Below the pieces are notes generated by a model, which did not search any database, had not been told where the DNA came from, and worked only from the letters and a program-made list of their open reading frames with translations. This document shows, in pieces, positions 1-64,000 of a stretch of DNA of 64,000 nucleotides. The translations under genes were made by a program, and so were the position numbers. Each line of letters begins with the position of its first letter. The stretch's first letter is position 1. This stretch comes from Escherichia phage vB_EcoM_G10400. The stretch is from the sequence record MK327937.1. One strand, given 5' to 3'.

Positions 1-2178
1 TTAAGCCGCAAGGGCCTTCATAGTTTTAGCGATTTGGGAAACTTCATCATCACTTAAAGAGTTGCGATAACCGATGAAGTCGGAAACAATACGGAATTTC
101 TTAGTAAACTCAGTAACCATTTTATCACTGTTTTTTGAAGCATTGTTTGATAATACATCAAAAAGATTAGTTACTGTCCAGATGTCATGACCGATGGTAT
201 CTTTTCCACCGTTGAAATATACACCCTGTAATGAACTAACCATATTAGCGAGTCGTGTATATTCTTCGGAAACTTCATCTACACTGAAGTACTTCATCAT
301 AAAATCTAACTCAGGATACTTGATAATTTTATCAATATATCGTTTAGCTGAACTTGAATAACCTACATACTTATCATAATCTACATCATCAAAAGCATCT
401 ACATATAAATCACGTAGAGTTTCAAAAATACATTGGCACTGACCAAGTTCTTTTACCTTTTTCTGCAAAAGTGGACGAATAACATAAAATTCATTAATGC
501 CAATAAGATTAGCCATACGAGTCAAAATACTCGTAGATGGATGACAAAGCGATGTAGTACCATCCATAGAGAAAATATCAGAACGATGCATATACGCTAC
601 ATAACCAGTAATTTCATCTGCTTCTGATGTGAGTGTAAACAGTTCCTCTTTTTCCCAGCGTCCGTCTTTAATTTCAAACTTAAATGCAGTAGCAGCTTTA
701 GGACGAGGAGCTTTACTTTTAACTACCTTCGGAATATAACTTTTAACTAAAGCTTCAATTTCTGACAAATAATGAATGTTAACTTCATCACTTTCAAACA
801 TTGCCATAATATCAGGGAGTAAATCAATCTGTGATTCTACTTCCGGATTAATAAACAGAAGACGCTCATTATGATGAATATTTAAAGTGTTGTTAAATTC
901 TTTATCATCTAACGCATGCGCCAATCCACGGACAATATTAACACGATTTTTAATATTATCAATAACGATATTGATTTTTGTTGTATTAATACCAAACAGA
1001 CGATAACTTGATGCAACGGCCGAAGTTTCATGGCTTTGCTTAATGCGTTTCAGTCGAGGGTCAATATTTACTTCATACACAACTCCTGCATTGCATAACT
1101 TACTGTCAGGTTCAAACATGCTCTGCATCTTTTTATATGACAGATTTTTAGTCGTGAATTTGACTGAATTACTAATCATATAATCTCGAGCAGAATACCC
1201 CATCTTCATCAATTCACGATATGTGTGACGAGGAGATGTAGATTCTTTAAATCGTTTTACATCTTCATTGAATGCCTTCTCACTAAGCTCTTTAACACGC
1301 TCAATAATATTTTTACGAGTACGATCATCTAGTGAAAGAGCTTCGCGTGATGGAGCAATATCAAGTGAACCCATTGGAAACTTAATGTAATTCACTTCAT
1401 TGCGGATGCTTAACCAGTTACGGTCTCTAATAACACCATCGATAGGATAAACAATACCACCATAGATAGCATACAATCCACCACGATCTGGCCAGTATCT
1501 TTCTGGATTTACGCCGTAATAGTCATCAAAATCCGGAAAATAATCAATTTCGCGGTCAAGACCATTAATGATAGCCAAATCTTTGAATGGTCGCATGATA
1601 TAAGAAACTTCATAAGCAAAGTTTCTAAAGTCTTTTTCTTCAACTGGAACTACGATTTCAATACCAGTTTTATCGTCTGGACCCATTTCTTTTACGAATG
1701 TAGGTTTAATCTGCGGACCGTCACCATCCATATAAGCTACATAACCGCGAATTTCACCTTTATGGTACGAAGTAATACTAAACGTATCAGTATAACTAAA
1801 CGGAGATTTAGAACCTAAACCAAATCCACCAATGAAATCGTTAGATTCAGCCTTAGATGAACTGAAGTATGAATTATACAACCCAGGAGAATTATCATCA
1901 CCTTGAATATCAAAATCGCTCATACCTGGACCAAAATCTCGACAAACAAATCGCGGATCTAATCGTCCTGGAACTTGAATGATAAATTTTTCAGGATTTC
2001 CATTGAGAGCATGGGCATCAATCATGTTGGTAATCAATTCACGAACTACTGCGCGAATCTTGTTTGTATACAAATCAGATGACAGAATTTTGAATACTTT
2101 AGGAGATGCTGTGATGCTAAATGCTTTTGATTTAGAACCATTACCAAGAATTGTTTCTTTTTCAGTGGTGATAATCAT
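1..2178 (-). CDS. rIIA: rIIA protein (membrane-associated rapid-lysis/Rex-exclusion protein)
   Basis: 725 aa, ATG start at 2176-2178; N-terminus [20 protein letters not shown] and length match T4 rIIA as recalled; window begins at its TAA stop. Confidence 0.93.
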
Positions 2179-2188
2179 AATTTCCTCA

Positions 2189-2392
2189 TTAATTCATATT
2201 GCGTTTAATAACTTCAGCAACTTCTAGTAGTTCATCTTTAGTTGCAGTGTCGGATTGAATTTTATCTCTAATATCCTTAAAGCGGTTTTTAAACTCTTCG
2301 GCTTCTCCCATATCGAAAAAGCGTTGAATGATTCTATATTCTCGATGAACTGCTTTATCAAAAAGTTCTAAATTTACTTTATATGATTTCAT
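2189..2392 (-). CDS. rIIA.1: hypothetical protein, rIIA.1-like
   Basis: 67 aa ORF immediately downstream of early promoter and upstream of rIIA; same size and position as T4 rIIA.1 (recalled). Confidence 0.65.
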
Positions 2393-2417
2393 TTCAATAT
2401 CCTCATTTGCCCAATTA

Positions 2418-2447
2418 ATTATACCACATCCTTGTGGTAAAGTAAAC
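2418..2447 (-). promoter_or_regulatory. T4-type early promoter (GTTTAC -35, 18-bp spacer, TATAAT -10)
   Basis: minus strand gtttactttaccacaaggatgtggtataat upstream of rIIA.1. Confidence 0.6.
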
Positions 2448-4264
2448 TACTGGCTCATCCATTCTTTACGAAGGTCAGCATTATCTCCCATGAGCATTTC
2501 AAAAAGCTCTTTCCAATTCTCAGGAAGTTTAACAACATCATATACTGGGTTTTGAATCATCTCACGATATTCAGATTTTTCCAAAGAACCAAGTCCTTTA
2601 ATATAACGGATGTTATGTTTAGGTAGAGCATCTTTGGCACTCTCATATTCAGCGACTGTATAAAACCATTCTTGTTTTTTACCGACCTGAGCGATGATTA
2701 CGGGAGTTTTGACAAAGCGAATTCGTCCTTGCTCAAACAGTTCTGGCCAATTACTAAAAAATCCGAGCAGAGAAGGATAAATGCTTCCTAGACCATCATG
2801 GTCAGCATCAGTCATAATAGCAATATTATGATAATTCAAGTTTTCAGCTTTTTCACCAAGAACTAATCCAGTGATTGCGCAAATATCAAATAGTTCTCTG
2901 TTTTTAAGCATATCTGCATAAGACATACCCCAGCTATTAAGAACTTTACCGCGCAATGGATAACCACCATGAAGTTCTTTATCACGAACATCAATAAGAT
3001 ATCCGATAGCCGAATCACCCTCAGTTAAGAATAATGTAGTATCAGCATCTTTACCGCAAAGATTCGCTTTGATATGTTTATGAACCTTAGCTTTAGAAGC
3101 CTTTTTAGCCGCTTTAGTTTCTGCTGCTTTTTCTGCCGCCAATTTACGAGCTAGTGCAGCTTCAATAATTGGCATCAGAATTGCTTCATTATTTAGAATA
3201 GCACGTGAAATCTTTTTAGCATCAAGTTGAATATGACTACGAATTTCGCCAAATGGAGAAGTCAAACGCTCTTTAGTTTGAGAATCAAATCGCATGTTTT
3301 TCATATCACGAACAAACATAACGATAGTCAAACATTCTTTGACACGCGCTTTAGTTACATCAATTTTGAACTTACGTTTGATTTGTGGAATAAGGTCTTC
3401 ACAAATATCATCCATAACACAGTCAATGTGATGGCCACCATTCTTAGTATGAATGTTATTGACGTATGTTAATTGACGAAAACCATCCGGTGAACGACCA
3501 ACCGCAATAGAACAATTTTCTTGTTCTTGAACAATAGCATGCTCATCATATTGGCGTGCATATTTCTTAAAATTGCCTTGAACCTTTTTACCATTAAAGG
3601 TAAATTGAATATCAGGATAAACTACTGCAAGTGTCTGGAGACGATCTAGTGTAATGTCAAGATAAACTTGGGACAGCTCATTAGTTTCAAATGACATAAA
3701 ATCTGGAATGAAAGTAACACGGGTTCCTTTCCATTTTCCAGGAATATCTTCCCATGATTTATTTTCCATGCCGTTTGAACAACGAACTACAATATTATTT
3801 TGACCATCACCAGTTTCACCGACAAACATCACAGAAAAAATGTTTGTCAAACTAGAACCAACACCATTCATACCGCCAGTGACGCGCTCTTTATCATCAC
3901 CGAAGTTACCACCTGCTTTTGGAATAGTCCATGCAGCAACAGGACCAGGAATTTCTTCACCGGTAGGTGTTTTAACCATTGCTTGTGGAATACCACGACC
4001 GTTATCTTCAACTGTTACTTGATTGTTTTTAATAGTAACATTAATTTTATTTGCGAATTTAAACTTAGTACGAATACCTTCATCTACTGAGTTATCGATA
4101 ATTTCATCAATAAGCTTAACAAGACCAGGTACATACTGAACACTTTCCCATTTACCAAACAGAAAGCGCTCATGCATTTCATTAGCAGAAGAGCCAATGT
4201 ACATGCCGCTACGCTTTTTGATATGTTCAATATCGCTCAGAATTTTAATTTCATTCTTAATCAT
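2447..4264 (-). CDS. 39: DNA topoisomerase II large subunit, fused gp39+gp60 form (GHKL ATPase + Toprim)
   Basis: 605 aa from ATG at 4264 (track start 4267 is GTG); ATPase motifs NGRGIP, GGMNGVG and Toprim LFLTEGDSA, MTDADHDG in one uninterrupted frame. Confidence 0.9.
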   Translation of the reverse strand: MIKNEIKILSDIEHIKKRSGMYIGSSANEMHERFLFGKWESVQYVPGLVKLIDEIIDNSVDEGIRTKFKFANKINVTIKNNQVTVEDNGRGIPQAMVKTPTGEEIPGPVAAWTIPKAGGNFGDDKERVTGGMNGVGSSLTNIFSVMFVGETGDGQNNIVVRCSNGMENKSWEDIPGKWKGTRVTFIPDFMSFETNELSQVYLDITLDRLQTLAVVYPDIQFTFNGKKVQGNFKKYARQYDEHAIVQEQENCSIAVGRSPDGFRQLTYVNNIHTKNGGHHIDCVMDDICEDLIPQIKRKFKIDVTKARVKECLTIVMFVRDMKNMRFDSQTKERLTSPFGEIRSHIQLDAKKISRAILNNEAILMPIIEAALARKLAAEKAAETKAAKKASKAKVHKHIKANLCGKDADTTLFLTEGDSAIGYLIDVRDKELHGGYPLRGKVLNSWGMSYADMLKNRELFDICAITGLVLGEKAENLNYHNIAIMTDADHDGLGSIYPSLLGFFSNWPELFEQGRIRFVKTPVIIAQVGKKQEWFYTVAEYESAKDALPKHNIRYIKGLGSLEKSEYREMIQNPVYDVVKLPENWKELFEMLMGDNADLRKEWMSQ

Positions 4265-4313
4265 CACTTATCCTCGTTTGGTTTCGGGAATATTATACTC
4301 CAATAATCATAAA

Positions 4314-4336
4314 GCTAAAGGCCCGAAGGCCTTTTA
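4314..4336 (-). terminator. intrinsic terminator, C(UUCG)G tetraloop hairpin
   Basis: aaaggcccgaaggccttt immediately after lipoprotein gene stop. Confidence 0.5.
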
Positions 4337-4594
4337 TTTAAAACGAATAGTTGAATCCTTAAAGAACAGCCCAGAACACACGGTTCCTTCTACTTTCTGC
4401 CCAGTAGGTCCAATAGCACGAAATCCAGTATGTTGGAAATCATTTTCAGAACAACCAAACCAATTATATCCAGTGATTTCAATATTAGTAAAACCACTTG
4501 AAGACAAAACTTTAGTTGCATTATCAGCATCAGTACATCCTACTAAAGACACTGCTAATACTAATGCTGCAATAGAACGATTAATATATTTCAT
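4334..4594 (-). CDS. putative lipoprotein
   Basis: 86 aa from ATG 4594 (track start 4606 is TTG); signal peptide with lipobox LVGC; followed by tetraloop terminator. Confidence 0.6.
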   Translation of the reverse strand: MKYINRSIAALVLAVSLVGCTDADNATKVLSSSGFTNIEITGYNWFGCSENDFQHTGFRAIGPTGQKVEGTVCSGLFFKDSTIRFK

Positions 4595-4598
4595 AATT

Positions 4599-4970
4599 TC
4601 ACTCAAATTTAATGGCTTGAAGAAGACTAATAATTCTCAAGCGACTTCTTTCATCTTTAACTGTAAAAGAAAGAGGGTCACCAGATTTCATAGTAATAGT
4701 ACATTCAAAATCAAAATCTTCGGAAACTTCTTTGAAGAAGTCAAATTCTTCATCATAAATTAGAACATTACTCTGACAACTATGAAGAATTTTTCCATCA
4801 TTTCCAGATGCTGTACTAATCATTGTAACATTATGACCTTTCATATCTTCAACGATAAATTCACTAGTCAATATTACAGCATTAATAGAACTATTCCTAT
4901 TGCTAGCAGAAAGTAGATATTTCTGTTCTTCACCTTCACGAATGCGATATTTCTTACCGATTTTAAACAT
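4599..4970 (-). CDS. hypothetical protein
   Basis: 123 aa ORF, ATG start, translationally coupled to neighbours. Confidence 0.55.
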   Translation of the reverse strand: MFKIGKKYRIREGEEQKYLLSASNRNSSINAVILTSEFIVEDMKGHNVTMISTASGNDGKILHSCQSNVLIYDEEFDFFKEVSEDFDFECTITMKSGDPLSFTVKDERSRLRIISLLQAIKFE

Positions 4971-4972
4971 AA

Positions 4973-5149
4973 TTACCCTTTAAGTAAGTCGTAAAAACCA
5001 CCATTCACATGCTTAGGAGCAGAAGGCCGACGAGTAGACAGACGATGACATTTAGGGCAAACATCATTTTCTCGTTCAGAAATCTTTTTAATTTTTTCAT
5101 ATTCATGCCCGCAATCTTCGGATTGGCATTTATAATCATACATTGGCAT
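4973..5149 (-). CDS. small zinc-ribbon protein (CxxC...CxxC)
   Basis: 58 aa ORF hand-translated (MPMYDYKCQSEDCGHEYEK...VCPKCHRLS...); AAGGAA RBS 6 nt upstream; not in 60-aa ORF track. Confidence 0.5.
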   Translation of the reverse strand: MPMYDYKCQSEDCGHEYEKIKKISERENDVCPKCHRLSTRRPSAPKHVNGGFYDLLKG

Positions 5150-5151
5150 AA

Positions 5152-5571
5152 TTATTCCTTAAAGTGTGCTTTCAACATCTGGTACAAGGACCATGCCTGT
5201 TCATTATTTTCAATAGTAACTTTCATGACAGGAAATTCTGTGAAATCTTCTATTTGTTCTTGCTCTTCCTGCTCTTGTTCTTCAGCAGCCTGATATGGAT
5301 TTTTCACTTCATCAAAGAATTCAGCTTCGCTAGTAGAAAGCCAAATAAAATCTTCATCCAAAATATCTTTACCGGAGGATAATGCCAATCTTCCAGTAGA
5401 TGTCACAATTTTAGTAGGACGACCAAGATAGTCAATATCTATAACTTTAAAAGGTTCCATACCTAAACGTCGTGCATAAATTCCGTTTTCAGTATGGTCT
5501 TTAATAAAAGCTTCTTGAGCTTGTTTATTTTTAAATTGATACCATTTATTGACTTCAAATTTAATAGCCAT
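5152..5571 (-). CDS. hypothetical acidic protein
   Basis: 139 aa, [10 protein letters not shown] low-complexity acidic tract. Confidence 0.55.
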
Positions 5572-5786
5572 TAATAAATTTCCTTCCAGTAAGTTGTACC
5601 GTCTTCAGTGATTTCACGGAATACACCATAAATCGGTTGTTTATCACCAACCTTTTCATACACATAAACCGAAGTCAAGTGAGTAAACTTAACGGTGTGT
5701 TCCTTTTGAACTACTACCAAATCTGGATCGAATAATACATCTTCAAATTCGTCATTAGTGCAATTCTGAACAATTTTACGTTTCAT
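5571..5786 (-). CDS. hypothetical protein
   Basis: 71 aa ORF, ATGA-type coupling. Confidence 0.5.
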
Positions 5787-5799
5787 TACAATTTCCTCA

Positions 5800-6081
5800 T
5801 TAATTGAACAGTGGAGCGATGCGTTTCAGAAGAGTAGCAGCACCTTTGGCAAATTTTACATCATGAAAAACAGTTTCTTCTTCCGTTACAACACGAGCTT
5901 TAATGTTTTCACAATCCCAATTTTTGCGAACAATCTTCAAAAGCTGCAGTAAATCTTTACATTCAGCAATATCGATAACACATCCACGAGAATCTTCCAT
6001 TATCGCACGATAACCGTAAGCCATACCATAATCGTTGAAAGATTGCTCGATGATAATTAAGTTTTCCATTTTATTCTCCAA
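5800..6081 (-). CDS. hypothetical protein
   Basis: 93 aa ORF. Confidence 0.5.
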   Translation of the reverse strand: MENKMENLIIIEQSFNDYGMAYGYRAIMEDSRGCVIDIAECKDLLQLLKIVRKNWDCENIKARVVTEEETVFHDVKFAKGAATLLKRIAPLFN

Positions 6082-6166
6082 GTTGTTTTCTGTATCAGTA
6101 GTTGATATTGATATAGTACCATAATCAACTACTGATGTATATAGTTTTATGAAAAAATTTTAAACT

Positions 6167-6664
6167 TTATGCATAGCGGGCTTTACTATAGTGTTTAATC
6201 CAACTTTCAGGAATGACTTTGTATGTTCCTAAAAATACTGCGTTGTACAACTTAACGCCATCTTCTACCCACTGATCGGTAATGTATGCACACATAGCGC
6301 GAGTATGGTGTTTTTGAACAACCCCTTCCTCATCTTCAGTAAATTCGAATTCATAAGGAGCAACGAACTTAATAGCTTGACCGAGTTTCCACTTAAAGTC
6401 TACGCCTACATGCGAAGTATCAATCGTTTCAATTCCTTTAGCAGGAACAGCTTTTAAAAACGCAGACTCAAGAAATTTCGCACGAACATAGCCAAACTGG
6501 GGTTTAGACTTTCCATCTTTAGGAATGATACGCACTTTTACTTCAGAATCTTCATCTTTAACACCGTGTTTAAGCTGAATGCTTACAATTTCAACCAATT
6601 TTCCTGCTGCTTTAGAACGAGATTTATCAGATACACGAGCAATTTCACCAATATTAATAATCAT
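6167..6664 (-). CDS. hypothetical protein, paralog of 6741..7283 (possibly MotB-like)
   Basis: 165 aa; C-terminal motif ITDQWVEDGVKLYNAVF shared with next ORF; size/position resemble T4 motB but sequence not verified. Confidence 0.55.
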   Translation of the reverse strand: MIINIGEIARVSDKSRSKAAGKLVEIVSIQLKHGVKDEDSEVKVRIIPKDGKSKPQFGYVRAKFLESAFLKAVPAKGIETIDTSHVGVDFKWKLGQAIKFVAPYEFEFTEDEEGVVQKHHTRAMCAYITDQWVEDGVKLYNAVFLGTYKVIPESWIKHYSKARYA

Positions 6665-6708
6665 AGTTATCTCTCACTTGTTAAAAAGATTTTATACTCC
6701 ACGGGACC

Positions 6709-6738
6709 ATTATACTCTGGTCCCAAGAGTTTGTAAAC
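6709..6738 (-). promoter_or_regulatory. early promoter
   Basis: minus strand gtttacaaactcttgggaccagagtataat. Confidence 0.55.
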
Positions 6739-6740
6739 TA

Positions 6741-7283
6741 TTAATTCAAAATAGCTACCACCGCACTACGGGGTACTACACTAAAATCACCTGCATGAAC
6801 AACGTTCAGAAGTTCAACACCATCTTCAATCCATTGGTCTGTTACCCAACCACAGACCGAAATAAATGGGGTCTTAATAGCTACTGCACGAGTCAAAAGG
6901 TCAGTAGGATCGCATTCTTGGAAGAGGATAAGCTCTGCTTCAAAGACTATAGTTTTAATTACTTCATCATTATCTAAGCGTTGTGCTCGAATCACATAAG
7001 CTTTATTCTTATCATGCCAATTACTTTTTGAAAAACTTTTAACCACAAACTCGCCTTCACCAAAAACACTGGTCAATGCTTTATAACCCAAATCTAGTTC
7101 AGTAGTTTTAATTTCAGTTTCAACCAGTTTGTAGGTTTTGCCAATTTCGATGGGCCGAGCAGTCATAAAGGTTTCCTTAATTTCTAATGGTTTAACGAGA
7201 GTGCCGTACATGCTTGCTATATCCATATCAAATATTTTATCTATAGGATTTGGGGTGTATTCAGGATTATAATTAAATTTCAT
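6741..7283 (-). CDS. hypothetical protein, paralog of 6167..6664
   Basis: 180 aa; C-terminal VTDQWIEDGVELLNVVHAG motif. Confidence 0.55.
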   Translation of the reverse strand: MKFNYNPEYTPNPIDKIFDMDIASMYGTLVKPLEIKETFMTARPIEIGKTYKLVETEIKTTELDLGYKALTSVFGEGEFVVKSFSKSNWHDKNKAYVIRAQRLDNDEVIKTIVFEAELILFQECDPTDLLTRAVAIKTPFISVCGWVTDQWIEDGVELLNVVHAGDFSVVPRSAVVAILN

Positions 7284-7285
7284 AA

Positions 7286-7798
7286 TTATCTCATTTCAAT
7301 AAAATCTACAAGTTCAGCATGGGATTTACGGAACATTACTTGGTGTCCGCCAATGATAACTTCATCTTCAGGAACTTCATAAATCGCAATGTACATTCCA
7401 CGATCTTTTAAGTCTTCACGCTCTTCTCGGGTGAACCATCTCATCATATCATATTCACTAGCGAAAGCAAAATGATATAATGAAATAAGCCACAATGGAA
7501 TATAATTTTCAAATTGTGAATAATCTTTATCCCATTTAGTTTTAATAGCATCATTAGCATTTTCAACTAATAACTTATCATCGTGTGGAATAGGAATACT
7601 TTCATGGCTTTCATAATCATTGCTATGATGATGAAATGACGATGAATTAATACCGCAAAATTTTAGCCAAGTTCGAGTTTTCATAGAATCAAATCCACGA
7701 TAAGGAGTTGATTGAACGCATAACTCTTGCCTAATTTTCACTATACCACTATCATCATTTAATGCGCTAAACGATGATTCAACACGATAAATTTTCAT
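7286..7798 (-). CDS. hypothetical protein
   Basis: 170 aa from ATG 7798 with GAGGA RBS (track start 7837 is TTG and lies upstream of the promoter). Confidence 0.55.
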   Translation of the reverse strand: MKIYRVESSFSALNDDSGIVKIRQELCVQSTPYRGFDSMKTRTWLKFCGINSSSFHHHSNDYESHESIPIPHDDKLLVENANDAIKTKWDKDYSQFENYIPLWLISLYHFAFASEYDMMRWFTREEREDLKDRGMYIAIYEVPEDEVIIGGHQVMFRKSHAELVDFIEMR

Positions 7799-7823
7799 TT
7801 TATTATCCTCAGTAGCTATGGTG

Positions 7824-7855
7824 TTATAATACCACAACTAACCGAGGAAGTAAAC
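7824..7855 (-). promoter_or_regulatory. early promoter
   Basis: minus strand gtttacttcctcggttagttgtggtattat. Confidence 0.5.
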
Positions 7856-7861
7856 AACTTT

Positions 7862-8545
7862 TTATCGTTTTGTTGGAAGAGAAAGAGGATCGCATTCTTC
7901 TACTGATGGGGCATCTTCAAGACCCATAGCATACCGCAAAGCATACTTCATCATCAGGATGTCTTTCGCACAGTCATGAATAGAATCATGTGCAACGAAC
8001 CCGTCTAAAGTTCCCTTTGGAAGAGGACATGTGGTCATATCACGAACAAGCAGAAGTGCTTCAATTCTAGTACGAATATCACGTTGATTCCAGAATTTAC
8101 AAGGTTCTAACTTAAATGTGTCAAGCTCATTCTCGGAAATGCCATTAAGACGTTGAATATCGCGAATGAGATCGACTAAAATTGGAAAATCAAACGACAT
8201 TCCACGGCACCAGCCTTGAGATTTCCAAGGATCGATGTTATGTGCATTGATGTAATCATTAAATTTTGCAATACCATCGATAGTGCTTACATCTTCATCT
8301 GATGGCGCAATATTTTTTCGAGCTTCAGGAGACTGATTTTTCCACCATTCAATAGTGCTTTTAGTAAAAAGACGATGTCCTTTTTGGCTTTTTAAATCAA
8401 ACTTGATTTTAATGCCGCGTGAAACTAATTCATCAAATGTTTCAACTACTTCTGGATTAGGGTCAAAGGCAATAACAGCCAAATCAATAACAGCTGCCTT
8501 TTCACCGTTTCCCATTGTTTCAAAATCTATAATAAAATCAAACAT
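7862..8545 (-). CDS. dexA: exonuclease A (DnaQ-like 3'-5' exonuclease)
   Basis: 227 aa; N-terminal FIIDFETMG exonuclease motif; length and position match T4 DexA. Confidence 0.85.
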   Translation of the reverse strand: MFDFIIDFETMGNGEKAAVIDLAVIAFDPNPEVVETFDELVSRGIKIKFDLKSQKGHRLFTKSTIEWWKNQSPEARKNIAPSDEDVSTIDGIAKFNDYINAHNIDPWKSQGWCRGMSFDFPILVDLIRDIQRLNGISENELDTFKLEPCKFWNQRDIRTRIEALLLVRDMTTCPLPKGTLDGFVAHDSIHDCAKDILMMKYALRYAMGLEDAPSVEECDPLSLPTKR

Positions 8546-8787
8546 TAAATTTTCCTCGCTAAATCGCGAATTTGACCTACAGTATAATCTTGGATATAAA
8601 CTTTATTAATGGGCTCATCAATAAATTTTGCCATAGATTCAATATCTTTTTGTATCTCTTCAAGACTGTATACTATCTTTAAAGCTTTTTCGCGAATAGT
8701 AACATTATCAGGTCCTGGATTTTCTTGAATGACAGCTTTAACGTTTGTCATAAGAGATTTAAATTGGTACCAACTTAATTCAATCAT
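8545..8787 (-). CDS. hypothetical protein
   Basis: ORF 8545..8820; probable ATG start 8787 giving 8-nt overlap with upstream gene. Confidence 0.45.
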   Translation of the reverse strand: MIELSWYQFKSLMTNVKAVIQENPGPDNVTIREKALKIVYSLEEIQKDIESMAKFIDEPINKVYIQDYTVGQIRDLARKI

Positions 8788-9040
8788 TAATAACCGCCTT
8801 ATAAAGATGGCTAATTTCACCTAAAACATAATCACTGATTGTAACAGTTTTCACTTCACCGCAAAAGAATTCTAACGCAATCAAATCTCGTTCAATTTCT
8901 TCCAATTGAAGCATTAACTTGCCTGATTCAATTTTCACGTTTTTGCGATTTTTACTATAAGCTATTTCATAAATTTCGCTCACTTTATCTTGAAGCAGAT
9001 AAAACTGGTCTTTAGTTATTTCCACGAATAGCTTCCTCAA
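8780..9040 (-). CDS. hypothetical protein
   Basis: 86 aa ORF. Confidence 0.45.
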   Translation of the reverse strand: MRKLFVEITKDQFYLLQDKVSEIYEIAYSKNRKNVKIESGKLMLQLEEIERDLIALEFFCGEVKTVTISDYVLGEISHLYKAVIND

Positions 9041-9272
9041 ATTTAATCAGCAGCTTACAGACACTTTCATCTAGCGTAATTACCGTATCTATATTACTGT
9101 GATATGATTGTTTTTCAATTCGTTTAATTGCTAGTATAGTATCACTTATAAGATTAAGCTTATAAAGGAGCTCAGCTCCTGTTACCATAACACTGAGGTT
9201 ATCTTGCTTATCAGTGTGCTTCTTTATACCATCTATTAGACGATTTAAATATTTTGAATTGATGTTAATCAT
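9012..9272 (-). CDS. hypothetical protein
   Basis: 86 aa ORF. Confidence 0.45.
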   Translation of the reverse strand: MININSKYLNRLIDGIKKHTDKQDNLSVMVTGAELLYKLNLISDTILAIKRIEKQSYHSNIDTVITLDESVCKLLIKFEEAIRGNN

Positions 9273-9278
9273 ATATCC

Positions 9279-10598
9279 TCACACATAAAACACATCATAA
9301 CGACCACGAGTGACACCAACATAAAGAAGCTGCTGAGCCAATTCAGCATCTGCATAATGAATACAAGGTGTATAGATGAAAGCACGGTCTACAGACATGC
9401 CCTGAGCTTTGTGGAATGTTGATGCAGGAAGTGCTTTCACTTTACTAAACTGTGATTTAGCATCCCAAAAATCACTCCATGGAGCTTTTCCACCTTTATT
9501 CCAATTTTTATAAGTTTCTGCCGTTTTACCTAAAAATAAGTTAAACTTATACAGCTCTTCATCAGATGAAATTATTTTAATCTTTTCACGATAATATTCA
9601 TCATCGCCGTAAGTTTCTACTGTTAAATCCCAATGACGAATTAGATATTCTCCAGGAACACCACGAGCTTTAACAAATGTTGATGTATACTCTGCTTCTA
9701 TAATACGAACTAATTGTCCATTATTAAAAATAATTTCTGACACAGGCTTTCCATCAATTTTATATGTTTTAATTAATGGTTCCTGCATTACGATAATTTC
9801 ACCAACGATAAAATCTTTATCAGTTTCAAAAATCTTTTTGCGAATAATGCTATTTAACTTATCAACAGATTTATTCGTAAATGCCATTACGCGATTTTCA
9901 AACAAATCATCTAATGATTTTACGATTGAAAAATAATTTACCATAAAATCGCGTAAAGCGGTATCACCCGTAAATCCACGTACTCCATGCCCGTCAACAA
10001 CTTTATCATAAATCCACTTACCGTTGCGAACATCAGTAGCTACATCAATAATAGGAGCATTACTGCGTTTAACTTCAGTAAGTTCACACTGATAAAAATC
10101 TTTGTGTGTAAAGAATGGACTGATATAAGCAGTATTTTCTCCTGGGTCAACAGGTCTAATTTGCTTATTATCACCTATTCCAATTATAGTACACCAAGGT
10201 GGAATAGTTGAAAGCAGAATTTTAAATAGCTTTCTATCATACATTGACACTTCGTCGCAGATTAATACCCTGCATTTAGCTAAATCTGGTACTTCCTTCT
10301 GTTCAAAAAGAACGTTTTCTTCATATGTTACTGGGTTAATTTTAAGAATACTGTGAATAGTACTCGCTTCTTTCCCCGACAGTTTTGAAAGAATCTTTTT
10401 AGCTGCATGTGTAGGAGCTGCCAAAATGATACCAGTTTCGCCCGTAGATATTAAAGCTTCAATGATGAACTTAGTAAGAGTAGTCTTACCAGTACCAGCA
10501 GGTCCATTAATAGTTACATGATGTTTCTTTTCTTTAATAGCCCTCATAACGATGTTAAAGGCATTTTTCTGACCTTCGGTCAAATCATCAAATGTCAT
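9279..10598 (-). CDS. dda: Dda DNA helicase (SF1B)
   Basis: 439 aa; Walker A GPAGTGKT; near-identical to T4 Dda sequence as recalled. Confidence 0.95.
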   Translation of the reverse strand: MTFDDLTEGQKNAFNIVMRAIKEKKHHVTINGPAGTGKTTLTKFIIEALISTGETGIILAAPTHAAKKILSKLSGKEASTIHSILKINPVTYEENVLFEQKEVPDLAKCRVLICDEVSMYDRKLFKILLSTIPPWCTIIGIGDNKQIRPVDPGENTAYISPFFTHKDFYQCELTEVKRSNAPIIDVATDVRNGKWIYDKVVDGHGVRGFTGDTALRDFMVNYFSIVKSLDDLFENRVMAFTNKSVDKLNSIIRKKIFETDKDFIVGEIIVMQEPLIKTYKIDGKPVSEIIFNNGQLVRIIEAEYTSTFVKARGVPGEYLIRHWDLTVETYGDDEYYREKIKIISSDEELYKFNLFLGKTAETYKNWNKGGKAPWSDFWDAKSQFSKVKALPASTFHKAQGMSVDRAFIYTPCIHYADAELAQQLLYVGVTRGRYDVFYV

Positions 10599-10906
10599 CG
10601 TAAATTCCCTGCAATTGGTATACTAACAATACGCCCAGTATCTAAAATTCGCCGATATAATCTTTGTGTGTCTACATCAGGCTTAACGTGTTTAACTTCT
10701 ATTTTATTAAACCAAAACTTGCGTGGAGTTTCAACTAATCTTGGAATTCCCATACCTAAAGCTAGTCGATACTGCTCTTTAAGAGTGGTAAATACTCTAT
10801 CAGCAATTTCCCTTTCAAAAAATACAGCAGGACGATGTTCATCAAGAGGAACAGGCACCGCAAATCCATCTTTATCTCTATACACTATCGCATATACATA
10901 AACCAT
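10595..10906 (-). CDS. hypothetical protein
   Basis: 103 aa ORF, ATGA overlap with dda. Confidence 0.55.
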   Translation of the reverse strand: MVYVYAIVYRDKDGFAVPVPLDEHRPAVFFEREIADRVFTTLKEQYRLALGMGIPRLVETPRKFWFNKIEVKHVKPDVDTQRLYRRILDTGRIVSIPIAGNLR

Positions 10907-10907
10907 A

Positions 10908-11654
10908 TTATCCTCGGATAAGTTTAAAAATTGAACAATTTAGCGGGTATCCTCTTTTCAGTTTAAGTTTATCAATAAAAGACAAGTTTTGATACCGCTC
11001 TACACCTTGAATAATTTTATCACACATATCATATTGCATTTCTGCTTCTGACAACTTTTTCACAGTTTTCCAATCCGAGCCTTTAAGAAGAACGTTCAAT
11101 TTAACAACTTCAGCGCCTTCTGCTATACGAGAACCATCAATACGAGCTTTGAGTGCTACAATCGTTAGCTTAATATCAGAGGTTTGTTTTGATTTAGAAA
11201 GCTGAGAAATGTGTTCAATTCGGTTTTCACGTTTTTTCTGTATAGCTTTAATTTGATTATAAGTCTTTTTGATTTTAGCCCATTTCTTTTCATCTAAATT
11301 TAGTTTATGAACTTTTTTCGCAGATGAACGACCAATTCGCAAAGCAAATAAATCACGCTTTTCAATCAACTCTTCTAAAGTATAATCAGAACGAAATGTA
11401 TTATACTTCTTCTTTACTGCAATAACATTCCCTTTAATGTATCCAACGTTATTATCAAAACGTTCTAATGATAATTTCTCTCCTTCAATACGATTATCAA
11501 AAGGTTCTCCCGAGTAAGCGCAAACTTTCTGATCTAAAATGTTCTTAATGTAATTGAAGTCTAAGTTAAAATCTTTAGAACGTCTTTTAGCAGATGCCTG
11601 GGTATGCTCTAGACGACGTGTAATTTTACGAATTTGATTTTTAGACAGTTTCAT
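10908..11654 (-). CDS. srd: Srd-like protein (putative sigma-like regulator)
   Basis: 248 aa basic protein downstream of early promoter; position between dda and modA as in T4; identity recalled not verified. Confidence 0.5.
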   Translation of the reverse strand: MKLSKNQIRKITRRLEHTQASAKRRSKDFNLDFNYIKNILDQKVCAYSGEPFDNRIEGEKLSLERFDNNVGYIKGNVIAVKKKYNTFRSDYTLEELIEKRDLFALRIGRSSAKKVHKLNLDEKKWAKIKKTYNQIKAIQKKRENRIEHISQLSKSKQTSDIKLTIVALKARIDGSRIAEGAEVVKLNVLLKGSDWKTVKKLSEAEMQYDMCDKIIQGVERYQNLSFIDKLKLKRGYPLNCSIFKLIRG

Positions 11655-11684
11655 ATTTTTCTCACGGACGGGTTAACTACTTAT

Positions 11685-11714
11685 ACTATAACATTTTTAC
11701 TTCAGCTTGTAAAC
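11685..11714 (-). promoter_or_regulatory. early promoter
   Basis: minus strand gtttacaagctgaagtaaaaatgttatagt upstream of srd-like gene. Confidence 0.5.
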
Positions 11715-11770
11715 AGCTTTATGAAAAATGCTTTAAAACTTTCATGGTATAATGAATCTAAGTCCTTCCA

Positions 11771-12373
11771 TTATAGATTAAATCCTTCAAAATCAAGAGT
11801 ATAGACAGTATATGTTGAATACTTTTTATACTCGTACCTATCCGCAATTCTAAATACGCTTCCAGCTGGTATCATTACTTCTTGTTCATCTGAAACTAAT
11901 TCCATATTACGATAGCGATGGCTATCTGGAAACTTAAAACTTGGACTATATTCTTTACAGCGTAGAGCTTTTATAGCATACTCCTGGAAATTAAACACCA
12001 TAGGAGCTTTGAATTCAAAAATAACTTGCGTGTTGTATTCTAATCCAGAAGCAAAATGTAGAGCTATATTTTTATCATATGAAGCTGATACTACTTTATC
12101 AAATGTAATAATATCAATTCCTTGATTTAATACCTGCTTAGTCTCAACTGGAACACCTCTCCAAAGAGGTTTATCGTTTGGAACCAAACGAGATTTGATT
12201 ATTTCATTTAACCAAGAATGATCGTCTGGCTTATTAGTAATACAATGAATTAAAAGTTCAATTTCGGATAAATTAAATCCTTCAGAAAGTAATTCTTCAC
12301 GAATAGAAGCACGCACCGATGCATCCATTGATTTGATTTTAAAATCTTTTAATTGCATTGCTGAATATTTCAT
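11771..12373 (-). CDS. modA: ADP-ribosyltransferase ModA
   Basis: 200 aa; R-S-ExE ART signature (LWRGV, SAS, EQEVMIP); matches T4 ModA length. Confidence 0.85.
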   Translation of the reverse strand: MKYSAMQLKDFKIKSMDASVRASIREELLSEGFNLSEIELLIHCITNKPDDHSWLNEIIKSRLVPNDKPLWRGVPVETKQVLNQGIDIITFDKVVSASYDKNIALHFASGLEYNTQVIFEFKAPMVFNFQEYAIKALRCKEYSPSFKFPDSHRYRNMELVSDEQEVMIPAGSVFRIADRYEYKKYSTYTVYTLDFEGFNL

Positions 12374-12993
12374 TCAACTACCTCAATATCATACACTTTA
12401 AATGTTCCAAATGAATCGTGTAATTTTTCTTTTGAAATAGAAGTTATTTTATACTTTCCAATTGGAATCATCCATTCTTGTTCACGCACAATCATCATTA
12501 AGTTATCAGTACGTTCTGAATCTAACCCATCAGTATCTTCATATGTATACTTAAACTCAGTATTAGGAGAAGAAAGTATAATATCGCTGATATGGTCAGA
12601 ATAATTAAAAGCTTTATCAGTTTTTAAGCGAAATATTATTTCAGTGGAATATTCAACATAAGAAAAACCACATGCTGTATACAAACTAGTAGTAAATGAA
12701 TCTACTCTGTTCGTTGAAAACACTTCTCCAACTTGTAAATCTTTAATGAGTTCTTTTGTCGATTTTGATATACCACGATATAGCTGATAAGGCGATTTAG
12801 TTAAATGCTTTTTAACGATTTTATTCAACTGCCGATGAAGAGCTTCATTCTTTTTGGCTTCCATACATTGCCAAAGAATTGACTGTTCAAAGTCAGTAAA
12901 TTTTTCACAGACCTTTTTATACATATCATATTGAAAATCGACACTTTCAGCTTTTATAGATAACTGTTCAACATCTGCGAGATTAATAATCAT
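12370..12993 (-). CDS. modB: ADP-ribosyltransferase ModB
   Basis: 207 aa from ATG 12993 with GGAGG RBS; ART motifs LYRGIS, STN, EQEWMIP; ATGA overlap with modA. Confidence 0.85.
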   Translation of the reverse strand: MIINLADVEQLSIKAESVDFQYDMYKKVCEKFTDFEQSILWQCMEAKKNEALHRQLNKIVKKHLTKSPYQLYRGISKSTKELIKDLQVGEVFSTNRVDSFTTSLYTACGFSYVEYSTEIIFRLKTDKAFNYSDHISDIILSSPNTEFKYTYEDTDGLDSERTDNLMMIVREQEWMIPIGKYKITSISKEKLHDSFGTFKVYDIEVVE

Positions 12994-13019
12994 GATAGCC
13001 TCCATATACTTCAGAAACT

Positions 13020-13049
13020 ATCATATCATTGTTAGGAAGGAAAGTAAAC
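13020..13049 (-). promoter_or_regulatory. early promoter
   Basis: minus strand gtttac + 18 nt + tatgat upstream of modB. Confidence 0.5.
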
Positions 13050-13060
13050 AACTTTTTGAA

Positions 13061-13243
13061 TTATTTTGCCCAGGGAGCCCAGGGCGGAGGGTCAAGATGG
13101 TATGAAGCTAGTTCTTCTAGAAGAGCATCTGGGGCTTCAATTCCATAATTCTGTAATACTATACGGTACTCTTTCTTATAATCACTAGAATCATTCTGGA
13201 TATTCGTAGAATGATTATCTTCTAACATCTCAAATAAATCCAT
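13061..13243 (-). CDS. hypothetical protein
   Basis: 60 aa ORF. Confidence 0.4.
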   Translation of the reverse strand: MDLFEMLEDNHSTNIQNDSSDYKKEYRIVLQNYGIEAPDALLEELASYHLDPPPWAPWAK

Positions 13244-13251
13244 ACTAATTC

Positions 13252-13734
13252 CTAGCGATAAAAACCAAATTGACGATTAGCTTCAATAATCTTTCTTTCT
13301 TCTTCGGACATTCTCCAGCGTAGTCCAACATCAAAATGAGCCCAGACCATCCTAACAAATGCATTTATATCTTTAATATCTTCAATAATGAATGTTTTAC
13401 TTTTAGAAGGTTGACCTGCTAAATTAAGTGCTAATTTAACGTTATCATCTTCAAACAGGTCAAAAAGACCATATTCATGAGCTCTTTTATAGCCTTTAAT
13501 AGTTAAAGCTTCAGAAGAAGAAAACGGTGAATCAGTATTCTGCAAAATATCTTCAGTATGCTTTATAATTAGAATAATATTTTCTGGATATTTTCTTTCT
13601 TTTATATCTTTAATTAAAAAATCCGGATTTTCTGCTAAAGGAATAATTAATGAGCATTTTTTATCAAGTGTATTTACTGATTTACCTTCTTTAGACATAA
13701 ATTCTATTGAATAATGTTTTGCTACTTCAATCAT
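13252..13734 (-). CDS. hypothetical protein
   Basis: 160 aa ORF. Confidence 0.55.
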
Positions 13735-13891
13735 GGGATTTCCTTTTGCCTACTAATGGACCATCGGGAATTTTGTTTTCCTGGATATATTTCTCATTTT
13801 CTTCCATCATTTTACTGCCAATTTTAAGAAGCAAATCCATTGCTTCATTTGCTTTTGCTTTAGCCTCTTCCAATGTCATATCTTTGTTCAT
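13727..13891 (-). CDS. hypothetical small protein
   Basis: 54 aa hand-translated ORF filling the gap; ATGA overlap upstream, ATGATTGA overlap downstream. Confidence 0.4.
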
Positions 13892-14091
13892 GATTTATCC
13901 CCATAGATGTCTCTCATCAATTTAAGCGCTGAGCGTTCTAATTTCTTTTCTTTCTCAGCACTAATCATTGATTTCATCCATTCTTCCGATTCGTTCTGCA
14001 TTTCTTTATTTGCTTGTTCAACCCAACCATCATCAATATACATTGAGTTTGGTCTATTGAACCATTCAAGTATTTTCTTCAGAACTTTCAT
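13888..14091 (-). CDS. hypothetical protein
   Basis: 67 aa ORF. Confidence 0.5.
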
Positions 14092-14563
14092 TTGTTTTAC
14101 CTAAAACGACAGTAGGAGCATCGTCAAATTCATGAATTTTTAGCAAATTTGGATTTAAATTATTCCATAAAGAAGTAATAAAATATGATAAAGCATCTTC
14201 GTCCACAATTATAAACTTATTTCCTTTATCTATTTCCCAACTATATGCTGAATCATATGAATAAAAAGATAAAGGTTCATCATTATATTTTTCTGTGTTA
14301 ACATTAATGTATTCTGATTTAGTAAATGCTTCAATTGCTCTAAATGGAATATTTTGTACAGTTTCAATAATACCAATCTTTTTAAGTTTTATTTCAGCAT
14401 CTTCTGGAACTGGCATTGAAACGAATTTTTTTACGAGATACATTGGGTCACAATAACCCTTATCAATCATTACTGCTACAGTAATTGGAACATCTTTAGC
14501 AAACGACATGCTATTACTGCTAATATACATTTCAAACAAAATCGCTTCCATAATTTTCCTCAA
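14066..14563 (-). CDS. hypothetical protein
   Basis: 165 aa ORF. Confidence 0.55.
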
Positions 14564-14901
14564 TCACAAGATGTAGATGAACAACTAGAATCACAAGAAC
14601 TTCCACATGAATCGCCCGTCCATACATGAACAGGAACATTAGTATCATATGAATCAGAACTAGACTGTGTATTCTGTACGTTAGATGATGTAGTAGGTAC
14701 TGACCAGCGCCAAGGATTTTTATAATATTCTTGGGCTTCTTCATAAGTCATAGTAACTGCTTCTACTGTTCCATCTCCCATATAAACATACTCAACTACA
14801 GTTAAAGGAAGGTAGTCATTTGAAATAGGAACTACACCTTCCCCAGGAGTCGTAGAGAAAAAATCCGTAAAGAAACTTTTAAACCAATTAAAGATAAACA
14901 T
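14560..14901 (-). CDS. hypothetical protein with Cys/Ser-rich C-terminal tail
   Basis: 113 aa; C-terminus [19 protein letters not shown]. Confidence 0.55.
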
Positions 14902-15107
14902 TACAAAAAGCCTCTTTTGAATTCAACTTGCTTCTCACCATAATCATATCGAATCTCTGCATTAAATTCGACAGAGCCATCTGCGTACATCATAAATGAA
15001 TGAACAACAACTTCTGTAGACCATGGTTGCAATTCATATTTCTTCATTACATGCCGTGAAATGATAATATCTAAATCTTCATTTGGTTTAATCCAACGAT
15101 TTAACAT
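14901..15107 (-). CDS. hypothetical protein
   Basis: 68 aa ORF downstream of early promoter. Confidence 0.5.
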   Translation of the reverse strand: MLNRWIKPNEDLDIIISRHVMKKYELQPWSTEVVVHSFMMYADGSVEFNAEIRYDYGEKQVEFKRGFL

Positions 15108-15133
15108 AGTGCTCTCCTCTATAAGATAATTCT

Positions 15134-15163
15134 ATTATACCATACTCATTTTGGAAAGTAAAC
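15134..15163 (-). promoter_or_regulatory. early promoter
   Basis: minus strand gtttactttccaaaatgagtatggtataat. Confidence 0.6.
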
Positions 15164-15171
15164 CGTTTAAA

Positions 15172-15198
15172 TGAAAAAGGACTCCCGAAGGAGTCCTT
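15172..15198 (-). terminator. intrinsic terminator, UUCG tetraloop + U-run
   Basis: minus strand aaggacuccUUCGggaguccuuuuu just downstream of soc. Confidence 0.7.
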
Positions 15199-15204
15199 GA
15201 ATTA

Positions 15205-15441
15205 TTAACCACCTATTTCTGTAGGCGTAAACATTGCAGCATTCTTAGTTTTCCAGTCAGCTGCATCAGAAACTACAGTAGAATATGCCGCCTTTTCAGA
15301 AGGAAAGGTCTGATAATGAGAATCTGCAATACGATGCTCGTTAGAATAGATTTCAAACGGAACAGAAACTTCCATACCTTTAACTTCTTTACCTTCACCC
15401 GCTGGATGAGTAAAGGTCTTTATATTAACGAAACCACCCAT
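15205..15441 (-). CDS. soc: small outer capsid protein Soc
   Basis: 78 aa; HYQTFPSEKAAYSTV matches T4 Soc; late promoter TATAAATA upstream, tetraloop terminator downstream. Confidence 0.9.
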   Translation of the reverse strand: MGGFVNIKTFTHPAGEGKEVKGMEVSVPFEIYSNEHRIADSHYQTFPSEKAAYSTVVSDAADWKTKNAAMFTPTEIGG

Positions 15442-15472
15442 AATAAACTCCTTTATTGTTTAATTACAGGTG

Positions 15473-15480
15473 TATTTATA
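15473..15480 (-). promoter_or_regulatory. late promoter core TATAAATA
   Basis: exact TATAAATA on minus strand ~32 nt upstream of soc ATG. Confidence 0.6.
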
Positions 15481-15654
15481 TCAATCTTCAATGAAAACTT
15501 GTGCCAGGAATTCATGCTCATCTTGAATTTGTTTATATAAAGCCATTACAGCATTTATGTTAGAGCTATCTACTTTAAGTTGATAAGCATACCACTCATG
15601 TAAATTAATTAAAGCTTTTTGACGTCTAATAAATTCTTCTTTGGATATTTTCAT
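15481..15654 (-). CDS. hypothetical small protein
   Basis: 57 aa hand-translated ORF; ATGA overlap with upstream ORF. Confidence 0.4.
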   Translation of the reverse strand: MKISKEEFIRRQKALINLHEWYAYQLKVDSSNINAVMALYKQIQDEHEFLAQVFIED

Positions 15655-15851
15655 TTTGAATGCTCTATAATTAATTTTAAGGCCTCTTCACTGACAAAAA
15701 TTTCGTCAGGACCTTCTTCTACAACCCAATCAACCATACGAAGCTGATTAGATAAGAGCTCACATACGAGCTCCTTGTCATAGTCTTTAAATAGCTGGTC
15801 AATACGTTTCTTGCGGGCTTTCTTGAGCTGGCGTTTATTTAAACGAGCCAT
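15651..15851 (-). CDS. hypothetical protein
   Basis: 66 aa ORF. Confidence 0.5.
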   Translation of the reverse strand: MARLNKRQLKKARKKRIDQLFKDYDKELVCELLSNQLRMVDWVVEEGPDEIFVSEEALKLIIEHSK

Positions 15852-16369
15852 TAATAGCCTCGGTCTTGACGAGCGAAATTTTCAGCATTTTTCAGATAAT
15901 AAAGTTTAAAGATTTCTTCTGCTGTAAGACCAAGACCTTGGAACATATTCAGAACGAAATGAAGAATATCAATCATTTCGAATTTGATTTCTAACTGATC
16001 CTGTGGAGACAAATCAGTAATCAGAGTTTCACGACGTTCACCATGTTGAGCTTTCCAAGGCTTCCATACAGCAGATGCATCTTTTTCGCCATTACTCATA
16101 CCGCCAAGAGAAGTCAGAAGTTCGCGGAATTCATCATCAATATAGTCTTTCTGATTGCGCAGCCAATCAACAACTTCACCTGCGGTAGCCAAATCATCAG
16201 GATGACGGTTATATTCAGGTTTATCTTTAGCTAAACGAACCTGTAGAGATTTCTGCATATCAAGCATAACCTGTAGTGGGTCTTTTTCATCACCAAGAAT
16301 ATCCCAGTATTCATTTTGAGCTTTATCAGCGCCTTCGATCAGTTGTGAACATTCATTAAAGTAAGCCAT
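15851..16369 (-). CDS. 56: dCTP pyrophosphatase (dCTPase/dUTPase)
   Basis: 172 aa from ATG 16369 with AGGA RBS (track start 16462 is GTG); MazG-like motifs; matches T4 gp56 size. Confidence 0.85.
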   Translation of the reverse strand: MAYFNECSQLIEGADKAQNEYWDILGDEKDPLQVMLDMQKSLQVRLAKDKPEYNRHPDDLATAGEVVDWLRNQKDYIDDEFRELLTSLGGMSNGEKDASAVWKPWKAQHGERRETLITDLSPQDQLEIKFEMIDILHFVLNMFQGLGLTAEEIFKLYYLKNAENFARQDRGY

Positions 16370-16403
16370 TATTTTTCCTTTCAATTCATGGGTTAGTAGA
16401 TTA

Positions 16404-16429
16404 ATTATACAATAAATATATAAAGCAAT
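16404..16429 (-). promoter_or_regulatory. middle (MotA-box) promoter candidate
   Basis: minus strand ATTGCTTTA + 12 nt + TATAAT upstream of gene 56. Confidence 0.45.
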
Positions 16430-16440
16430 AAGGAGGACAT

Positions 16441-16641
16441 ATGGTACAAAAATTAATGGCACTTGTTAATGCCATAAAAGGTAATAAGAAACGTATAGCT
16501 TTTACTATTTCTGCTATGGTAGGAATTTTACTCTGGAACTTTATTTTATCACCTGTTGCAATTGCACATGGTATTAATATTCCAGTAGTTACTCTTGATA
16601 CATTCGTAGATTTAGCATTTGCTTTAGTTGGGTTAATTTAA
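16441..16641 (+). CDS. hypothetical small membrane protein (only credible plus-strand gene)
   Basis: 66 aa, AAGGAGG SD 4 nt before ATG; two hydrophobic segments; lies in intergenic gap between genes 56 and 61. Confidence 0.45.
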   Translation: MVQKLMALVNAIKGNKKRIAFTISAMVGILLWNFILSPVAIAHGINIPVVTLDTFVDLAFALVGLI

Positions 16642-17666
16642 ATCTTAGCATATTTAGATAGCCGCATTTTAGCCATCAACCCCTGGGCAATATTATTTTT
16701 CATATATTCCATAATTTGTTCAGGGGTTGCACCTTCCTTTCTAATCATATCATTAACATCTTTTGATTTCCAGGGAGATTTATCCCAAAACATAACCCTT
16801 TCTCCTGCATCAACTAATTTAGTCATTCGTTTAATAGTGTCAGGGTGACGAGGTTCATTATCTAAAACCCACACACGTCTATCTTTAAATGGAACAACTT
16901 CTAGGTCTAATTGACCACCTGTAATAGCTATACCATTTTCAATAAAAAGTGAATCTATAGGTCCTTCTAGAACATATACATCACCATCTTTAACTCGTTC
17001 GACTCCATAGATTTTTGTTGCTTCAGGATAAGCTTTGATAGTGATATATTTTTGGGGAGCATCTTTCTTTAATGCACGTCCTTGAAAAGACTCAGCTTTT
17101 CCATTAGCATTATAAATTGGAATAACAAGACGAGGCTCAGGTATTTCCTTTTTATATGTTCCCGGTGCTATGCTATTAACTAATTTAGGCCATTCGGTTG
17201 TAAACCAAAGATATTTCCATTTATCCTTTGGAATACAACGAGCTTTTACATATTTTATAATTGGATGGTCTTCCGCCAGTTTATCTAATCTAACACATGA
17301 CGGAAGAGATTTAATTATTTTCTTCTCAGGTTGTTTAGGAAGTTCTTTAGGTTTTTCTACTGGACGACTTTTACCTTTTTCTTTTCTTATTTCAAAGATA
17401 TACTCACGATATAAATCAGGTTCAAACTCCTTTAAATATATTCCGATTGGTGCATGATAGTTACAGTTATAACAATGAATATTTCCTTCATTATTATCAC
17501 CATAATACCATCCACGAGCTTTATTCTGGTCGGTTTTTGAATCTCCGCAAACAGGGCATCTAAACCGTAATTTAAAAGTTGAACTATTATTTACTTGTGT
17601 GAATTTAGGTAAATGAGCCAATGCACGATACGCAAACTCATTATCAATCCAAGGTATTGATGACAT
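16638..17666 (-). CDS. 61: DNA primase
   Basis: 342 aa; zinc ribbon CPVCGDS...CYNC and Toprim; matches T4 gp61 length. Confidence 0.93.
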   Translation of the reverse strand: MSSIPWIDNEFAYRALAHLPKFTQVNNSSTFKLRFRCPVCGDSKTDQNKARGWYYGDNNEGNIHCYNCNYHAPIGIYLKEFEPDLYREYIFEIRKEKGKSRPVEKPKELPKQPEKKIIKSLPSCVRLDKLAEDHPIIKYVKARCIPKDKWKYLWFTTEWPKLVNSIAPGTYKKEIPEPRLVIPIYNANGKAESFQGRALKKDAPQKYITIKAYPEATKIYGVERVKDGDVYVLEGPIDSLFIENGIAITGGQLDLEVVPFKDRRVWVLDNEPRHPDTIKRMTKLVDAGERVMFWDKSPWKSKDVNDMIRKEGATPEQIMEYMKNNIAQGLMAKMRLSKYAKI

Positions 17667-17668
17667 TT

Positions 17669-17833
17669 TTACTCTTCTTTTTCTTTAGATTCCTCTTTTT
17701 TCTTTTTAGGAATCTGTTCAGGACCTTTATTTACTACAGCACCTGATGTTGTTCCAGTAGAGATATTTTCAGGATTACCACCTGAATCTCCAGCAACCAT
17801 ATCTTCTTTAATAAATTCTTTATATGTTTTCAT
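17669..17833 (-). CDS. hypothetical small protein (61.1-like)
   Basis: 54 aa hand-translated ORF, Lys/Glu-rich C-terminus. Confidence 0.45.
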   Translation of the reverse strand: MKTYKEFIKEDMVAGDSGGNPENISTGTTSGAVVNKGPEQIPKKKKEESKEKEE

Positions 17834-17879
17834 ATTAACCTCTATTCATAAAAGCATTAAAAATTTGGTCATCAATAGA
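17831..17879. repeat. 49-bp direct repeat, copy A
   Basis: catattaacctctattcataaaagcattaaaaatttggtcatcaataga; 48/49 identical to copy B. Confidence 0.85.
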
Positions 17880-18191
17880 TGGCGCAGTAATATTTTCTGC
17901 ATCATTTAGCAAATCATTAATTTCATCGGATAGCATAACACATGTACCTTTATTTCCTGTAATTGTTACTGCGCAATTACGAACGTTTTCTTTATTAAAT
18001 TTTAGGTTAATATTTTCGTAATGAAAATCCTTTAATGCTGAATATATTTTTAAAATAAAATTGTCTTTTACTACAATAAACCCAACCTCACTATTAAAAC
18101 GTGGTTCATGGAAACTGTAATAAACCTTTTCATCTATGAAATCGTATGAAATTTTTTCCATTTTTAAATATGAAAATTCAGAACTATACAT
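17835..18191 (-). CDS. hypothetical protein flanked by 49-bp direct repeats
   Basis: 118 aa; last 14 codons and stop are inside a repeat copy shared with the next ORF. Confidence 0.55.
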   Translation of the reverse strand: MYSSEFSYLKMEKISYDFIDEKVYYSFHEPRFNSEVGFIVVKDNFILKIYSALKDFHYENINLKFNKENVRNCAVTITGNKGTCVMLSDEINDLLNDAENITAPSIDDQIFNAFMNRG

Positions 18192-18237
18192 ATTAATCTC
18201 TATTCATAAAAGCATTAAAAATTTGGTCATCAATAGA
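18189..18237. repeat. 49-bp direct repeat, copy B
   Basis: catattaatctctattcataaaagcattaaaaatttggtcatcaataga. Confidence 0.85.
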
Positions 18238-18819
18238 AACATTTACTTTAGACTGTTTTTCAGATGGCAATTCATATCCACATATTACAATTTTATGATC
18301 AATATCAAAATACACAGAAGCAATATGATTAATGATATTTTCAGTGAAGTCTAAATCGACATCAATATCTTTTTGACCAAAGCCAAAAGGATAAATAATG
18401 CGAGTAATTCGATTATCTTTAACAAAGATTCCACCGACATACTCTGTACTGCGTTTAAAGTCTACACGCCGACGAAATGAAAAATATTCAGGCTCTTTAT
18501 GAGCTCGGCTCATAGGACACAACGAATAACTAGAATAAGAGATGTCAAATCCTACGCCTTCGATATGAGCCAAAGTGTCATGATTAAACCAATTATAATC
18601 GTACGCCAAATCCATTAGATTATAATATGTAAAAGGCACCGGATTAACATCATTAGTCACAAGCATATAATTAGCAACTGCTATAATTTCATTGTTTTTA
18701 ACGAATACAAACCGTGATTGATGCGAATGGCCTGAACCCGCGTTTTCACGATTAATGATATAACACTGGGCACCTTTATATTTGTATGTATCTTTGCACT
18801 TGTGCATTTGATAGAGCAT
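18193..18819 (-). CDS. hypothetical protein (61.2-like)
   Basis: 208 aa ORF; C-terminus SIDDQIFNAFMNRD. Confidence 0.6.
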   Translation of the reverse strand: MLYQMHKCKDTYKYKGAQCYIINRENAGSGHSHQSRFVFVKNNEIIAVANYMLVTNDVNPVPFTYYNLMDLAYDYNWFNHDTLAHIEGVGFDISYSSYSLCPMSRAHKEPEYFSFRRRVDFKRSTEYVGGIFVKDNRITRIIYPFGFGQKDIDVDLDFTENIINHIASVYFDIDHKIVICGYELPSEKQSKVNVSIDDQIFNAFMNRD

Positions 18820-19112
18820 TATTCACCTACCACTTCAGCGATGATATTTTTGTTATTAAAGTTTTTATCGCAATACAGAACATAATTATACTGCATTACA
18901 CCACCAGACTTAAGTTGTTTTTGCACTTCAGCTTTCATTTCAGGACGATCGCGCTCAACGATATTCATAATATCCGCTTCAATTTGAGTTTCAACTTCAG
19001 TCTGATCCGCAGTCATAGACCATTCGCACAAATCTTTATCATAACCTGCCATAGCAGGCTGAGCAGCACAAGAAGCTAAAGCAAAAATTGCGGCAAAGAT
19101 AAATTTTTTCAT
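18819..19112 (-). CDS. sp: spackle periplasmic protein (superinfection exclusion, gp5-lysozyme inhibitor)
   Basis: 97 aa with signal peptide MKKFIFAAIFALASCAAQPAMA; size and position match T4 Sp. Confidence 0.8.
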   Translation of the reverse strand: MKKFIFAAIFALASCAAQPAMAGYDKDLCEWSMTADQTEVETQIEADIMNIVERDRPEMKAEVQKQLKSGGVMQYNYVLYCDKNFNNKNIIAEVVGE

Positions 19113-19140
19113 GATAATCTCCTCAGTAGTTTATGTTTAT

Positions 19141-19170
19141 ATAGTATCTCAATTTCCAACAAAAGTAAAC
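19141..19170 (-). promoter_or_regulatory. early promoter
   Basis: minus strand gtttac + 18 nt + tactat upstream of sp. Confidence 0.5.
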
Positions 19171-19172
19171 AG

Positions 19173-19472
19173 TTATTTTAAAACTTCTGCGTAATCACAT
19201 GTTACAAACTGTTTCTCTAGCTTGACGATTTTACGAAAGTATCTTTTACATTGACGAATCTGTCGCTTAGTAGGGCGCACAGCAAACTTAATAAATTCCA
19301 CTCGACCAAATGGAGGGCTTTCTTCTGATGGAATATCTAACACCAATTCCCACGTATCTGCAATAAGTGCTTTGAATTGAGTATTTTTCCTAACGTTATA
19401 CGGAGTAGGTTTAAATAAAACAATATGCATATTATCCTCGGCAATCCACTTCACATACTTTCTTGTCATCAA
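19173..19472 (-). CDS. hypothetical protein
   Basis: 99 aa ORF. Confidence 0.5.
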   Translation of the reverse strand: MMTRKYVKWIAEDNMHIVLFKPTPYNVRKNTQFKALIADTWELVLDIPSEESPPFGRVEFIKFAVRPTKRQIRQCKRYFRKIVKLEKQFVTCDYAEVLK

Positions 19473-19614
19473 TGAAAGCTTTAACTAATGCTTTATTAAC
19501 TTCAGCATACTGAGTAGTAGCCCATTGAACGTCATCTTTCATCATTGTGGTTTCTTTAGTAAACATGCTTTCATTCTTAAACCACCCCATAAAAACTACC
19601 TTTACCAATTCCAT
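19432..19614 (-). CDS. dmd: Dmd-like antitoxin (inhibitor of host RnlA/LsoA toxins)
   Basis: 60 aa, position just upstream of gene 61 cluster and below gene 41; matches recalled T4 Dmd. Confidence 0.6.
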   Translation of the reverse strand: MELVKVVFMGWFKNESMFTKETTMMKDDVQWATTQYAEVNKALVKAFIDDKKVCEVDCRG

Positions 19615-19643
19615 AACAATCTCCTCATTTAACCAACAAGACT

Positions 19644-19673
19644 ACTATACCATAGTCTCGTCAGCTTGTAAAC
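19644..19673 (-). promoter_or_regulatory. early promoter
   Basis: minus strand gtttacaagctgacgagactatggtatagt upstream of dmd, overlapping gene 41 stop. Confidence 0.55.
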
Positions 19674-21100
19674 TAAAATTTTAATTCATTCGCCAAAGCA
19701 TCTAACTGAGCTCGAGTGGATTCATTTCTTTGATAGCGATTCTGCTCAGCCTGAATCTGTTGTGAACCTGCTACTTCGTTCACTTCAGTTGGAGTAGAAT
19801 CTTGTTCAATTTCTACCCATTTCTGATTTCCCTTTTGAACACCCATCAAAAACTTATTCCACTTATTCTTATCGCCATATCGTGATTTGATTTGCTTAAT
19901 GAGTTGTTGTTCAGCAGCTGCTAGCTCCTCGGTTTCAATGACCGCAAGCATAAAATCAGCTGTTGCTGGAAGACCGGCAGATTCTGCGATATCACTCATG
20001 TTAACATCAGAAGAATCCCAAGCTTGTTTACCAACCTGTGCTGCAGTCCAAAGAACAGTTTCGGTTTCAACAGCCAGAGCACGCAATTCCTCTGCAATAG
20101 CTTTAACAGTTGTGTAACTATTTTCTGAATAAACTCTAATGCGGCAAGATTTACAAATACCTAGATAGTCGACAATAATGATTGTTGGAACAAAATTCTT
20201 CTTGAGCTTCAATTCGTTTAAAAGTGATCGAAATGTATTAGCATCTGCTCCACCGGTAGGATACTGTTTAACGATTAAACGACCGAGAGTAGATTTCTCA
20301 CGCCATTTTTCCATTTTTCCTTTATACTCAGCGTAAGAAATATGCCCATCATCAATGTCATCAAGAGAAACATCAAGCATATTAGCATCAATACGCTTAG
20401 CACAGACTTCTTCTGCCATTTCCATGGAAATGTAAAGAACGTTATGACCAAGCTGCAAATAATCTGCTGCCAATGAACACAATCCTAATGACTTACCAAC
20501 GTTAACGCCAGCCATTAAAACGTTCAGTGTTCCAGTCTCAGCTCCGCCTTTAGTAATTTTGTTTAGAATTCTGAGTTTAAATGGAACCTTACGAGCTTTA
20601 TTCATATAAGATAGCCAACGTGCTTCGTAGTCATCCATCCAGTCATGACCAACGTAGCTATCAAATGAAATTGATAATGCTTGCCGCATGATGTCAGGAA
20701 TAGCACCAACATCCGGCATTTTCTTATTTCGTTTTTCCGGAGGAAGCTCAGCATTAGTTTGAATTTCGATTATTTTAGACGTAGCATTAAACATCGCCCT
20801 TTGCTGAACATATTTTTCTGTTTCTTTTACTAACCAGCTGTGGTCTTCCGGAGAATCAGCCAGTTTTGAAATAAGTGTTTTTACACCAGAATATTCTGTT
20901 TCAGTAAATGAACTATTTTCTAATGCAACATTTAACGCATTAATAGATGGAACGCTATGATACTCATTAACATGAGATTTAATTAATTTGAATGTATTTT
21001 TAGCTGGACCACTTTCAAAATATTCTGAATCCATATATGGCCAAACTTTTGAAAAATAAGCTTGATCAAATATGAGATGAGAAAGAATAATTTCTACCAC
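19673..21100 (-). CDS. 41: replicative DNA helicase (DnaB-like)
   Basis: 475 aa; Walker A GVNVGKS; matches T4 gp41. Confidence 0.95.
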   Translation of the reverse strand: MVEIILSHLIFDQAYFSKVWPYMDSEYFESGPAKNTFKLIKSHVNEYHSVPSINALNVALENSSFTETEYSGVKTLISKLADSPEDHSWLVKETEKYVQQRAMFNATSKIIEIQTNAELPPEKRNKKMPDVGAIPDIMRQALSISFDSYVGHDWMDDYEARWLSYMNKARKVPFKLRILNKITKGGAETGTLNVLMAGVNVGKSLGLCSLAADYLQLGHNVLYISMEMAEEVCAKRIDANMLDVSLDDIDDGHISYAEYKGKMEKWREKSTLGRLIVKQYPTGGADANTFRSLLNELKLKKNFVPTIIIVDYLGICKSCRIRVYSENSYTTVKAIAEELRALAVETETVLWTAAQVGKQAWDSSDVNMSDIAESAGLPATADFMLAVIETEELAAAEQQLIKQIKSRYGDKNKWNKFLMGVQKGNQKWVEIEQDSTPTEVNEVAGSQQIQAEQNRYQRNESTRAQLDALANELKF

Positions 21101-21109
21101 ACTTACTCC

Positions 21110-21460
21110 TTAAAAGAATTTAAATTTTTTCTTTGACCTTTTATTAAATGCATCTTGTAGTTGCATTGTAATACATTTTTCTACATGAGGAGCTAACTCA
21201 GCTTTTCTTTCTTGGTCAAGAACAGCAAAGTCCATTACAACCTTTCCATCAACCCAATCCAGTTTAGTTACATACACTATATGTGTAGAACCATCTTCTA
21301 GTTTAATGACAATCTCCTGGATAACATTTTCCATAGCGGATTTAATTATCTTAAGAGACTCATTAAAAAGACGTTCTTTTCTTTCTTCTTCCCCCTCCGA
21401 AGAGGGGGATTCATCGATAATTTCTAGATCTAAATCTAAATCTAAATCATCTTTATTCAT
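21110..21460 (-). CDS. 40: gp40-like protein (head vertex assembly chaperone)
   Basis: 116 aa from ATG 21460 (track start GTG); acidic DLDLDLDL repeat; position between uvsX and 41. Confidence 0.5.
   Translation of the reverse strand: MNKDDLDLDLDLEIIDESPSSEGEEERKERLFNESLKIIKSAMENVIQEIVIKLEDGSTHIVYVTKLDWVDGKVVMDFAVLDQERKAELAPHVEKCITMQLQDAFNKRSKKKFKFF
21424..21450. repeat. short tandem repeat (atctaa)n within gene 40
   Basis: ctagatctaaatctaaatctaaatc encoding DLDLDLDL. Confidence 0.6.
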
Positions 21461-22634
21461 TAAATTCTTCCATATCACTTAACTGTTCGAGGTCAGTTTC
21501 TAAATCAGCAGCTGATTTACTTTTACTTTCTGGAGATTTAAATTTTTCAACCTTTGAGTTAATCAATTCATCAACTTCAGCTTCAACAATTTCATTGCTA
21601 TCAATAGCACCTAACTGATAAGCACGTTTAATAGCATCTCGGAATGGTTGATGCTTAAATAAAGGACCCCAGAATGTAGTGCAGTTGGTATCTTTTGCAC
21701 GCCAAGATTTTTCTTCGCGAATCATCTCACCGGTTTCTTCATCAAGAAATTCACGAGCATACCAACCGTTCTTAGGTTTTACCACGAATCCTAATTCTAG
21801 AGCCATATCTAACAATCCAGAATAAGGATCGATACCACCATCAAATTTAACATCAATAAAGAATTTACTTTTTTCTTTAACGGTACGAGATTTTTCTACA
21901 TTTAGAACAAATTGATACCCCTGAAGATCAGAACCATCTTTAATCTGGCGTTTACCGATAATGAATACGGTATCAGCCGAATACATTACGCCTGTACCAC
22001 CTGTCATCACGGTTTTACTAAACATTTCAATTGTTTCAATTGTATGGTTAACCGCAACACATGGAATATTTTTAATGCTAAAATAAGGAGTAACAATACG
22101 GAATAATGACTTCAGTGATTTAGCACGAGTCATATCTGCCACAGATTTTTCATTCAAGGCATCTTCCGTTTCTTTCTTAGAAGCCATATTACCGATTGAG
22201 TCGATGAATACAATAACCTTTTCACCGCGCTCAATAGCTTCAAGCTGGTTCACCATATCAATTTTCAGCTGTTCAACTGACTGGATTGGCGTATGAATTA
22301 CTCGTTCCGGGTCAACTCCCATGGATCGCAAATAAGCTGGAGTAATACCAAATTCGCTATCATAGAATAGACAAACCGCGTCAGGATATTTGTTCAAATA
22401 TGCCGCAACCATAGTCAAAGACATATTTGATTTAAAGTGTTTAGAAGGCCCTGCGAAAATAGTTAAACCAGACTGCATACCGCCATCAATCGCACCAGAA
22501 ATAGCAATATTAAGCATTGGGATTTTTGTACGAATTACATCCTTTTCATTAAAGAATTTAGATGTAGTCAGTTCAGCAGTCATTTTAGAAGTGGAAGCTT
22601 TAATCAAACGGGATTTTAAATCTGCAATAGACAT
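21453..22634 (-). CDS. uvsX: UvsX recombinase (RecA-like)
   Basis: 393 aa; RecA fold motifs; C-terminus matches T4 UvsX, N-terminal third diverged. Confidence 0.95.
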   Translation of the reverse strand: MSIADLKSRLIKASTSKMTAELTTSKFFNEKDVIRTKIPMLNIAISGAIDGGMQSGLTIFAGPSKHFKSNMSLTMVAAYLNKYPDAVCLFYDSEFGITPAYLRSMGVDPERVIHTPIQSVEQLKIDMVNQLEAIERGEKVIVFIDSIGNMASKKETEDALNEKSVADMTRAKSLKSLFRIVTPYFSIKNIPCVAVNHTIETIEMFSKTVMTGGTGVMYSADTVFIIGKRQIKDGSDLQGYQFVLNVEKSRTVKEKSKFFIDVKFDGGIDPYSGLLDMALELGFVVKPKNGWYAREFLDEETGEMIREEKSWRAKDTNCTTFWGPLFKHQPFRDAIKRAYQLGAIDSNEIVEAEVDELINSKVEKFKSPESKSKSAADLETDLEQLSDMEEFNE

Positions 22635-22711
22635 TCATTTTTTCCATAGGCATCATTATATTTTCCTCACTGGTTAAAGATAGAGTAATTATAACACAAT
22701 AAATTTAGGCA

Positions 22712-23560
22712 TTAATCAACTGCTATCGGATGAATAGCATTAAACTTATGAAATGCTTCTGATTTTTCTTTACGAGAAACACACATGCGAAGAACCTTTA
22801 ATGGCTCGTCTTCTTCACCCAACGATTTTCGTTTTTCAATATTAGAAGTTTTCCAACGAGCTTGCTCTGGAAACTCTCTATTGATTTGCTCAAGCGCTCT
22901 ATTATGTTTAGAATTACTACGAATTGAACTGCACCCGCCAGGAGCTTGTGCTTTTCCAGATACAACCAGATATTTGAACAAGGCCAAATGCGGATAACCT
23001 TGATTAATTAAATTGAGAAATGCATACATATCTTCACATAAATCAATTTTTCCATACCCAATTTGTTCTGTCGTAAGTTTTCCGAGGTCATACCATGTAT
23101 TCGTGAATCCATATGAATTTTCACGATAATTACCCCAAGATGAAGTAATTTTAAAAATAGGTAGACGAGCATGGCCATGATAATACCCACAATCCATGGC
23201 ATCCTCAACATATTGAATCAATTCATAGAACTGTTCACGAGTCAATTGATTGACTTTATCCACACAACGACGATCATCTCTTTTTCGCATTGAACTCATA
23301 CGAATAGTAGTATCATCGTCAATCATCCAGATTCGTTGACCTGCATACATGTCAGTAATTGCTTTACGAGTACCGGCAATTCCGTTTACATCATCAGGAA
23401 TAGTTATAATTTTAGCTCTAGACCCATAGGCATCATAATAAGCTTTTTCTTCGTGTTCACGCACTACAATATGTGGTTCATAATCAGTCGGAAACATATC
23501 AAGGGCAGAAACTGCCCCTACACGTTGATAGCTTGGAATTACGAATTGAATCATTTCCAC
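22712..23560 (-). CDS. putative GT-A glycosyltransferase at the beta-gt locus (possibly beta-glucosyl-HMC-alpha-glucosyltransferase type)
   Basis: 282 aa; DxD motif WMIDDDTT; occupies position of T4 beta-gt (351 aa) but is a different size. Confidence 0.5.
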   Translation of the reverse strand: MEMIQFVIPSYQRVGAVSALDMFPTDYEPHIVVREHEEKAYYDAYGSRAKIITIPDDVNGIAGTRKAITDMYAGQRIWMIDDDTTIRMSSMRKRDDRRCVDKVNQLTREQFYELIQYVEDAMDCGYYHGHARLPIFKITSSWGNYRENSYGFTNTWYDLGKLTTEQIGYGKIDLCEDMYAFLNLINQGYPHLALFKYLVVSGKAQAPGGCSSIRSNSKHNRALEQINREFPEQARWKTSNIEKRKSLGEEDEPLKVLRMCVSRKEKSEAFHKFNAIHPIAVD

Positions 23561-24291
23561 TCACCGTTATAATCTTTTTTCACAATATGAGTTTCGCCAG
23601 TATTCCACCAATGATCAACCAAGTAAAAATGACGAGAATATACATGAAGACTTCCAACATTCCATATAATAGAACCTGCTTTATACTGACGAGTTGAATC
23701 GCCTGCATTCAAATCAGATACTAATTTATCTAATACGTATTTTTGCCATGCATAATCATTACGGAATCCGAAGACCACGTCATTTGAACGCATGTTAACC
23801 ACTGCATTGACTTTCTTATCACGAATCAGGTACTGTACTGTATTAGTACACATGAAATCTGACATGCCATCTTTATTGTAGTCAAACTGCATGGATGGAC
23901 GAGTATAAATCATGATACCGCGGCGAGAATCAGGATTTTGACCAAGTTCAGCTAAACACATATCATATTGGGCATAGTTATCTTCTGACCAGATGGCCCA
24001 ACCATAATTCGAGTTAATTTCGCCTTTAGAAGATGCTACCTGCTGCCAAATCTTTGGTGTTTCACCTGGAATATCTTTAACAAACAAACTTTGAGACTTA
24101 TACCATTCAAGTTCACGCTGAATGTATTCATCATTAAGAGCGCCAAAAATAAAAGGTTCATCTGCTACAAATGATGCACCAATAATTTCAATAGTTTTAA
24201 CACCGGTTTTATCAATTACGAAATCTTTTTCCTTTAATGCAAGACCCAAATCAAGACGGATTTCTTCAACTGTCATATAATCGTTAATCAT
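23551..24291 (-). CDS. 42: dCMP hydroxymethylase
   Basis: 246 aa; thymidylate-synthase-like; near-identical to T4 gp42 as recalled. Confidence 0.95.
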   Translation of the reverse strand: MINDYMTVEEIRLDLGLALKEKDFVIDKTGVKTIEIIGASFVADEPFIFGALNDEYIQRELEWYKSQSLFVKDIPGETPKIWQQVASSKGEINSNYGWAIWSEDNYAQYDMCLAELGQNPDSRRGIMIYTRPSMQFDYNKDGMSDFMCTNTVQYLIRDKKVNAVVNMRSNDVVFGFRNDYAWQKYVLDKLVSDLNAGDSTRQYKAGSIIWNVGSLHVYSRHFYLVDHWWNTGETHIVKKDYNGEWK

Positions 24292-24298
24292 TTAAACC

Positions 24299-24448
24299 TC
24301 AATTGATGCATTCATATTTAACTTGTAACAGTAATAAACTCCACCCTATAATAAGCGTTGGAATCATACAAGGAACTGCTACGCTATAGTATATACTTAT
24401 TATAACCATCAAGATTAAAAGCAATGCTGCTATAATTTTGCTTTTCAT
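24299..24448 (-). CDS. hypothetical small membrane protein (imm.1-like)
   Basis: 49 aa hydrophobic hand-translated ORF, ATGA overlap with imm. Confidence 0.4.
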   Translation of the reverse strand: MKSKIIAALLLILMVIISIYYSVAVPCMIPTLIIGWSLLLLQVKYECIN

Positions 24449-24696
24449 TCCTTCTCTCTGATGATAATTACTTGATTTGGCTGTGCAGACTTTTTAGTTT
24501 CACCCGCAATTGACCAAATAAATGTAATAAACCAACCAATAATTGACCAGTTAAACAGTAAAGACGTGAAAAAGATTCCTACTGTAGATTTTGACCCACG
24601 CATCAAGGCGATAAACCACGGAAGCATGTATATAATAATAGCCAACACGCCTGAAACTAAAACCATAAAAATTGAACCTGCTACTAAAGTTTCCAT
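24445..24696 (-). CDS. imm: immunity (superinfection exclusion) membrane protein
   Basis: 83 aa, two TM segments; matches T4 Imm length. Confidence 0.85.
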   Translation of the reverse strand: METLVAGSIFMVLVSGVLAIIIYMLPWFIALMRGSKSTVGIFFTSLLFNWSIIGWFITFIWSIAGETKKSAQPNQVIIIREKE

Positions 24697-24703
24697 CTTT
24701 TCC

Positions 24704-25084
24704 TCACTTAGTCAAATTTTTTACGCATGAATTATAAGAATTCACTACATACTCCATCGGAGCATTTTTACCAGTACGCCATTGGTAATTATTAGCCCAA
24801 TTAGCCCAAAGCTCGGCGCAGTAGTTTTCAATTTTTTCTTCGCGTGTAATTACATCTGAATTACGATATGCTTGAGCAGATTCATCTGGACGAATAGCTT
24901 CGTCAAAATTCGCCTGCATTTGTTCTACTGTTTGCTTTGGAGCTTCTTTATAACACTTGACATTAGGATTATAAAATTTGCTTGAACAGTTTACAATTTT
25001 TCCTGCATCAGACTGATTTACTACCGGTCCTTGAGCTACACAACCAGTAAGACCTAATGCAATAACCAAAATAGCGATTTTCAT
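24704..25084 (-). CDS. putative lipoprotein
   Basis: 126 aa; signal peptide with lipobox LTGC. Confidence 0.6.
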   Translation of the reverse strand: MKIAILVIALGLTGCVAQGPVVNQSDAGKIVNCSSKFYNPNVKCYKEAPKQTVEQMQANFDEAIRPDESAQAYRNSDVITREEKIENYCAELWANWANNYQWRTGKNAPMEYVVNSYNSCVKNLTK

Positions 25085-25094
25085 AATAATTTCC

Positions 25095-25331
25095 TCAAAT
25101 GCAAGTAGTAATTACTCCAGTAGTGCTTATACAGGTATTACCCATTTGCACACCTAAAGATCCATTTGTATTCACATGAAGATTATCATCAATTTTAACT
25201 GATATTTTACCATTAGTGTGAATAACGGTGCTAGATTCAATCACAGGTTGAGTATCATTTTCAACACTAACAAATGGAACTGCTGCTAATGCAACTAAAC
25301 AAACTGCTAAGCATCCCATAACAATTTTCAT
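25095..25331 (-). CDS. putative secreted small protein
   Basis: 78 aa from ATG 25331 (track start is TTG upstream of promoter); signal peptide. Confidence 0.55.
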   Translation of the reverse strand: MKIVMGCLAVCLVALAAVPFVSVENDTQPVIESSTVIHTNGKISVKIDDNLHVNTNGSLGVQMGNTCISTTGVITTCI

Positions 25332-25365
25332 TTTATTCTCCAAATCCGTATTAGTTGATAGTTGT

Positions 25366-25395
25366 ATAGTACCATGGAAGAACAGTCTTGTAAAC
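25366..25395 (-). promoter_or_regulatory. early promoter
   Basis: minus strand gtttacaagactgttcttccatggtactat. Confidence 0.55.
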
Positions 25396-25475
25396 AGTTT
25401 TGTGAAAATTTTTTAGGGAATTCTAAAGGTCCAGAACCATCTGTTTTTCATAAGTATAGATTTATATTACTTGTA

Positions 25476-25499
25476 TGAAAAAGGGACCCGGAGGTCCCT
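25476..25499 (-). terminator. intrinsic terminator + U-run
   Basis: agggacc-cgga-ggtccct followed by U5 on minus strand, downstream of gene 43. Confidence 0.7.
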
Positions 25500-25511
25500 A
25501 GATTTATTCTA

Positions 25512-28208
25512 TCAGCCAAACAGGAAGTCTAACGAAGCTTTTTCTTCATAGTCCATACCAGCCGATTCACACATACCCGCAAGCGGTTTAACAAACGATT
25601 TTTGGAACAAAGTTGAGTAGTCAATCCAAGACAGTACGTCAGAACGAATTTCTTTTGGAAGTTCTGTTCCCGACGGCCAAGCAATGCACTTGTCACCAAA
25701 TGGATTTCCTTCACGCAATGGAAGGACCATTACTTTATTTCCATCCAAAATTGGAGCTACACCTAAACCGCTAACAGCTCGACGATAAGTTAGCACACCA
25801 CGAATATGGAACGGACATTTAAATCCTGGCCAACCTTTATCATCATATTTCGCTATATCGTTCGCAGTTTTTACTTCAGCAATAACTTTATAGTCAAGTT
25901 GACGATATTCTTTCTCGAAGTTCTTGTAATATTCTTGGACAGACTCTTCACCTTCCTGAAGAATACGACGAATACTTTCTTCGAGAGCTTCTTGGACCGC
26001 TTTAGGCGTTGAACTCTGCTGAGTTTCCATACCCATGATTTTTAGATGTGGTTCAGCAAAACGCTTATCTTCCATATCATAAACGTTCAGAGCATAACGC
26101 TTTTTCGCTTTCCAAAATCCACCAACGCCCTTTGAACCAAGTGGAGGGCAAGAAATAGCTTCACGGTCCATATGCATCAGATGCTCGCGGTTATTCATAT
26201 AATCACATAACTCACGATATGCAACATCAATCATAGGTTCCATCTTTTTCTTACCGAACTGATTCATGAATTCAACTAAATCGTTCTGCTCTTTGAATCG
26301 GTCAAGACCAACTTTTTCAATAACTTTATCTACACAAACATATACCGAATCAGTATCACCTGCTGCAATGAAATCTTCGCCATTAGTTCCGCATACTTTA
26401 TTCAGATATTCATTAATTTTACGAGCAATCCACTGAATACCAACTTGGCCGAAAATTGTGATAGCAGTAGCATTTCGCAAATCATAGTAACGGAAATGAA
26501 TATTACCAAGAGCACCATAAAGACTGTTAATAAGAATTTTACGGTTCAGCTGATTTGTGTTAGCAAGTGTAGCCGCTTTTTCACATTCTTCAATCAAACT
26601 ATTGAGAACAGATTCAGTATAATTCGATAGTTCATTTAAGAAATCATCACTGAACTTAACATATCGTTCAACTTCTGGTTTAGTTGAACAAGACCCTGCG
26701 CCTTTCATAATAATCTTTTTAATAGCTTCGGCATTCATTTCTTCAGCGAACATTTTCTTTTTCCAATCTTTACGCTGGAAAAATACTTTAGCGATTTCCT
26801 TTGGAATGATACCTTCTTGATGCTTATCGTACATCCATCCATTCGGAGAACAAGAATATTCATCACTCGGTTTAGGAGCTGTTCCTGCGATATATTCATG
26901 AATTGGATGAACTTTAAACTGACCACGAATAGTCTCAGGACTAATGTTAACCTGACGAATAATGCTCGGATACAGAGACGTCAAGTCAAAACTCATAATA
27001 TATCGACGAGCAATTGGTTTAGGTTCAAATACGAATGCACCCGGAAAACTCTGTTTAACGTGCGAACCTTGTTGAGGAATAACCTTATGTTCACCTTTCA
27101 ATGAGTTAAAAATAATGGCATCCCAAGTTTTAATAGGACTCATTACACCAGAAAAAGGCATTTTAGCGTAATAAGACATACTTAAAACTAGATCGATAAA
27201 CCCGCGAATTTTATCAATTGCTTGAACTGATTCTACGTCAATGATGTTATAACTAATGTATCGTTGATGATTAGTCTCACGGAGTTTATTAATAGGACCG
27301 TCGTATGGTAATTTACCTTTTTTGGTTTCATGTTGAGCAACTGATTCCAAAGAGAATGACGGCAAATTAGTAAAAGCGAATTTCTTGTACAAATCTAAAT
27401 AATCAAGAATAGATACGCCATCAATAGAATAAATTTCTTTGCTACCGTACATATTTTGAATTAGTTTAGATTTTACCCGACCGATTGGAGAGAAACGTTT
27501 CATACTGCGTTCACCTAGAATCATTTTAACGCGATTCATGATATACGGAACGTCAAATCCCTCAATATTCCAACCAGTAAAAATAGCAGGTCGTTTCTGT
27601 TCCCAGAGATTGATATATTCCATGAGCATATCACGCTCATTATCAAATGGCATATAAATTACTCGGTCAAGAATTTCTTGAGGAACTTCATCGCCACCTT
27701 CACAGTCAAGCTTAGCAGCTAACTTTGCATCCCATTTTGATACTGAACCGTACATTGAATTCAAAAGGTCGAAAACATAAAAACGGTCATCAATTGAATC
27801 GTAATGAGTGATAGCATCAATTTCATATTCAGCTTTCATTGGGTCAGGAAATTTATCACCAGTAACCTCAATGTCACAGTTAGCTACACGAACAAATTTT
27901 CGGTCATAAACAATTTCTGAACCATACGTATCACTGATATAAGCGAGTTTAAAATCGTTCATACCGAGAGCTTCGAGACCGATGTCTTCCATTCGCTTCA
28001 TCCAATCTCGAGCATCTTTCATTGATGGAAATTTTTGAGGAGCGCAATTTTTACCATAAATGTCTTTGTATTTTGACTCTTCCTTACAATGCCTAAACAT
28101 AGTCGGAAGATATTCTACTTCACGAGTACGTTCCTTTCCGTTTTCATCAATATAACGTTCAACAATGTTATTTCCGACTGTTTCAATAGAGATATAAAAT
28201 TCTTTCAT
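25512..28208 (-). CDS. 43: DNA polymerase (family B) with 3'-5' exonuclease
   Basis: 898 aa; DTDS and exonuclease motifs; matches T4 gp43 length. Confidence 0.97.
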   Translation of the reverse strand: MKEFYISIETVGNNIVERYIDENGKERTREVEYLPTMFRHCKEESKYKDIYGKNCAPQKFPSMKDARDWMKRMEDIGLEALGMNDFKLAYISDTYGSEIVYDRKFVRVANCDIEVTGDKFPDPMKAEYEIDAITHYDSIDDRFYVFDLLNSMYGSVSKWDAKLAAKLDCEGGDEVPQEILDRVIYMPFDNERDMLMEYINLWEQKRPAIFTGWNIEGFDVPYIMNRVKMILGERSMKRFSPIGRVKSKLIQNMYGSKEIYSIDGVSILDYLDLYKKFAFTNLPSFSLESVAQHETKKGKLPYDGPINKLRETNHQRYISYNIIDVESVQAIDKIRGFIDLVLSMSYYAKMPFSGVMSPIKTWDAIIFNSLKGEHKVIPQQGSHVKQSFPGAFVFEPKPIARRYIMSFDLTSLYPSIIRQVNISPETIRGQFKVHPIHEYIAGTAPKPSDEYSCSPNGWMYDKHQEGIIPKEIAKVFFQRKDWKKKMFAEEMNAEAIKKIIMKGAGSCSTKPEVERYVKFSDDFLNELSNYTESVLNSLIEECEKAATLANTNQLNRKILINSLYGALGNIHFRYYDLRNATAITIFGQVGIQWIARKINEYLNKVCGTNGEDFIAAGDTDSVYVCVDKVIEKVGLDRFKEQNDLVEFMNQFGKKKMEPMIDVAYRELCDYMNNREHLMHMDREAISCPPLGSKGVGGFWKAKKRYALNVYDMEDKRFAEPHLKIMGMETQQSSTPKAVQEALEESIRRILQEGEESVQEYYKNFEKEYRQLDYKVIAEVKTANDIAKYDDKGWPGFKCPFHIRGVLTYRRAVSGLGVAPILDGNKVMVLPLREGNPFGDKCIAWPSGTELPKEIRSDVLSWIDYSTLFQKSFVKPLAGMCESAGMDYEEKASLDFLFG

Positions 28209-28265
28209 AGATATTCCTTAGTTTATAGCCCGAGTTATTAGGCTCTTGATATATTATACTCCAAT

Positions 28266-28285
28266 TAAGGGGCCGAAGCCCCTTG
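28266..28285 (-). terminator. tetraloop hairpin terminator
   Basis: aaggggccgaagcccctt downstream of regA. Confidence 0.55.
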
Positions 28286-28286
28286 C

Positions 28287-28655
28287 TTAATTACCAATCG
28301 TATATTTAGGAACGAGTTTCCATTCATGTTTTTGTTTAAAAGAAATAACTCGGAAGTTATTAGTTAAATCTTTCATAAAAGTTCTTTGACCAGGAACGAT
28401 TTCAATCAGTCCCCAATCTTCTAATAGCCATGCAATCGAATCACGACGAACTTCATCTTCTTCTGTCATTTCAACTTGGCGACCATCCATACGAAGCATT
28501 TCTTTAAAATGAACGATATAGTATAGTCCTTTTTTCTGAAGAATATGACAGGACTGATACAGAACTTTATCTTTATTATTAGCAATTCCCATACGAGTCA
28601 AAGTTTCTTTTACTTTCAGAAAATCTTCAGGTTTTTTAAGAGTAATTTCAATCAT
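28287..28655 (-). CDS. regA: translational repressor RegA
   Basis: 122 aa; matches T4 RegA. Confidence 0.9.
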   Translation of the reverse strand: MIEITLKKPEDFLKVKETLTRMGIANNKDKVLYQSCHILQKKGLYYIVHFKEMLRMDGRQVEMTEEDEVRRDSIAWLLEDWGLIEIVPGQRTFMKDLTNNFRVISFKQKHEWKLVPKYTIGN

Positions 28656-28656
28656 T

Positions 28657-29220
28657 TTACCATTCCAATGCTAGTTTTTTGAGTTGTTTCTGTTCTTTTA
28701 CGTTCTTAGTCACTTCTTTCAAAAAATCATCCGTGACTAATCCTTTAAGTTCTTTTAATACTAAAGGTAGTTTTCCATTTTTAGTAAGAATTGATTTATA
28801 GTTAATTGCATCATTTGTATTAACTTGATACCGCTTAGCAAGTAACTTAATAATCAATACTTCGGTGGAATCTTCAACCAGTTTTGCCCATTTACCATAT
28901 CTTTTACCACGAGGAACTGCAGCCATTAGATAATTAAAATGAGCTTCATCACTTAAGCCTGATCCAATTAAATTCATAGCATATACAGCTGGCATGCATT
29001 CTGGAAATTGTGATAATGCATTTTCAACCATGAATTTTGAATAATCTTTTTGAGCAATAGAGCATTTAGTTTTATTATTGATAGCTCCAATTATTTCAAA
29101 AAATTCATTTTCGGCTTTTTCTTTAAAAGAATCAGCAGCGGATTGGACAGCTGTCCAATCTTTTGAATACCAAGCAATCTGATGCTCGTTTAATTGAATA
29201 TCATCTTCAAATAAGCTCAT
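28657..29220 (-). CDS. 62: clamp loader small subunit
   Basis: 187 aa; matches T4 gp62. Confidence 0.9.
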
Positions 29221-29221
29221 A

Positions 29222-30181
29222 TCACTTCCACTGCATTTCGCACGCTAATTGAATGAAAAGATATGCTAAATGTAATTCCGTATTAGCCGCAATTCCATGA
29301 TACTGATTATTTTCGCCAACAATTTCGTACATGCGAATAATACTCTGTGGAGTTACACGTGAATAGATTTCTTCGGCAAGTTTACCCACGAACCACGAAT
29401 AATCAGCTGCATATTTTGGTGCTAAAGCTCTGAGTTGTTTAACATCTTTATTTTTGAGAGACTCAAGAACATCATCAATAGCACCACGATCGTTAGTAAC
29501 CAGTGATAAAATACCAGCATCCAAAACACCTTTAGATGAATAACTATCGAGCTCGCCAATAGTTTTACGAAAATCAGGAAAATTCTTTTTAACCAAAGCT
29601 GCTACAACTTTCATATCAGCTATAGCAATTCCTTCATGCTTACAGATTTCAGTCAATCGACGAATCATCTGCTTCATCATTTCAATTTTATCTTCATCGG
29701 TCGGTTGACCGAACGTAATAACTCGGCAGCGTGACTGAAGTGGTTTAATAATACCATCAATATTATTAGCAGTAATAATAATACTACAGTTTGAACTATA
29801 AGCTTCCATAAAGGAACGAAGATGTCGCTGAGACTCTGCTAATCCTGAGCGGTCAAATTCATCAATAACGATTACTTTTTGACGACCATCAAATGAAGCG
29901 GCGCTGGCAAAATTAGTCAAAGGACCGCGAACGAAATCAATTTTACAATCTGATCCATTCACAAACATCATATCAGCATTTACATCATGACACAATGCTT
30001 TTGCTACAGTTGTTTTACCTGTTCCTGGAGAAGGAGAATGAAGAATAATATGTGGAATCTTACCTTTACTTGTAATAGATTTAAAGGTTTCTTTATCAAA
30101 GGCGGGAAGAATACATTCATCGATAGTAGATGGACGATATTTCTGTTCAAGAATGTGTTCTTTTTCATTTACGGTAATCAT
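29222..30181 (-). CDS. 44: clamp loader ATPase subunit
   Basis: 319 aa from ATG 30181 with GAGGA RBS (track start TTG); Walker A SPGTGKTT. Confidence 0.93.
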
Positions 30182-30211
30182 AATTTCCTCATTCAAGTTT
30201 TAGTGTAAATT

Positions 30212-30231
30212 ATAAAGGGCCGAAGCCCTCT
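30212..30231 (-). terminator. tetraloop hairpin terminator
   Basis: agggccgaagccct downstream of gene 45. Confidence 0.55.
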
Positions 30232-30232
30232 A

Positions 30233-30919
30233 TTAAAAATCGTGGGTAGAATCAGCTTCAAGAGCTACTACATAATTCGCATGTTCACCTTCAAATTTAG
30301 CAGCACCTTGTTTACCTTTTGCCCAGAGCAGAAGTTTATAATTTCCTGGTTGCATTTTCATATTTGCCATATTGATAATGAAATTAAATGTATTTTCACC
30401 ATCATAATCACCAAGAGTCAAAGAATATTTAACACGGGTAAGAGCAGAATCTTCTACTTTATTAAAACCGTTAATTACGATTTTACCTTCTTTTACCGTG
30501 ATAGCAATTGTATCAATTTGCAGACCACGAGATACACGCAACAGTTGTTGAAGGTCTTCAGCTTTAATTTCAGTAACAACAGATGCTACCGGGAATGGAA
30601 TTGGTTTATTAGGAGCAACTACTGTACTCGGATCGGCTGCTGGCCAAAAAATTGTTGAACGGGCATCAGCAATTTTAATATTTCCATCTTCTGACTGGGA
30701 AATTTCTGCATCATCATTAACTAGAGACAGAATACCGAGAAAACCATTCAAATCGTAAATTGCTACATCAAAATCAATAACGTCAGAAATATTTGCTTCC
30801 GCATAAGTTGTACCATTAACTGCGCGAGTCATAATAAATTGACCGGATTTAAGCATAATGCCAGAGTTAATAGTAGCGAAATTTTTCAAAATATTCAGTG
30901 TGTCTTTAGATAATTTCAT
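30233..30919 (-). CDS. 45: sliding clamp
   Basis: 228 aa; matches T4 gp45. Confidence 0.9.
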   Translation of the reverse strand: MKLSKDTLNILKNFATINSGIMLKSGQFIMTRAVNGTTYAEANISDVIDFDVAIYDLNGFLGILSLVNDDAEISQSEDGNIKIADARSTIFWPAADPSTVVAPNKPIPFPVASVVTEIKAEDLQQLLRVSRGLQIDTIAITVKEGKIVINGFNKVEDSALTRVKYSLTLGDYDGENTFNFIINMANMKMQPGNYKLLLWAKGKQGAAKFEGEHANYVVALEADSTHDF

Positions 30920-31803
30920 TTCAATTTCCTATTTACATAATAGTTAGACCAGGACCGTACAGCACCCTGATAAGATTCGTCGTTAAACCCATTAGCTACT
31001 GCAATTTTACGAAATTTATTATAACTCGGTTTTCCGTAAGCATGCCATAAAGATTTTAATTCATCTTCATGTTCAATCCAAGTTCCTCTAGCTTTAGATT
31101 TTCTAAATTTTGATTTGAATTCCGGTGAATTATTTCTAACAGTTGCTTGAATTGAAGCTCTCTGTCTTCTTTCAGCATTATTCCATAACTCTTTTTGAGA
31201 TTTAGAAATTTTTGATTTTACACTTTCTGAATTCATTATATCACTAAACTTTTTAGCATAACTGCAATCAAGATATTTCAATTTCATCTTATTTGAAAGT
31301 TTAAGCTTTTTCTCATCGGTCCAGTGATTCTTCATTGAATTAGATATTTTGTATTTTACGTCAGAACTATGTTTGTAACCTTTACGAATACCAACATAAT
31401 CGGGCGTAATTTCAGATTGCGAAAGCTTTACAATTTTTCCAGTTAAAACATTTTTATATGTTCCATATCCTTTAGCGCCAATTAAAGTATTTTCATCTGC
31501 GTATGCTTTATTAAAATATTTTATATTACTTTTTGCTTTAACTTTTAATTGAAAAAATCTTTCCAATTTTCTTGGATCTAATACAGTTTCAGCTAAAATT
31601 TTGACGGTATATTTAGTGGTTTTAATAAGCTCAAAATATTCATCGCTATAACTCGATGACACGCTTCCAGTATAAATCTTTCCAGCTGAATCAATTATAT
31701 TTGTTCCATCGAAAATTGCGTCAATTTTCGAACCTATATAATAACATGGAAAAATATTTTTAGCTTCCCGCTCTGGAAAGCTAATAAGATATACTAAATT
31801 CAT
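30916..31803 (-). CDS. homing-endonuclease-like protein (GIY-YIG/Seg-like N-terminus, NUMOD-like repeats), paralog of 43284..44105
   Basis: 295 aa; N-terminal VYLISF...YYIGSK...FDGTNIID; basic C-terminus with repeated KISxSxK motifs; ATGA overlaps on both sides. Confidence 0.55.
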
Positions 31804-32189
31804 TTATTAAAATCAGCTGCGATTGTTTCGGCAACAATTTGAGCAGCAACAATCAGACGTTCATCTGCATTGCCGCAATATTCATCTTCAAGGCGTTCAC
31901 CACATGAAGTCATAATAAATTTAGCACCGGCGTTTAGAGATTCTGTAGTATGTTTGCGCATTAGTTCAATCCATTTATTACTTACTTCACGATCGATAGC
32001 TTCATAATACGCATGACGAGCAGGTGCAGATTTAATTTTGTTCTGAATAACTTCCATTGCGTTATCAGAAAGAGACAAAACCCATGCTCGACGAATTTTA
32101 TTTTGGTTTTGTGGATTTGATTCAGAACGCACGTGTTTTGGCTGAATATCTTTTACATCAACAGTATAATTCACAGTAATTTTAGTCAT
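31800..32189 (-). CDS. rpbA: RNA polymerase binding protein RpbA
   Basis: 129 aa; position after gene 45; matches T4 RpbA length. Confidence 0.75.
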
Positions 32190-32198
32190 AATACACCT

Positions 32199-32387
32199 TT
32201 AGTCATAATAATCAGTAACAGTCCAAGCTTCATTTCTATTGGACATTATTTTTGTATATTCTGCTTTAAATGCATTCCTAAGCATAGATTCAGTAACTAT
32301 ATGCTCTTCATTAGAAAAATTATTTCTCAGAATATATCGTTTTATTTCAGGAAAAGTTAATAAATGCTGTCCAGTTGAATATTCCAT
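32199..32387 (-). CDS. hypothetical protein (45.2-like)
   Basis: 62 aa ORF. Confidence 0.5.
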   Translation of the reverse strand: MEYSTGQHLLTFPEIKRYILRNNFSNEEHIVTESMLRNAFKAEYTKIMSNRNEAWTVTDYYD

Positions 32388-32442
32388 GTTTTTCCTCCAT
32401 AGAGATTATACTCTAATAAATTAAAGCATAATCTCTTATAAA

Positions 32443-34125
32443 TTAAACCATTACAGTAAATCGACCAACTTTCTTCATTTGAAGATGCTGACCATATTCT
32501 TGCGGGTCATGGTCTTTATGCGAAATTATAAAAACATTAGTGTTTTTCATTGAATTTATAATATTAGCTACACCTTTAATACCTTCGGCATCAAATGACC
32601 CATCAAACACTTCATCAAGAATTAATGTACTAATACTAACACCAGATACGATAGAAGCAATATCACGCCAAGTAAATAAAAGAGCAATATCAATTCGTGC
32701 CTTTTCACCTTCACTAAATGAAGCATAACTAAAATCTTCACGACCACGGGATTTAATTGTCTCATTAAATTCTTCATCTAATGTAAACACATAATCCGCT
32801 TCCATTATTTTAAGATAATGGTTAATCTGCTTATTAAATAATGGAATGTACTTTTTAATAATAGCACCTTTAATACCAGAATCTTTGAGCATATCAGTCA
32901 AAATTCCTCGGTGGTATTTTTCCATTACTAAATTAGTTTTTGTCTTAACAATTTTATCAAGTTCTTCTTGAAGCAATGCTATTTCATCAGCATGGTCAAT
33001 AAACTCGGATGATGCTTTTTCTATAGCTGCTTTAACTTTTTTAGCTTTATCTACTGTCGTGATTAGAGATTGCTTTTTATTGCGAATATCATTTGCCAAC
33101 GACTGCTGGGTTTTAATATTATCTCGGTATTCATCAACAAGAACTTTTAAATTATCACGGTGTGTTGAAAGCTGTTCAAACGAATGCGTACATTCAGAAA
33201 CTTTATCTTTAATTTTAGAAACAACTTTATCACCGGAACTTAATTGTGACAAACAGGTTGGACATAATCCACCTTCGTGATACATATTAATGACTTTATT
33301 ATACGAGTCAATTTTTGATTTAATTAAAACTGCTTCTTGACCGATTTTATTAAATGCATCAGTCGGGTCTTCATCTAAAACAATATTAACTAATCTTTCA
33401 TTAGCTTCTTCTATTTCCGATTTTAGCGTTCTAGCTTCTTTTGCCAAATCATCATACATATTTTGAAGACGAGTAAGGTTGTCACCCGTTAATTTTTTCT
33501 GGCGTTCAACGTTATCATTATATATTTTAATTTGTTGGATAATACTATCTTTTTTAACATCAAGCACTTGGTTCTGTGAGTTTAATTCACGTATTAGTGC
33601 TTTATTAAGCTTATCCATTTCAGCTAATGTTCCTACCTCAAGCAGGTCTTCCACAAGCTTTCTTCGCGCAGGGGTCGACAAACCCATGAAAGGGGTATAC
33701 CCTGCTGTACCAAGGACAACAATCTGCTTGAAACTGGCATATGACATTCCGATAAGCTGTTCAAATTCTGCTTGGAAATCTTTACTGCTGGCAGATTCAT
33801 TAAGACGTGTACCGTTAACGGTGATTTCAAAAACGTTCGGTTTTTGTCCTCTTTTGATATAGTACTTTTTCTCATCATATTCCATCCACAGTTCAACTAA
33901 AAGTTCTTTCTTATTTGTGCTGTTTATTAATTGACCTTTCTTTACATCACGAAATGGCTTGCCAAAAAGCCCAAATGTGATGGCTTCTAGCATAGTAGAC
34001 TTACCACCGCCATTTCGTCCAGTAATAAGAGTTTTTTGAACCTTATCTAATTGAATGTCAATAGGATTTCCACCTACTGACATTATATTTTGATACCTAA
34101 CTCGGTTTAGTTTAAAATTCTTCAC
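32443..34125 (-). CDS. 46: recombination endonuclease subunit (Rad50/SbcC-like ATPase)
   Basis: 560 aa; Walker A GRNGGGKST, coiled coil, signature and Walker B at C-terminus. Confidence 0.95.
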   Translation of the reverse strand: MKNFKLNRVRYQNIMSVGGNPIDIQLDKVQKTLITGRNGGGKSTMLEAITFGLFGKPFRDVKKGQLINSTNKKELLVELWMEYDEKKYYIKRGQKPNVFEITVNGTRLNESASSKDFQAEFEQLIGMSYASFKQIVVLGTAGYTPFMGLSTPARRKLVEDLLEVGTLAEMDKLNKALIRELNSQNQVLDVKKDSIIQQIKIYNDNVERQKKLTGDNLTRLQNMYDDLAKEARTLKSEIEEANERLVNIVLDEDPTDAFNKIGQEAVLIKSKIDSYNKVINMYHEGGLCPTCLSQLSSGDKVVSKIKDKVSECTHSFEQLSTHRDNLKVLVDEYRDNIKTQQSLANDIRNKKQSLITTVDKAKKVKAAIEKASSEFIDHADEIALLQEELDKIVKTKTNLVMEKYHRGILTDMLKDSGIKGAIIKKYIPLFNKQINHYLKIMEADYVFTLDEEFNETIKSRGREDFSYASFSEGEKARIDIALLFTWRDIASIVSGVSISTLILDEVFDGSFDAEGIKGVANIINSMKNTNVFIISHKDHDPQEYGQHLQMKKVGRFTVMV

Positions 34126-34385
34126 AAAAGATTCCTTTTAATGTATCTTTTAGACCATTCTATCATATCATCATAATCTAAAAAGTATTCATCAAATTCA
34201 GCCATGCAAACAACGCCTTGTGCTGTTTTTGATGTAATATAAATTATTCCAACATATCTAGAATCTTCTTCGGTGTAATCAATATTTGCTATGAATTCAT
34301 CATTAATGTCAAATGTCGAAAACTTCACAGTATGCATCCTTAATACAAGATACAGCCATATCTCGTAATGATTTAGGTGTGTCAT
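34122..34385 (-). CDS. hypothetical protein
   Basis: 87 aa ORF; overlaps next ORF by 77 nt in another frame; start uncertain. Confidence 0.4.
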   Translation of the reverse strand: MTHLNHYEIWLYLVLRMHTVKFSTFDINDEFIANIDYTEEDSRYVGIIYITSKTAQGVVCMAEFDEYFLDYDDMIEWSKRYIKRNLL

Positions 34386-34572
34386 TATCTAAAATGTTGA
34401 AGTTAAAAGATACAGCCCAGTCAGTGCAGACCGTGACCTTTTTAATACAATTATCTTCAACCTCTAGCGGTTCAAACCAATATTCAATAATTTCTTTATG
34501 ACCAATATCATCTTTTACTTCGCATTCAAAATGCTGACTCATCATAACATTTTTAAATTCATCAAAAGTCAT
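34309..34572 (-). CDS. hypothetical protein
   Basis: 87 aa ORF, ATGA overlap with gene 47. Confidence 0.45.
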   Translation of the reverse strand: MTFDEFKNVMMSQHFECEVKDDIGHKEIIEYWFEPLEVEDNCIKKVTVCTDWAVSFNFNILDNDTPKSLRDMAVSCIKDAYCEVFDI

Positions 34573-35588
34573 TGTGTTGCCTCTACATATAGCTGATTCG
34601 CATATTGAATAAGTGCTTCACGGTCAGAATCAGTGATGTCTGGAATTGCATTAATGTATTCTTCCATCAACGTCTGAAGAGATTGAACTTCAACTTCTTC
34701 ACTGTCATCTGACTCGACAGAGTTATCAATCTTTGACACAACTCGTAATGAATGCACAACTTTTTCTAGTTCAGATTCGAACTTCGTTAGATTTTTGTCT
34801 ACTTCAGTTACTATAACACGTACTGATAGATTTGTAAAATCTTTATAGTCAATTTTTCCTTTAAATGGATAATGAATTCTACGATGCCAAGTAGTGTTGT
34901 TTGGAATAAATTCCATTCGTTCTGTTTCTGTATCAAACATCCAGAACCCACGAGGGTCATTCTCGTCACCTGCAGTTAGTGTCCATGGTGTCCCAATATA
35001 TCTGACGTTTGCAGCCTCAGAAATAGTATGGAAGTGACCAGACCACACTTCTTTATAAGTCTTAAGGAAATCAGGTTCAAGACCGTGAGATTTCATTCCT
35101 TTATAAAAATAAAATCCATTCAGTTCCCAGTGACCAACGCAAAAAGAAGCAGATGAAGTTTTGATGTGCTCAAGAATTTCACCAGTATTTTCTTCACACA
35201 TCCAAGGAATTAAATCAATTAAACATCCGTCAAAATCTACTGTAGTAGGCTTATCATATACTTTAACATTAGGATATTTAGCCAAAAGCTCAGTAGAAGC
35301 ATTTGGATGCATTACATTTTTGTAGTGGAGATCGTGATTTCCTACAATAGTATGTAATGTGATTCCAGCACCATCAAGCATTTGAACTATTTCACGGGCA
35401 AACTCCATAGTTTTATGCGTGATCGCTTTTCGCACATCAAAAATATCACCGTATTGAATCCATACCGTAATTCCATTTTTCTTAGAATATTCTATCGCTT
35501 GCTTAATTCCATCAATTTGAATACCGCGAATCCACTCATCATCGGCTTTAACGCCTAAATGCCAATCACCTAAATTTAAAATTTTCAT
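34569..35588 (-). CDS. 47: recombination nuclease subunit (Mre11/SbcD-like)
   Basis: 339 aa; phosphoesterase motifs GDWH, GNHD; matches T4 gp47. Confidence 0.95.
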   Translation of the reverse strand: MKILNLGDWHLGVKADDEWIRGIQIDGIKQAIEYSKKNGITVWIQYGDIFDVRKAITHKTMEFAREIVQMLDGAGITLHTIVGNHDLHYKNVMHPNASTELLAKYPNVKVYDKPTTVDFDGCLIDLIPWMCEENTGEILEHIKTSSASFCVGHWELNGFYFYKGMKSHGLEPDFLKTYKEVWSGHFHTISEAANVRYIGTPWTLTAGDENDPRGFWMFDTETERMEFIPNNTTWHRRIHYPFKGKIDYKDFTNLSVRVIVTEVDKNLTKFESELEKVVHSLRVVSKIDNSVESDDSEEVEVQSLQTLMEEYINAIPDITDSDREALIQYANQLYVEATQ

Positions 35589-35725
35589 ATATCAAGAACC
35601 GTCATTGAAATGCAAAATAAAATTAATGAAATAAATCCATCTGGAGTGCTAAAGAACCCAATCCAACATGCTCTGGTGAACAAATAAAACGCTAGAAAAA
35701 GTATCACATATCCAAGAAATATCAT
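35585..35725 (-). CDS. hypothetical small membrane protein
   Basis: 46 aa hydrophobic hand-translated ORF; ATGA overlap with gene 47. Confidence 0.35.
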   Translation of the reverse strand: MIFLGYVILFLAFYLFTRACWIGFFSTPDGFISLILFCISMTVLDI

Positions 35726-35744
35726 TATATCAAACTCCGTATAA

Positions 35745-35767
35745 AGCTAAAGGGCCGAAGCCCTTTA
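35745..35767 (-). terminator. tetraloop hairpin terminator
   Basis: aaagggccgaagcccttt overlapping alpha-gt stop codon. Confidence 0.55.
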
Positions 35768-36967
35768 TTTTGTAATAATGTCAAATTGCTCTTTAAAGCA
35801 GAAGCTTGAATCTTGATGCTGATACAAAAATTCATAAGCTTTTTCACGTTCACGGTCATAAAGAGTTCGATCAGATGACAGTTCTTTAATACGTTCAAAT
35901 GTTGATTTCATATCATTTTCATCAAACCAAATGATACCGCTATCATGCGAGGTCAAAGGAGTATTATCAACACGGAATTTTAAATTTTCGCCAATAGATT
36001 TCCAAAATACCGGAATTGTTCCACATGCACCAAGCTCGAGATGAGTATATTCTAAAGAGCGCTGTAGATATTTTTTATCCAACTTACTCAACTGATAACC
36101 AAAACCGGATTTGCTCATGCGTTCAAGCATTTCGCTATTTACATAACGGTCAAGAATTTGCGTTGGCAAATTAGGAGCAATTTTAATTTGGTCTACTTGA
36201 TGAAGACGATAATACTCGTATGGAATTCCTTTTTCTTTAATAGGAATGAACGCTGGAGAACGTTCCAGACCTTCCATAATAGTACTTAGTCCTGCAGGTT
36301 TAAGATGTTTTTCGTGAAAATCAAACATCTGATAAAAGCCTTTCCATGTAGTAGTACGACCAATCCAACGGTTGATATTCATGTTAATTTCAGAAACATC
36401 TTTCCAGTAGGTTGATCGAACCTTCGCAATATCCATAGGAGGCTGAAAGTTATATACTGTCGGCGCTTCTTCAATATCATCAAACAAAGAAACTGTTTCA
36501 GGATACCATTCTTTCATCAGAACTTTATTAAAATCACCATTATCAGAATGGCTAAAAATAACATCAGCTCGACGAACAGTTTCTTCTAATCCCAAATTTC
36601 GGCGCAAAGAAAGAGAAGAATGGTCATGTTGATAAACTACAACACGAACAGAAGGTTTAATGTTATCAATAATTTTTTTATAGTTATTAATAGTGTCTTC
36701 TTCAACCGAAGTAGCAGGAACTGAATTGATAATTAGAATATCACAATCATTTACCAGCTTAAGTGTTTTATCATATTCTTTTGCCAATAAAACCGGAATT
36801 GAAAATGATTTATAATCATGCGCGCAATTACGAGTAAATGATTTATCTTTAGCATAAACCAAAGTTACTTCATGACCATTCTTAATAAACCAATCACGTT
36901 GCTCAAGAGAAAATTTAGTTACACCACAACCTTCAAGACCTCGAGCCATAAAAATACATACTTTCAT
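35765..36967 (-). CDS. agt: DNA alpha-glucosyltransferase
   Basis: 400 aa; near-identical to T4 alpha-gt as recalled. Confidence 0.95.
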   Translation of the reverse strand: MKVCIFMARGLEGCGVTKFSLEQRDWFIKNGHEVTLVYAKDKSFTRNCAHDYKSFSIPVLLAKEYDKTLKLVNDCDILIINSVPATSVEEDTINNYKKIIDNIKPSVRVVVYQHDHSSLSLRRNLGLEETVRRADVIFSHSDNGDFNKVLMKEWYPETVSLFDDIEEAPTVYNFQPPMDIAKVRSTYWKDVSEINMNINRWIGRTTTWKGFYQMFDFHEKHLKPAGLSTIMEGLERSPAFIPIKEKGIPYEYYRLHQVDQIKIAPNLPTQILDRYVNSEMLERMSKSGFGYQLSKLDKKYLQRSLEYTHLELGACGTIPVFWKSIGENLKFRVDNTPLTSHDSGIIWFDENDMKSTFERIKELSSDRTLYDREREKAYEFLYQHQDSSFCFKEQFDIITK

Positions 36968-37016
36968 TTAATATCCTCTTTGTTTTGGTTTATTTTACCA
37001 AAAATTTATAAAGCAA

Positions 37017-37037
37017 TATAGGAGCCGAAGCTCCTAT
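37017..37037 (-). terminator. tetraloop hairpin
   Basis: taggagccgaagctccta. Confidence 0.45.
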
Positions 37038-37207
37038 CCACATAATACGCCATACAGAGGCTCGTTAGAACTTTTAAATTTTATGCGCTTATATTTTATA
37101 GTTCCTTCTGCTTTAGCTTTATCATGAGACGCTTTAAAGAGTCTCATCATTTCCTCTTTAGAGGAACGAATTTTATTATAATCTATTTCAGAAGTCTGGG
37201 TGTTCAT
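37034..37207 (-). CDS. hypothetical small protein
   Basis: 57 aa hand-translated ORF; weak RBS; stop codon overlaps terminator hairpin. Confidence 0.3.
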   Translation of the reverse strand: MNTQTSEIDYNKIRSSKEEMMRLFKASHDKAKAEGTIKYKRIKFKSSNEPLYGVLCG

Positions 37208-37210
37208 CTT

Positions 37211-37414
37211 TCACAGTTGCCACCATTTTTTGACTTGGTAAGAATCAACCCACACTTTCATATTAGGGTCTGCTCTTACAATAGGAGGATTAACTTCTTT
37301 AATTGAACTATCATGGTATTCTTTTTCAGAAATTTTCACACAAAGATGACCATTCAAAGATTCAGTAAATCCTGCATTAATTTTAAGACGCTTGAATTTT
37401 ACGTGTGTAAGCAT
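37211..37414 (-). CDS. hypothetical protein
   Basis: 67 aa from ATG 37414 with GAGGA RBS (track start TTG). Confidence 0.5.
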   Translation of the reverse strand: MLTHVKFKRLKINAGFTESLNGHLCVKISEKEYHDSSIKEVNPPIVRADPNMKVWVDSYQVKKWWQL

Positions 37415-37700
37415 CAATCATATCCTCAATCTGCGATCTAGTAGTCTTCCAAAGAATACTGATGAGTTCATCGTTATATGGCTGTTTCAGAATATCCCGA
37501 CTTTTCTTGATAGCATATTCGTATTGAGCAAAATTATTATTTTCAGCTGCAATCTGAGCGTGCTTATAAAGACGATTCAGTTCGCGTTTGTTTTTAGACA
37601 ATAACTTATTTGCTTTTCTTTCTGCTTCAAGACGGTTCTTTTCTTCAATAGAAGAAATAAGCTTTTCCACTTCATCATTAATTTCGGGTTTATCAGTCAT
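37383..37700 (-). CDS. hypothetical protein
   Basis: 105 aa ORF. Confidence 0.55.
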   Translation of the reverse strand: MTDKPEINDEVEKLISSIEEKNRLEAERKANKLLSKNKRELNRLYKHAQIAAENNNFAQYEYAIKKSRDILKQPYNDELISILWKTTRSQIEDMIDAYTRKIQAS

Positions 37701-37701
37701 A

Positions 37702-37920
37702 TTATTTCTCTAATATAAAATAAAAATCATCATCTGTTAAATGATACCGATAGTTTAATTCTACACCATTAGATTTAAAAGCGGTATCATACGGATTTTC
37801 TGGATCAATATCAATGTCAAGAGCTAAAACTTCCCTGAGATACATTTTAAGTAAATAGGGAATAGCTTCAACTTCAGGTATTTCTTCCAAGAATCCGGAG
37901 AGGTTAATCGTTAGCCTCAT
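37702..37920 (-). CDS. hypothetical protein
   Basis: 72 aa ORF. Confidence 0.5.
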
Positions 37921-38461
37921 ATAAAAAATCCAAACTAGGAGAATCGTCTACAACACTTTTCTTTTCAGCCCCCGGTGTTCTATAGGTTGATTCTTCGTAA
38001 TGCGTCATTTTATCGTAGATGTCTTGAATAAAAGTTTCATCTACTAACGCAACCATATCGTCGTCACGACTGTCATAGACATTGTGAACGAAGTAACTAT
38101 ATTTCTTTGCAACTTCCTTACGTTCTTTTTTAATACGTTGGACGAATGCATTAAAACAAGCTTGAGTTATATACGCATGTGGGTTTTTATATTTCGTTTC
38201 ATCAAAATTATGAAGCCCCTTAATAGAAGCTTCTATACCATCTGCAATCATTTCTTGTTTCCAAGACTGGGTGTATCCTGAAAAGTTGAAACGTTTAGAT
38301 AAGCCTTCTGCAATAAGCATAATGGCTAATCCGATAGTATCATTTTGACGAACTACTTTATTTGGGTCTTTATTATTTGCTAATTCTGTTTTCCAATCAA
38401 TAATAGCTTGTAAAAGCTCTTTATTGTTTACGTAATTATATTTAGGCTTAGTTTCTGGCAT
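37904..38461 (-). CDS. 55: late-transcription sigma factor gp55
   Basis: 185 aa from ATG 38461 (track start GTG); matches T4 gp55. Confidence 0.9.
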
Positions 38462-38539
38462 TTTCACCTCTTAGCTCAATTCATAGATCTATTATATCAT
38501 AATATTTGAAGATCTATCTTAAAGCATAGAGGATATCAG

Positions 38540-38809
38540 TTATCTAAGTAAGCAGTATGCTTGGAACACTTTCTCCATCATCTTTTTAAATTCATGAATA
38601 TCTATGTAATGATCATTAATATCAGCGCGATATAAAAAGTCTAAAAACTTTTTATGGGTATTAGAATATTTACTTCCAGTTAATTCAGAAACATGGCTTT
38701 CCCAATATCCAACACCAGTTTTATTTGGGAAAAATGAAATTTTCATGTATTGGTCAACATAGAAAATACCAAAATTTTCAATAGCAATAGAAATATTAAT
38801 TAATTTCAT
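38540..38809 (-). CDS. hypothetical protein
   Basis: 89 aa ORF. Confidence 0.5.
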   Translation of the reverse strand: MKLINISIAIENFGIFYVDQYMKISFFPNKTGVGYWESHVSELTGSKYSNTHKKFLDFLYRADINDHYIDIHEFKKMMEKVFQAYCLLR

Positions 38810-39027
38810 ACATTCATCAACTTAGCCGCTTCAAAAGCTGCATCTAGTGAATCAAACTGGTCAACGTATTCAATCAATTCGCCGTAATTGGCATATAACC
38901 ACCATTGGCTAAATTCATACTCAAGGATGAATCCGTTTCCTTCAATTTGAGTTAAACCAATGCCATTTGTATTTACTTCATATCCGGCAAGACGTAAATC
39001 GTTAATAAGAGCTTCGTTCATATTCAT
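38806..39027 (-). CDS. hypothetical protein
   Basis: 73 aa ORF, ATGA overlap. Confidence 0.5.
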   Translation of the reverse strand: MNMNEALINDLRLAGYEVNTNGIGLTQIEGNGFILEYEFSQWWLYANYGELIEYVDQFDSLDAAFEAAKLMNV

Positions 39028-39350
39028 ACCTTAGCAATTTTCAGGTCTGCAAATTTTTTCTTGCGTTGATTTTTCATGCGACGAATAGTTTTATCGGAAA
39101 TTTCATGCTTTTGATAAGCTTTAGATTCTACACCAAAAGCTTTAACATCAAATTCTGACAAGATATATTGAACCAACAATTCACGGACAGTATTGCGTCC
39201 AATCTTCTGATCATTCTGTTTCATCGTCTGATGAAGCTCTTTTTCCCATTTATCCAAAATTTGAGGAGTTACAATATCGCCTTTTTCTAGCAAAGAAACT
39301 ACTTTATCATATGCGTAAGAATTAATGACGTTTTTAATTTGAATAGTCAT
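39024..39350 (-). CDS. hypothetical protein
   Basis: 108 aa ORF. Confidence 0.55.
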   Translation of the reverse strand: MTIQIKNVINSYAYDKVVSLLEKGDIVTPQILDKWEKELHQTMKQNDQKIGRNTVRELLVQYILSEFDVKAFGVESKAYQKHEISDKTIRRMKNQRKKKFADLKIAKV

Positions 39351-39384
39351 ACATTATCCTCAATTACGTTAAAATTTTATTATC

Positions 39385-39405
39385 CAAAAAGGGCCGAAGC
39401 CCTTA
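39385..39405 (-). terminator. tetraloop hairpin terminator + U-run
   Basis: aagggccgaagccctt then uuuuugg on minus strand. Confidence 0.6.
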
Positions 39406-39603
39406 GCTAAACTTTTTGGCACCCTTCCAGCCTTCATACATCATTGCGGCTGATATTAATATTGCTCCTGAGCAACTTGAATATTTGTGATTCCAAAACC
39501 AGTTTAGAAAAACTTCATCATCAATACCTTGGGCTATCATATTTTCAAAGAACTGACGACGAGATTCGGCAATTCGTTGTGATAATTTAGATTCAGGATT
39601 CAT
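39403..39603 (-). CDS. hypothetical protein
   Basis: 66 aa ORF; stop overlaps terminator hairpin. Confidence 0.5.
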   Translation of the reverse strand: MNPESKLSQRIAESRRQFFENMIAQGIDDEVFLNWFWNHKYSSCSGAILISAAMMYEGWKGAKKFS

Positions 39604-39735
39604 TTAAATTTTCCAGTTACCGTTTTCATCAATAAATTTAATCCAGTCATTTACTGACCACTTAGTTGTATCACCTTTTGGAGTAACATTTAAAGTGTAT
39701 AACCCCTGCTTAAAAAGCATTCGTTTGATATTCAT
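39604..39735 (-). CDS. hypothetical small protein
   Basis: 43 aa from ATG 39735 with GAGGA RBS (track ORF 39604..39819 begins with TTG). Confidence 0.35.
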   Translation of the reverse strand: MNIKRMLFKQGLYTLNVTPKGDTTKWSVNDWIKFIDENGNWKI

Positions 39736-39742
39736 AATTTCC

Positions 39743-40036
39743 TCAGCTGTAACGATAACACTCGTTTGATTTACGTTTAGCAACTCGTTGAGAAGTATTA
39801 TAATCAAAATCATCGTCAATGTAAACTGATTTTTTCAACTTTCTTACTTCACCGCGTAATTGACGATTTAGCTCATCTTTAACTTCTGAATCAATACCTT
39901 TCATTCTACGCCATTTATCTGAGCGAAAAATGTTTTCAACCATATCTTTATGACTTACACCATCAGGAGCTTTACGCTTTCCGAAATAGTCATAATCACG
40001 CACTTTTAAGTCTTTACGACGATACGTTTTACCCAT
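39743..40036 (-). CDS. hypothetical basic protein
   Basis: 97 aa from ATG 40036 with AGGA RBS; Lys/Arg-rich. Confidence 0.5.
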   Translation of the reverse strand: MGKTYRRKDLKVRDYDYFGKRKAPDGVSHKDMVENIFRSDKWRRMKGIDSEVKDELNRQLRGEVRKLKKSVYIDDDFDYNTSQRVAKRKSNECYRYS

Positions 40037-40211
40037 GGAGTTTAATTTCCTTAGCAATTGAACTAAATGCAGCACGATCGCAAATCATGTGTTTATGTAA
40101 CTTAAGTATAAGATAATAAACATCATAACCATTTACGTAAGTAACGCGAACAGCATTACCATTAATAAGATAATACTGTCCCTTTTTAATTTCTTTATCA
40201 ATCATAACCAT
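40029..40211 (-). CDS. hypothetical protein
   Basis: 60 aa ORF downstream of early promoter. Confidence 0.45.
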   Translation of the reverse strand: MVMIDKEIKKGQYYLINGNAVRVTYVNGYDVYYLILKLHKHMICDRAAFSSIAKEIKLHG

Positions 40212-40241
40212 ATCAATTCCTCAAAGGCAATTCATGTGTTA

Positions 40242-40271
40242 ATAATACCATAGTTTGAGCTCGTTGTAAAC
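40242..40271 (-). promoter_or_regulatory. early promoter
   Basis: minus strand gtttacaacgagctcaaactatggtattat. Confidence 0.5.
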
Positions 40272-40344
40272 AACTTTGTGAAAATTATTTTAGGGAATGA
40301 TAAGAAAGGAACGATAGCTTAGAATGGTAATATACAGAATGTGA

Positions 40345-40366
40345 GAAAGAAAGGCCCAGAGGGCCC
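40345..40366 (-). terminator. hairpin terminator
   Basis: ggccc-aga-gggcc followed by U-rich tract on minus strand, downstream of nrdH. Confidence 0.55.
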
Positions 40367-40369
40367 GTC

Positions 40370-40678
40370 TTAGTCTTCTATGATATCTTTATCATATCCA
40401 AGTGAAATGAGAGTTTCTTTGAAGTGTTTAATGTTCTTTTGTCTAGAATCATTAATGAAAATGACCGGATAACGAATGTTAAGAGATGTGAATCCAGCGC
40501 GTTTAGCAAGAGATACAATCAGCGGACGATCATACTCAATCTTACCATTATTTGTAAGAACTTTATAGAAAGTAAAAGGAGCATTGAGCTCCTTTAGAAG
40601 TTTTGTAACTGATTGACATCCAGGACAACGACCTACTTCATCTGGAATTCCATAGACTTCAATCTTATTTTGTTTCAC
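40370..40678 (-). CDS. nrdH: glutaredoxin-like protein NrdH
   Basis: 102 aa; CPGC redox motif; GTG start with AGGA RBS (no in-frame ATG). Confidence 0.7.
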   Translation of the reverse strand: MKQNKIEVYGIPDEVGRCPGCQSVTKLLKELNAPFTFYKVLTNNGKIEYDRPLIVSLAKRAGFTSLNIRYPVIFINDSRQKNIKHFKETLISLGYDKDIIED

Positions 40679-40680
40679 AA

Positions 40681-40893
40681 TTATTCCTTATTAAGAGCAG
40701 CATTCAGCTTGTTAGTAATTTTATCCAGACGCTCATTAAACTCACTAGAAGATAAGCCCTTTTCTGGAGAAATCAAACTAATCACGAAAAATATAGCAAT
40801 AAAAGGAATAAGGAAAATAGCTCCAACTGCCATAAACAGAAAGAATGTTACAGTTGTAAGAAAATCAGCTAAACCTTTACGAAATTTATACAT
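40681..40893 (-). CDS. hypothetical membrane protein
   Basis: 70 aa, one TM segment. Confidence 0.5.
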   Translation of the reverse strand: MYKFRKGLADFLTTVTFFLFMAVGAIFLIPFIAIFFVISLISPEKGLSSSEFNERLDKITNKLNAALNKE

Positions 40894-41008
40894 ATTTTAC
40901 CCTTAATTGATTAACCAAGCATTGATAAGCACTAAACTATACTGTGAATAAAATTCTGGACCAAAATGAAAAATCATATCATTTATAGTATCCATAATGT
41001 AATTCAAT

Positions 41009-41479
41009 TTAATCATGTTTCCACACCCCATCGGTATTTGACCAAAGTCGCTGATTATCTGATCCTCGCCACAGCTTTTTAGTCGGAAGATTTTTCTCAT
41101 ACTTCCCATCAATAATAACATCAACATATTTAAGCATTTCTAGTTGTTTAATATCTTCAAACTTATATCCTGTCCACAACCAAATGCTTTTATTGGGATA
41201 AAGATTTTTTACTGTTTGAACAATGCAATGAATAACATCTCGGTTATCAGGATAGAGAGGGTCACCTCCAGTTATAGTCAATCCTTCTATATAATCATTA
41301 TTCAAACATTCAATTAATTGTTCTAGTGTTTCACCAGTGAATGGAACGCCATTTCTAGCGTTCCATGTTGATTTATTATAACACCCTTCACATTTATGCA
41401 AACAACCTGTAACGAAAAGAACGACCCTGCATCCAGGGCCATTCACAAAATCGCAAGGATAAAATCTATCATAATTCAT
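41009..41479 (-). CDS. nrdG: anaerobic ribonucleotide reductase activating protein (radical SAM)
   Basis: 156 aa; CxxxCxxC cluster CLHKCEGCYN. Confidence 0.9.
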   Translation of the reverse strand: MNYDRFYPCDFVNGPGCRVVLFVTGCLHKCEGCYNKSTWNARNGVPFTGETLEQLIECLNNDYIEGLTITGGDPLYPDNRDVIHCIVQTVKNLYPNKSIWLWTGYKFEDIKQLEMLKYVDVIIDGKYEKNLPTKKLWRGSDNQRLWSNTDGVWKHD

Positions 41480-43293
41480 TGGTGTTTAACCCTATGCATG
41501 ATTTCTTTATTTTTGCCGAGATTAAATCCACGTTCGTTCGGATTTCCCAAATAACCACAAGTTCTTCTTATTGTGTTCATCTTTTTAGGATCAGTTTCTC
41601 CACAAATAGAACAAACAAACCCGTTTTCAGTAGGAGTCATTTCATGGGTACTTCCACACGTAAAACATTTATCTACTGGCATGTTAACACCAAAATAATC
41701 TAAATGTTGTGCAGCATAATCCCAGACAGCCTCAAGACCTTTTAGGTTATTTTTCATATCAGGAAGTTCAACATAAGAAATGTGACCACCTGTCGCAATG
41801 AAATGATATGGCGCTTCACGAGAAATTTTTTCAAACGGAGTAATATTTTCTTCTACTGAAACGTGGAAACTATTAGTGTACCAGCCTTTATCGGTAACAT
41901 CTTTTACACTTCCATATTTTTCTGTATCAAGTTTACAGAAGCGATAACAAAGGTTTTCAGCAGGAGTCGAATATAAACTAAAAGCAAATCCAGTTCTTTC
42001 AGTCCACTGTTTAAGATGAGCATTCATTTTAGTTAAAATTTCTTGTCCAATATCACGACCGACAAGAATATTCAATTCGTGAATACCAATGTATCCTAGG
42101 GACACTGAACTTCTACCATTTTTAAATAACTCAATTATATCGTCATCAGGTTTAAGACGAACCCCGAATGCACCTTCTTGGTAAAGAATAGGAGCAACAG
42201 TCGCTTTAACTCCTTTTAAGGAACTAATTCTACACATCAAGGCTTCAAAGCACAGATCCATTCGTTCATTAAATAGCTCAACAAATTTCTGTTCATTGAA
42301 CTGTGTTCCAATATAAGAATCTAATGCGATACGAGGAAGATTCAGTGTTACAACACCGAGATTATTACGTCCATCAAGAATTTCATTACCAGTCGAATCT
42401 TTCCATACGCTCAAGAAACTACGGCAGCCCATCGGAGAAACAGGAATAGATGAACCAGTGATAGCTTTATTGTTCTTAGCTGAAATAATATCAGGATACA
42501 TCCTTTTGCTTGCACACTCTAGAGCAAGCTGCTTAATATCATAGTTCGGATCGTCTTTATAAAGATTAACACCTTCTTCAACGAACATAACAAGCTTAGG
42601 GAAAATAGGAGTTATCCCATCACGACCGAGACCTTTAATACGATTTTTCAGAATTGCTTTCTGAATCATTCGTTCAGTCCAGTCAGTTCCCGTACCAAAT
42701 GTAATTGTTACAAAAGGTGTTTGCCCGTTTGAACTAAAGAGAGTATTTACTTCATATTCATAAGCTTGAAATGCATCGTATACATCTTTTTCTGTTTTAG
42801 ATTGAGCATAATTCAACGCATCAGCGATTTGCCATTTTTCTGCATCCTCAATATGTTTTGCATAGGTGCGTTTAACATAAGGAGAAAGTACTTTATCTAC
42901 ATTAGCAAAAGTCGTTCCGCCGTATTGGTGAGAAGCAACCTGTGCAGTAATTTGTGCCATAATTGCAGTAGCAACTCCAATTGATTTAGGAGTTTCAATC
43001 TGTGCATTACCAAGCTTAAATCCGTTCTCAAGCATTCCTTTTAAATCTACTAAACAGCAATTAGTAAAAGGCAATGATATACTGTAATCTAAATCATGAA
43101 AATGAATTAATCCAACATTATGGGCATTTACAATATGACTTGGAAGAATACGACAAGCGATATGTTTAGAAACAATACCGGCCATTAAATCTCTTTTTGT
43201 TGGAAAGACGCGAGAATCTTTGTTGGCGTTTTCCGTATTTAATTCTTTATCTTTATTTGAAATAAAATTTAAAACATCTTTTTCTAAAGACAT
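41476..43293 (-). CDS. nrdD: anaerobic ribonucleoside-triphosphate reductase (glycyl radical enzyme), uninterrupted
   Basis: 605 aa continuous ORF; C-terminal Zn ribbon CFTCGS...CSICG and glycyl radical motif RTCGYLG. Confidence 0.95.
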   Translation of the reverse strand: MSLEKDVLNFISNKDKELNTENANKDSRVFPTKRDLMAGIVSKHIACRILPSHIVNAHNVGLIHFHDLDYSISLPFTNCCLVDLKGMLENGFKLGNAQIETPKSIGVATAIMAQITAQVASHQYGGTTFANVDKVLSPYVKRTYAKHIEDAEKWQIADALNYAQSKTEKDVYDAFQAYEYEVNTLFSSNGQTPFVTITFGTGTDWTERMIQKAILKNRIKGLGRDGITPIFPKLVMFVEEGVNLYKDDPNYDIKQLALECASKRMYPDIISAKNNKAITGSSIPVSPMGCRSFLSVWKDSTGNEILDGRNNLGVVTLNLPRIALDSYIGTQFNEQKFVELFNERMDLCFEALMCRISSLKGVKATVAPILYQEGAFGVRLKPDDDIIELFKNGRSSVSLGYIGIHELNILVGRDIGQEILTKMNAHLKQWTERTGFAFSLYSTPAENLCYRFCKLDTEKYGSVKDVTDKGWYTNSFHVSVEENITPFEKISREAPYHFIATGGHISYVELPDMKNNLKGLEAVWDYAAQHLDYFGVNMPVDKCFTCGSTHEMTPTENGFVCSICGETDPKKMNTIRRTCGYLGNPNERGFNLGKNKEIMHRVKHQ

Positions 43294-44105
43294 AATTCTA
43301 ATTTATCCTTTTGAAATTCTTCGTCTAAATATGGGTTCCAACCCATTTTAAACCTTTTGATGAAATTATCAATTCTAAATTTCGGTAAGTTTAAATCCGC
43401 AAAAATAGATGATTTACTTTTAAAATCTGGACTTAAATAATCATATAAAATTTCTGCGTATTTTAACCATAATATACAAGTACCAGATTTAATTGCTCTT
43501 GGAGTTTTCCAAGGTTTTACACCATACATCGGATTTCCGCTTCCTTTATGCCTGATAGAAGATGAAATTCCAATTTTAATTTTAGCTTCCTTTGTATGCG
43601 AAAATCCACGATGTGGATTTTCTTTCCAGTATTTTTTAGAAGCTTCTGATATTTTCTTTCTAGCTAAATTAGTATGATGCTTTCCATAAAATCCATGATT
43701 TTTGCCTTTATTACGATTTCTTTTAATCATGGTTATTGATTGCTTTTCTCTAGTTTCTTTAGAAGGAGAAATACCATATGTCGTAAATCGGCCATCAGCA
43801 TATGCTAAATTAAAATACTCTTTATTCCATACATCTTTTTCTATATTCTTTTGAAATTCAGCTTCAATGCTAGTTATTTGTTCATCTCCGACTAATTGAA
43901 AATATAATATTTCAACTTTCGGCGTTTCTTTCAATAAGGCTTTTTGAAATTCGGAAGATGACGAAGACGAATAATAAAATTTACCATTTTTATCAATAAT
44001 ATTCGTTCCATCAAAAGTGCAATTGGTTTTACTTCCAATGTAATAATATGGTGGGGTTTTAGCATTAATTCTATTAATAAATGATAGTTTATATACTACA
44101 TTCAT
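43284..44105 (-). CDS. homing-endonuclease-like protein (GIY-YIG/Seg-like), paralog of 30916..31803
   Basis: 273 aa; N-terminal VYKLSF...YYIGSK...FDGTNIID; inserted between gene 49 and nrdD with overlaps. Confidence 0.55.
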   Translation of the reverse strand: MNVVYKLSFINRINAKTPPYYYIGSKTNCTFDGTNIIDKNGKFYYSSSSSSEFQKALLKETPKVEILYFQLVGDEQITSIEAEFQKNIEKDVWNKEYFNLAYADGRFTTYGISPSKETREKQSITMIKRNRNKGKNHGFYGKHHTNLARKKISEASKKYWKENPHRGFSHTKEAKIKIGISSSIRHKGSGNPMYGVKPWKTPRAIKSGTCILWLKYAEILYDYLSPDFKSKSSIFADLNLPKFRIDNFIKRFKMGWNPYLDEEFQKDKLELCL

Positions 44106-44575
44106 TTTAAACTCTTTCTAAGCTGCTTCTTGAATGAAGCTATTAATTGTGTTTTGGTGTCAGATTCATTATATTCAAATCCTCTTTGAAGCATCTCAGC
44201 CATCATTTCCTCTTTTCCTAAACGAGAAAATTCCTTTGATTTATCTCCAACAAAGTTAGGGTGAATATTATTTTGGGTGTAATCGGATTTTAAATAAGTA
44301 AGTAAATTTTCTAACCATTCAAGATAATCAACCCCTTGTCCCTTTAAGCCAGAACGATTAAATTTATGTTTCATTTGACCTTCTGCGGCATTACAGAGAT
44401 TACAAAGCAATCCACGTACCTTTCCTGCTTTTGGTCCATTTAATTCATGGTCATGGTCGAGGTGATTAGCTTGAACGTCAGGATTTAGTTCTCGTTGGCA
44501 AATTAAACATTTACCATTTTGTGCATCATAAAATTTCTGTTTTTCTTCTTTGTATAATTTGCCAGTCAATAACAT
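44102..44575 (-). CDS. 49: endonuclease VII (Holliday junction resolvase)
   Basis: 157 aa; near-identical to T4 gp49 as recalled. Confidence 0.92.
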   Translation of the reverse strand: MLLTGKLYKEEKQKFYDAQNGKCLICQRELNPDVQANHLDHDHELNGPKAGKVRGLLCNLCNAAEGQMKHKFNRSGLKGQGVDYLEWLENLLTYLKSDYTQNNIHPNFVGDKSKEFSRLGKEEMMAEMLQRGFEYNESDTKTQLIASFKKQLRKSLK

Positions 44576-44616
44576 AATAAACCCTTACCTTAAATAGATA
44601 AGGGTATTTATTATTT

Positions 44617-45102
44617 TCAAGTATTGTAAAACATTTGATTCAATCGCTTATATTGCCGAATCTTTTGGTCAGAAAAAGAAATTTGAGTTTCAAGCCATTC
44701 AATGTATTCTGCGGCAGCTTGCATCAGGTTACCTTCATAACCATCGTTATTTTCTTGCGCAGCTAATTTAGCTAATGCGTATGAAATACGTTCACCTTGA
44801 AAATCGGCTTTAGGCTTCTGAACAACTTGATTAGTTCGCTCTACAACTTCTTCAATTTCGCCATTTTCAACGGATTCAGTATTCCATAAGCACCAATACG
44901 TAATTGGCTTATCATAGATATTAATAATCTTTCCGTCGGAAAGTTCAATTTCAATAATTCCAGTATCAGGCTCTATATCATCTTCACATTCTTTTGCAAG
45001 TTCACGAACTTTAAAGACAGTACCTGCGCTAAGTTCCGGCCAGTAATTACACAGCCCTGTATCAGTACGATTAATTCTAAACCACTTATCTACTGTAATC
45101 AT
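44617..45102 (-). CDS. Pin-like protein (inhibitor of host Lon protease)
   Basis: 161 aa from ATG 45102 (track start TTG); size and position match T4 pin, sequence not verified. Confidence 0.45.
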   Translation of the reverse strand: MITVDKWFRINRTDTGLCNYWPELSAGTVFKVRELAKECEDDIEPDTGIIEIELSDGKIINIYDKPITYWCLWNTESVENGEIEEVVERTNQVVQKPKADFQGERISYALAKLAAQENNDGYEGNLMQAAAEYIEWLETQISFSDQKIRQYKRLNQMFYNT

Positions 45103-45241
45103 GTCCCATCTCCATATCAATTAAGTCATTTATCGTTGGTTCATTATATACTGTTTCTTCATCAGTGTAAACCGGTTCTTCCGGCTCTGGCTCTACAGTT
45201 TCCCATCTAGCCGCCCACCAAGGTTTTATAGCGTAATCCAT
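45086..45241 (-). CDS. possible small ORF
   Basis: 51 aa hand-translated ORF in 105-nt gap, weak RBS. Confidence 0.25.
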   Translation of the reverse strand: MDYAIKPWWAARWETVEPEPEEPVYTDEETVYNEPTINDLIDMEMGHDYSR

Positions 45242-45546
45242 TCTCGTACTGTCTGAGTTACTACACGTTCATGGGGCTCTACTAGTTCAACAGTCGGAAC
45301 TGCATAATACCAGTCAGAATGATAAGAACCTGACCGAGATTCATTTACGGAAACATGTACGTTATGTTTTGGACTAAAATAAACACACTGACGATATTGG
45401 CATTTACCATCTTGCACCCAGTCTTCTATTTCGACAGGTTTAAGATAATCGGAAAAATCGAAATCATAGTTTTCCGAAAATGCATCGTGGTCTTCAATGA
45501 TTTCGCTCAGAACTGCATCAACATCTAATTTATTTTCAGTATTCAT
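45226..45546 (-). CDS. hypothetical protein
   Basis: 106 aa ORF. Confidence 0.55.
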   Translation of the reverse strand: MNTENKLDVDAVLSEIIEDHDAFSENYDFDFSDYLKPVEIEDWVQDGKCQYRQCVYFSPKHNVHVSVNESRSGSYHSDWYYAVPTVELVEPHERVVTQTVREWITL

Positions 45547-45557
45547 TTTTTCACCAA

Positions 45558-45728
45558 TTAATTTCGCAATTTATTAAGTTCTTCATCATCAATCCAGGAT
45601 TCTAGTCCTGTTGGCAGGTCACATTCAATTTCCCAAAGAAGTTCTTCAATTTTATGAAGACGATCTAATTCTTCAACAGGAATAGTAACCATTGACGGAG
45701 CTCGTGATACATTAATATCGTAAATCAT
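45558..45728 (-). CDS. hypothetical protein
   Basis: 56 aa from ATG 45728 with GGGG RBS (track ORF 45558..45767). Confidence 0.45.
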   Translation of the reverse strand: MIYDINVSRAPSMVTIPVEELDRLHKIEELLWEIECDLPTGLESWIDDEELNKLRN

Positions 45729-45730
45729 AT

Positions 45731-45946
45731 TTACCCCAGTTTGACCATGCAATCGCCGTATTTCCACTTAGAAATAGACTTTTCACCATTAGAATAATAA
45801 ACTTCGAGTTTAGCACGATTATTTTTAATTTGAATAACCTTGGCTGTCATCAAAGTTCCATACCCATAATAAACTGCAACTTCATCACCTACATACACCG
45901 CGCTTCCACGGTAATCATGGATATAATCAGTTCCTTCGAGCATCAT
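45731..45946 (-). CDS. hypothetical protein
   Basis: 71 aa ORF, overlap with nrdC stop. Confidence 0.5.
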   Translation of the reverse strand: MMLEGTDYIHDYRGSAVYVGDEVAVYYGYGTLMTAKVIQIKNNRAKLEVYYSNGEKSISKWKYGDCMVKLG

Positions 45947-46206
45947 TTAAAATATTCTCGCAGTTGGTCAAATCCACCAATATGACTTCCATCAGGAGCA
46001 AATACCTGAGGCATTGTCAAGCCGATTTGAGTATCACGACCTAGTTTAGTCAGAAGCTCAGCGATTTTCTCATCATCAAAAACACCTTTTTCCGGCATAA
46101 TGTTGACAAATTCAAATGGCTGTTTCTTCACGGTCAAAAGACGTTTTGCATTATCACAATACACGCATTTGTGGATGTTGCTATCATAACCATATACTTT
46201 AAACAT
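45943..46206 (-). CDS. nrdC: thioredoxin/glutaredoxin NrdC
   Basis: 87 aa; CVYC motif; near-identical to T4 NrdC as recalled. Confidence 0.92.
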   Translation of the reverse strand: MFKVYGYDSNIHKCVYCDNAKRLLTVKKQPFEFVNIMPEKGVFDDEKIAELLTKLGRDTQIGLTMPQVFAPDGSHIGGFDQLREYFK

Positions 46207-46207
46207 A

Positions 46208-46450
46208 TTATTCCTTAATTCCTAGTACTTGTTTAAAAGTCTCGTCGTAATCAAGACTTTGACCCGTTTGTTCTTTATGTTTGTATATAATATCACTTAC
46301 TTCTGATAGCATATTTTTATATGAACGAGTTAAAGCAGATTTAAGCACGCTGTATCTATCAGGAAATTTACCATGTTCATTATAATAAGCTATTGCTAAT
46401 TCACGGACTGCCTTTTCAGCAGCCTCCATATATTCTTTACGCTTGGTCAT
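46208..46450 (-). CDS. hypothetical protein
   Basis: 80 aa ORF. Confidence 0.55.
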
Positions 46451-46452
46451 TT

Positions 46453-46842
46453 TTAATCCAAAATATTATTAGGCATTGGTTGAACACTCACAAGTTCTTT
46501 AAAGAACTCAGTAGAGTCAGGCAATTTAACCATTTCCGGAGCATGCTTACTGAATTTATGTTTACATTGACGGCATTTATATTCAAGCTCTGGTTTACGC
46601 CAGTTAATCAATTGAACTTGTTCAGTACCGCATTCAGGGCAATTAGGAACGTTTTTAGAAGCTCTTTCACGTCGTTCAACCATAGCCATAATAGCATCCC
46701 ATGCTGGAGGTTTAAAATCTAAATCGTCGCAGCCGTGAATCTTTCCACGCATTTCCATATCATCTTCCTCACCAGCCATAATAATTTTAATTAAACTGGA
46801 ATTACTTGAAGCTGCAATGTCTTCTAATAAACGCTTTTTCAT
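46453..46842 (-). CDS. hypothetical zinc-ribbon protein
   Basis: 129 aa; CPECG...CRQC motif. Confidence 0.55.
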
Positions 46843-47765
46843 TTCAATACCTCAATAGCATTACGTAAACCATTTGCTTTTGCATTAAGAGCTTTTAACA
46901 ATTTGGTGTGTTCTGCAATTTGGGCTTCAACTTCAATCAAACGGGCATTGAGATATTCACGTTCTTCACTCAGATTATCAACCTTTTCTACTTTAGGCTC
47001 TTTTACAACTGTCTTATATGTATTAGGGTTCTTCAGTTTAATTAGAATGCGTGAACTGTATAACATTGAACCATTATCTTCGGTTTCATCATACATTTCT
47101 ACTACGTCCATGATTTTTAACATCATGCGGAGTTTATAAGACAATGAACGAATAGTTTTGTTGTGCTTATTAATTTCTCTAGAGTTCATGGTGCCGAGAT
47201 TACGTGAGTAATAATAAGGAACCTGGATATTAATTAACACTGATGAACCACCTGGCTTGTGTGTTACTTCATCAGCAATAACCCAATCCTTAACATGAAC
47301 TGTATTTGTACGGTCATCGCCTGCGGTAAATAGTTTGCAAGCATGCTTAAAAAGCATATTCACTTGGGTATTGAATTGACAAGCAAATTTATCAGCAAAT
47401 TTAGTTTCAGGAATGGTAGATAACCAATCAGCTAAATGGGTCTTTTTAACATCGTTAACAATAGTAAATTCAACCAAATCGGTTATAGATGTCGCAGTTT
47501 TAATGAATCTCGGCTTCATAAAGTTTTTAATGTTATCGCGAGCTACAGTAGAAGATAACATACGAGAACGTTTAAACCATTCAAGCAAATTGCCTAACGA
47601 ATGAGAATAAGCGTTTTGAGTATCTTTACAGATATGATTTTCCTGGCCAACATATTGAAGGAAATCACGAAGAATATTATTAATTACTGCTCTGTGTCCG
47701 ATCTGATAATTGTGGTGTTTAGTAATAAGACTGTCAAAATAATCAATATAATGTTTACGAGTCAT
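46839..47765 (-). CDS. hypothetical protein with C-terminal coiled coil (tandem family member 1)
   Basis: 308 aa from ATG 47765 with GAGGAG RBS; C-terminal heptad-like region [42 protein letters not shown]. Confidence 0.6.
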   Translation of the reverse strand: MTRKHYIDYFDSLITKHHNYQIGHRAVINNILRDFLQYVGQENHICKDTQNAYSHSLGNLLEWFKRSRMLSSTVARDNIKNFMKPRFIKTATSITDLVEFTIVNDVKKTHLADWLSTIPETKFADKFACQFNTQVNMLFKHACKLFTAGDDRTNTVHVKDWVIADEVTHKPGGSSVLINIQVPYYYSRNLGTMNSREINKHNKTIRSLSYKLRMMLKIMDVVEMYDETEDNGSMLYSSRILIKLKNPNTYKTVVKEPKVEKVDNLSEEREYLNARLIEVEAQIAEHTKLLKALNAKANGLRNAIEVLK

Positions 47766-47793
47766 ATTAATCTCCTCAGTAGAAAGTAAGAAC

Positions 47794-47823
47794 ATTATAC
47801 CACATCCTTGTGGCAAAGTAAAC
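47794..47823 (-). promoter_or_regulatory. early promoter
   Basis: minus strand gtttactttgccacaaggatgtggtataat, 1 mismatch from the promoter at 2418..2447. Confidence 0.6.
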
Positions 47824-48845
47824 TAGTTCAGTGCATTTAGTGCGTTGTTCAGTTTAGAACGTTGCTTTGTCAGATTTTGAACCCTTGACTGAGCTTGTTC
47901 TAACGCCTTTTCAGCTTCTAGCACTTCATTGGTCGCTTTAACGAGTTCATCATCTACTGCCTTAAGAGACTTCTCAATCGCGTCAGCGTGCCATTTTTCT
48001 ACAGGTTTAAAATTTGAATTTTCAGTAGGAAGAAAACTCACTTTATTAAGTTTACATGCATCTATATTGCTTGAGCTATACATCCAAAATTTAGGATCGT
48101 TTGATAAGTAATTGGATAAATTTAAGTTATCTTGCACTTCCTGCTTTTTCTCTTGCGGGACTTCGTCCTTTCTCAAAAAATCGTATTTAAATGAAACGAT
48201 CATATCAAGTTCATATGTTGTTGTATGTTCCCAATTTCGCTCAAAACGAGGTAAAATCTTAGATTGAACAGCAGCAACAACATCCATATACTTAAATGCT
48301 TCTGTCAACTGTGATTTAAGGCATTCACAAATTGAAAGAGAATTTTTAGTATTAGGCTTAAAGCTAATTCGTGCAGTTCTATTATTTTCTTTAGATGGTC
48401 TTACTTCCATTTGAAGAGTATAACCATCAAATTTCAGATTCTTTAAGTTAATATCAGAACCTTTTAATCGACTAGCCGTCGACAAAATTTGCTTTAATTG
48501 TCTACGGAACAGAGCAATAAATCTCCATTCAAGACGATAATGATTTGGATTGAAAAATCCAGATGATAAATCGACCTTACTTTGACCAACGCCTCGAACA
48601 AATAGAGGATTTTTATAATCAATAGTTTTACAGAAATCGGTGAGCTGCTCACGAGCAGTCATTTGTGTAATATACCCCGCTTCATTAAAATTACGCACCC
48701 ATTCACTGCTGTTTAGATGTTTAAAGGCGTGAATGGAACAATTAACTTTATCAGGGTCTAAATTATTTTCACACAAAAATGTCATAACATCACAAGTATA
48801 ACTGGCATTACGAACCATATCTTCAATTTGAGAACGAGTTTTCAT
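47823..48845 (-). CDS. hypothetical protein with C-terminal coiled coil (family member 2)
   Basis: 340 aa; shares KxMDVV motif with member 1; C-terminal coiled coil. Confidence 0.6.
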   Translation of the reverse strand: MKTRSQIEDMVRNASYTCDVMTFLCENNLDPDKVNCSIHAFKHLNSSEWVRNFNEAGYITQMTAREQLTDFCKTIDYKNPLFVRGVGQSKVDLSSGFFNPNHYRLEWRFIALFRRQLKQILSTASRLKGSDINLKNLKFDGYTLQMEVRPSKENNRTARISFKPNTKNSLSICECLKSQLTEAFKYMDVVAAVQSKILPRFERNWEHTTTYELDMIVSFKYDFLRKDEVPQEKKQEVQDNLNLSNYLSNDPKFWMYSSSNIDACKLNKVSFLPTENSNFKPVEKWHADAIEKSLKAVDDELVKATNEVLEAEKALEQAQSRVQNLTKQRSKLNNALNALN

Positions 48846-48853
48846 GGTGTTCC

Positions 48854-49741
48854 TTAAGATTTAAGTAAATCAACAATTTTAATTAATTTTTCACGCTCAG
48901 ATTTAGCTTTACTACTCAATCCAGATAGTCTGAAAATTTCATCATCATATTGCTGAATAGAAATATTTAGCTCTTCAATCTGCTTATTAAAATAAGCAAT
49001 TTGTTCAGAATGTTTTTCATTACTGCGAACTGGTACAGGTTTTGTAGGTAATTTAGATGAACTGGATTCATCCGGGCGATAAATTAAAATACAACTTGAA
49101 CCAATCGGACATTTAGCACCAGACACATATTCTAATGTTCCAGCTTCTTTTAAAACTTCAAAAGCTAAACAGAGATGATGACCCATATTGACATAATCTG
49201 TAGAGCGAGCTCTGATGTAATAATCATCTCCACGAATACTAAATTTAAAGCATTTAAGGTCTTCTGTATTATTGGTCTTAAAAATCATTTGTTTATCTAG
49301 ACCTTTAGCTAATCGAGCGCCTAATGCTAATAATCGTCGTTGATTTTCCCACAAATCCGCGATCATTTGGTCAAATGATAATTTCGGCATTAGTCGACCA
49401 TAAAGGTCGTATCCTTTATTATAATTGCGAAGGATTTCACTCGCGTTAATGCGAGACAACGCTCCAATTTTATTAAGGGCTTTCATGATGCGATTAGATA
49501 AAAGCATTCCAGACCCGTTTGTTCGTTGTAAATGTTTTTCTAATCCAAATCCAATATCAACTTTAAACTTATCTAAAATTTCGGCGTGAACATCTTTATC
49601 AATAACATTTAAATTTAGTACTGGGTTAAATTTATGAAAAAATTTATCTGACTCGTCGTGTTGAAGTACAGTCCATTCATTTGATTTTTTATTAACTAAA
49701 GATTTAATTACTGCATTGACATTATTAATTACTACTGACAT
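48854..49741 (-). CDS. hypothetical protein with C-terminal coiled coil (family member 3)
   Basis: 295 aa from ATG 49741 with GAGGA RBS (track start TTG). Confidence 0.6.
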   Translation of the reverse strand: MSVVINNVNAVIKSLVNKKSNEWTVLQHDESDKFFHKFNPVLNLNVIDKDVHAEILDKFKVDIGFGLEKHLQRTNGSGMLLSNRIMKALNKIGALSRINASEILRNYNKGYDLYGRLMPKLSFDQMIADLWENQRRLLALGARLAKGLDKQMIFKTNNTEDLKCFKFSIRGDDYYIRARSTDYVNMGHHLCLAFEVLKEAGTLEYVSGAKCPIGSSCILIYRPDESSSSKLPTKPVPVRSNEKHSEQIAYFNKQIEELNISIQQYDDEIFRLSGLSSKAKSEREKLIKIVDLLKS

Positions 49742-49748
49742 ATTTTCC

Positions 49749-50150
49749 TCACTCAATTTTACCAATTACGCGGAATAAGATTGAACAGACTATATAAGCA
49801 CCGCATATAGATTGAACTAATGCCATTCCAAAGAACCAAACAATATTATCAAACCATGTCTGTTTTACGTCGAAAGGACGTAAACTTACAGTAATATTAT
49901 CGCCTTTTTCTATTGAAGAATACATCTCCGGTGAAATATATTCACTAAATCTATAACCGTCATTTAGTTCATATACGGCAATAAACGATAAACTAGACCC
50001 CTTTCCTTGAGTTCCTGCAAGGGTATTAACTACAGTAACATCATAATCTTTATAATGCATATAATCATTAATAGCATAATAACCATATGCAATTACTATA
50101 CATAAACAACATATCAATAAATTCAATCTTTTAATTATCAACTGTTTCAT
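49749..50150 (-). CDS. hypothetical membrane protein
   Basis: 133 aa; N- and C-terminal TM segments; middle-type promoter upstream. Confidence 0.55.
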   Translation of the reverse strand: MKQLIIKRLNLLICCLCIVIAYGYYAINDYMHYKDYDVTVVNTLAGTQGKGSSLSFIAVYELNDGYRFSEYISPEMYSSIEKGDNITVSLRPFDVKQTWFDNIVWFFGMALVQSICGAYIVCSILFRVIGKIE

Positions 50151-50179
50151 AATAATCTCAATTAAAAGGGCTTAAAACC

Positions 50180-50206
50180 ATTATACCATCCTTGGTATAA
50201 AGCAGT
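50180..50206 (-). promoter_or_regulatory. middle (MotA-box) promoter candidate
   Basis: minus strand CTGCTTTA + 12 nt + TATAAT upstream of 49749..50150. Confidence 0.45.
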
Positions 50207-50733
50207 TATGCGAGTACCGTCTTTAACCGTTCTTCAAACTTCCGAAGAGTATTTTGGCGTTCAGCTCTTTGCTTTTTGTAAGTTTCAATACGCTCTGAAA
50301 TGAGAGTGTATCGTTCATTTACTGATTCTTTCATAAAATCAGGAATTTCACGAGAAGCTTTAATCTCATCAAATTTATCAATAACAGCTTGCTCTTCAGC
50401 AATTAAGTTATCATACATCAAAATATCTTTCTTGATGAACTCAATATCTTCTTGAGTTACACGAGATAATTTAGATGCTTTATCCTTTTTGTACTGTTCG
50501 TTAGTATCACGAGACCAGTGTAATATACGATTTTTATTCATATTTTTGTAAATTTCTACAATACCAATCTCATCGATAATAACGATCCAATTCCAACGAG
50601 ATTTGTAAATTTGTCCTCCATCAACAGTGATTTCACCTCCGATTGAGATGTCATTAAAGAACTTGCTTTGTGCTTCAGATTTAAATTTACCATCATTGTA
50701 GTTTACCAAGTTGAAAATATCTTTAGCATTCAT
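50206..50733 (-). CDS. hypothetical protein
   Basis: 175 aa; GGAGG RBS; early promoter upstream. Confidence 0.55.
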   Translation of the reverse strand: MNAKDIFNLVNYNDGKFKSEAQSKFFNDISIGGEITVDGGQIYKSRWNWIVIIDEIGIVEIYKNMNKNRILHWSRDTNEQYKKDKASKLSRVTQEDIEFIKKDILMYDNLIAEEQAVIDKFDEIKASREIPDFMKESVNERYTLISERIETYKKQRAERQNTLRKFEERLKTVLA

Positions 50734-50761
50734 TTTCTGTTCCTCCGTAGTTGATAGTTAT

Positions 50762-50791
50762 ATAGTACCACAGAGGAACAGTCTTGTAAAC
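50762..50791 (-). promoter_or_regulatory. early promoter
   Basis: minus strand gtttacaagactgttcctctgtggtactat. Confidence 0.55.
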
Positions 50792-50793
50792 AA

Positions 50794-51096
50794 CTAAAAG
50801 AAACTTCTTTCACAATTTTTTCCACTGAACCACGCGCTCACTGCTTTCTTAGTCTCAGGAGCGGTGTTATCCATAAACCATTCAAAGGCAGCCTTTTTAT
50901 GATTCTGGAGGGCTTCTCGGGCTTTAATCTGCTCACGGTCTATTAACACTAACATATGAGCCTTTCTTGTCACCAGGGGCTTCTTATGATTTTTTGAATA
51001 TTCCCAATCATTTGTCCAACGCATTGTCGTTGCGAACTGATGAACTGCGTCTTTAATTTTAGTTTCATAAATTTCACGAGCCTTTGAGTATAACAT
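50794..51096 (-). CDS. hypothetical protein
   Basis: 100 aa from ATG 51096 with GGAGG RBS (track start 51108). Confidence 0.5.
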   Translation of the reverse strand: MLYSKAREIYETKIKDAVHQFATTMRWTNDWEYSKNHKKPLVTRKAHMLVLIDREQIKAREALQNHKKAAFEWFMDNTAPETKKAVSAWFSGKNCERSFF

Positions 51097-51198
51097 CACT
51101 ACCTCCATTTACCAGTTTAATTCTAGTCATCTTTTTGATGGCAGTCCATATAATCTATTTCTGAACTGCCTTTTTGTCTTAGAAGTCCTCTTATGAAT

Positions 51199-52167
51199 TT
51201 ATTTCAGAAGAGTAACCTCAGCGATTTCTTCCCAACCGTTTTTGTCGGTCATAATAAAGTCAGCAAGATAAAGAGCAGTACGCAGTGAAACATTACGTAA
51301 ACGGTTAACATTGACTTTCATCCATGATAATGCTTTATAAGTTTCTTCATCAGAAAGACCGCGCTTTTGCATCATGTCGGTTGAAAGAATAACATCTTCA
51401 ACCCTGACCATAATTTCTTCATTAGTGTGAACACCCAAATCTAAATAAACTGAGCGGGACACTAATGCTTGTAAATGTGGAGCAAGTTTAGTACCACGGT
51501 CTAATTCGCGGTCAATATCAACGTTTGTGATAAAAACAATCGTTCCTTTAAATTCAAACTCACGCTCAATGCCTTTTTCTTCTAAGTAAGAAGATGCAGT
51601 GCTCCAGCAGACTTTACGGGTCTCTCCAGTGTCCAGAGCGGCTTTTAGAAGATTAAGAATGTCCATATCAGAGAAAACATCCACATCATCAATCAAAAGG
51701 ACAGAATTCTCTTCACGATTATTCCAAAGCTGCTCATAAAGACCAATGCCAGAGATTTTACCGTTAATGCTTTTATATTCAATGTATCCATTATCATTTG
51801 CTTTATTCAAAGCTTTATCTAAAGAATACGTTTTACCAATACCTGCTGCACCAGAGATAATTAATGAACGAATGTTTCCGTTAATAATACCATTCGTCAT
51901 CATTCCCATAACATTAAATCTTTTATTAATGCGGGTTTTCATATCTTCATATGATTCTTTAACTTCTTCAACTTTTACACCATCATATGAAATGTCTGAT
52001 TTGTAAACCCAAACACCGCGACGTTTACCGTCAATTTCAACAAAAACTTTACCATCTCCTTGTGCATCTACCGGAGCATTATCTGGGAACCATTCGCCTA
52101 AGAGCTCAAAAGTTCCAGAGATTTCTTTACCAAAGTAGATACCCTTATTGATAGTTACAGTTTTCAT
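51199..52167 (-). CDS. AAA+/P-loop ATPase
   Basis: 322 aa from ATG 52167 (track extension to 52284 contains terminator and promoter); Walker A GAAGIGKT, Walker B VLLIDDVD. Confidence 0.65.
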   Translation of the reverse strand: MKTVTINKGIYFGKEISGTFELLGEWFPDNAPVDAQGDGKVFVEIDGKRRGVWVYKSDISYDGVKVEEVKESYEDMKTRINKRFNVMGMMTNGIINGNIRSLIISGAAGIGKTYSLDKALNKANDNGYIEYKSINGKISGIGLYEQLWNNREENSVLLIDDVDVFSDMDILNLLKAALDTGETRKVCWSTASSYLEEKGIEREFEFKGTIVFITNVDIDRELDRGTKLAPHLQALVSRSVYLDLGVHTNEEIMVRVEDVILSTDMMQKRGLSDEETYKALSWMKVNVNRLRNVSLRTALYLADFIMTDKNGWEEIAEVTLLK

Positions 52168-52201
52168 TTTATTCTCCAAATCCGTATCAGTTGATAGTTG
52201 T

Positions 52202-52231
52202 ATAGTACCATAAAGCTTTATGCTTGTAAAC
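52202..52231 (-). promoter_or_regulatory. early promoter
   Basis: minus strand gtttacaagcataaagctttatggtactat upstream of ATPase gene. Confidence 0.55.
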
Positions 52232-52254
52232 CGTTTTGTGAAAAATTTTTGAAA

Positions 52255-52279
52255 TAAAAAGGGAGCCCGAAGGCTCCCT
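52255..52279 (-). terminator. tetraloop hairpin terminator + U-run
   Basis: gggagcccgaaggctccc with U5 on minus strand, downstream of NTase-fold gene. Confidence 0.7.
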
Positions 52280-52280
52280 A

Positions 52281-53294
52281 TCATTTATAATAACTTCGAT
52301 GGTTTTCAAGATAGACCTTCTCAAGGAAGTCATCCCAAAAACCCATGTCCACTTTTTGCTGCATACCGTTCTTAGAAGCTTCAGTAGATGCTGCTTCTAC
52401 TTGATCGACCACATCTTCCAAAAACTCTTGAACGGTTTTAAATGGATGTTTACCCAACTTCACGTCAAGAATAAATGGAGCGTCTTGAAGTGGATAAACC
52501 AAGTCGCCAGTTTTGTAAATTTCCAATAGTTGAAGTCCACCACGACAGGCATGGCTCAGAGCTTTCCAGTCAATACCTTCATTGGCTTCGGCCTTACGAG
52601 CACGTTCACCGTATTCAGCATCTAATTTGTTCAGTGACTGCTTAAGCTCAATAAGAGAAAGCGTTGTCTGATATTTACGACCCAACACTGTGTAAAACGT
52701 TTGTGGGCCTGTTTTCTCATGATTATGGAACACCCATTCACAGAATTCGTTTTCTGGAAGACGATGCTTAATATCTTCAACTTTAGTACGACGCTGCTTA
52801 ATAGAACCATCTTCTTGGTAATCAACCCATTGCTCAGGGATTTGATTAACTACTTTCAATACATCACGTAATGCAGCCAAACGAGAACCCTTGACACCGT
52901 ATTTAGAAGCTTGCTTGCGGACATATCCTAAATATGATTTCATGTTAGTCGTATAAAAACGAAAACGGTTGTCTTGAATAAACTTCCACACATCAGGCAA
53001 ATCAGATTTAACCACTAGTTCAGGTGGAGTGTGAAGCATATCCAACGCTACAGTTTCACCGTCTGCTGCTAATTTAAAGAAATATTTAAGACTGTATAGT
53101 TCATGGTCAATATCATCTTTAGTGTTTTTAGATGATGTATTGTTAGTGTTTTTACTCATATGCTCTTTGACATTTCCGATAAGAATATCGCGAGCAGGAG
53201 GAACAAAGATTTCTTTAAAATCTACATCAGATTCTGGGGTAGAAGTTCCATAAAGATGGCTACCAAAATAACTTTTCATTACTGTTTTCATCAT
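52281..53294 (-). CDS. nucleotidyltransferase-fold protein (Pol-beta-like NTase superfamily)
   Basis: 337 aa; N-terminal GS-x11-DVD motif (FGSHLYGTSTPESDVDF) plus downstream acidic DDIDHE; helical C-terminal region. Confidence 0.6.
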   Translation of the reverse strand: MMKTVMKSYFGSHLYGTSTPESDVDFKEIFVPPARDILIGNVKEHMSKNTNNTSSKNTKDDIDHELYSLKYFFKLAADGETVALDMLHTPPELVVKSDLPDVWKFIQDNRFRFYTTNMKSYLGYVRKQASKYGVKGSRLAALRDVLKVVNQIPEQWVDYQEDGSIKQRRTKVEDIKHRLPENEFCEWVFHNHEKTGPQTFYTVLGRKYQTTLSLIELKQSLNKLDAEYGERARKAEANEGIDWKALSHACRGGLQLLEIYKTGDLVYPLQDAPFILDVKLGKHPFKTVQEFLEDVVDQVEAASTEASKNGMQQKVDMGFWDDFLEKVYLENHRSYYK

Positions 53295-53752
53295 TCAGCC
53301 TCATATTCAATAACAGGACATACTTTAGCTTTACGAGCTTTTAAAAATTCAACGATAATCGATTTCTTGGGTTGAATAGGAGGTAAACCTTTATACGCTC
53401 TATCAATATTTTCTACGTGTAAAGCATAATCCTTCTTCCATTTATAATCTTTATATTTTTCACGCAAATGTGCAGGAATAACAAATGAACCGATAATAAG
53501 TAAAACAACCAAAAGCGCAAGTATAAATGCTGATGGAAGCAAAGTCCATAAACTACCGAAAATAAGCCAACGTTGTAGACTTTCTGCACAAATAATTGTT
53601 AGCCCTACGAGTATAGCACACCCAAAAATAGAAACGAAAAATGTAGGAATGGCAATAGACCAAAAATATGCGCATAGTGTCTTAGGTCGTTGCCATTCAT
53701 CGTTAAACAGTTTGAATAATTTATAGTGCCAAGAGTTTTCATTAATAATCAT
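53291..53752 (-). CDS. hypothetical membrane protein
   Basis: 153 aa; three hydrophobic segments. Confidence 0.55.
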   Translation of the reverse strand: MIINENSWHYKLFKLFNDEWQRPKTLCAYFWSIAIPTFFVSIFGCAILVGLTIICAESLQRWLIFGSLWTLLPSAFILALLVVLLIIGSFVIPAHLREKYKDYKWKKDYALHVENIDRAYKGLPPIQPKKSIIVEFLKARKAKVCPVIEYEAE

Positions 53753-53754
53753 AA

Positions 53755-54276
53755 TTATCCTTTCATTGAAGGCGTAACGGTTGTTAAATACTTAATCATA
53801 GCTTCAGCTTCTGATTTTGATAATGAAATTTCTCCATTGTTTTGACGAATAGAAATAAAATCCGGATGACGGTCACCACCAGCTTTTAAAACACACATAT
53901 AAGTATCAGCTTCGCCTTCAATATTTGAAATGATTGAAGCAGTTCCACATGAATGTGGTTTTTGATAAATCAATACAGCTTTTCTTCCACCGTTTGATTG
54001 TTCATAGGCTTTTAATACATCAAGCAAATCAGTTCTTTTATCAATAGCTAAGATGTTATTTTCATCTTCAATGTTAAATCCTTCGGATACTTCATAAAGC
54101 GTTACCCATAAATCACCAATGTCAATAACAGCATTTACTTTTCCACGGCTTTCAAGAGTATGACAAATTTTCTTGATTTCGTCATAACTCATTTTAATAA
54201 TATCATCTCCTTGAATAAGGAAGATGTCATTTTTAAATTCAACACGAATTAAACCGCTTCCACTTGAAATAAACAT
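53755..54276 (-). CDS. hypothetical protein, tandem paralog of 54283..54840
   Basis: 173 aa; C-terminus SKSEAEAMIKYLTTVTP similar to next ORF. Confidence 0.55.
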   Translation of the reverse strand: MFISSGSGLIRVEFKNDIFLIQGDDIIKMSYDEIKKICHTLESRGKVNAVIDIGDLWVTLYEVSEGFNIEDENNILAIDKRTDLLDVLKAYEQSNGGRKAVLIYQKPHSCGTASIISNIEGEADTYMCVLKAGGDRHPDFISIRQNNGEISLSKSEAEAMIKYLTTVTPSMKG

Positions 54277-54282
54277 ATTTCC

Positions 54283-54840
54283 TCACTTTGAAATCATAGT
54301 TGGAATAACAGAATCAAGATAAGTCTTTAGTGCAATAGCTTCGTCTTTGGTAAATGTGACAATATGTGCTCGAGAATCATCAATTTGGCGAATAGTTAAG
54401 ACATCTCCATCTTCATAACATTTTGATACGTTTAAAACAGTTTCATCATTCTGGTTGCAAGCGTTAGTAATAATAGCATTGCAATTTTTGAGCCATTTTA
54501 AACTGTGTTTTCTTTCATTAGAATAATAAAAATATTTAATCTTAGTTATAAAGCTATCCCAATGGATAACTGATAAACACATTGACTCACTTTTAATATT
54601 AAATCCTGGGCATGAAGAATAAAAATGAATTTTGTGCTCATCATTGATGCTTACTATTTTATCAGTATAAGGATATTCAATTTGGGTTAAATGAATGATT
54701 TCACTAGGCGTAAAATATAGCATATCGTCTTCTTGCGTCAAACGATACATGTTATTTACTTTTTCTATAGCCAATTCACCAAAAAGCGGACTAACTTCTA
54801 ATACTAATCGTTTCATATTGATTCTCTTCGACTCACTCAC
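54283..54840 (-). CDS. hypothetical protein, tandem paralog of 53755..54276
   Basis: 185 aa; GTG start with AGGAG RBS (or ATG at 54816); C-terminus TKDEAIALKTYLDSVIP. Confidence 0.55.
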   Translation of the reverse strand: MSESKRINMKRLVLEVSPLFGELAIEKVNNMYRLTQEDDMLYFTPSEIIHLTQIEYPYTDKIVSINDEHKIHFYSSCPGFNIKSESMCLSVIHWDSFITKIKYFYYSNERKHSLKWLKNCNAIITNACNQNDETVLNVSKCYEDGDVLTIRQIDDSRAHIVTFTKDEAIALKTYLDSVIPTMISK

Positions 54841-54975
54841 AATTACATACTCCTTTGAATAATATCAATAATGTTGTTCACCAGATTATAAGTAAACATT
54901 GGGTAATTATATTGAATCATTACATACACAACAAACAAAACTTTCATTCTCTTCTCCTTGGCAGTTGACAAGATT

Positions 54976-55005
54976 ACTATATCATAACCTTGCCAACTTG
55001 TAAAC
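54976..55005 (-). promoter_or_regulatory. early promoter
   Basis: minus strand gtttacaagttggcaaggttatgatatagt. Confidence 0.5.
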
Positions 55006-55007
55006 CA

Positions 55008-55181
55008 TTAAATAACGTTTTCAATAAAATTCTGAAGCTTTGTATGAGCATCAACCATGATTTTCATTTCTTCTTTAGCGAAAGCTGTGCCTCTTTCCCG
55101 AGAAGAACACTCATAGTCAGAAACTGCATTAGCATATTCTTCAATTAGCTTCATTAAAAACATCTGCTTTTCAGTTTTCAT
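55008..55181 (-). CDS. hypothetical small protein
   Basis: 57 aa hand-translated ORF with GGTGG RBS in 330-nt gap. Confidence 0.4.
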   Translation of the reverse strand: MKTEKQMFLMKLIEEYANAVSDYECSSRERGTAFAKEEMKIMVDAHTKLQNFIENVI

Positions 55182-55365
55182 TATTCCACCTAATCATTTC
55201 AAGATATTGAACTAACTTAGCTTTGGATTTATCCAAATCTCTTTTAGCTGCTTCTATACCGTCGTATGAATATCCTTCACAATGCTCAACTGCCAATTGA
55301 TATGAATCTATTTCAATATCACGTGCTAATTTAATGATTTTTTCAAACTGTTCGCGTGTTAGCAT
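55171..55365 (-). CDS. hypothetical protein
   Basis: 64 aa ORF. Confidence 0.5.
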   Translation of the reverse strand: MLTREQFEKIIKLARDIEIDSYQLAVEHCEGYSYDGIEAAKRDLDKSKAKLVQYLEMIRWNNEN

Positions 55366-55367
55366 AC

Positions 55368-55571
55368 TTAAACTCTCGTATTATGATCGATAATTTCATC
55401 AAGAAACATATCTAACGCTTCTACAGCATTGTTAACTTTATCTTCAAATTCTTCAATACTTTTATTTGCAATGCCTGACGAAAACCAAGCAAAGTCACTA
55501 AGTTCCTCATCTGCTTTACGAATTAAAGCTACCAATTCCTTAATTTTATCAGCTTGTTCGATACTAATCAT
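55368..55571 (-). CDS. hypothetical protein
   Basis: 67 aa from internal ATG (track start GTG at 55607); start coordinate +/-1. Confidence 0.45.
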   Translation of the reverse strand: MISIEQADKIKELVALIRKADEELSDFAWFSSGIANKSIEEFEDKVNNAVEALDMFLDEIIDHNTRV

Positions 55572-55759
55572 TATTCCACCACATATGAAAGAGAGAATAT
55601 TGCACACGCCATGTGAGTTGCAACTTCATCACACATATTATAACGTTTCTTAAGAAGTTCTACAAGTTCTTCACTAGTAACTTCATCCATGTCGACGAAA
55701 AAATCACCATTAATGATGACGTAGATATTTCCTTCTTGATTGAGTGCTTCAATTTTCAT
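55571..55759 (-). CDS. hypothetical protein
   Basis: 62 aa from ATG 55759 (track start 55804 is TTG and lies upstream of the early promoter). Confidence 0.5.
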
Positions 55760-55787
55760 GATGTTCTCCTCTTTATCCGATAGTTGT

Positions 55788-55817
55788 ATAGTACCACAGC
55801 TCAAACGGAAAGTAAAC
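55788..55817 (-). promoter_or_regulatory. early promoter
   Basis: minus strand gtttactttccgtttgagctgtggtactat. Confidence 0.55.
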
Positions 55818-55826
55818 CGGTAAAAT

Positions 55827-55850
55827 GAAAAAAGTCTCCCGAAGGAGACT
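55827..55850 (-). terminator. tetraloop hairpin terminator + U-run
   Basis: agtctcccgaaggagact with U6 on minus strand. Confidence 0.7.
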
Positions 55851-55854
55851 AATG

Positions 55855-56241
55855 TTATTCGAGGGAAAGAAGATACTTACTCTGGTAAAACATTCCAGTA
55901 ATATCATCTATCGTGCTTTGGATGGCTGGAGGCATTTCTTTATAAATGCTGTTAGATTGGTCTAGTATGCGATCAATCATTTTAATTGTGTCGGTAGGAA
56001 GTTTACTGGCATCTGGAATTGAAGGTGTGTATTTTCTACCAGAATACCCCAAATACTGCTCACCAAATTTATCAATCAAATCTGGTAACTCGGAGAAAAT
56101 AAAATCGTATGCTTTGTGTCTAGCATAATTTTTAGTTTCAAAATGTGCAGAATGAAAATAAGCTTGTGCAGCCATTAATAAACCTAAGTATTCATCTGCC
56201 TTTGAAGGTTTTCCACTTTGTGAAAAGTCGCTGAATTTCAT
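55855..56241 (-). CDS. hypothetical protein (rI.-1-like)
   Basis: 128 aa ORF downstream of rI; terminator follows. Confidence 0.55.
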
Positions 56242-56531
56242 TCAGTCTCCAATTTAATGTTCATAATTCTAGCGTATGATTGTGCCATCTCCGCGCCTCG
56301 TTCTATACATTCAAAATCAGAAGAGCACGGGTCATTTTTATAGGTCGTTCTCATAAAACTATAGAATTGTTCAGACGATTCTACGCTTTTATTTTCAAAA
56401 AGCATATAAACGTGCCTAATACCAGATTCCATAAATTTATCAAAATGAGGATCGACATTCGCTTCAATCGATGGAGATAAAACAAACGCTAATCCTAGCA
56501 TGGCAAATAGTGCCGTTGCTTTTAAGGCCAT
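56238..56531 (-). CDS. rI: lysis inhibition regulator RI (periplasmic antiholin)
   Basis: 97 aa; signal-anchor MALKATALFAMLGLAFVLSPSIEA; near-identical to T4 RI as recalled. Confidence 0.88.
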   Translation of the reverse strand: MALKATALFAMLGLAFVLSPSIEANVDPHFDKFMESGIRHVYMLFENKSVESSEQFYSFMRTTYKNDPCSSDFECIERGAEMAQSYARIMNIKLETE

Positions 56532-56543
56532 AAAGGCCTCCTA

Positions 56544-56756
56544 TCATTTTTGTCCTGTATTTACTTTATGCCGGTGCACGGCCTTAACTTTATCAAGGTA
56601 TTTTTCAAAATTTCGCAATCTAGTATAGTCTGCCGGAGATTGGTTGAGCAATACTTCTCGACGCAAAGCTGAAATGATATTTCCAACTTCCCTACGAATT
56701 TCATCTAATTGAAGCACAGTAAGATTGCGAAGTTGCTTTTCAGTTAATTGTAGCAT
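56544..56756 (-). CDS. hypothetical protein (rI.1-like)
   Basis: 70 aa ORF. Confidence 0.5.
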
Positions 56757-56798
56757 ATATACCCCTTTAGTTAGATAAACCTATTTATAACTTTTGCA

Positions 56799-57380
56799 CT
56801 AACCAAGCTTTTTAGTTAATTCATTCCAATGTTTTCTGCACAAAGAAACATAAATTTCATCACCAATACAGATTTGATTACCTTCTTTAACTGGTGTTCC
56901 ATCTTCCATTAATCGAGCTGTCATAATCGCTTTTTTGCCGCAATGACAAACTGCCTTTAGTTCAATAAGTTTATCTGCAATCGCTAAAAGTTCTTTAGAA
57001 CCTTCAAACAATTTTCCAGCGAAATCAGTCCTTAATCCATAAGCCATAACAGGAACATTATATGTATCAACAATTCGGCTTAATTGGTGCACCTGTTCAG
57101 TTTTTAAAAATTGGGCTTCATCTACAAATACGCAATGAATATCTTTTTGTGCTTCAGCCCATTTATAGAACTCGAAAATATCCATATCATCTGTAATAAT
57201 ATTCGCTTCCTGCTTAATTCCAATGCGAGAAACGACTTCACAGACAGAATCGCGAGTATCAATAGCAGGCTTAAGAACTAATACACTCATTCCACGTTCT
57301 TTATAATTATGCGCAGCAGTCAAAAGAGAAGCAGATTTTCCAGCATTCATTGCTGCATAAGTAAAAATTAAACTCGCCAT
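56799..57380 (-). CDS. tk: thymidine kinase
   Basis: 193 aa; Walker A AAMNAGKS; C-terminal Zn ribbon CHCGKK...CRKH. Confidence 0.95.
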   Translation of the reverse strand: MASLIFTYAAMNAGKSASLLTAAHNYKERGMSVLVLKPAIDTRDSVCEVVSRIGIKQEANIITDDMDIFEFYKWAEAQKDIHCVFVDEAQFLKTEQVHQLSRIVDTYNVPVMAYGLRTDFAGKLFEGSKELLAIADKLIELKAVCHCGKKAIMTARLMEDGTPVKEGNQICIGDEIYVSLCRKHWNELTKKLG

Positions 57381-57567
57381 CTTAGTCCTTAGTTAAATTT
57401 TCTAAATATGTTTCTAAATCATTTTCAGCTTTATCGATAGATTTTACTAATTCATAATATGTTTCGGCATCTCCATAATCAGAAGATAATTCAAAAGACA
57501 AATCCTTTTCTAAACTAATAATTTCACCAACTAAAAATAATATTTCGTTCTTTTTGTTCGCGAGTAA

Positions 57568-57753
57568 TCATAAGGAATTTATATAATTAATAAGTTCTTG
57601 TTCTTTATTATCGAATTCTTTAGAAAGTTCTTCGTACTCGTTTGCACTAAAAGGACCGCATTCATTACAAACTTTTTCCAATTCACTATTTTTATCCATA
57701 ACTTCATGGATAAGAGAAAAGAGTTTGTCTTTTTGTTCTTTGCTTAGGCTCAT
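57568..57753 (-). CDS. hypothetical protein
   Basis: 61 aa ORF. Confidence 0.45.
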   Translation of the reverse strand: MSLSKEQKDKLFSLIHEVMDKNSELEKVCNECGPFSANEYEELSKEFDNKEQELINYINSL

Positions 57754-57919
57754 ATATTAATTTCCAGAAGTTTTAAAATAATTCGCTTTTGCTTAAATAT
57801 TTCCATAGTTAAATGATCAGTATCTTTTTGACCAATTCCAATAGCAAAACCTTTATTAGCAGCGAGTTCAATTAAATTATCAAGTTCACGTGACACTTCA
57901 TATTGTAACTCAAAACTAT

Positions 57920-58147
57920 TCATTTCGGTTTACCTTCTTTAACGAAATCTGGATAAGGATAAAACCCCGAATAAAATCCTTCACCTTTATGATTGATGCA
58001 TCCTTTATTAGAACAATAGCACCAATAATCGAAATCACAAACCATTTCATCGTTGCATAAAGCAAAAACAACCGGCCATTTACACTTTTCACAGTGGGCA
58101 TTTTTAAGAATGCTAGTTTGGCTCATAACCATGTAACCTTTAAGCAA
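57920..58147 (-). CDS. hypothetical Cys-rich small protein
   Basis: 75 aa with 9 Cys (CEKCKW...CDFDYWCYC...GC). Confidence 0.45.
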   Translation of the reverse strand: MLKGYMVMSQTSILKNAHCEKCKWPVVFALCNDEMVCDFDYWCYCSNKGCINHKGEGFYSGFYPYPDFVKEGKPK

Positions 58148-58350
58148 TATTCTTCTACATGCTGTTTACGACCTTTCTTATCAATAAAGGTATATTCAAC
58201 GAATGTTCCAATATAGTCTTTATCTACATCATGTGGACTATTAATTGGGCATTTAGTACGGCAAATGCGTTCCCATTGACGAATAATTACTGCCTTATTC
58301 TTTGGGTCATATGGATGTGGATAATGTATATTCATAATAACGGTTCCCAA
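58123..58350 (-). CDS. hypothetical protein
   Basis: 75 aa ORF. Confidence 0.45.
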   Translation of the reverse strand: MGTVIMNIHYPHPYDPKNKAVIIRQWERICRTKCPINSPHDVDKDYIGTFVEYTFIDKKGRKQHVEEYCLKVTWL

Positions 58351-58799
58351 TCAACAATCACAATTTCTAATTTAGAGGAATATGTATCTAAAATCCCCTC
58401 AATAATATCCCAGTTCCCTTTACCTATGCCTGCACCAATCCTAGGCATATAGATTGTAGGTTTAATCAGTTTATTTTCACCAAACTCATTTAATTCTAAC
58501 ATACAATTCATTAAAGCGGAATACTCAAAATTTGGCCCTGGTTGAAATTGAGTATAAAGGTTGAAGCAATACGCTTTATGAGTCCTAAAGTATTTTTCAT
58601 AGACTGAGTAAGAACCGAGTTTAGTTACATCACCCCATTCAGTCTGTAATTTATCAGCTTCCAAAATTTTAGGGAAAGCTTTGGTTAATTGACCCGCTAC
58701 GCCTGAACCCATAGTATGAAAACAATTGCATCCATGCGCAATATTTTTACCTTCAGCGAAAAGGGCGACAATATCGCCCTTGATATATTTTACAATCAT
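58332..58799 (-). CDS. macro-domain-like protein (putative ADP-ribose binding/hydrolase fold)
   Basis: 155 aa; N-terminal GDIVA...HGCNCFHTMGSGVAGQL and later PRIGAGIGKGNW resemble macro-domain diphosphate-binding loops. Confidence 0.5.
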   Translation of the reverse strand: MIVKYIKGDIVALFAEGKNIAHGCNCFHTMGSGVAGQLTKAFPKILEADKLQTEWGDVTKLGSYSVYEKYFRTHKAYCFNLYTQFQPGPNFEYSALMNCMLELNEFGENKLIKPTIYMPRIGAGIGKGNWDIIEGILDTYSSKLEIVIVDWEPLL

Positions 58800-59137
58800 C
58801 TAGTACTCAATCCTCGATTATAAGAATCTACCAAACGGTCAACCATTGAATGACAAGCGGCTTTATCTTTCTCCTCCGCAACTGAACATTCTAAGGTATT
58901 CCACTTTTTAGCATATCGTTTTAATAATGTATCGTTTTTGTATCTGCTTGATTTATCTCTTTCTCCGTCTTTATATGCATATATTAATTTCTGTGCAAAT
59001 TCAGCTTGGCATGCTTTATTTTTCCCACAATAATCCGCTGCAGTACGGTTTACATACTCTCTAATTTCAGTATATGATGTATCTGCTAACGCAGAAAATG
59101 AAATTAATCCTATACATAAAACCAAAATTTTAGTCAT
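58796..59137 (-). CDS. putative secreted protein
   Basis: 113 aa; signal peptide MTKILVLCIGLISFSALA; 4 Cys. Confidence 0.55.
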   Translation of the reverse strand: MTKILVLCIGLISFSALADTSYTEIREYVNRTAADYCGKNKACQAEFAQKLIYAYKDGERDKSSRYKNDTLLKRYAKKWNTLECSVAEEKDKAACHSMVDRLVDSYNRGLSTR

Positions 59138-59675
59138 TTACTATTTCCAAAAGTTTATTATTTTTAAGGTAATTAGCCTTTTCTAGGACTTCAGAAGCAT
59201 ATTTAGAACCTGCTTTAACATTCCATCCCGAATTATAAGAGGATATTGCTTTTCTTATATCGCCCTTATGTATATTTAACCAATAAGAAAGTTCAATGTA
59301 CGCCCAGGAAGCTGAATTGGACCGTTTATTCAACATTCTTTTTATTTCAGCATCGGTCATATTATAACCAAGTTCCTTAACTCTTGCTCGCATAGTAGGC
59401 AAATAATTTTGGAACATTCCGTAGGCGTGATGCTTTGCTTTAGATTTTAAATTAACTCCGCCAGAGCTTTCTTGCCATAAAATAGCAGCCATTATATGAC
59501 CCAATCCGCTCTTGTGGATATTTTTGTGTGTTTTATATTTTCCATCCTTAGAAAATTGTTCCCCGAATTGATACGCGTAACGCATGTTATCGAGTTGGAC
59601 ATTACTGAAAGTATGCTCGGAGCTATGTGCCATCATTGAAATGGCCAATAGACCAGCGAGTAGTGCTTTTCTCAT
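59130..59675 (-). CDS. secreted lytic transglycosylase (SLT domain)
   Basis: 181 aa; signal peptide; SLT motifs LWQESSGG, YGMFQ, SYNSGWN; GAGG RBS. Confidence 0.65.
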   Translation of the reverse strand: MRKALLAGLLAISMMAHSSEHTFSNVQLDNMRYAYQFGEQFSKDGKYKTHKNIHKSGLGHIMAAILWQESSGGVNLKSKAKHHAYGMFQNYLPTMRARVKELGYNMTDAEIKRMLNKRSNSASWAYIELSYWLNIHKGDIRKAISSYNSGWNVKAGSKYASEVLEKANYLKNNKLLEIVND

Positions 59676-59682
59676 GCTTACC

Positions 59683-60144
59683 TCATTGAGTTTTAATTAC
59701 TGCTTTAGAAGCCTTTCCTGGTAAACGACGACTGTTGATAATTGCCATCCTGCATTGAAGTGACGGGTCTTTGAACTTCTCATTAGGCTTACAAACAGTA
59801 AATCCAAGCCAAAGATTTCCATCTGTGATTTCTAAACGTCCAGGACGATATTCAACCCCATCAATAAAATCCTCGTCAATGTCAGGACGCGGAGGCATAC
59901 TCAGGAATTCATTAACTTCTAAAACATGGTCTTTTATTTTATGGAATAATTCAAAAACATATGTCTCATCAATCTCCCGTTGAATTGCACGATCAAGAAG
60001 ATGTTGAGAATATTTTAGATGAAACGATGAGACTCCTGCTGCTTTTGATGCCTCACGAATCTCATTGTTAATTTGACGAAACTCCGACTCAAAGTGACGA
60101 CGAAGCTTATTTCGACGGATAAAAACTTCTGTATTGATAGTCAT
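59683..60144 (-). CDS. regB: endoribonuclease RegB
   Basis: 153 aa; early promoter upstream; matches T4 RegB length. Confidence 0.85.
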   Translation of the reverse strand: MTINTEVFIRRNKLRRHFESEFRQINNEIREASKAAGVSSFHLKYSQHLLDRAIQREIDETYVFELFHKIKDHVLEVNEFLSMPPRPDIDEDFIDGVEYRPGRLEITDGNLWLGFTVCKPNEKFKDPSLQCRMAIINSRRLPGKASKAVIKTQ

Positions 60145-60171
60145 GTTGTTCTCCTCTTAACTGATAGAAAA

Positions 60172-60201
60172 ATTATACCACAGTCAAGAGGAAAAGTAAA
60201 C
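60172..60201 (-). promoter_or_regulatory. early promoter
   Basis: minus strand gtttacttttcctcttgactgtggtataat upstream of regB. Confidence 0.6.
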
Positions 60202-60203
60202 AG

Positions 60204-60524
60204 TTATTCTTTAAATCTAATCAATTTATTCATAGACTTTGAAACTTCTGCACGAACCTCATGTAAGTTTTTAAGCTGTTCAAGACGCTGCTCATAGTAA
60301 GCAATTTCATCTTCTTCGAGACAGTCCTGTGAATCTTCTTTAAGATAACGTGCATAGTCCTGAAAAGCTTTACGGACTACTTCCTGGAAGTCATCAAGAC
60401 TTTGAATTTTCTTAGGAGCGGCAGATACACGACGAGGTGCAGTATAATACTCATAACCAAACCCTGCACTTAATTGAGCCATTAGTATTTTTCCTCTGGT
60501 TGGAACACTGCACGACAAGCCCAC
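60204..60524 (-). CDS. hypothetical protein
   Basis: 106 aa ORF. Confidence 0.5.
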
Positions 60525-60748
60525 ATACTGGCTTCTTTGAGTTTCGTTTTAGCAATAGTTAACTGATCGAGGCTTTCAGCATAATTCTTCGCGAGTTCAT
60601 CGTCTTCACAGCTATCAAATGCTTCCCAAAATTCATCGTATAAAGCATCAAAGATAAGTCCTAAACGAACTTCAGCGTCTTTAATAGCATTTACTTTACC
60701 GATTTTTTCGTCGGTATGTGGCTTATAACCTTTAATATCTTCAATCAT
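60482..60748 (-). CDS. hypothetical protein
   Basis: 88 aa from ATG 60748 with GAGGAAG RBS (track start 60784 is TTG). Confidence 0.5.
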
Positions 60749-60962
60749 ATTTGACTTCCTCACCAGTGCATAAATCATATTCAACTAAACGAATAGGTTC
60801 ATGAATGCCATATCCTTGAACAGAAATTTCTGTCGTAGGATAAATTCCATCAATATCACCCATATTCCAGGCTTCATTAAATTGCTGTTCGCCTGAATTA
60901 CTAAACCACTCGGCGAAAGCATTTAGCACATCTTTAGAACCTTCAATAATTATCTTTGCCAT
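60741..60962 (-). CDS. hypothetical protein
   Basis: 73 aa ORF. Confidence 0.5.
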   Translation of the reverse strand: MAKIIIEGSKDVLNAFAEWFSNSGEQQFNEAWNMGDIDGIYPTTEISVQGYGIHEPIRLVEYDLCTGEEVKYD

Positions 60963-61324
60963 TACAAACTCTCGGTGAAGGTACGAGCAATAACGTCGCG
61001 CTGCTGTTCCGGAGTCAGAGAGTTAAAGCGAACTGCATAACCAGATACACGGATGGTCAGCTGCGGATATTTTTCCGGATGCTTAACTGCATCTTCCAGA
61101 GTTTCACGACGCAGAACGTTAACGTTCAGGTGTTGACCACCTTCAATTTTAACTGTAGGCTGTTGCTCAATTTCAATTTCACGGGCATGCAAACCGTAGA
61201 AAATTTCTGGGTCTACAAAAGAGTCCTCTTTAAAGGTTTTAGAGACAATAATTCGTGCTTGAATACCATCTTCAAAATAAATAGTACCTTTATGTGTGCC
61301 TTCAAGAATTTGATATGCTTTCAT
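60962..61324 (-). CDS. autonomous glycyl radical cofactor (GrcA/YfiD-like spare-part protein)
   Basis: 120 aa; C-terminal ~70 aa [61 protein letters not shown] matches E. coli GrcA/PflB C-terminus as recalled. Confidence 0.85.
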
Positions 61325-61331
61325 ATAAACC

Positions 61332-61658
61332 TCAATTAGAAAATAAATTTATCCAAGATTGTTCTTTAATTAAAAATGGCTCAGAATCATATGCCATTAA
61401 ACTTTGGGTGATTAGTCCTTTAAAAGGTCCATCAATAAATTCCATGGTAAAATATGGAATTTTATTCATTAACTGTGCGTTAGGAGCAGTGCACAAAACT
61501 CTGCATCCTTTGAATACACCTTTTTGTAATTTGTATTGCTTGGGATAAAATTCGCTTAAAATGTTGTTATTTGCCAAAATTTCAAAATGATTTACCAATT
61601 TATTTTTAATAGTTTTTGGCGAAAAATAGAGATATTCGAAAAGCTGTGTGTCTGTCAT
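61332..61658 (-). CDS. hypothetical protein
   Basis: 108 aa from ATG 61658 (TAATG overlap with upstream ORF). Confidence 0.5.
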
Positions 61659-62254
61659 TATTGCATTCCGATTACGAAAAACTGTGGACGAGTAATACCA
61701 CCAATGCAACATTTACTATTACAGCAGTAGTGTACAGTGTCAATATGGACGCTATAAATCTTATCCATATCAGGAGATTTGACAGGCTCATCAATTATAT
61801 ACAAAATTCGCGAAAGCGATAAACCTCTGAACTTGCTTCCTTTATTACCAATAAAACTGCGTACAGAATCAGTAAATAAACGAAAACGTATATCATCATT
61901 AGAATAACGCGAAAATTCCTTTTTAATGTTATTTGCAGAAATTTTAGCGTAAGCTGAAGTATTAGAAAGAACAATAACTGTTCCGCCATCATACAGCCAA
62001 TTAGCAGCAAAGTTAGTCACAGCAATTGATTTACCAGATTGACGTCCACCATCTATACGAAGTGTGCAGTACTGTTTAAGTAATTCTTCAAATGGCGGGA
62101 TATATTCGTTTTTACAAATTTCTTCTACTCTAGCATCAGAATGGTGTGTAAAAGCATTCATCAGGGATAGATACGGGCCAGTTAAAAATGTTCTCATATT
62201 TTCTCTCTTAATTTTTGGGCCATTCCATGGCACATGAGTTGTCCATTCCTGCAT
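61658..62254 (-). CDS. putative P-loop NTPase
   Basis: 198 aa; Walker A GGRQSGKS and Walker B-like ILYIIDEP; start uncertain. Confidence 0.5.
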   Translation of the reverse strand: MQEWTTHVPWNGPKIKRENMRTFLTGPYLSLMNAFTHHSDARVEEICKNEYIPPFEELLKQYCTLRIDGGRQSGKSIAVTNFAANWLYDGGTVIVLSNTSAYAKISANNIKKEFSRYSNDDIRFRLFTDSVRSFIGNKGSKFRGLSLSRILYIIDEPVKSPDMDKIYSVHIDTVHYCCNSKCCIGGITRPQFFVIGMQ

Positions 62255-62332
62255 TACCCATTACCGCGCTTTGGCTCGACCTTATCACAGGTTGGCGGGA
62301 ATACCTCAAATGAGGTCCAGGCTGTTCCCATA

Positions 62333-62806
62333 TTATTTGAACGATTTAACGTACTGAATAGAACCTTTACTATTTACAAAGGCAATTTTACCATTTTTAT
62401 TATACATGGTAGCAGTACGTTGATAACCATAAGTTTGTTTACCAGATTGATAACCAACTAATGCGAAATTATCTTCACCCATTTTATTCTGTTTAGCGCG
62501 AATGCGTTCATGACCATGTGCCATAAGAACCTTAGCATCACCAGTTGCAATGGATCTACGAGTTTTTTCATCTTCAACTGTATTAACAAAGTCGTCAAAT
62601 GAATCAAATTTAGCATGAGATTTATTATACAGTTTTCCATCTACTGTATAATTATATCCCTGTACATCCATCTCAACTTCTGTACCATCATCCAATACAG
62701 CAGTGATTTTTTGACCTTTTTTAAATTTCAAAAGATCAGTAAAAGATTCAGCAATAATTTGAGAATTAATAGCTGCTTCAGTGATAAATTCTTGATATGT
62801 TTTCAT
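62333..62806 (-). CDS. hypothetical protein
   Basis: 157 aa ORF. Confidence 0.55.
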   Translation of the reverse strand: MKTYQEFITEAAINSQIIAESFTDLLKFKKGQKITAVLDDGTEVEMDVQGYNYTVDGKLYNKSHAKFDSFDDFVNTVEDEKTRRSIATGDAKVLMAHGHERIRAKQNKMGEDNFALVGYQSGKQTYGYQRTATMYNKNGKIAFVNSKGSIQYVKSFK

Positions 62807-62815
62807 ATGTTTCCT

Positions 62816-63232
62816 TTAAATGTAAATATTTTTACCGTAATACTTATACCAATGTGGTTTCATTAAAATTTTTTCATCAAGTCGTTGTTGACTCAATTTA
62901 ATAGCTGATTTGCATGGATTATAATCATTTTTCCATTCTACTGGAATATCGCTGATGTCAGGAACTTCAGTATCTTTTATACTGAACCCTCGTTTTAAGC
63001 ATTCCGTTATAATGTCCGATTGACGCTTTCGCAAAAATTCTAACTTATCGTAAAAGAACGTAACATGACCAGAACCTAAAATAAACTCGGAAGATATTTT
63101 AAAATCTTTAACGCGCTTACCGTTTGCCACATGCTTACGAACTATACCAAAAACACGTGGCAATTCACGGTATTCTGCGATTAAATGTTGATCAGCAAGT
63201 TCAGATACTAAAGTCAAATTAATACGAGTCAT
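62816..63232 (-). CDS. denV: endonuclease V (pyrimidine dimer DNA glycosylase)
   Basis: 138 aa; N-terminal [17 protein letters not shown] and overall match to T4 DenV as recalled. Confidence 0.92.
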
Positions 63233-63257
63233 TTTATCCCTCCAAGTAACTGTGAAT

Positions 63258-63287
63258 ATACTATCACAATTCTAGGAGAAAGTAAAC
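63258..63287 (-). promoter_or_regulatory. early promoter
   Basis: minus strand gtttac + 18 nt + tagtat upstream of denV. Confidence 0.5.
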
Positions 63288-63291
63288 AACT

Positions 63292-63822
<531 letters not shown>

Positions 63823-64000
63823 TTAAAAGAGGTTGTTCATTATTCGGTAAAGTGAAGGACCCATCACATATTGCCACTGAGTACGAGGAATAAGAGCAAA
63901 AGCGTCCATCTCTGGAATCATAACGCCATCTTTATTTTCAAAATAAGACTCGCAGCGGCAATTTCTAAACATCTCATGCTCTACTGGAATCATATAATAA
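63823..64000 (-). CDS. hypothetical protein, C-terminal fragment (CDS runs off window end)
   Basis: 58 C-terminal codons ending ...GPSLYRIMNNLF with stop at 63823-63825. Confidence 0.45.
   Translation of the reverse strand, partial: YYMIPVEHEMFRNCRCESYFENKDGVMIPEMDAFALIPRTQWQYVMGPSLYRIMNNLF

Follow-up and report, generated by a model that had tools for sequence, protein, structure and literature searches.

A conserved opposite-strand gene for a predicted inner-membrane microprotein, with a putative late promoter, between genes 56 and 61 of T4-like phages

We have analyzed a stretch of 64,000 nucleotides from Escherichia phage vB_EcoM_G10400 (sequence record MK327937.1), the whole of which is called the window here. 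Between gene 56 and gene 61, both on the minus strand, an open reading frame (ORF) runs along the plus strand (Table 1), and its product of 66 amino acids is MVQKLMALVNAIKGNKKRIAFTISAMVGILLWNFILSPVAIAHGINIPVVTLDTFVDLAFALVGLI. The ORF and gene 61 have the four nucleotides TTAA at 16638-16641 in common in their stop codons, while 71 nt of intergenic DNA lie between the ORF and gene 56. We scanned the whole 64-kb window for ORFs of 40 aa or more that start with ATG on the plus strand, and the sole one found within a gap between minus-strand ORFs was this, so that the description of a lone plus-strand ORF amid minus-strand genes was borne out. A second candidate of this kind, at 61315-61548, was rejected, being antisense to a real minus-strand gene. 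The original prediction had also spoken of a small hydrophobic ORF with an AAGGAGG Shine-Dalgarno (SD) sequence that converges on the primase stop, and both the coordinates and the sequence confirm it. A GGAGG-type SD was present at the equivalent place in all of the 11 homologous loci compared.

The closest genome at the locus was Escherichia phage FriedrichZschokke (Bas41, a Tequatrovirus), with 99.9% identity, followed by RB51, RB68 and RB27, at about 97%. The ends of the window were 95-97% identical to Bas41, i.e., the window is not exactly Bas41, and for this reason what we say about the rest of the genome rests on relatives. On the minus strand, the early one, a terminator-like hairpin was detected within the ORF (RNA fold of -8.9 kcal/mol, z -2.2). 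The equivalent site is annotated as "terminator" in Yersinia phage fPS-65, and we regard the hairpin as a candidate terminator.

Table 1. Features at the locus between genes 56 and 61 (positions in the window)
Feature	Position	Strand	Details
Gene 56 (dCTPase/dUTPase)	15851..16369	-	Left neighbour, divergent from the ORF
MotA-dependent middle promoter of gene 56	16404..16430	-	Box TATTGCTTTA at 16430..16421, 11-nt spacer, TATAAT at 16409..16404
Putative gp55-dependent late promoter AATAAATA	16411..16418	+	A(-13) variant of TATAAATA; 22 nt before the ATG
Shine-Dalgarno AAGGAGG	16430..16436	+	4 nt before the ATG; read from the sequence
CDS of the 66-aa membrane microprotein	16441..16641 (stop included)	+	ATG to TAA; from the ORF list
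Terminator-like hairpin followed by a U-rich tract	16446..16475	-	Terminator scan; inside ORF codons 2-12, downstream of gene 61
Gene 61 (DNA primase)	16638..17666	-	Right neighbour, convergent with the ORF

The gene is not new. Contrary to the novelty that the original prediction implied, it already figures as a hypothetical gene in the annotations of Bas41, RB14, RB51, RB69 and VR7. In Bas41 it is labelled bas41_0145, hypothetical protein, and in RB14 and RB51 "RB32ORF030w, similar to RB69ORF029w", while RB69 and VR7 list it as RB69ORF029w and VR7ORF033w, respectively. All these names designate the same gene as the one in the window, with which they agree in position, strand, length and HMM family. 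Hundreds of genomes altogether list it as a hypothetical gene. The protein matches the HMM of phrog_2024 ("unknown function") with an E value of 1.4e-31, residues 2-66 aligning to profile positions 1-65 of 65, and the same profile was matched by each of 11 diverse homologues. Compared with the window, only the flanks vary among these phrog_2024 relatives, which may have a dam cassette, a tandem paralogue (Gaprivervirus) or a terminator after the ORF (Jiaodavirus). The names read in the sequence clusters were "hypothetical" or "uncharacterized", the sole exception being one automated UniRef entry called "Holin". In the records of T6 and BW-1 the name "putative head morphogenesis protein" is found, which we consider an artefact of automated name transfer; we have rejected it because in the same T6 record soc goes under the name "terminase small subunit" and gene 56 under "ferredoxin". 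We also searched the literature for the names of the ORF and for unannotated small proteins of T4, and found no mention of it, nor any evidence for it, in any phage, from transcripts, ribosome profiling or proteomics.

Searching with the ORF by tblastn, we found matches in 696 phage records, and in 686 of them the ORF was covered over at least 80% and was intact. The number of phage records rose to 945 when a divergent homologue was used as query. In six genera of Tevenvirinae (Tequatrovirus, Mosigvirus, Gaprivervirus, Kanagawavirus, Jiaodavirus and Gelderlandvirus), the opposite strand between genes 56 and 61 holds an ORF of 63-69 aa, and we have seen this same position and orientation in the window, Bas41, RB14, T4, T2, T6 and RB69. 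The homologues are convergent with gene 61, with the exception of Jiaodavirus Metamorpho, where the convergence is with an inserted minus-strand ORF instead. In Gaprivervirus the locus contains a second, tandem paralogue. The protein in the window is identical to that of RB14 and 54% identical to that of phage AlbertHofmann, a Mosigvirus (the genus of RB69). Across genera the identity to the window protein falls to 23-55% and the DNA can barely be aligned. At these distances W32, N33, P38, G44, P48 and G64 are invariant, the conserved core can be written W-N-[F/Y]-x3-P, and the hydrophobic pattern is kept.

The nucleotide changes were counted by the method of Nei and Gojobori. In every pair with synonymous differences, pN was lower than pS. 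The Jiaodavirus pair gave an omega of 0.14 (20.5 synonymous and 13.5 non-synonymous changes) and the Gaprivervirus pair one of 0.27, while the window and RB14 differ by 4 synonymous changes and no non-synonymous ones. These counts show that the ORF, as far as can be judged from its substitutions, evolves under purifying selection. Judged by this and by its distribution, the ORF is a genuine protein-coding gene with a product of ca. 65 aa, conserved across the enterobacterial T4-like phages (Tevenvirinae).

The genome of T4 itself (NC_000866) contains the intact 66-aa ORF, at 17738..17938, in addition to dam. The SD is the same as in the window and the proteins differ by two amino acids (A25T and I45V). 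In the T4 RefSeq entry, 309 bp between the start of dam (17625) and the stop of gene 61 (17935) are unannotated and hold the ORF, whose annotation is absent from three T4 entries (NC_000866, KJ477684 and the old K03113). For the exact T4 protein sequence, the protein collection had nothing but an automatic gene call made on assemblies, devoid of an NCBI or UniRef accession. In T2, the locus includes dam, an extra ORF of 181 aa and the intact 66-aa ORF; an extra ORF beside dam is found in fPS-65 as well. In T6, RB14, Bas41 and the window, the ORF directly adjoins gene 56, and in T6 its ATG start codon is replaced by ATT. The T4 RefSeq entry agrees with the statement in the original prediction that the T4 Dam methyltransferase gene sits between genes 56 and 61. 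Its statement that dam is missing here holds as well, given the intergenic region of 71 nt and a tblastn search with T4 Dam, for which neither the window nor the remainder of Bas41 gave more than noise (E values of at least 0.7). For the comparison with T4 the original prediction had named two outcomes, that T4 has the same interval and that dam maps elsewhere. The first was found, as T4 has the same ORF and SD, and the second was not, as dam does not map elsewhere.

Dam DNA of the T4 type was detected in 184 phage records and the ORF, at 90% identity or more, in about 500 Tequatrovirus records. Since T4 and T2 carry both, and in view of these numbers, dam is, on the evidence of the genomes compared, an accessory cassette, an insertion/deletion polymorphism between gene 56 and the ORF that is present in roughly one third of the Tequatroviruses. 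By the same comparison, the ORF neither replaces dam nor depends on it.

The product has the features of a small membrane protein. The Kyte-Doolittle mean over 19 residues reaches about 2.0 across residues 19-42, just after the basic stretch KGNKKR (residues 13-18). No basic residue is found beyond R18, and the protein ends in ...DLAFALVGLI. Of its tryptic peptides only LMALVNAIK is a convenient one, so that detection by mass spectrometry would be difficult. In Jiaodavirus the C-terminal hydrophobic segment is ca. 15 residues long, too short to span the membrane, so that a second membrane span is unlikely as a feature of the family. AlphaFold2, run with an alignment of 13 sequences, predicted helices at residues 2-12, 16-42 and 52-63 (mean pLDDT 81), the last two joined by the loop HGINIPVVT. 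An earlier prediction for RB69ORF029w gave a single transmembrane segment, at residues 21-41, and no signal peptide (Nolan et al., 2006). Taken together, these features suggest that the product is probably a single-pass inner-membrane microprotein with its N-terminus inside. The positive-inside rule would place the N-terminus in the cytoplasm and the acidic tail (D53, D57) in the periplasm.

We have found no homology to any characterized protein in the databases searched. Pfam, NCBIfam and PADLOC gave no significant match for the protein, a profile search of PDB sequences produced only noise (E values of at least 0.4), and with Foldseek against BFVD we recovered only members of the ORF family. 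A word-index protein search retrieved only close relatives. Searching 1.84 billion cluster representatives with phmmer gave nine matches, made up of family members and three long repeat proteins (a translated DNA repeat, an SH3b-like repeat protein and a PQQ-like beta-propeller), and these three we have discarded as coincidences of composition or motif. In the beta-propeller, the blade motif "LLWNF..SPAVANG" resembles the transmembrane segment of the ORF by chance. When the ORFs of all six frames in the window and the remainder of Bas41 were scanned, a set that includes the small membrane proteins of the phage itself, no paralogue was detected, and the best non-self match had an E value of 0.21.

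Upstream of the SD we have identified a putative late promoter, AATAAATA. The late promoters of T4 have a TATAAATA box at -13 to -6 and lack a -35 element, and late transcripts appear once DNA replication has begun. A(-13) is the commonest variant among the T4 late promoters, found in 9 of the 50 listed (PMC2988020), and position -13 is poorly conserved among T4-like phages (PMC1524935). In 12 of 13 loci, RB69 included, the heptamer ATAAATA precedes the ATG by 12-22 nt, within flanks that have diverged. The motif reads GATAAATA in T4 and ATTAAATA in Gelderlandvirus, both off consensus, and CATAAATA in Gaprivervirus, and Kanagawavirus Q7622 has a perfect TATAAATA. In the 64-kb window there are three plus-strand and five minus-strand NATAAATA sites. 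All five on the minus strand are placed just upstream of an SD and an ATG, and among them are those of soc (at 15480) and e (at 63820/63807). The T4 late genes soc and e, each with a late promoter of its own, are comparable to the ORF, as they have NATAAATA a few tens of nucleotides upstream of an SD and an ATG within an early/middle block. They differ from it in that both lie on the early-gene strand and have perfect TATAAATA boxes, whereas the ORF runs against that strand and its putative late promoter is the A(-13) variant. A suitably placed sigma-70-like promoter was looked for on the plus strand, and none appeared in the scan.

Only late transcripts may run opposite to the early/middle polarity (PMC2988020), and a plus-strand gene within a minus-strand early block should therefore be late. 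The promoter motif and the orientation together suggest that the ORF is likely transcribed late. On the opposing side, the list of RB69 late promoters obtained by Nolan et al. with an HMM has no plus-strand site near 16.0 kb, which means that their HMM did not score AATAAATA upstream of RB69ORF029w above its threshold. A T4 dRNA-seq preprint (bioRxiv 10.1101/2024.04.04.588121) gives the number of phage start sites as 150, of which 22 are antisense. The start predicted here, near 16424, is equivalent to position ca. 17722 of NC_000866.

The same intergenic region accommodates the middle promoter of gene 56. The MotA middle-promoter consensus consists of (a/t)3TGCTTtA, 12+/-1 bp and TAtaaT (PMC2988021), and the promoter found here matches it perfectly. 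A minus-strand MotA-box promoter for gene 56 had been claimed before, and it does lie there, at 16430..16404. In T4 the homologous MotA promoter is located between dam and gene 56. The plus-strand late-promoter motif falls inside the 11-nt spacer of the MotA promoter, and the SD of the ORF is directly next to the MotA box. Judging from the upstream sequences, the middle and late promoters of Mosigvirus and Gaprivervirus are back-to-back or overlapping, and in T4 and T2 the dam cassette puts about 1 kb between the two. As the promoters are interleaved in genomes that lack dam, such as the present one, the 71-bp region would amount to a compact divergent middle/late pair. It could be speculated that the overlap makes middle and late polymerases mutually exclusive. 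According to the T4 RefSeq entry, oriA is found 22 nt into gene 56 from its 5' end, and the transcript of gene 56 serves as its primer. This position adjoins the interval, and makes the remark in the original prediction about the nearness of oriA a fair one.

Several other explanations of the locus have to be weighed against this background. That dam is missing here and present between genes 56 and 61 in T4 could be taken to mean that the ORF is a novelty of this lineage that has come to occupy the place of dam, and the original prediction implied that the ORF and the lack of dam are connected. This connection does not survive the comparison with T4 and T2, which possess the intact ORF besides dam. 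These two loci refute the notion, and the distribution contradicts it too, with the ORF in ca. 500 Tequatrovirus records and five other genera and dam DNA in 184 records; we give it practically no credence. It could also be argued that the ORF is not expressed and has been kept open by constraints on the other strand, such as the 3' UTR or terminator of gene 61 or sequences related to oriA. The terminator-like hairpin of the early strand does lie inside the codons of the ORF, oriA is annotated nearby in T4, and the annotators of the T4 reference left the ORF uncalled. Against this, the hairpin takes up about 20 of the 201 nt, and its conservation does not extend beyond Tequatrovirus, whereas the ORF, its SD and its start are intact over six genera in DNA that can barely be aligned. 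Besides, hydrophobic periodicity and specific residues are conserved, and pN is lower than pS. An intact, conserved ORF with such a ratio rules out one held open by chance through constraint on the other strand, and we consider the absence of expression very improbable.

A main function at the level of RNA or promoter deserves more attention. According to it, the transcript would run antisense into gene 61 and the gp55-containing RNA polymerase would occlude the MotA promoter, helping to shut off early and middle genes, and the peptide would be secondary. The stops of the ORF and gene 61 overlap in Tequatrovirus, Mosigvirus, Kanagawavirus CIP9 and Gelderlandvirus, no plus-strand terminator was found after the ORF within the scanned region, and the late motif is placed inside or against the MotA promoter. 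Neither of the two effects is conserved. In Jiaodavirus a GC-rich terminator hairpin comes directly after the ORF, so that antisense read-through into gene 61 is not a common property, and the distance of ca. 1 kb between the late promoter and that of gene 56 in T4 and T2 indicates the same for occlusion. Moreover, the selection acts on amino acids, and the membrane pattern is kept at 23-55% identity, which an antisense RNA does not need. We think it improbable that this is the main function. The protein might, on the other hand, be a small lysis protein resembling a holin or pinholin. At least one transmembrane domain, as in holins, is indicated by the hydropathy, the AlphaFold2 helix 16-42 and the published RB69 prediction; class II/III holins and pinholins are likewise small and hydrophobic, and the ORF, with its one clear transmembrane helix and a second hydrophobic segment at the C-terminus, is probably expressed late too. 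The UniRef entry that carries the name "Holin" is A0A482MZV5, from phage OE5505. The ORF differs from these holins in having no charged hydrophilic tail at the C-terminus (it ends ...ALVGLI, and the other genera are similar) and in being outside a lysis cassette, surrounded instead by genes for replication and nucleotide metabolism. In addition, the second hydrophobic segment of Jiaodavirus cannot span the membrane, a T-type holin, spanins and an endolysin are already encoded elsewhere (in Bas41), no holin family of Pfam or NCBIfam was matched, and all the other source names read in the clusters are "hypothetical" or "uncharacterized". A holin is thus quite unlikely.

The best overall explanation, and in our opinion a likely one, is that of a conserved late gene that codes for an inner-membrane microprotein and has its own late promoter. 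AATAAATA would most likely be read by transcription dependent on gp55, gp33 and gp45, and the late mRNA would start near 16424 with a leader of ca. 17 nt. The basic N-terminus (K4, K13, K16, K17 and R18) would stay in the cytoplasm, residues ca. 19-42 would cross the inner membrane, and the short acidic tail of about 24 residues, with the helix 52-63, would be directed toward the periplasm or the membrane interface. The invariant W-N-[F/Y]-x3-P face would be located in the half of the helix that lies in the outer leaflet, and the loop would add its conserved G and [LIV]P. Association between helices is classically driven by a buried Asn. This face and the loop residues would probably mediate a helix-helix contact, either with another copy or with a partner membrane protein, and the protein would then bind another inner-membrane protein, or oligomerize, late in the infection.

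The small inner-membrane proteins of T4 (the RI antiholin, Imm and Ac) and the regulatory membrane microproteins of bacteria belong to a similar size class, with one N-terminal membrane helix and a short extracytoplasmic part. They probably act by binding other membrane proteins, as we propose for the product of the ORF. Imm is a gene of the early strand, unlike the ORF. The ORF family also has its own invariant W-N-[F/Y]-x3-P, and the likeness to the small membrane proteins of T4 is one of general features. As no characterized homologue was found, any cellular role is a guess. Ours, more probably wrong than right, is that the protein tunes some late event at the envelope, such as the timing of lysis, the control of the holin or the integrity of the membrane.

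In other respects the gene is a conserved hypothetical one of the usual kind, and phages commonly differ in whether they have dam. The analysis leaves as by-products a gap in the T4 annotation, a well-supported putative assignment of a late promoter and a compact divergent arrangement of middle and late promoters. T4 is the reference for the phage family, and yet the 309-bp "gap" of its RefSeq entry contains a gene that is under selection and common to six genera. Proteomics, CRISPRi screens and transcript quantification based on the T4 annotation will miss this gene, and adding the CDS to the T4 reference would be an inexpensive correction. The locus also provides a clean case of a putative late gene that runs antisense inside a block of early genes, with a promoter that, in the phages that lack dam, is interleaved with a MotA middle promoter. 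A further possibility, which we regard as unlikely, is that the protein is an unrecognized player in one of the classic membrane phenotypes of T4, acting through its W-N-[F/Y]-x3-P face, and that the promoter pair perhaps works as a middle-to-late switch near oriA. If this were true, the candidate phenotypes would be the timing or inhibition of lysis, the resistance to lysis from without and the membrane-bound assembly of the head.

We have found the small ORF (window 16441-16641, plus strand) intact in the T4 reference genome (NC_000866.4 17738..17938, plus strand; 3739-3939 of our T4 locus, L001), where it codes for 66 aa, is preceded by a Shine-Dalgarno (SD) sequence and lies in a 309-bp stretch that separates dam from gene 61 and carries no annotation. 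The exact T4 protein had no NCBI or UniRef accession and was found only among automatic gene calls from assemblies. In the T6 record AP018814.1 (about 16228-16428; L012 1462-1662) ATT replaces ATG as the start codon, and the annotated CDS begins at Met6. The label given there, 'putative head morphogenesis protein', was rejected as a plainly wrong name, the same record also calling soc 'terminase small subunit' and gene 56 'ferredoxin'.

The search of 1.84 billion proteins produced multi-repeat matches that we consider spurious. They were generated by the membrane segment LLWNFILSPVAIAHG, which is similar to the PQQ-like beta-propeller blade motif 'LLWNFTTG...SSPAVANG' (16441-16641 compared with P0037, a protein from that search), a likeness that we judge to be a coincidence.

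On the early (minus) strand, downstream of gene 61, a terminator-like hairpin falls within codons 2-12 of the small ORF, and the annotation of fPS-65 has a 'terminator' at the equivalent site. Outside Tequatrovirus this hairpin is not conserved. As a separate observation, the small ORF has a second paralogue, of the Kanagawavirus type, in Gapriverviruses; the two are arranged in tandem, with the first copy immediately upstream.

Hairpin within the small ORF and second paralogues of the small ORF in Gapriverviruses
Feature	Genome or locus	Position	Strand	Description
Terminator-like hairpin	window	16446-16475	minus	ATGGCAUUAACAAGUGCCAU then UUAAUUUUUGU; -8.9 kcal/mol, z -2.2
Second paralogue	VR7 (L008)	about 1501-1700		unannotated; C-terminus seemingly altered
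Second paralogue	TH57 (L006)	about 2193-2310		N-terminus truncated
Second paralogue	TH15 (MT446392)	160693-161090		apparently full-length

Within the early-gene block, late-promoter-type NATAAATA motifs were also detected at 44612 and 56789 (minus strand), each with an SD and ATG immediately downstream, adding to the copies of soc (15480) and e (63820 and 63807). After the motif at 44612 comes an inverted repeat, CCCTTA...TAAGGG, adjoining the start codon.

The window is a mosaic when compared with its sequenced relatives, among which no single genome was found to match it along the whole length. Identity to Bas41, the closest genome at the small-ORF locus, was 99.2% over 12.8-20.7 kb (12839-20666) and only 95-97% at the ends (1-475 and 63397-64000). 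Phages bov9_1 and bov10K1 matched the stretch 61150-61700 with 100% identity.

Within the dam cassette of T2 and fPS-65, a further hypothetical ORF (about 181-186 aa) lies upstream of dam, at L013 1126-1671 in T2 and at L019 941-1501 (g033c) in fPS-65. This ORF is missing from T4, so at least two sizes exist of the accessory insert that separates gene 56 from the small ORF.

Follow-up and report, generated by a model that had tools for sequence, protein, structure and literature searches.

The window analysed here, a 64-kb stretch of DNA, derives from a T4-like phage (Tequatrovirus), and the locus under study is 99.9% identical to that of Escherichia phage FriedrichZschokke. In the list of open reading frames (ORFs), all the genes of the locus are on the minus strand: 61, 61.1, an ORF of 118 codons, adfA, sp, 61.4/tifA, dmd and the gene for helicase 41; the features that matter most here are collected in Table 1. 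The 118-aa gene lies directly downstream of adfA, in head-to-tail orientation, within the early anti-toxin-antitoxin island of the T-even phages, whose members are dmd, tifA/61.4, sp, adfA, the short gene, 61.1 and 61. The region was named the anti-TA island in previous work, in which its other genes were regarded as 'attractive anti-toxin candidates' (Srikant et al., 2022; 10.1101/2022.04.14.488369). Neighbouring genes at the locus are 1 nt apart, and the stop codon of sp overlaps the start codon of adfA (ATAATG). Across positions 17500-19800 no terminator-like site was found, and promoter-like sites occur at chance level (14, against 11.5 +/- 3.8 expected). Given this tight spacing and the lack of a terminator, the short protein is probably co-translated from an early polycistronic message.

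Table 1. Genes and repeat elements between primase gene 61 and sp (positions are those of the 64-kb window)
Feature	Position	Strand	Remarks
Primase gene 61	16638-17666	minus	
Gene 61.1	17669-17833	minus	54 aa; ATG within repeat copy 1
Repeat copy 1	17831-17879	minus	last 14 codons of the 118-aa gene, 17838-17879; TAA, 17835-17837; spacer, 17834; ATG of 61.1, 17831-17833
Ribosome-binding/start module TAGAGGTTAATATG	17831-17844	minus	14 nt, 3' end of the repeat; second copy at 18189-18202, one mismatch
118-aa gene (RB32ORF033c)	17835-18191	minus	one-domain AdfA paralog
Repeat copy 2	18189-18237	minus	last 14 codons of adfA, 18196-18237; TAA, 18193-18195; spacer, 18192; ATG of the 118-aa gene, 18189-18191
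adfA (gene 61.2, anti-DarT factor A)	18193-18819	minus	208 aa; His165 at the published specificity position
sp (spackle)	18819-19112	minus	upstream boundary of the variable slot

Several observations concern the neighbours of these genes. The product of gene 61.1 (54 aa) matches the C-terminal 46 residues of a family of 155-156 aa, phrog_2086, which has the 61.1 position in RB69-like phages (sampled locus L023, 3665-4132); on the strength of this match 61.1 seems to be what is left of the C-terminus of a larger protein, or a module of it. The name given to it in several RefSeq records, 'major capsid domain-containing protein', looks wrong. In one JS98-like genome from IMG/VR (sampled locus L015, 3831-5021), primase gene 61 is in pieces, of 84 aa and 135 aa, and a 176-aa ORF just upstream of the split gene may represent a homing-endonuclease insertion. 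In the window, a 66-aa ORF for a hydrophobic protein is found on the plus strand (16441-16641), with minus-strand genes on either side; its counterpart in the annotation of RB51 is 'RB32ORF030w, similar to RB69ORF029w'. At the other end of the locus, the right flank of BP32, PP01 and a further sampled locus (L011) matches the window through sp only (about 360 of 611 nt), and the position of 61.4/tifA is occupied in all three by other small genes, annotated ComC-alpha/goF, so that tifA also appears to be variably present in the anti-TA island.

The 118-aa gene is bracketed exactly by two direct repeats of 49 bp that are identical at 48 positions. This had been proposed in a preliminary description of the locus and was confirmed by repeat finding together with the ORF list; inspection of the coding strand bore out that each copy comprises the last 14 codons and the stop codon of the upstream gene and the ATG of the downstream gene. 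The 49-bp repeat is coding sequence, and on the coding strand reads TCT ATT GAT GAC CAA ATT TTT AAT GCT TTT ATG AAT AGA G(G/A)T TAA T ATG. Repeat finding and an approximate search placed the 49-mer at exactly two positions in the 64-kb window, 358 nt apart from start to start, and it was absent from 100 dinucleotide-preserving shuffles. With two copies only in the window it is not the general element, present at many loci, that had been considered as an alternative; in related records, too, the 49-mer is found at one or two places. The sole mismatch (C at 17839, T at 18197) falls on the second base of the last codon, which is GGT (Gly) in the 118-aa gene and GAT (Asp) in adfA. The 118-aa and 208-aa proteins accordingly have in common 13 tail residues, SIDDQIFNAFMNR, followed by G or D, and not the 14 identical C-terminal residues claimed at first. 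The 14-nt module at the 3' end of the repeat consists of the Shine-Dalgarno (SD) sequence, the spacer and the ATG of the next gene, and no further occurrence of it was detected in the window beyond its two repeat copies. Copy 1 holds a GAGG SD sequence for 61.1, whereas the mismatch in copy 2 makes the SD sequence GAGA.

The products of the two genes preceding these start modules are related outside the tail as well. The 208-aa protein is AdfA (Pfam PF23813, E = 5e-135), and the 118-aa protein scores 32.2 bits against the same profile (cut-off 27; E = 8.8e-8), the match covering only positions 113-211 of 211, the C-terminal half; a match to PF23813 is also present, in precomputed searches, on all clusters of the short family. 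By BLASTP the two proteins are 32% identical over 102 aa. An HMM of the short family built after trimming the last 14 residues from every sequence matches residues 105-181 of AdfA (E = 3.6e-7), and hhalign comparison of tail-trimmed profiles gave weak scores (probability 16-30%) preferring the N-terminal half of AdfA (E = 6e-4), the alignments behind these profile comparisons being shallow (Neff about 1.5). In PHROGs the two proteins belong to separate families, each of which matches the other. A phmmer search with the 118-aa protein against 1.84 billion representatives returned only three clusters (118, 119 and 125 aa) and two spurious, repetitive proteins.

The AlphaFold2 (AF2) model of the 118-aa protein has a pLDDT above 90 over residues 8-100, from only eight sequences. 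The predicted fold consists of five strands followed by a helix, a strand and a helix, after which a disordered linker leads to a tail helix (106-115) of low pLDDT. Our searches recovered no solved structure and no recognisable fold relative of the protein; in a Foldseek search of BFVD, the model matched the short form of Gaprivervirus (TM 0.77), a 212-aa AdfA (E = 7e-5) and a 145-aa family described below (E = 1.4e-3). In place of the two-domain architecture of AdfA (208-216 aa), the 118-aa protein has a single beta-beta-beta-beta-beta-alpha-beta-alpha core plus the tail. Other traits of the AdfA family are present: the beta-hairpin motif G-x-I-x-V-K-D-N-x-I, the C-terminal motif DDQIFNAFM and the position between sp and 61.1. 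The short gene has its own start codon and SD sequence, its length of 118 aa is kept in about 298 phage records and is conserved across two genera, and its dN/dS of 0-0.39 indicates purifying selection. The 118-aa ORF is a genuine gene, coding for a one-domain paralog of AdfA. In GenBank it is annotated as 'RB32ORF033c, similar to gp61.2' (RB32, RB14 and RB51). We also note that the short paralog is mislabelled '61.2 / gp61.2' in T2 (NC_054931, sampled locus 931-1257) and in PP01 (sampled locus 1036-1392), and that the T2 annotation has it begin at an internal start codon (327 nt); the mislabelling can mislead surveys of the presence or absence of adfA.

For AdfA itself the AF2 model is of moderate quality (pLDDT 72). 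In this model the order strand-strand-strand-helix occurs twice and is followed by a detached tail helix of low pLDDT, and the predicted secondary structure of the 118-aa protein is colinear with each half of AdfA. A BLAST comparison of the N- and C-terminal halves of AdfA gave a weak signal (E = 0.004). The models thus support, with weak backing from the sequence, the view that AdfA may comprise two copies of the domain found once in the short protein. The search for homologues of AdfA returned T-even relatives only. Among Tequatrovirus adfA genes two N-terminal allele types were seen (in RB51, ECML-363 and sampled locus L012; protein clusters P0007-P0019), one T4-like (MLYQMHKC..., 208 aa) and one RB69-like (MIYYMHKNPPF..., 210 aa). 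In their C-terminal halves the alleles are mosaics, and the last residues of sp vary along with them (...EVVGE or ...EITGE), so that recombination breakpoints also fall inside adfA; the residue at the specificity position is His, Arg or Asn, depending on the allele.

The locus was also sampled in other genera, with sp as the anchor. The slot downstream of sp is filled by a single gene or a pair, drawn from three families, with at least four genera represented: AdfA (208-216 aa) in Tequatrovirus and Mosigvirus-like phages, a 145-aa family in JS98-like phages and Gaprivervirus, and the short form (116-125 aa) in Tequatrovirus and Gaprivervirus. All three families end in S(I/V)DDQIFNAFM(N/K)(R/K)(G/D). 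Outside this tail, homology of the 145-aa family is not significant by sequence (E 0.03-0.1) and is seen only at the level of structure (Foldseek). Families without a paralog next to them keep the tail as well: the RB69-type AdfA and the 145-aa family where it occurs alone. The primer sequences in the AdfA study indicate that RB69 AdfA ends in QIFNAFMNRG, encoded by different codons (PMC11257639). Across genera the DNA of the tail varies mostly at third codon positions, a signature of selection on the peptide. In Gaprivervirus the 145-aa gene comes first and is followed by the short gene, which is flanked by direct repeats of 45-52 bp (88-94% identity) and whose product is 42-47% identical to that of the Tequatrovirus short gene; the recurrence of the tandem layout and of the repeats implies an old origin of the gene pair. 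What makes up the repeat is a 3' end conserved throughout a gene family and joined to a translation-initiation module, and no scar of a duplication; it is the expected by-product of tandem paralogs with a conserved common end in a compact genome. In one Gaprivervirus genome (sampled locus L020, 3195-3240, compared with its closest relative, L019) the 145-aa gene stands alone and its tail keeps the GAT (Asp) ending, which in all other cases precedes a short gene; a crossover would have to fall in the last 8-9 nt of the repeat, or, alternatively, this genome may represent a pre-insertion state.

Within Tequatrovirus the slot occurs in four states, which differ in the distance from the sp stop codon to the ATG of 61.1: 12 nt with neither gene, 370 nt (12 + 358) with the short gene only, 627 nt with adfA only and 985 nt (627 + 358) with both. 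Approximate counts among about 539 records, derived by subtraction and including duplicate RefSeq/GenBank records, are 153 for both genes, 183 for adfA only, 145 for the short gene only and 58 for neither or other arrangements. The comparison across T-even genomes that had been suggested for this locus thus shows the short gene to be polymorphic, with about 298 of about 539 Tequatrovirus records carrying it; T4 has adfA only, and T2 the short gene only. The prediction that recombination between the repeats would excise the gene cleanly, making it easily lost, fits the natural variants: T4, Kelasse and others correspond to the window minus one unit of exactly 358 bp, with a single 49-mer left at the junction (T4, RB14 and Kelasse have one 49-mer each, and T4 is exactly 358 bp shorter than the window). 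Aligned over 2.6 kb, RB18 (both genes) and Kelasse (adfA only) show one gap of 358 bp and no other indel, the gap being flanked by 784 and 70 identical nt. In short-only genomes it is the 14-nt module alone that flanks the short gene, including at the junction between sp and the short gene, and in the neither state one copy of the module lies between sp and 61.1. For the presence or absence of adfA, no simple repeat or microhomology was found that reproduces the observed neither junction.

When trees are built from the left flank (61/61.1) and from the right flank (sp/61.4), the four states are scattered over both and the trees conflict with each other, which indicates that the states were generated or reassorted repeatedly. 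Following one ancient event, reassortment by way of homology in the flanks could be enough to maintain the four states, so that recurrent deletion through the repeat is a possibility rather than an established process. Segments of this same island are deleted and amplified in T4 between repeats of 2-10 bp (Srikant et al., 2022; 10.1101/2022.04.14.488369, where earlier work on such events in rII and genes 16-18 is cited), so that a 49-bp repeat should be an ample substrate. As in those events, direct repeats flank the unit, a single repeat is left behind and the island is the same; the differences are that the repeat described here is 49 bp long and is conserved coding sequence, and that the events are reconstructed from natural variants rather than from laboratory observation. 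A candidate for natural tandem amplification, Yersinia phage phiD1 (NC_027353, four 49-mers), proved to be an assembly artefact: the junction (about 1300-1350 of the sampled locus, minus strand) is N-rich, and all its non-N bases agree with the Illumina TruSeq adapter GATCGGAAGAGCACACGTCTGAACTCCAG. Among the records with the locus no genuine natural tandem amplification of the short gene was found.

At silent positions the two tails of the window are more alike than short-gene tails from different genera. The 13 shared tail codons contain about 6.3 synonymous sites, at which the two paralog tails of the window show no difference, whereas the short-gene tails of the window and of Gaprivervirus phage DK-13 show five synonymous differences over the same number of sites; the pS of the body of the short gene between genera is 0.70, which is saturated, and the cross-genus tail is equally saturated. 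The paralog tails of DK-13 differ by one synonymous change and those of other Gaprivervirus genomes by two to four, with the variants in a mosaic pattern. In seven of the eight tandem pairs examined, from both genera, the upstream gene ends in GAT (Asp, with GAGA before the short gene) and the short gene in GGT (Gly, with GAGG before the gene that follows). Identity within a genome at synonymous sites that differ between genera points to episodic recombinational homogenisation, which may have proceeded by gene conversion or by crossovers in the tail, with about six sites, a small number, being informative. As in the concerted evolution of tandem paralogs, one short segment is identical here amid otherwise saturated paralogs and its variants co-vary within genomes. 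Unlike the usual case, the tract, at about 40 nt, is very short, and it overlies a peptide motif under strong selection; for this reason selection and conversion are not fully separable.

How the repeat arose can be read in several ways. The 118-aa gene had at first looked like a recently duplicated or acquired cassette, a recent partial copy of its neighbour, say, with the repeats as the scar. Repeats that are 48/49 identical and bracket the gene exactly, as well as its absence from many close relatives, T4 among them, agree with such an origin, which is nevertheless highly improbable and, in our opinion, already largely refuted: the two proteins are only about 32% identical outside the tail, the synonymous sites of the short-gene body are saturated between genera, and the tail is conserved where no paralog is adjacent. 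The same tandem, with its repeats, is found in Gaprivervirus, and the 42-47% identity of the short proteins argues against a recent horizontal copy there. The least credible of the readings considered takes the ORF for part of a duplicated adfA that has lost its function and is in decay. That only half of the AdfA profile is matched and that many phages dispense with the gene might suggest as much, but a dN/dS of 0-0.39, the length kept in about 298 records and two genera, a core modelled with pLDDT above 90 from just eight sequences, and a start codon and SD sequence of its own are all at odds with decay.

Two further readings assign the repeat a function as nucleic acid. It could be a dedicated recombination or mobility linker for the swapping of anti-defence modules, comparable to PeSL cassettes or to integron attC sites, given that the three protein families of the slot end in the same sequence, that in two contexts, with flanking repeats of 49 or of 14 bp, the short gene acts as a unit of 358 bp, and that the states are scattered over the flank trees. 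PeSL cassettes likewise consist of small, non-essential ORFs with flanking repeats of ~50 bp that mediate insertion, deletion and replacement (Arbiol et al., 2010, PMC2839356; Comeau et al., 2014, PMC4122927); PeSLs, however, are intergenic promoter-terminator units found at many loci, whereas the present repeat is a coding 3' end plus a ribosome-binding site, belongs to one gene family, occurs nowhere else in the window and has no PeSL-type promoter or terminator signature. Moreover, tail variation is concentrated at third codon positions, as it should be if a peptide is under selection, the locus has no associated recombinase or endonuclease, and the general recombination of T4 would suffice; we judge a dedicated linker to be improbable. 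The repeat could, on the other hand, form an mRNA hairpin that hides the downstream SD sequence and enforces translational coupling between genes 1 nt apart. In the window both copies do fold, with UCUAUU pairing to AAUAGA(GG) and covering the SD sequence (z-scores of -2.7 and -1.2). In 16 tails from four genera, however, the proportion of cells that pair is 71.2%, compared with 69.9% for shuffles; several of the pairs cannot form in most of the sequences from outside Tequatrovirus, and a double change is seen in one pair only. An SD-sequestering hairpin, which folds in the window and is without support across genera, was thus rejected as the explanation, and we hold it to be decidedly improbable.

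We favour, with a probability of about three in four, an account that is both structural and evolutionary, in which the short gene is a paralog of adfA, the repeat is made by the tail of the family and a 358-bp unit is lost or gained through the repeat. The last two codons of each gene, its stop codon and the next nucleotide double as the SD sequence and spacer of the gene that follows, and wherever two such genes stand in tandem, a direct repeat of ~49 bp on either side of the downstream gene is the automatic result. Selection on the peptide and on the ribosome-binding site would keep the copies nearly identical, probably helped by recombinational homogenisation between them, and the repeat would serve as a substrate for the very active homologous recombination of T4, unequal exchange presumably taking out or adding exactly one 358-bp unit.

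A broader reading, which we regard as rather unlikely, takes the invariant, detached DDQIFNAFM helix to be a portable partner-binding peptide that might dock, for example, DarT-type toxins or a common host factor. Its DNA and the ribosome-binding site would then form an in-frame recombination linker, the slot between sp and 61.1 would be a cassette-exchange site at which inhibitor modules of 118, 145 and 208 aa are mixed, and AdfA would be a fusion of two modules.

As to function, the AdfA study reports that AdfA binds DarT1 and that residue 164 sets its specificity, His being functional and Arg not; that deletion of adfA from T4 had no phenotype against the DarTG1 used; that AdfN is the main counter-defence, necessary for resistance to DarTG1 in T-even phages; and that T2 is treated as naturally without adfA (PMC11257639). 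In AdfA of the window, His165 is the equivalent of RB69 residue 164, whereas the short family has an invariant Cys (Cys73) in place of the functional His at the aligned position, in the equivalent helix. The short protein is like AdfA (LeRoux et al., 2022; PMC11257639) in that it passes the Pfam threshold and has the locus, the tail, the beta-hairpin and the specificity-position helix in common with it; it is unlike AdfA in having one domain (118 against 208-216 aa) and in its invariant Cys, as opposed to His/Arg at 164. From these sequence comparisons we tentatively propose, at somewhat less than even odds, that the short protein could inhibit a DarT-like or other toxin stoichiometrically and differ from AdfA in its specificity. 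As reported in the same study, AdfN is needed, and T2, which has only the short gene, is counted as lacking adfA, which suggests that the short protein alone does not neutralise that DarT1.

AdfA is among the few characterised phage counter-defences against DarTG, and surveys have scored its presence by the full-length gene only. About half of the sequenced T4-like coliphages, including T2, carry the one-domain paralog, often without adfA, and the paralog readily suggests itself as a candidate counter-defence directed at another target. What is of modest interest here is thus a widespread one-domain paralog of AdfA, a detached tail common to three families, and the homogenisation of that tail. 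The detached common tail offers a concrete hypothesis for the way in which these proteins contact their partner. The 49-bp repeat predicts spontaneous deletions of 358 bp and tandem amplifications, which would be easy to select, and makes the locus a convenient natural system for the rapid gain and loss of anti-defence genes.

Follow-up and report, generated by a model that had tools for sequence, protein, structure and literature searches.

Two probable SegG-type homing endonuclease genes at the rpbA/45 and 49/nrdD junctions of a T4-like phage

In the DNA presented above, two open reading frames stand at gene junctions that carry no gene in T4, which raises the question of what they encode and whether they are mobile. 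The window, that is the whole 64-kb stretch analysed here, covers the initial 64 kb of a genome of the T4-like kind (Tequatrovirus), with rIIA first and a gene order collinear with T4; an identical record is absent from the phage collection searched, where the best matches reach 96-98% identity. In T4 itself (NC_000866), rpbA and gene 45 are divided by a gene-free spacer of 55 bp, and gene 49 and nrdD adjoin via an ATGA overlap with nothing between them; the initial annotation, which took T4 to lack a seg gene at both junctions, was correct in this. It had further proposed a homing-endonuclease-like gene at each junction of the window phage. The ORF list bears out the presence of both frames on the minus strand, and both are, in all likelihood, free-standing homing endonuclease genes (HEGs) belonging to the SegG branch of the GIY-YIG family. 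With their neighbours, they are laid out as follows:

30233..30919: gp45, neighbour of ORF1
30916..31803, minus strand: ORF1 (HEG1), 295 aa, probable free-standing HEG of the SegG-type GIY-YIG class at the rpbA/gene 45 junction
31800..32189: rpbA, neighbour of ORF1
41476..43293: nrdD, intron-less, neighbour of ORF2
43284..44105, minus strand: ORF2 (HEG2), 273 aa, probable free-standing HEG of the SegG-type GIY-YIG class at the gene 49/nrdD junction
44102..44575: gp49, neighbour of ORF2

ATGA stop-start overlaps join rpbA to ORF1, ORF1 to gene 45, and gene 49 to ORF2; such overlaps had been claimed for all four junctions, and the claim holds for these three, whereas ORF2 and nrdD overlap by 10 nt, ATGTCTTTAG. 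No third paralogue of the two genes is found within the 64-kb window, and an Rfam search of positions 29000-46000 returns no matches.

The two proteins resemble each other in their N-terminal domains:

31489..31803, minus strand: ORF1 residues 1-105, predicted SegG-type GIY-YIG nuclease domain (Y5, Y22-I-G24, K26, Y44, E81, N98)
43791..44105, minus strand: ORF2 residues 1-105, predicted SegG-type GIY-YIG nuclease domain

Over the N-terminal ~105 residues, ORF1 and ORF2 are 43% identical (E 2e-13, 106 aa), and the common block of MN(L/V)VY..SF and YYIGSK that had first drawn attention to them is real. The genes had been called paralogous, which is right for the nuclease domain but not for the C-terminal parts, which differ. 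The clue to their affiliation is a product name in a related phage's annotation, "24.6 kDa protein in the Gp32-Gp59 intergenic region": T4 SegG, with an N-terminus of MNIVYWFTFEDRVKNKTPPYYYIGSKLNCSFENGIIYD..., shows 39% identity to ORF1 (BLASTP, E 6e-16) and 40% to ORF2 (E 5e-27), and all three proteins share the pattern MN-VY..F..R....PPYYYIGSK..C.F..G.I.D..GK.Y..S ... E ... YFN. ORF1 also matches PHROG 655 (E 2.7e-31) and ORF2 PHROG 7504 (E 2.3e-34), both designated 'homing endonuclease'. Among 1.84 billion proteins, the domain family has 161 cluster representatives at E <=0.001; among the 150 matches listed, the domain nearly always begins in the first twelve or so residues. The initial reading of the domain as a degenerate GIY-YIG Seg endonuclease is thus upheld by the homology to SegG, but 'degenerate' misleads: the motifs are the SegG variant, and the sampled copies all have intact frames and evolve under purifying selection.

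The features that define the GIY-YIG fold, a three-stranded sheet with flanking helices, are found in both ORFs, with V4-Y5 on a predicted strand of residues 2-8 and Y22-I23-G24 on a predicted strand of residues 21-26; the AlphaFold models of both are confident in the N-terminal domain (pLDDT ~95). Y5, Y22, G24, K26, Y44 and N98 are invariant among 120 family members, E81 is kept in at least 90% of them, and among close relatives R12 is kept in 90% or more. In hhalign, E81 pairs with E75 of I-TevI, the metal-binding Glu, and N98 with I-TevI N90, the structural Asn; the alignment of the 120-member profile with I-TevI is colinear (E 2.2e-4), beginning at the catalytic Glu and Asn and continuing across the linker into NUMOD3, a module present in 69 of the 120 members. 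When hhalign is run on a small scale against a manually assembled alignment of canonical GIY-YIG sequences, only the C-terminal half of the domain aligns (E 0.013). Profiles built from 24 and from 120 sequences, when searched against the PDB, pick up only NUMOD3 in the DNA-binding domain of I-TevI (1i3j; E 0.0011 and 0.00038) and miss the catalytic domain of that enzyme. Scans of both whole ORFs and of the isolated N-terminal domains with Pfam and NCBIfam yield no GIY-YIG match; since the GIY-YIG models of these collections likewise fail to match T4 SegG, this absence is uninformative on membership.

I-TevI, from the td intron of T4, has a like order of domains, with nuclease, linker, NUMOD3 and helical DNA-binding domain following each other. 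It is, however, intron-encoded, with a catalytic Arg27 and a spacing of 11 residues between the GIY and YIG tyrosines, close to the ~11 that are usual, whereas ORF1 and ORF2 are free-standing, with a spacing of 17 residues and with an additional short helix and a β-hairpin inserted after YIGSK. They have no assignable equivalent of Arg27; the corresponding position, ~10 residues past YIG, is not occupied by Arg, a pattern also seen in SegG.

Beyond the nuclease domain, the two proteins are built differently:

31108..31380, minus strand: ORF1 residues 142-232, region of five predicted helices in which the motif K-x-K-[IL]-S-x-[SK]-x-K recurs
30919..31083, minus strand: ORF1 residues 241-295, helical C-terminal domain
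43521..43769, minus strand: ORF2 residues 113-195, three NUMOD3-type units (SPSKETREK.., KHHTNLARKKISEASK.., SHTKEAKIKIGISSS..)
43287..43520, minus strand: ORF2 residues 196-273, C-terminal domain with homology to that of T4 SegG

Both had been thought to carry basic C-termini with NUMOD modules. For ORF2, NUMOD3 is indeed detected (Pfam PF07460, E 6.3e-7, two stretches, above the gathering score), in the middle of the protein and not at its end; for ORF1, the match is marginal (sub-threshold, E 0.66), and, as the orthologues P0002-P0004 have no NUMOD3 match, it is a mere resemblance. The K/S repeats of ORF1, at residues 150, 166 and 196, lie in a region (residues 142-232) that is probably the DNA-binding linker, NUMOD3-like at best; the helical C-terminus that comes after it shows no relation to the C-termini of SegG or ORF2, and the C-terminal half as a whole is longer than that of SegG and different from it. 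ORF2, by comparison, is SegG-like at both ends, with the three NUMOD3 units as an extra insertion between them: its C-terminal domain gives a Smith-Waterman score of 75 with that of SegG, against 26.4 +/- 5.0 for shuffled sequences, none of which (0 of 2000) scores as high. This domain, which AlphaFold models with low confidence, is presumed to bind DNA sequence-specifically.

The junctions themselves, compared between related phages, carry the inserts in only a minority of cases, 24 of 625 records for ORF1 and 48 of 711 for ORF2; phage Lv5cm is one that has the two together. The proposal that these are selfish insertions finds support in this patchiness among near-identical relatives, in the lack of both genes in T4, and in the occurrence of the ORF2 cassette in two phage genera. 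This cassette extends beyond the reading frame into the adjacent gene:

43069..43293, minus strand: first 225 nt of nrdD, divergent tract travelling with ORF2, 78 fixed differences

When nrdD sequences are aligned from their start codons, eight genomes with ORF2 and four without it are separated by 78 fixed differences, with 28 amino-acid changes, in nt 1-225, and by none in nt 226-480; the samples of genomes with and without an insert, here as for ORF1 (7-8 against 4-8 genomes), are phylogenetically non-independent. At an identity of 90% or above, the divergent tract occurs in 49 records, near the 48 that carry ORF2, and the remaining 930 matching records are less than 90% identical to it (11 at 80-90%, 919 at 60-80%). 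ORF2 and its nrdD tract together are 96-100% identical between Tequatrovirus and Mosigvirus. In the Mosigvirus carriers, 348Ecol098PP and AV112, gene 49 is 65-83% identical to that of the window and matches a HEG-less Mosigvirus instead, and past nt 240 their nrdD is Mosigvirus-like again. Synonymous diversity follows the same boundaries: it is low in ORF2 (0.027) and the nrdD tract (0.047) and higher in gene 49 (0.35) and nrdD nt 226-480 (0.24). All eight sampled copies of ORF2 are intact, with a pN/pS of 0.24, while a homologue at the 49/nrdD junction of a distant contig (L017) is frameshifted and shows the decay stage of the cycle. On these sequence comparisons we take nt 1-225 of nrdD to be a co-conversion tract, and the cassette to have spread recently and horizontally between Tequatrovirus and Mosigvirus, with co-conversion; the mobility of ORF2 appears well supported. 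The linked nrdD allele, with its 78 substitutions, is presumed to be resistant to cleavage and to confer self-immunity.

For ORF1, the co-conversion of flanking markers, clear for ORF2, is seen only weakly, in short linked changes. The relevant stretch of the neighbouring gene is:

30887..30913, minus strand: nt 7-33 of gene 45, compared between 7 Tequatrovirus loci with ORF1 and 8 without it

In all seven carriers, ORF1 replaces the 55-bp spacer between rpbA and 45, which is nearly invariant in the eight phages without it; where ORF1 is present, the end of rpbA changes from CGT TAA to AAA TGA, and three silent changes, at nt 7, 9 and 18 of gene 45, are fixed. A patch at nt 21-33, encoding the TLNIL allele, occurs in 7 of 7 phages with ORF1 and in 3 of 8 without it, and such alleles also appear in distant orthologous contexts (TLNIL in L012, TVNIL in L009); the patch is therefore not diagnostic, and TLNIL/TTALL in gp45 was rejected as a marker linked to ORF1.

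The insertions also bear on the expression signals at the two junctions, two of which lie on the minus strand in or upstream of the inserted genes:

31760..31784, minus strand: 10-bp hairpin with T-rich tail, a terminator-like site 20 nt into ORF1
44168..44193, minus strand: MotA-box-like middle-promoter match, TGCTTCA-N13-TATAAT, a consensus match lying upstream of ORF2, within the 3'-terminal part of gene 49

The match in gene 49 exists in T4 as well, where it would serve nrdD, and in phage Lutter a promoter is annotated at the 49/HEG junction. At the other site, the T4 rpbA-45 spacer contains a middle-promoter match, ATTGCTTTA-N12-TATAAAAT, which is removed by the insertion of ORF1; a replacement promoter for gene 45, sought inside ORF1, was found only in the form of a late-like TGTAAATA with one mismatch. 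The final codons of ORF1, AAT AGG AAA TTG AAA TGA, contain the ribosome-binding site AGGAAA and run into the start of gene 45. The hairpin within ORF1 (folding energy -12.9 kcal/mol, z -1.8) is a possible attenuator of ORF1 expression, and RNA hairpins across the start codons are weak, with z between -1.1 and -2.7 depending on the sequence context.

The patchy distribution could also have arisen if both genes were old residents of T4-like genomes that most lineages have lost, by deletion and not by homing. ORF1 lends itself to this: orthologues with 57-60% identity occupy the rpbA/45 junction of two remoter T4-like contigs, their divergence runs approximately in step with that of gp45, gp44 and gp46, and ORF1 has a synonymous diversity (0.057) not much lower than gp45 (0.079) and rpbA (0.10). 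That decay does happen is documented by the frameshifted ORF2 homologue in L017. For ORF2, however, vertical descent is ruled out by a cassette that is 96-100% identical across genera that differ far more in gene 49 (65-83% identity), and by a synonymous diversity 4-13 times under that of its flanks; at both sites, moreover, the empty junctions are uniform, with a nearly invariant 55-bp spacer in one case and the exact 49/nrdD ATGA in the other, and show none of the scatter of deletion scars. As an account of both genes, loss from an ancestral state is thus very unlikely. ORF1 on its own is another matter: its tiny tract, its flank-like diversity and its orthologues tracking the neighbouring genes make a long vertical residence with losses possible. 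Its mobility is moderately supported, less so than that of ORF2, and it may be an old resident that homes now and then. Its seven sampled copies are all intact (pN/pS 0.13), and all 15 sampled copies of the two genes are under purifying selection.

The least likely of the readings weighed here holds that both are catalytically dead GIY-YIG-like DNA binders, kept as regulators or for the translation signals that their 3' ends provide to 45 and nrdD. The canonical catalytic Arg cannot be identified, the GIY-YIG spacing is atypical and the Pfam GIY-YIG model finds no match, all of which would fit a dead enzyme; in addition, as ORF1 displaces the middle-promoter-like sequence of the spacer and carries the ribosome-binding site of gene 45, its deletion is possibly costly, nuclease or not. 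Yet a like motif pattern (Y5, R12, YYIGSK, E, YFN) is found in T4 SegG, which is an active GIY-YIG endonuclease targeting gene 32 (PMC2988022, Table 1) and excludes T2 gene 32 in crosses (PMC2330249). Of the 120 family members, at least 90% have the predicted metal-binding Glu and all have the structural Asn, and some mechanism of mobility is needed for the ORF2 cassette to have spread over two genera. A further reading, tentative and rather unlikely, takes the SegG-type domain for a distinct catalytic variant of GIY-YIG and, as a separate matter, ORF2 with the linked NrdD N-terminus for a co-adapted two-part cassette. The role of the canonical Arg may in this case be taken by K26, Y44 and perhaps R12, on family-specific insertions, and the linked NrdD N-terminus, with 28 of its first 75 residues changed, may be functionally different. 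If true, homing would carry a variant ribonucleotide reductase from one phage genus to another.

On the preferred reading, that ORF1 and ORF2 are homing endonuclease genes of the SegG type, their mode of spread can be modelled on T4 SegG, SegF and SegE, with nuclease activity, cut sites, self-protection and expression as postulates of the model. The genes would be cassettes without a promoter of their own, oriented like their neighbours and co-transcribed with them, and their low-level translation would come from coupling, via the ATGA overlaps, to the gene upstream; ORF2 would have taken over the start used for nrdD translation in genomes with an empty junction, and the final codons of ORF1 would provide gene 45 with its ribosome-binding site, AGGAAA. 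During co-infection with a HEG-less relative, the C-terminal part (NUMOD3 units and helical domain) would bind the DNA, the N-terminal GIY-YIG domain would introduce a double-strand break near the empty junction, and recombinational repair off the HEG-carrying genome would copy the gene together with the DNA up to the break. The mobile unit of ORF2 would consist of the reading frame and nt 1-225 of nrdD; as it spans this tract, the cut is predicted within the tract or at its distal edge, in a region adjoining the invariant LPFTNCCLVDL-coding sequence of nrdD. For ORF1, the predicted target is the rpbA-45 spacer with the first ~35 nt of gene 45, a region that the insertion removes or alters.

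Of the known systems, T4 SegG (gene 32.1) comes closest in arrangement, being likewise a free-standing gene at a junction, between 32 and 59, and oriented like its neighbours; it too is linked to a co-conversion tract in an adjacent essential gene (Liu et al.). The insertion sites differ, being rpbA/45 and 49/nrdD for ORF1 and ORF2 and 32/59 for SegG, as do the targets, presumed to be the rpbA-45 spacer with the start of gene 45 for ORF1 and the 5' end of nrdD for ORF2, against gene 32 for SegG. Seg and Mob endonucleases are abundant in T-even phages and vary between close relatives. T-even HEGs that target the genes of anaerobic ribonucleotide reductase include mobC of T4, SegH of phage U5 and I-TevII of the nrdD intron. 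The nrdD/nrdG region is a known hotspot for homing endonucleases (PMC2988022). ORF2 differs from these in lying on the gene 49 side of nrdD and in being of the SegG type, not of the HNH mob or I-TevII type. Relatives of the window phage have other HEGs on the opposite side of nrdD. A search of the literature found no published HEG at rpbA/45 or 49/nrdD, and several GenBank/RefSeq records already call both genes "homing endonuclease".

ORF1 and ORF2 are thus ordinary for this phage group, and the cross-genus ORF2 cassette is the most useful detail. What is new here is the assignment to the SegG subtype, the description of the junctions at the nucleotide level, and a sharply bounded tract of 225 nt in an essential gene; for each enzyme, the position of the cut site is now predicted in testable form. 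The two genes offer a natural system for studying marker exclusion and how genes pass from one phage genus to another, a matter relevant to recombination among therapeutic T4-like phages.

The nrdD region is an endonuclease hotspot. The window, T4 and two relatives differ in what occupies it, and in the window the gene itself is uninterrupted:

Within window 41009..43293, minus strand: nrdD, a single 605-aa ORF without interruption, directly overlapping nrdG.

This nrdD lacks the I-TevII-bearing group I intron found in T4, and the surrounding region (41009..43293) lacks T4 mobC; the relative Lv5cm carries a segC-like gene and the I-TevII intron at nrdD, and the relative TadeuszReichstein another homing endonuclease gene (HEG). 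ORF2, the SegG-type gene between gene 49 and nrdD, has a homologue at the same junction of a distant T4-like contig:

L017:2352-3162: ORF2 homologue, 55-66% identical to ORF2.

A frameshift near codon 50 splits this gene, which is either a decaying copy or the product of an assembly error.

In the HEG-less allele, nt 1-240 of nrdD are 88-100% identical between Tequatrovirus and Mosigvirus (L030, L002, L004 and L006, loci of HEG-less phages), as against 65-83% for the adjoining gene 49 and 83-93% for more downstream nrdD in the same comparison. The segment, unusually well conserved, coincides exactly with the part of nrdD that is replaced in ORF2 carriers. Candidate causes of the conservation are that the target itself is conserved, or that the HEG-less allele is exchanged as well.

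SegG-type relatives also occupy other junctions:

L015:4001-4822: P0009, in a further T4-like contig, flanked by a homologue of gene 5 (baseplate lysozyme) and a gene resembling T4 5.1.
L031:1529-4156 and L032:1532-3995: P0022 and P0006, between split uvsX halves, in T4-like phage metagenome contigs.

The N-terminal domains of P0009 and ORF2 are 56% identical, and T4 carries segC in the region corresponding to the P0009 junction; at different junctions, the SegG-type nuclease domain is joined to different DNA-binding ends. In both split uvsX loci, the gene upstream of the endonuclease gene encodes a RecA_N product and the one downstream a T4_UVSX_C product; there are also weak Pfam matches to Hint and intein-splicing domains. 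This arrangement looks like a 'fractured gene', in which a split intein would be combined with a free-standing endonuclease gene.

In T4, one topoisomerase subunit is made in two pieces, gp39 and gp60, with mobA in between. The window has at this position:

2447..4267, minus strand: putative topoisomerase subunit gene in the gene 39 position, one 606-aa ORF.

Since one ORF stands where T4 has gp39, mobA and gp60, the gene, putatively assigned by its position, appears to be unsplit in this phage.

ORF1, the SegG-type gene between rpbA and gene 45, contains a predicted structure that could attenuate its transcription or translation:

31760..31784, minus strand: 10-bp hairpin with T-rich tail, starting 20 nt inside ORF1 (folding energy -12.9 kcal/mol, z -1.8).

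If this hairpin terminated efficiently, no transcripts would reach the downstream gene 45, since the predicted promoter in the spacer has been lost.

Follow-up and report, generated by a model that had tools for sequence, protein, structure and literature searches.

The window analysed here, a 64,000-nucleotide stretch of Escherichia phage vB_EcoM_G10400 (MK327937.1), contains three consecutive genes that by sequence are the T4-type nrdC.6, nrdC.5 and nrdC.3 orthologues. On balance it is probable that they form an early-transcribed accessory array of defence inhibitors, in which variable heads are combined with constant tails. The array itself is real, and is for the most part a refinement of known biology. 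The middle gene is orthologous to a T4 gene that counters the Dsr1 defence, and its neighbours are syntenic with it and probably paralogous.

An initial sequence-only reading had described consecutive ORFs of 308, 340 and 295 amino acids, each with its own ribosome-binding site, and a promoter in front of the first. All three ORFs were confirmed on the minus strand (Table 1), with a Shine-Dalgarno sequence 5-6 nt before each ATG (GAGG, AAGGA and GAGGAG for the 295-, 340- and 308-aa genes, respectively). The length of 308 aa is counted from the ATG behind GAGGAG; the mechanically called ORF opens 17 codons earlier, at a TTG. The promoter claim holds in part: a T4-early-type promoter-like site is present directly upstream of the 308-aa gene, but that gene is first only in window coordinates, and is the last of the three to be transcribed. 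The promoter-like sequence is the one that precedes nrdC.4 in T4.

Table 1. Genes and sequence features of the nrdC.6-nrdC.5-nrdC.3 array (window coordinates)
Feature	Coordinates	Strand	Description
nrdC.6-type gene	48854..49741	-	295 aa; first of three in transcription order
NrdC.6 tail	48857..49018	-	residues 242-295; predicted helical hairpin
nrdC.5 gene	47823..48845	-	340 aa; middle of three
KYMDVV motif	48276..48293	-	NrdC.5 residues 185-190
NrdC.5 tail	47826..48002	-	residues 282-340; single long predicted helix
Early-type promoter-like site	47794..47822	-	TTTACT, 17 nt with TG, TATAAT; directly upstream of nrdC.3-type gene
nrdC.3-type gene	46839..47765	-	308 aa; divergent allele; transcribed last of three
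KIMDVV motif	47100..47117	-	NrdC.3 residues 217-222; read from sequence
NrdC.3 tail	46842..46979	-	residues 263-308; heptad score peak 270-305

The 340-aa protein is 92% identical to T4 NrdC.5 over 340 aa, is of equal length and occupies the same position, and the Pfam family DUF7235 (PF23882) covers its residues 1-340 at 395.3 bits (cut-off 30). It differs from the T4 protein by 28 substitutions, which are clustered in the low-confidence N-terminus and in the linker. The T4 nrdC.3, nrdC.4 and nrdC.6 products are hypothetical proteins, and the two outer genes of the array are orthologous to nrdC.3 and nrdC.6. The 295-aa protein is 93% identical to T4 NrdC.6 over 259 aa and matches the phrog_2257 profile over its full length (E 1.2e-149), with homologues that carry PF26899. 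The 308-aa protein is a more divergent case, with just 60% identity to T4 NrdC.3 and 26% to T4 NrdC.4 (E 1e-9). It matches phrog_1435, the PHROG that also includes T4 NrdC.4, over residues 1-308 (E 2.1e-116), and all homologues carry PF26897. Family HMMs run against all 110 window ORFs recovered no additional members.

DUF7235 was the sole match in a Pfam search of the three proteins, which detected no thioredoxin or other enzyme domain; a 'PHL' domain in NrdC.3 was rejected as sub-threshold (21 bits; cut-off 23.7). A PDB sequence search with all three families returned no match, and PADLOC gave no relevant match. Many GenBank records name these genes 'thioredoxin'. Given that no such domain is detected, these labels are wrong, and have been inherited from the name of the nrdC gene; both they and the frameshifted T4 reference nrdC.6 are points for annotation.

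The order C6-type, C5-type, C3/4-type recurs in Dhakavirus, Mosigvirus and Gaprivervirus, and the membership of the array is variable. T4 has a fourth member, nrdC.4, which is missing from this phage because its 5' end has recombined with that of nrdC.3; what remains is a 60%-identity nrdC.3 allele driven by the nrdC.4 promoter. The presence of nrdC.4 and nrdC.5 varies among close relatives, SP18 has a split C5-type gene, and NrdC.3 falls into three discrete allele classes. In the T4 reference, a 1-nt deletion has frameshifted nrdC.6 with the loss of its tail, which is retained in the phage studied here; the T4 frameshift implies that T4 can, in the laboratory, do without the tail or without the gene altogether. 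Because identity to T4 is 95-100% in the flanking genes and 60% in NrdC.3, the array is the local peak of divergence. Together with the early-type promoter-like site, the allele classes and the patchy distribution, this peak is among the hallmarks of anti-defence loci.

The array adjoins nrdC, nrdD and nrdG. This position, along with the 'thioredoxin' labels, would suit a role for the three proteins as scaffolding or regulatory factors in nucleotide metabolism or replication rather than in host interaction. Such a role is very improbable, given the lack of any detected thioredoxin or other enzyme domain, a degree of divergence and of presence/absence variation that is atypical of core metabolism, and the defence-specific phenotype of nrdC.5 (PMC9391042).

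That phenotype was described in T4, where nrdC.5 overcomes the Dsr1 (SIR2-domain, or sirtuin) defence of E. coli ECOR17 (Srikant, Guegler and Laub, eLife 2022; PMC9391042). Supplied alone on a plasmid, T4 nrdC.5 made a dsr1-carrying host infectable again, although the end-points of the phage deletion are not given there, and an evolved T4 clone that had lost nrdC.5 was viable (PMC9391042). The evidence in that study is genetic, not mechanistic; it presents no structure of the protein and draws no tie to the neighboring genes. The 340-aa gene is thus identified by its sequence as the orthologue of a Dsr1-countering gene, with the activity itself shown for the T4 allele only. In a literature search, NrdC.5 was the sole phage protein found to be reported against Dsr1 specifically, and no function was reported for nrdC.3, nrdC.4 or nrdC.6. 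According to a 2026 paper, DSR1, which it still calls 'poorly characterized', is counteracted by the NAD+-salvage system NARP3 as well. Enzymatic restoration of NAD+ by NrdC.5 itself was set aside, since no enzyme domain was detected. The suggestion of an arms race with host defences, made initially from the tandem arrangement, is accordingly supported for nrdC.5, whose T4 allele restores infection on a dsr1 host, and would extend to the other two members by association.

The three genes had also been proposed to be paralogues, and this proposal is sustained to different degrees for different pairs. Pairwise BLASTP among the three proteins finds no significant similarity, so any paralogy is not visible at that level. 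Comparison by hhalign of profiles built from diversified alignments (F34 for NrdC.3/4, F5 for NrdC.5 and F6 for NrdC.6) gives a probability of 96.7% (E 4.5e-10) in local mode and 98.4% (E 6.9e-14) in global mode for the NrdC.3/4 and NrdC.5 families. The heads alone, with the tails cut, still reach 95.2% and 97.2% (E 2.4e-8 and 8.2e-11), and the true pair scores 75 where reversed-sequence controls score 13-17. With shallow alignments the hhalign signal was weak, and distant NrdC.5 relatives and array members from other genera had to be added. A KxMDVV motif noted in the 308- and 340-aa proteins is present in both, as KIMDVV and KYMDVV, and the two occurrences occupy aligned columns in the profile-profile comparison; in the AF2 model of NrdC.5 the motif covers the end of a helix (169-185) and the short stretch that separates it from a strand (190-201). 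A search of 1.84 billion representatives with the NrdC.5 profile returned 13 matches, with no cross-family recruitment. Judged from their profiles, NrdC.3/4 and NrdC.5 are paralogues whose divergence is ancient.

The position of NrdC.6 is less straightforward, and it probably forms a third branch within the superfamily of NrdC.3/4 and NrdC.5. Its full-length profile matches NrdC.3/4 or NrdC.5 with probabilities of 40-77%, except for a local F5-F6 value of 5%, and a merged F34+F5 profile matches F6 at 57-77%. An alternative is that only NrdC.3/4 and NrdC.5 are related, with NrdC.6 an unrelated protein that has a helical C-terminus by chance; the functions would then be unrelated, with nrdC.5 alone acting against a defence. 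The silence of BLASTP on NrdC.6, the separation of the families in both Pfam and PHROGs, and the low local F5-F6 value are what this alternative would predict, as are the probabilities once the tails are cut (F34-F6 1-2.5%, F5-F6 0.4-13%). Because the link is weak after tail removal, the composition of the helical tails may be the source of part of the NrdC.6 signal. Even so, this alternative is unlikely. The true scores (F34-F6 36.2, F5-F6 27.1) exceed those of reversed controls (10.5-18.4), local F6 alignments from three independent profiles land in one mutually consistent region, and gp94 of Tegunavirus links the families by matching both F34 (87-92%) and F6 (51%) over consistent regions. 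In the AF2 models of NrdC.5 and NrdC.6 the secondary-structure elements follow one another in the same order, with a predicted topology of helix/beta-hairpin/helix/beta-hairpin/linker/helix, and both models match the BFVD entries A0A0A0PZG4, A0A1V0DXL6 and A0A2Z4QAR2, albeit with low Foldseek TM-scores to these common neighbors (0.3-0.5). The array order is, in addition, kept in four genera. A related-locus search with the NrdC.6 alignment found close relatives only, and tblastn with two Tegunavirus proteins found matches in their own genus only and yielded no bridging sequences, a confinement that shows how quickly these families diverge.

A common design is predicted for the three proteins, in which a disordered linker joins a fast-diverging alpha/beta head to a conserved helical tail of 45-60 residues with heptad periodicity. 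The core of the head in this design is a helix, a beta-hairpin, a second helix and a second beta-hairpin. Heptad-like C-termini had been noted from the sequence, and this is borne out by a simple a/d-position score, compared with 200 shuffles, and by AF2 helices in two of the proteins. The best heptad segment of each protein lies at or near its C-terminus: 242-275 in NrdC.6 and 283-340 in NrdC.5, neither of which was reached in any of the 200 shuffles, and 270-305 in NrdC.3, which is marginal (reached by 5% of shuffles). The NrdC.5 model is of moderate confidence overall (pLDDT 66), but its tail is a single 58-residue helix (282-339, block pLDDT 86-95) that follows a disordered linker (224-278). 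The NrdC.6 model (pLDDT 79.8) has helices at 242-271 (30 aa) and 276-294 (19 aa), and in this monomer model the tail is folded back as an intramolecular hairpin.

A comparison of identities places conservation in the tails. For NrdC.6 across genera, identity is 54-70% in the tail, 30-66% in the core domain and 16-26% in the N-terminal 80 residues, and the NrdC.3 alleles are 78-83% identical in their tails and 54-79% in their heads. By this measure the tail is the best-conserved part in every lineage, and the head diverges fast. The C-terminal pattern L..[AISV][LIVM]..[LI][KN], which was defined post hoc, ends 3 of the 110 window ORFs, and these are exactly the three array members. A further sequence, P0202, which combines an NrdC.5 tail with a different head, was not used as evidence, as it comes from an 803-bp metagenomic contig and may be chimeric.

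Tails of this kind could also hold the three proteins together as subunits of a single hetero-oligomeric complex that acts jointly on one target. Such a complex would fit the joint occurrence of all lineages, always in one order, in several genera, the retention by each lineage of a conserved tail of its own, and the similar C-terminal ends of all the tails. It is nevertheless quite unlikely, since members are lost singly (nrdC.4 here, the split C5-type gene of SP18 and the frameshifted nrdC.6 tail of T4), and since plasmid-borne nrdC.5 alone restored infection on dsr1 cells, in a phage whose deletion end-points are not given (PMC9391042).

In the favored reading, that of an array of separate defence inhibitors, each head would bind and block, or decoy, one specific host defence protein, and the tail would oligomerise the inhibitor or dock it to some shared partner; the same mode of action would apply to NrdC.3 and NrdC.6, against other defences. 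As syntenic and probably paralogous neighbors of NrdC.5, nrdC.3, nrdC.4 and nrdC.6 are candidates for inhibiting different defences or different variants of Dsr1. A broader version of this idea can be put forward tentatively, as a possibility rather than an expectation: modular defence inhibitors may make up a superfamily that extends across the Straboviridae, with the array as one of its branches and with hypervariable heads that are retargeted (to Dsr1 in the case of NrdC.5). The coiled-coil tail, with its common C-terminal end, would let the inhibitors oligomerise or dock to a hub that they share, and recombination between paralogues would alter copy number and specificity. The domain map of NrdC.5, with its variable head, disordered linker and conserved helical tail, suggests a testable dissection.

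Two known systems are useful for comparison. DSAD1 is an SPbeta-phage inhibitor of DSR2, a SIR2-domain defence NADase, and as a phage protein that neutralises such an enzyme it may serve, by analogy, as a working model for direct binding by NrdC.5. No sequence or fold relationship between DSAD1 and NrdC.5 was found, and DSAD1 is not known to carry a coiled-coil tail of this kind. The array resembles the T4 dmd-tifA-adfA 'anti-TA island' and anti-CRISPR loci in that the genes are early, non-essential, rapidly diverging and clustered, with presence/absence variation between close relatives. However, in those islands the neighboring genes are usually unrelated, whereas the neighbors in the nrdC array appear to be diverged paralogues that share one architecture.

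The window comes from a T4-type (Tequatrovirus-like) phage genome whose gene 49, pin, nrdC and nrdC.1 share 96-100% identity with those of T4. It is given in the orientation opposite to that of early transcription. The ORFs of 308, 340 and 295 aa described in the sequence-only reading were found on the minus strand, each with the ribosome-binding site claimed for it, a Shine-Dalgarno sequence 5-6 nt upstream of the ATG (GAGGAG, AAGGA and GAGG, respectively). An early promoter-like site is indeed present ahead of the 308-aa gene, which is the last of the array in transcription order, not the first.

The array genes are orthologues of T4 nrdC.3, nrdC.5 and nrdC.6. The 340-aa protein shares 92% identity with T4 NrdC.5 over its full length, and the 295-aa protein 93% with NrdC.6 across 259 residues; between the 308-aa protein and NrdC.3 the identity is just 60% (26% with NrdC.4, E 1e-9). 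Since the array-flanking genes are 95-100% identical to those of T4, the array constitutes a local peak of divergence. Second in divergence among the genes of this neighbourhood is the nrdC.2 homologue (78% identity; 129 aa versus 104 aa in T4), which carries a CxxC...CxxC zinc-ribbon-like segment. Gene 49 is adjoined, at the position occupied in the T4 reference by the end of nrdD, by a 273-aa ORF that carries a NUMOD3 motif (E 6e-7) and probably encodes a free-standing homing endonuclease.

Coordinates of the array, its neighbourhood and related loci in other phages
Feature	Sequence	Coordinates	Strand	Remarks
nrdC.6 counterpart	window	48854-49741	-	295 aa
nrdC.5 counterpart	window	47823-48845	-	340 aa
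T4-early-type promoter-like site	window	47822-47794	-	TTTACT, 17 nt with TG, TATAAT; upstream of 308-aa gene
nrdC.3 counterpart	window	46839-47765	-	308 aa
nrdC.2 homologue	window	46453-46842	-	129 aa
NUMOD3 ORF	window	43284-44105	-	273 aa
gp94	fHe-Yen9-01 (L003)	9459-10337		292 aa
gp111	fHe-Yen9-01 (L003)	16382-17323		313 aa
Split NrdC.5-type gene	SP18 (L006)	6956-7860		170 + 125 aa
P0202	L020	120-641		173 aa

The proposed paralogy of the three genes is not supported by BLASTP among the array proteins, and both Pfam and PHROGs keep the families apart, with phrog_1435 common to NrdC.3 and NrdC.4, NrdC.5 in DUF7235/phrog_2351 and NrdC.6 in phrog_2257. Many GenBank phage records label homologues of nrdC.3,.4,.5 and.6 'thioredoxin'; no thioredoxin domain was found in the homologues so labelled, and the term seems to be a carry-over from the nrdC gene name. 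Diversified alignments were assembled from homologue searches for each protein, from distant NrdC.5 relatives among 1.84 billion representatives and from the array members of Dhakavirus IME08, Mosigvirus p000y and Gaprivervirus SP18. The second of these sources gave 13 matches in all, and the NrdC.5 family is thus very narrow. Comparison of the NrdC.3/NrdC.4 (C3/4) and NrdC.5 (C5) profiles with hhalign gave a probability of 96.7% in local mode (E 4.5e-10; 127 columns, none of them outside the globular part), 98.4% in global mode (E 6.9e-14) and 95-97% without the tails (E 2.4e-8 and 8.2e-11), and the true pair scores about 75, versus 13-17 for reversed-sequence controls. At the level of sequence profiles, the two families are established as homologous and paralogous. 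The KxMDVV motif noted earlier occupies aligned columns in this comparison, and in the NrdC.5 model it extends from the last part of the second core helix to the beginning of the next strand.

For NrdC.6, the claim of paralogy is only probable. At full length it reaches a profile probability of 40% with C3/4, 5-45% with C5 and 57-77% with the C3/4 and C5 profiles merged, and true scores of 27-40 exceed the 10-18 of reversed controls. When the tails are cut, the probability falls to 0.4-13%, as might be expected if NrdC.6 were unrelated. Local alignments from three independent profiles nevertheless contain one mutually consistent NrdC.6 segment, 'LSRxNAxxIL...NQRRLLALGARL', and across those regions gp94 of the Tegunavirus fHe-Yen9-01, a Yersinia phage, matches both C3/4 (87-92%) and the NrdC.6 profile (51%). 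The AlphaFold2 models of NrdC.5 and NrdC.6 (pLDDT 66, with 80-93 across most of the core, and 79.8) run through the same elements in the same order, from a long helix through a beta-hairpin, a second helix and a second beta-hairpin to a disordered linker and the C-terminal helix or helices. Among the few significant Foldseek hits of these models in BFVD, A0A0A0PZG4, A0A1V0DXL6 and A0A2Z4QAR2, uncharacterised proteins of ~310-330 aa from other T4-like phages, are common to both. Together, the consistent alignments, gp94, the matching topology and the common neighbours favour a real relationship, and the order C6-type, C5-type, C3/4-type between nrdC.8 and nrdC.2 is in addition kept in four genera; NrdC.6 is probably a member of the same superfamily, and its being unrelated is unlikely. 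That the array proteins form one hetero-oligomeric complex is quite unlikely. In fHe-Yen9-01, gp94 and gp111 have the same architecture and lie at separate positions, with no tandem, and tblastn matches to both were confined to their own genus. A PDB sequence search found no solved structure for relatives of the three families.

The heptad-like C-terminal tails that had been suggested are borne out by prediction: in all three proteins the maximum of a simple heptad score lies at or close to the C-terminus. For this part of NrdC.5 AlphaFold2 predicts a single helix of 58 residues, and for that of NrdC.6 a helical hairpin of 30+19 residues; a head-linker-tail architecture is predicted for both. 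The tail is not generic filler, as it is the best-conserved region within every lineage: identities in head and tail are 54-79% and 78-83% among NrdC.3 alleles, 40-50% and 59-65% for NrdC.4, 32-44% and 66% for NrdC.5 versus P0197, and 18-30% and 61% for NrdC.6 versus the Mosigvirus copy. The tail is conserved and the head variable. Tail ends are similar in all lineages (e.g. ...RLEQALQLIK, ...KLNNALNALN, ...KLIKIVDLLKS), and a pattern drawn from them is C-terminal in only the three array members among 110 window ORFs, a result that is illustrative only because the pattern was defined post hoc. The protein P0202 joins an unrelated N-terminal part to a tail near-identical to that of NrdC.5, which would suggest a movable module, although a chimeric assembly is possible, as P0202 is known from one 803-bp contig only.

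Recombination has altered the copy number of the array. T4 has four genes, nrdC.3,.4,.5 and.6, and nrdC.4 is absent in vB_EcoM_G10400. When window positions 47740-47860 (minus strand) are aligned with positions 7890-8010 and 6835-6955 of the T4 reference (NC_000866; L001), the promoter, 5' leader, ribosome-binding site and first four codons of nrdC.3 are of the T4 nrdC.4 type, with a single mismatched base upstream of the promoter, and the switch to nrdC.3-type sequence directly follows the shared ACTCGTAA. This arrangement indicates that recombination between the two paralogues, at their similar 5' ends, removed nrdC.4.

Decay and rearrangement of the array are common. The phage collection contains 653 records of NrdC.3, 554 of NrdC.4, 552 of NrdC.5 and 741 of NrdC.6, and NrdC.3 falls into three discrete allele classes, at about 92-99%, 74-78% and about 59% identity to the window copy. 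In Shigella phage SP18 two ORFs, both matching the NrdC.5 profile, stand in place of one NrdC.5-type gene, which is therefore probably a pseudogene. P0033, a 299-aa protein encoded on contigs of up to 167 kb, joins NrdC.5 residues ~146-270 to NrdC.3 residues ~136-308 at a short 'VN' common to both, and from its sequence looks like a deletion fusing two array members. The NrdC.6 of Shigella phage Sf25 (P0092, 378 aa) has an internal tandem duplication of ~83 residues (IRAHSTDYVN...NKQIEEL repeated). In T4 itself, nrdC.6 has a 1-nt deletion (GAGCTAAATATT to GAGCT-GATATT; L001 8990-9165 versus window 48840-49010), and the resulting frameshift leaves the annotated 275-aa protein without the conserved tail, which is still encoded out of frame in the 70-nt 'intergenic' gap downstream.

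A function has been published for NrdC.5, which counters Dsr1, a SIR2-domain (sirtuin) defence of E. coli ECOR17 that a 2026 paper calls 'poorly characterized'. A T4 clone missing nrdC.5 through a deletion does not plate on ECOR17 but plates again once dsr1 is deleted from the host; cloned dsr1 protects MG1655 from this clone, and plasmid-borne nrdC.5 restores infection of dsr1 cells (PMC9391042). The literature searched yielded no function for nrdC.3, nrdC.4 or nrdC.6. The suggestion of an arms race is accordingly upheld for NrdC.5 by genetics, and would extend to its paralogues if these are aimed at other defences. The head may bind a host defence protein or act as a decoy for it, and the tail may oligomerise the inhibitor or dock it to a shared partner. 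That the array proteins serve nucleotide metabolism is highly improbable. The sequence-only observation is confirmed, and its interpretation was largely right. What is added here is modest, comprising the C3/4-C5 homology with probable membership of NrdC.6, the pattern of conserved tail and variable head, and the loss of nrdC.4 by recombination; already known were the genes themselves, as T4 genes, and the anti-defence role of one of them.
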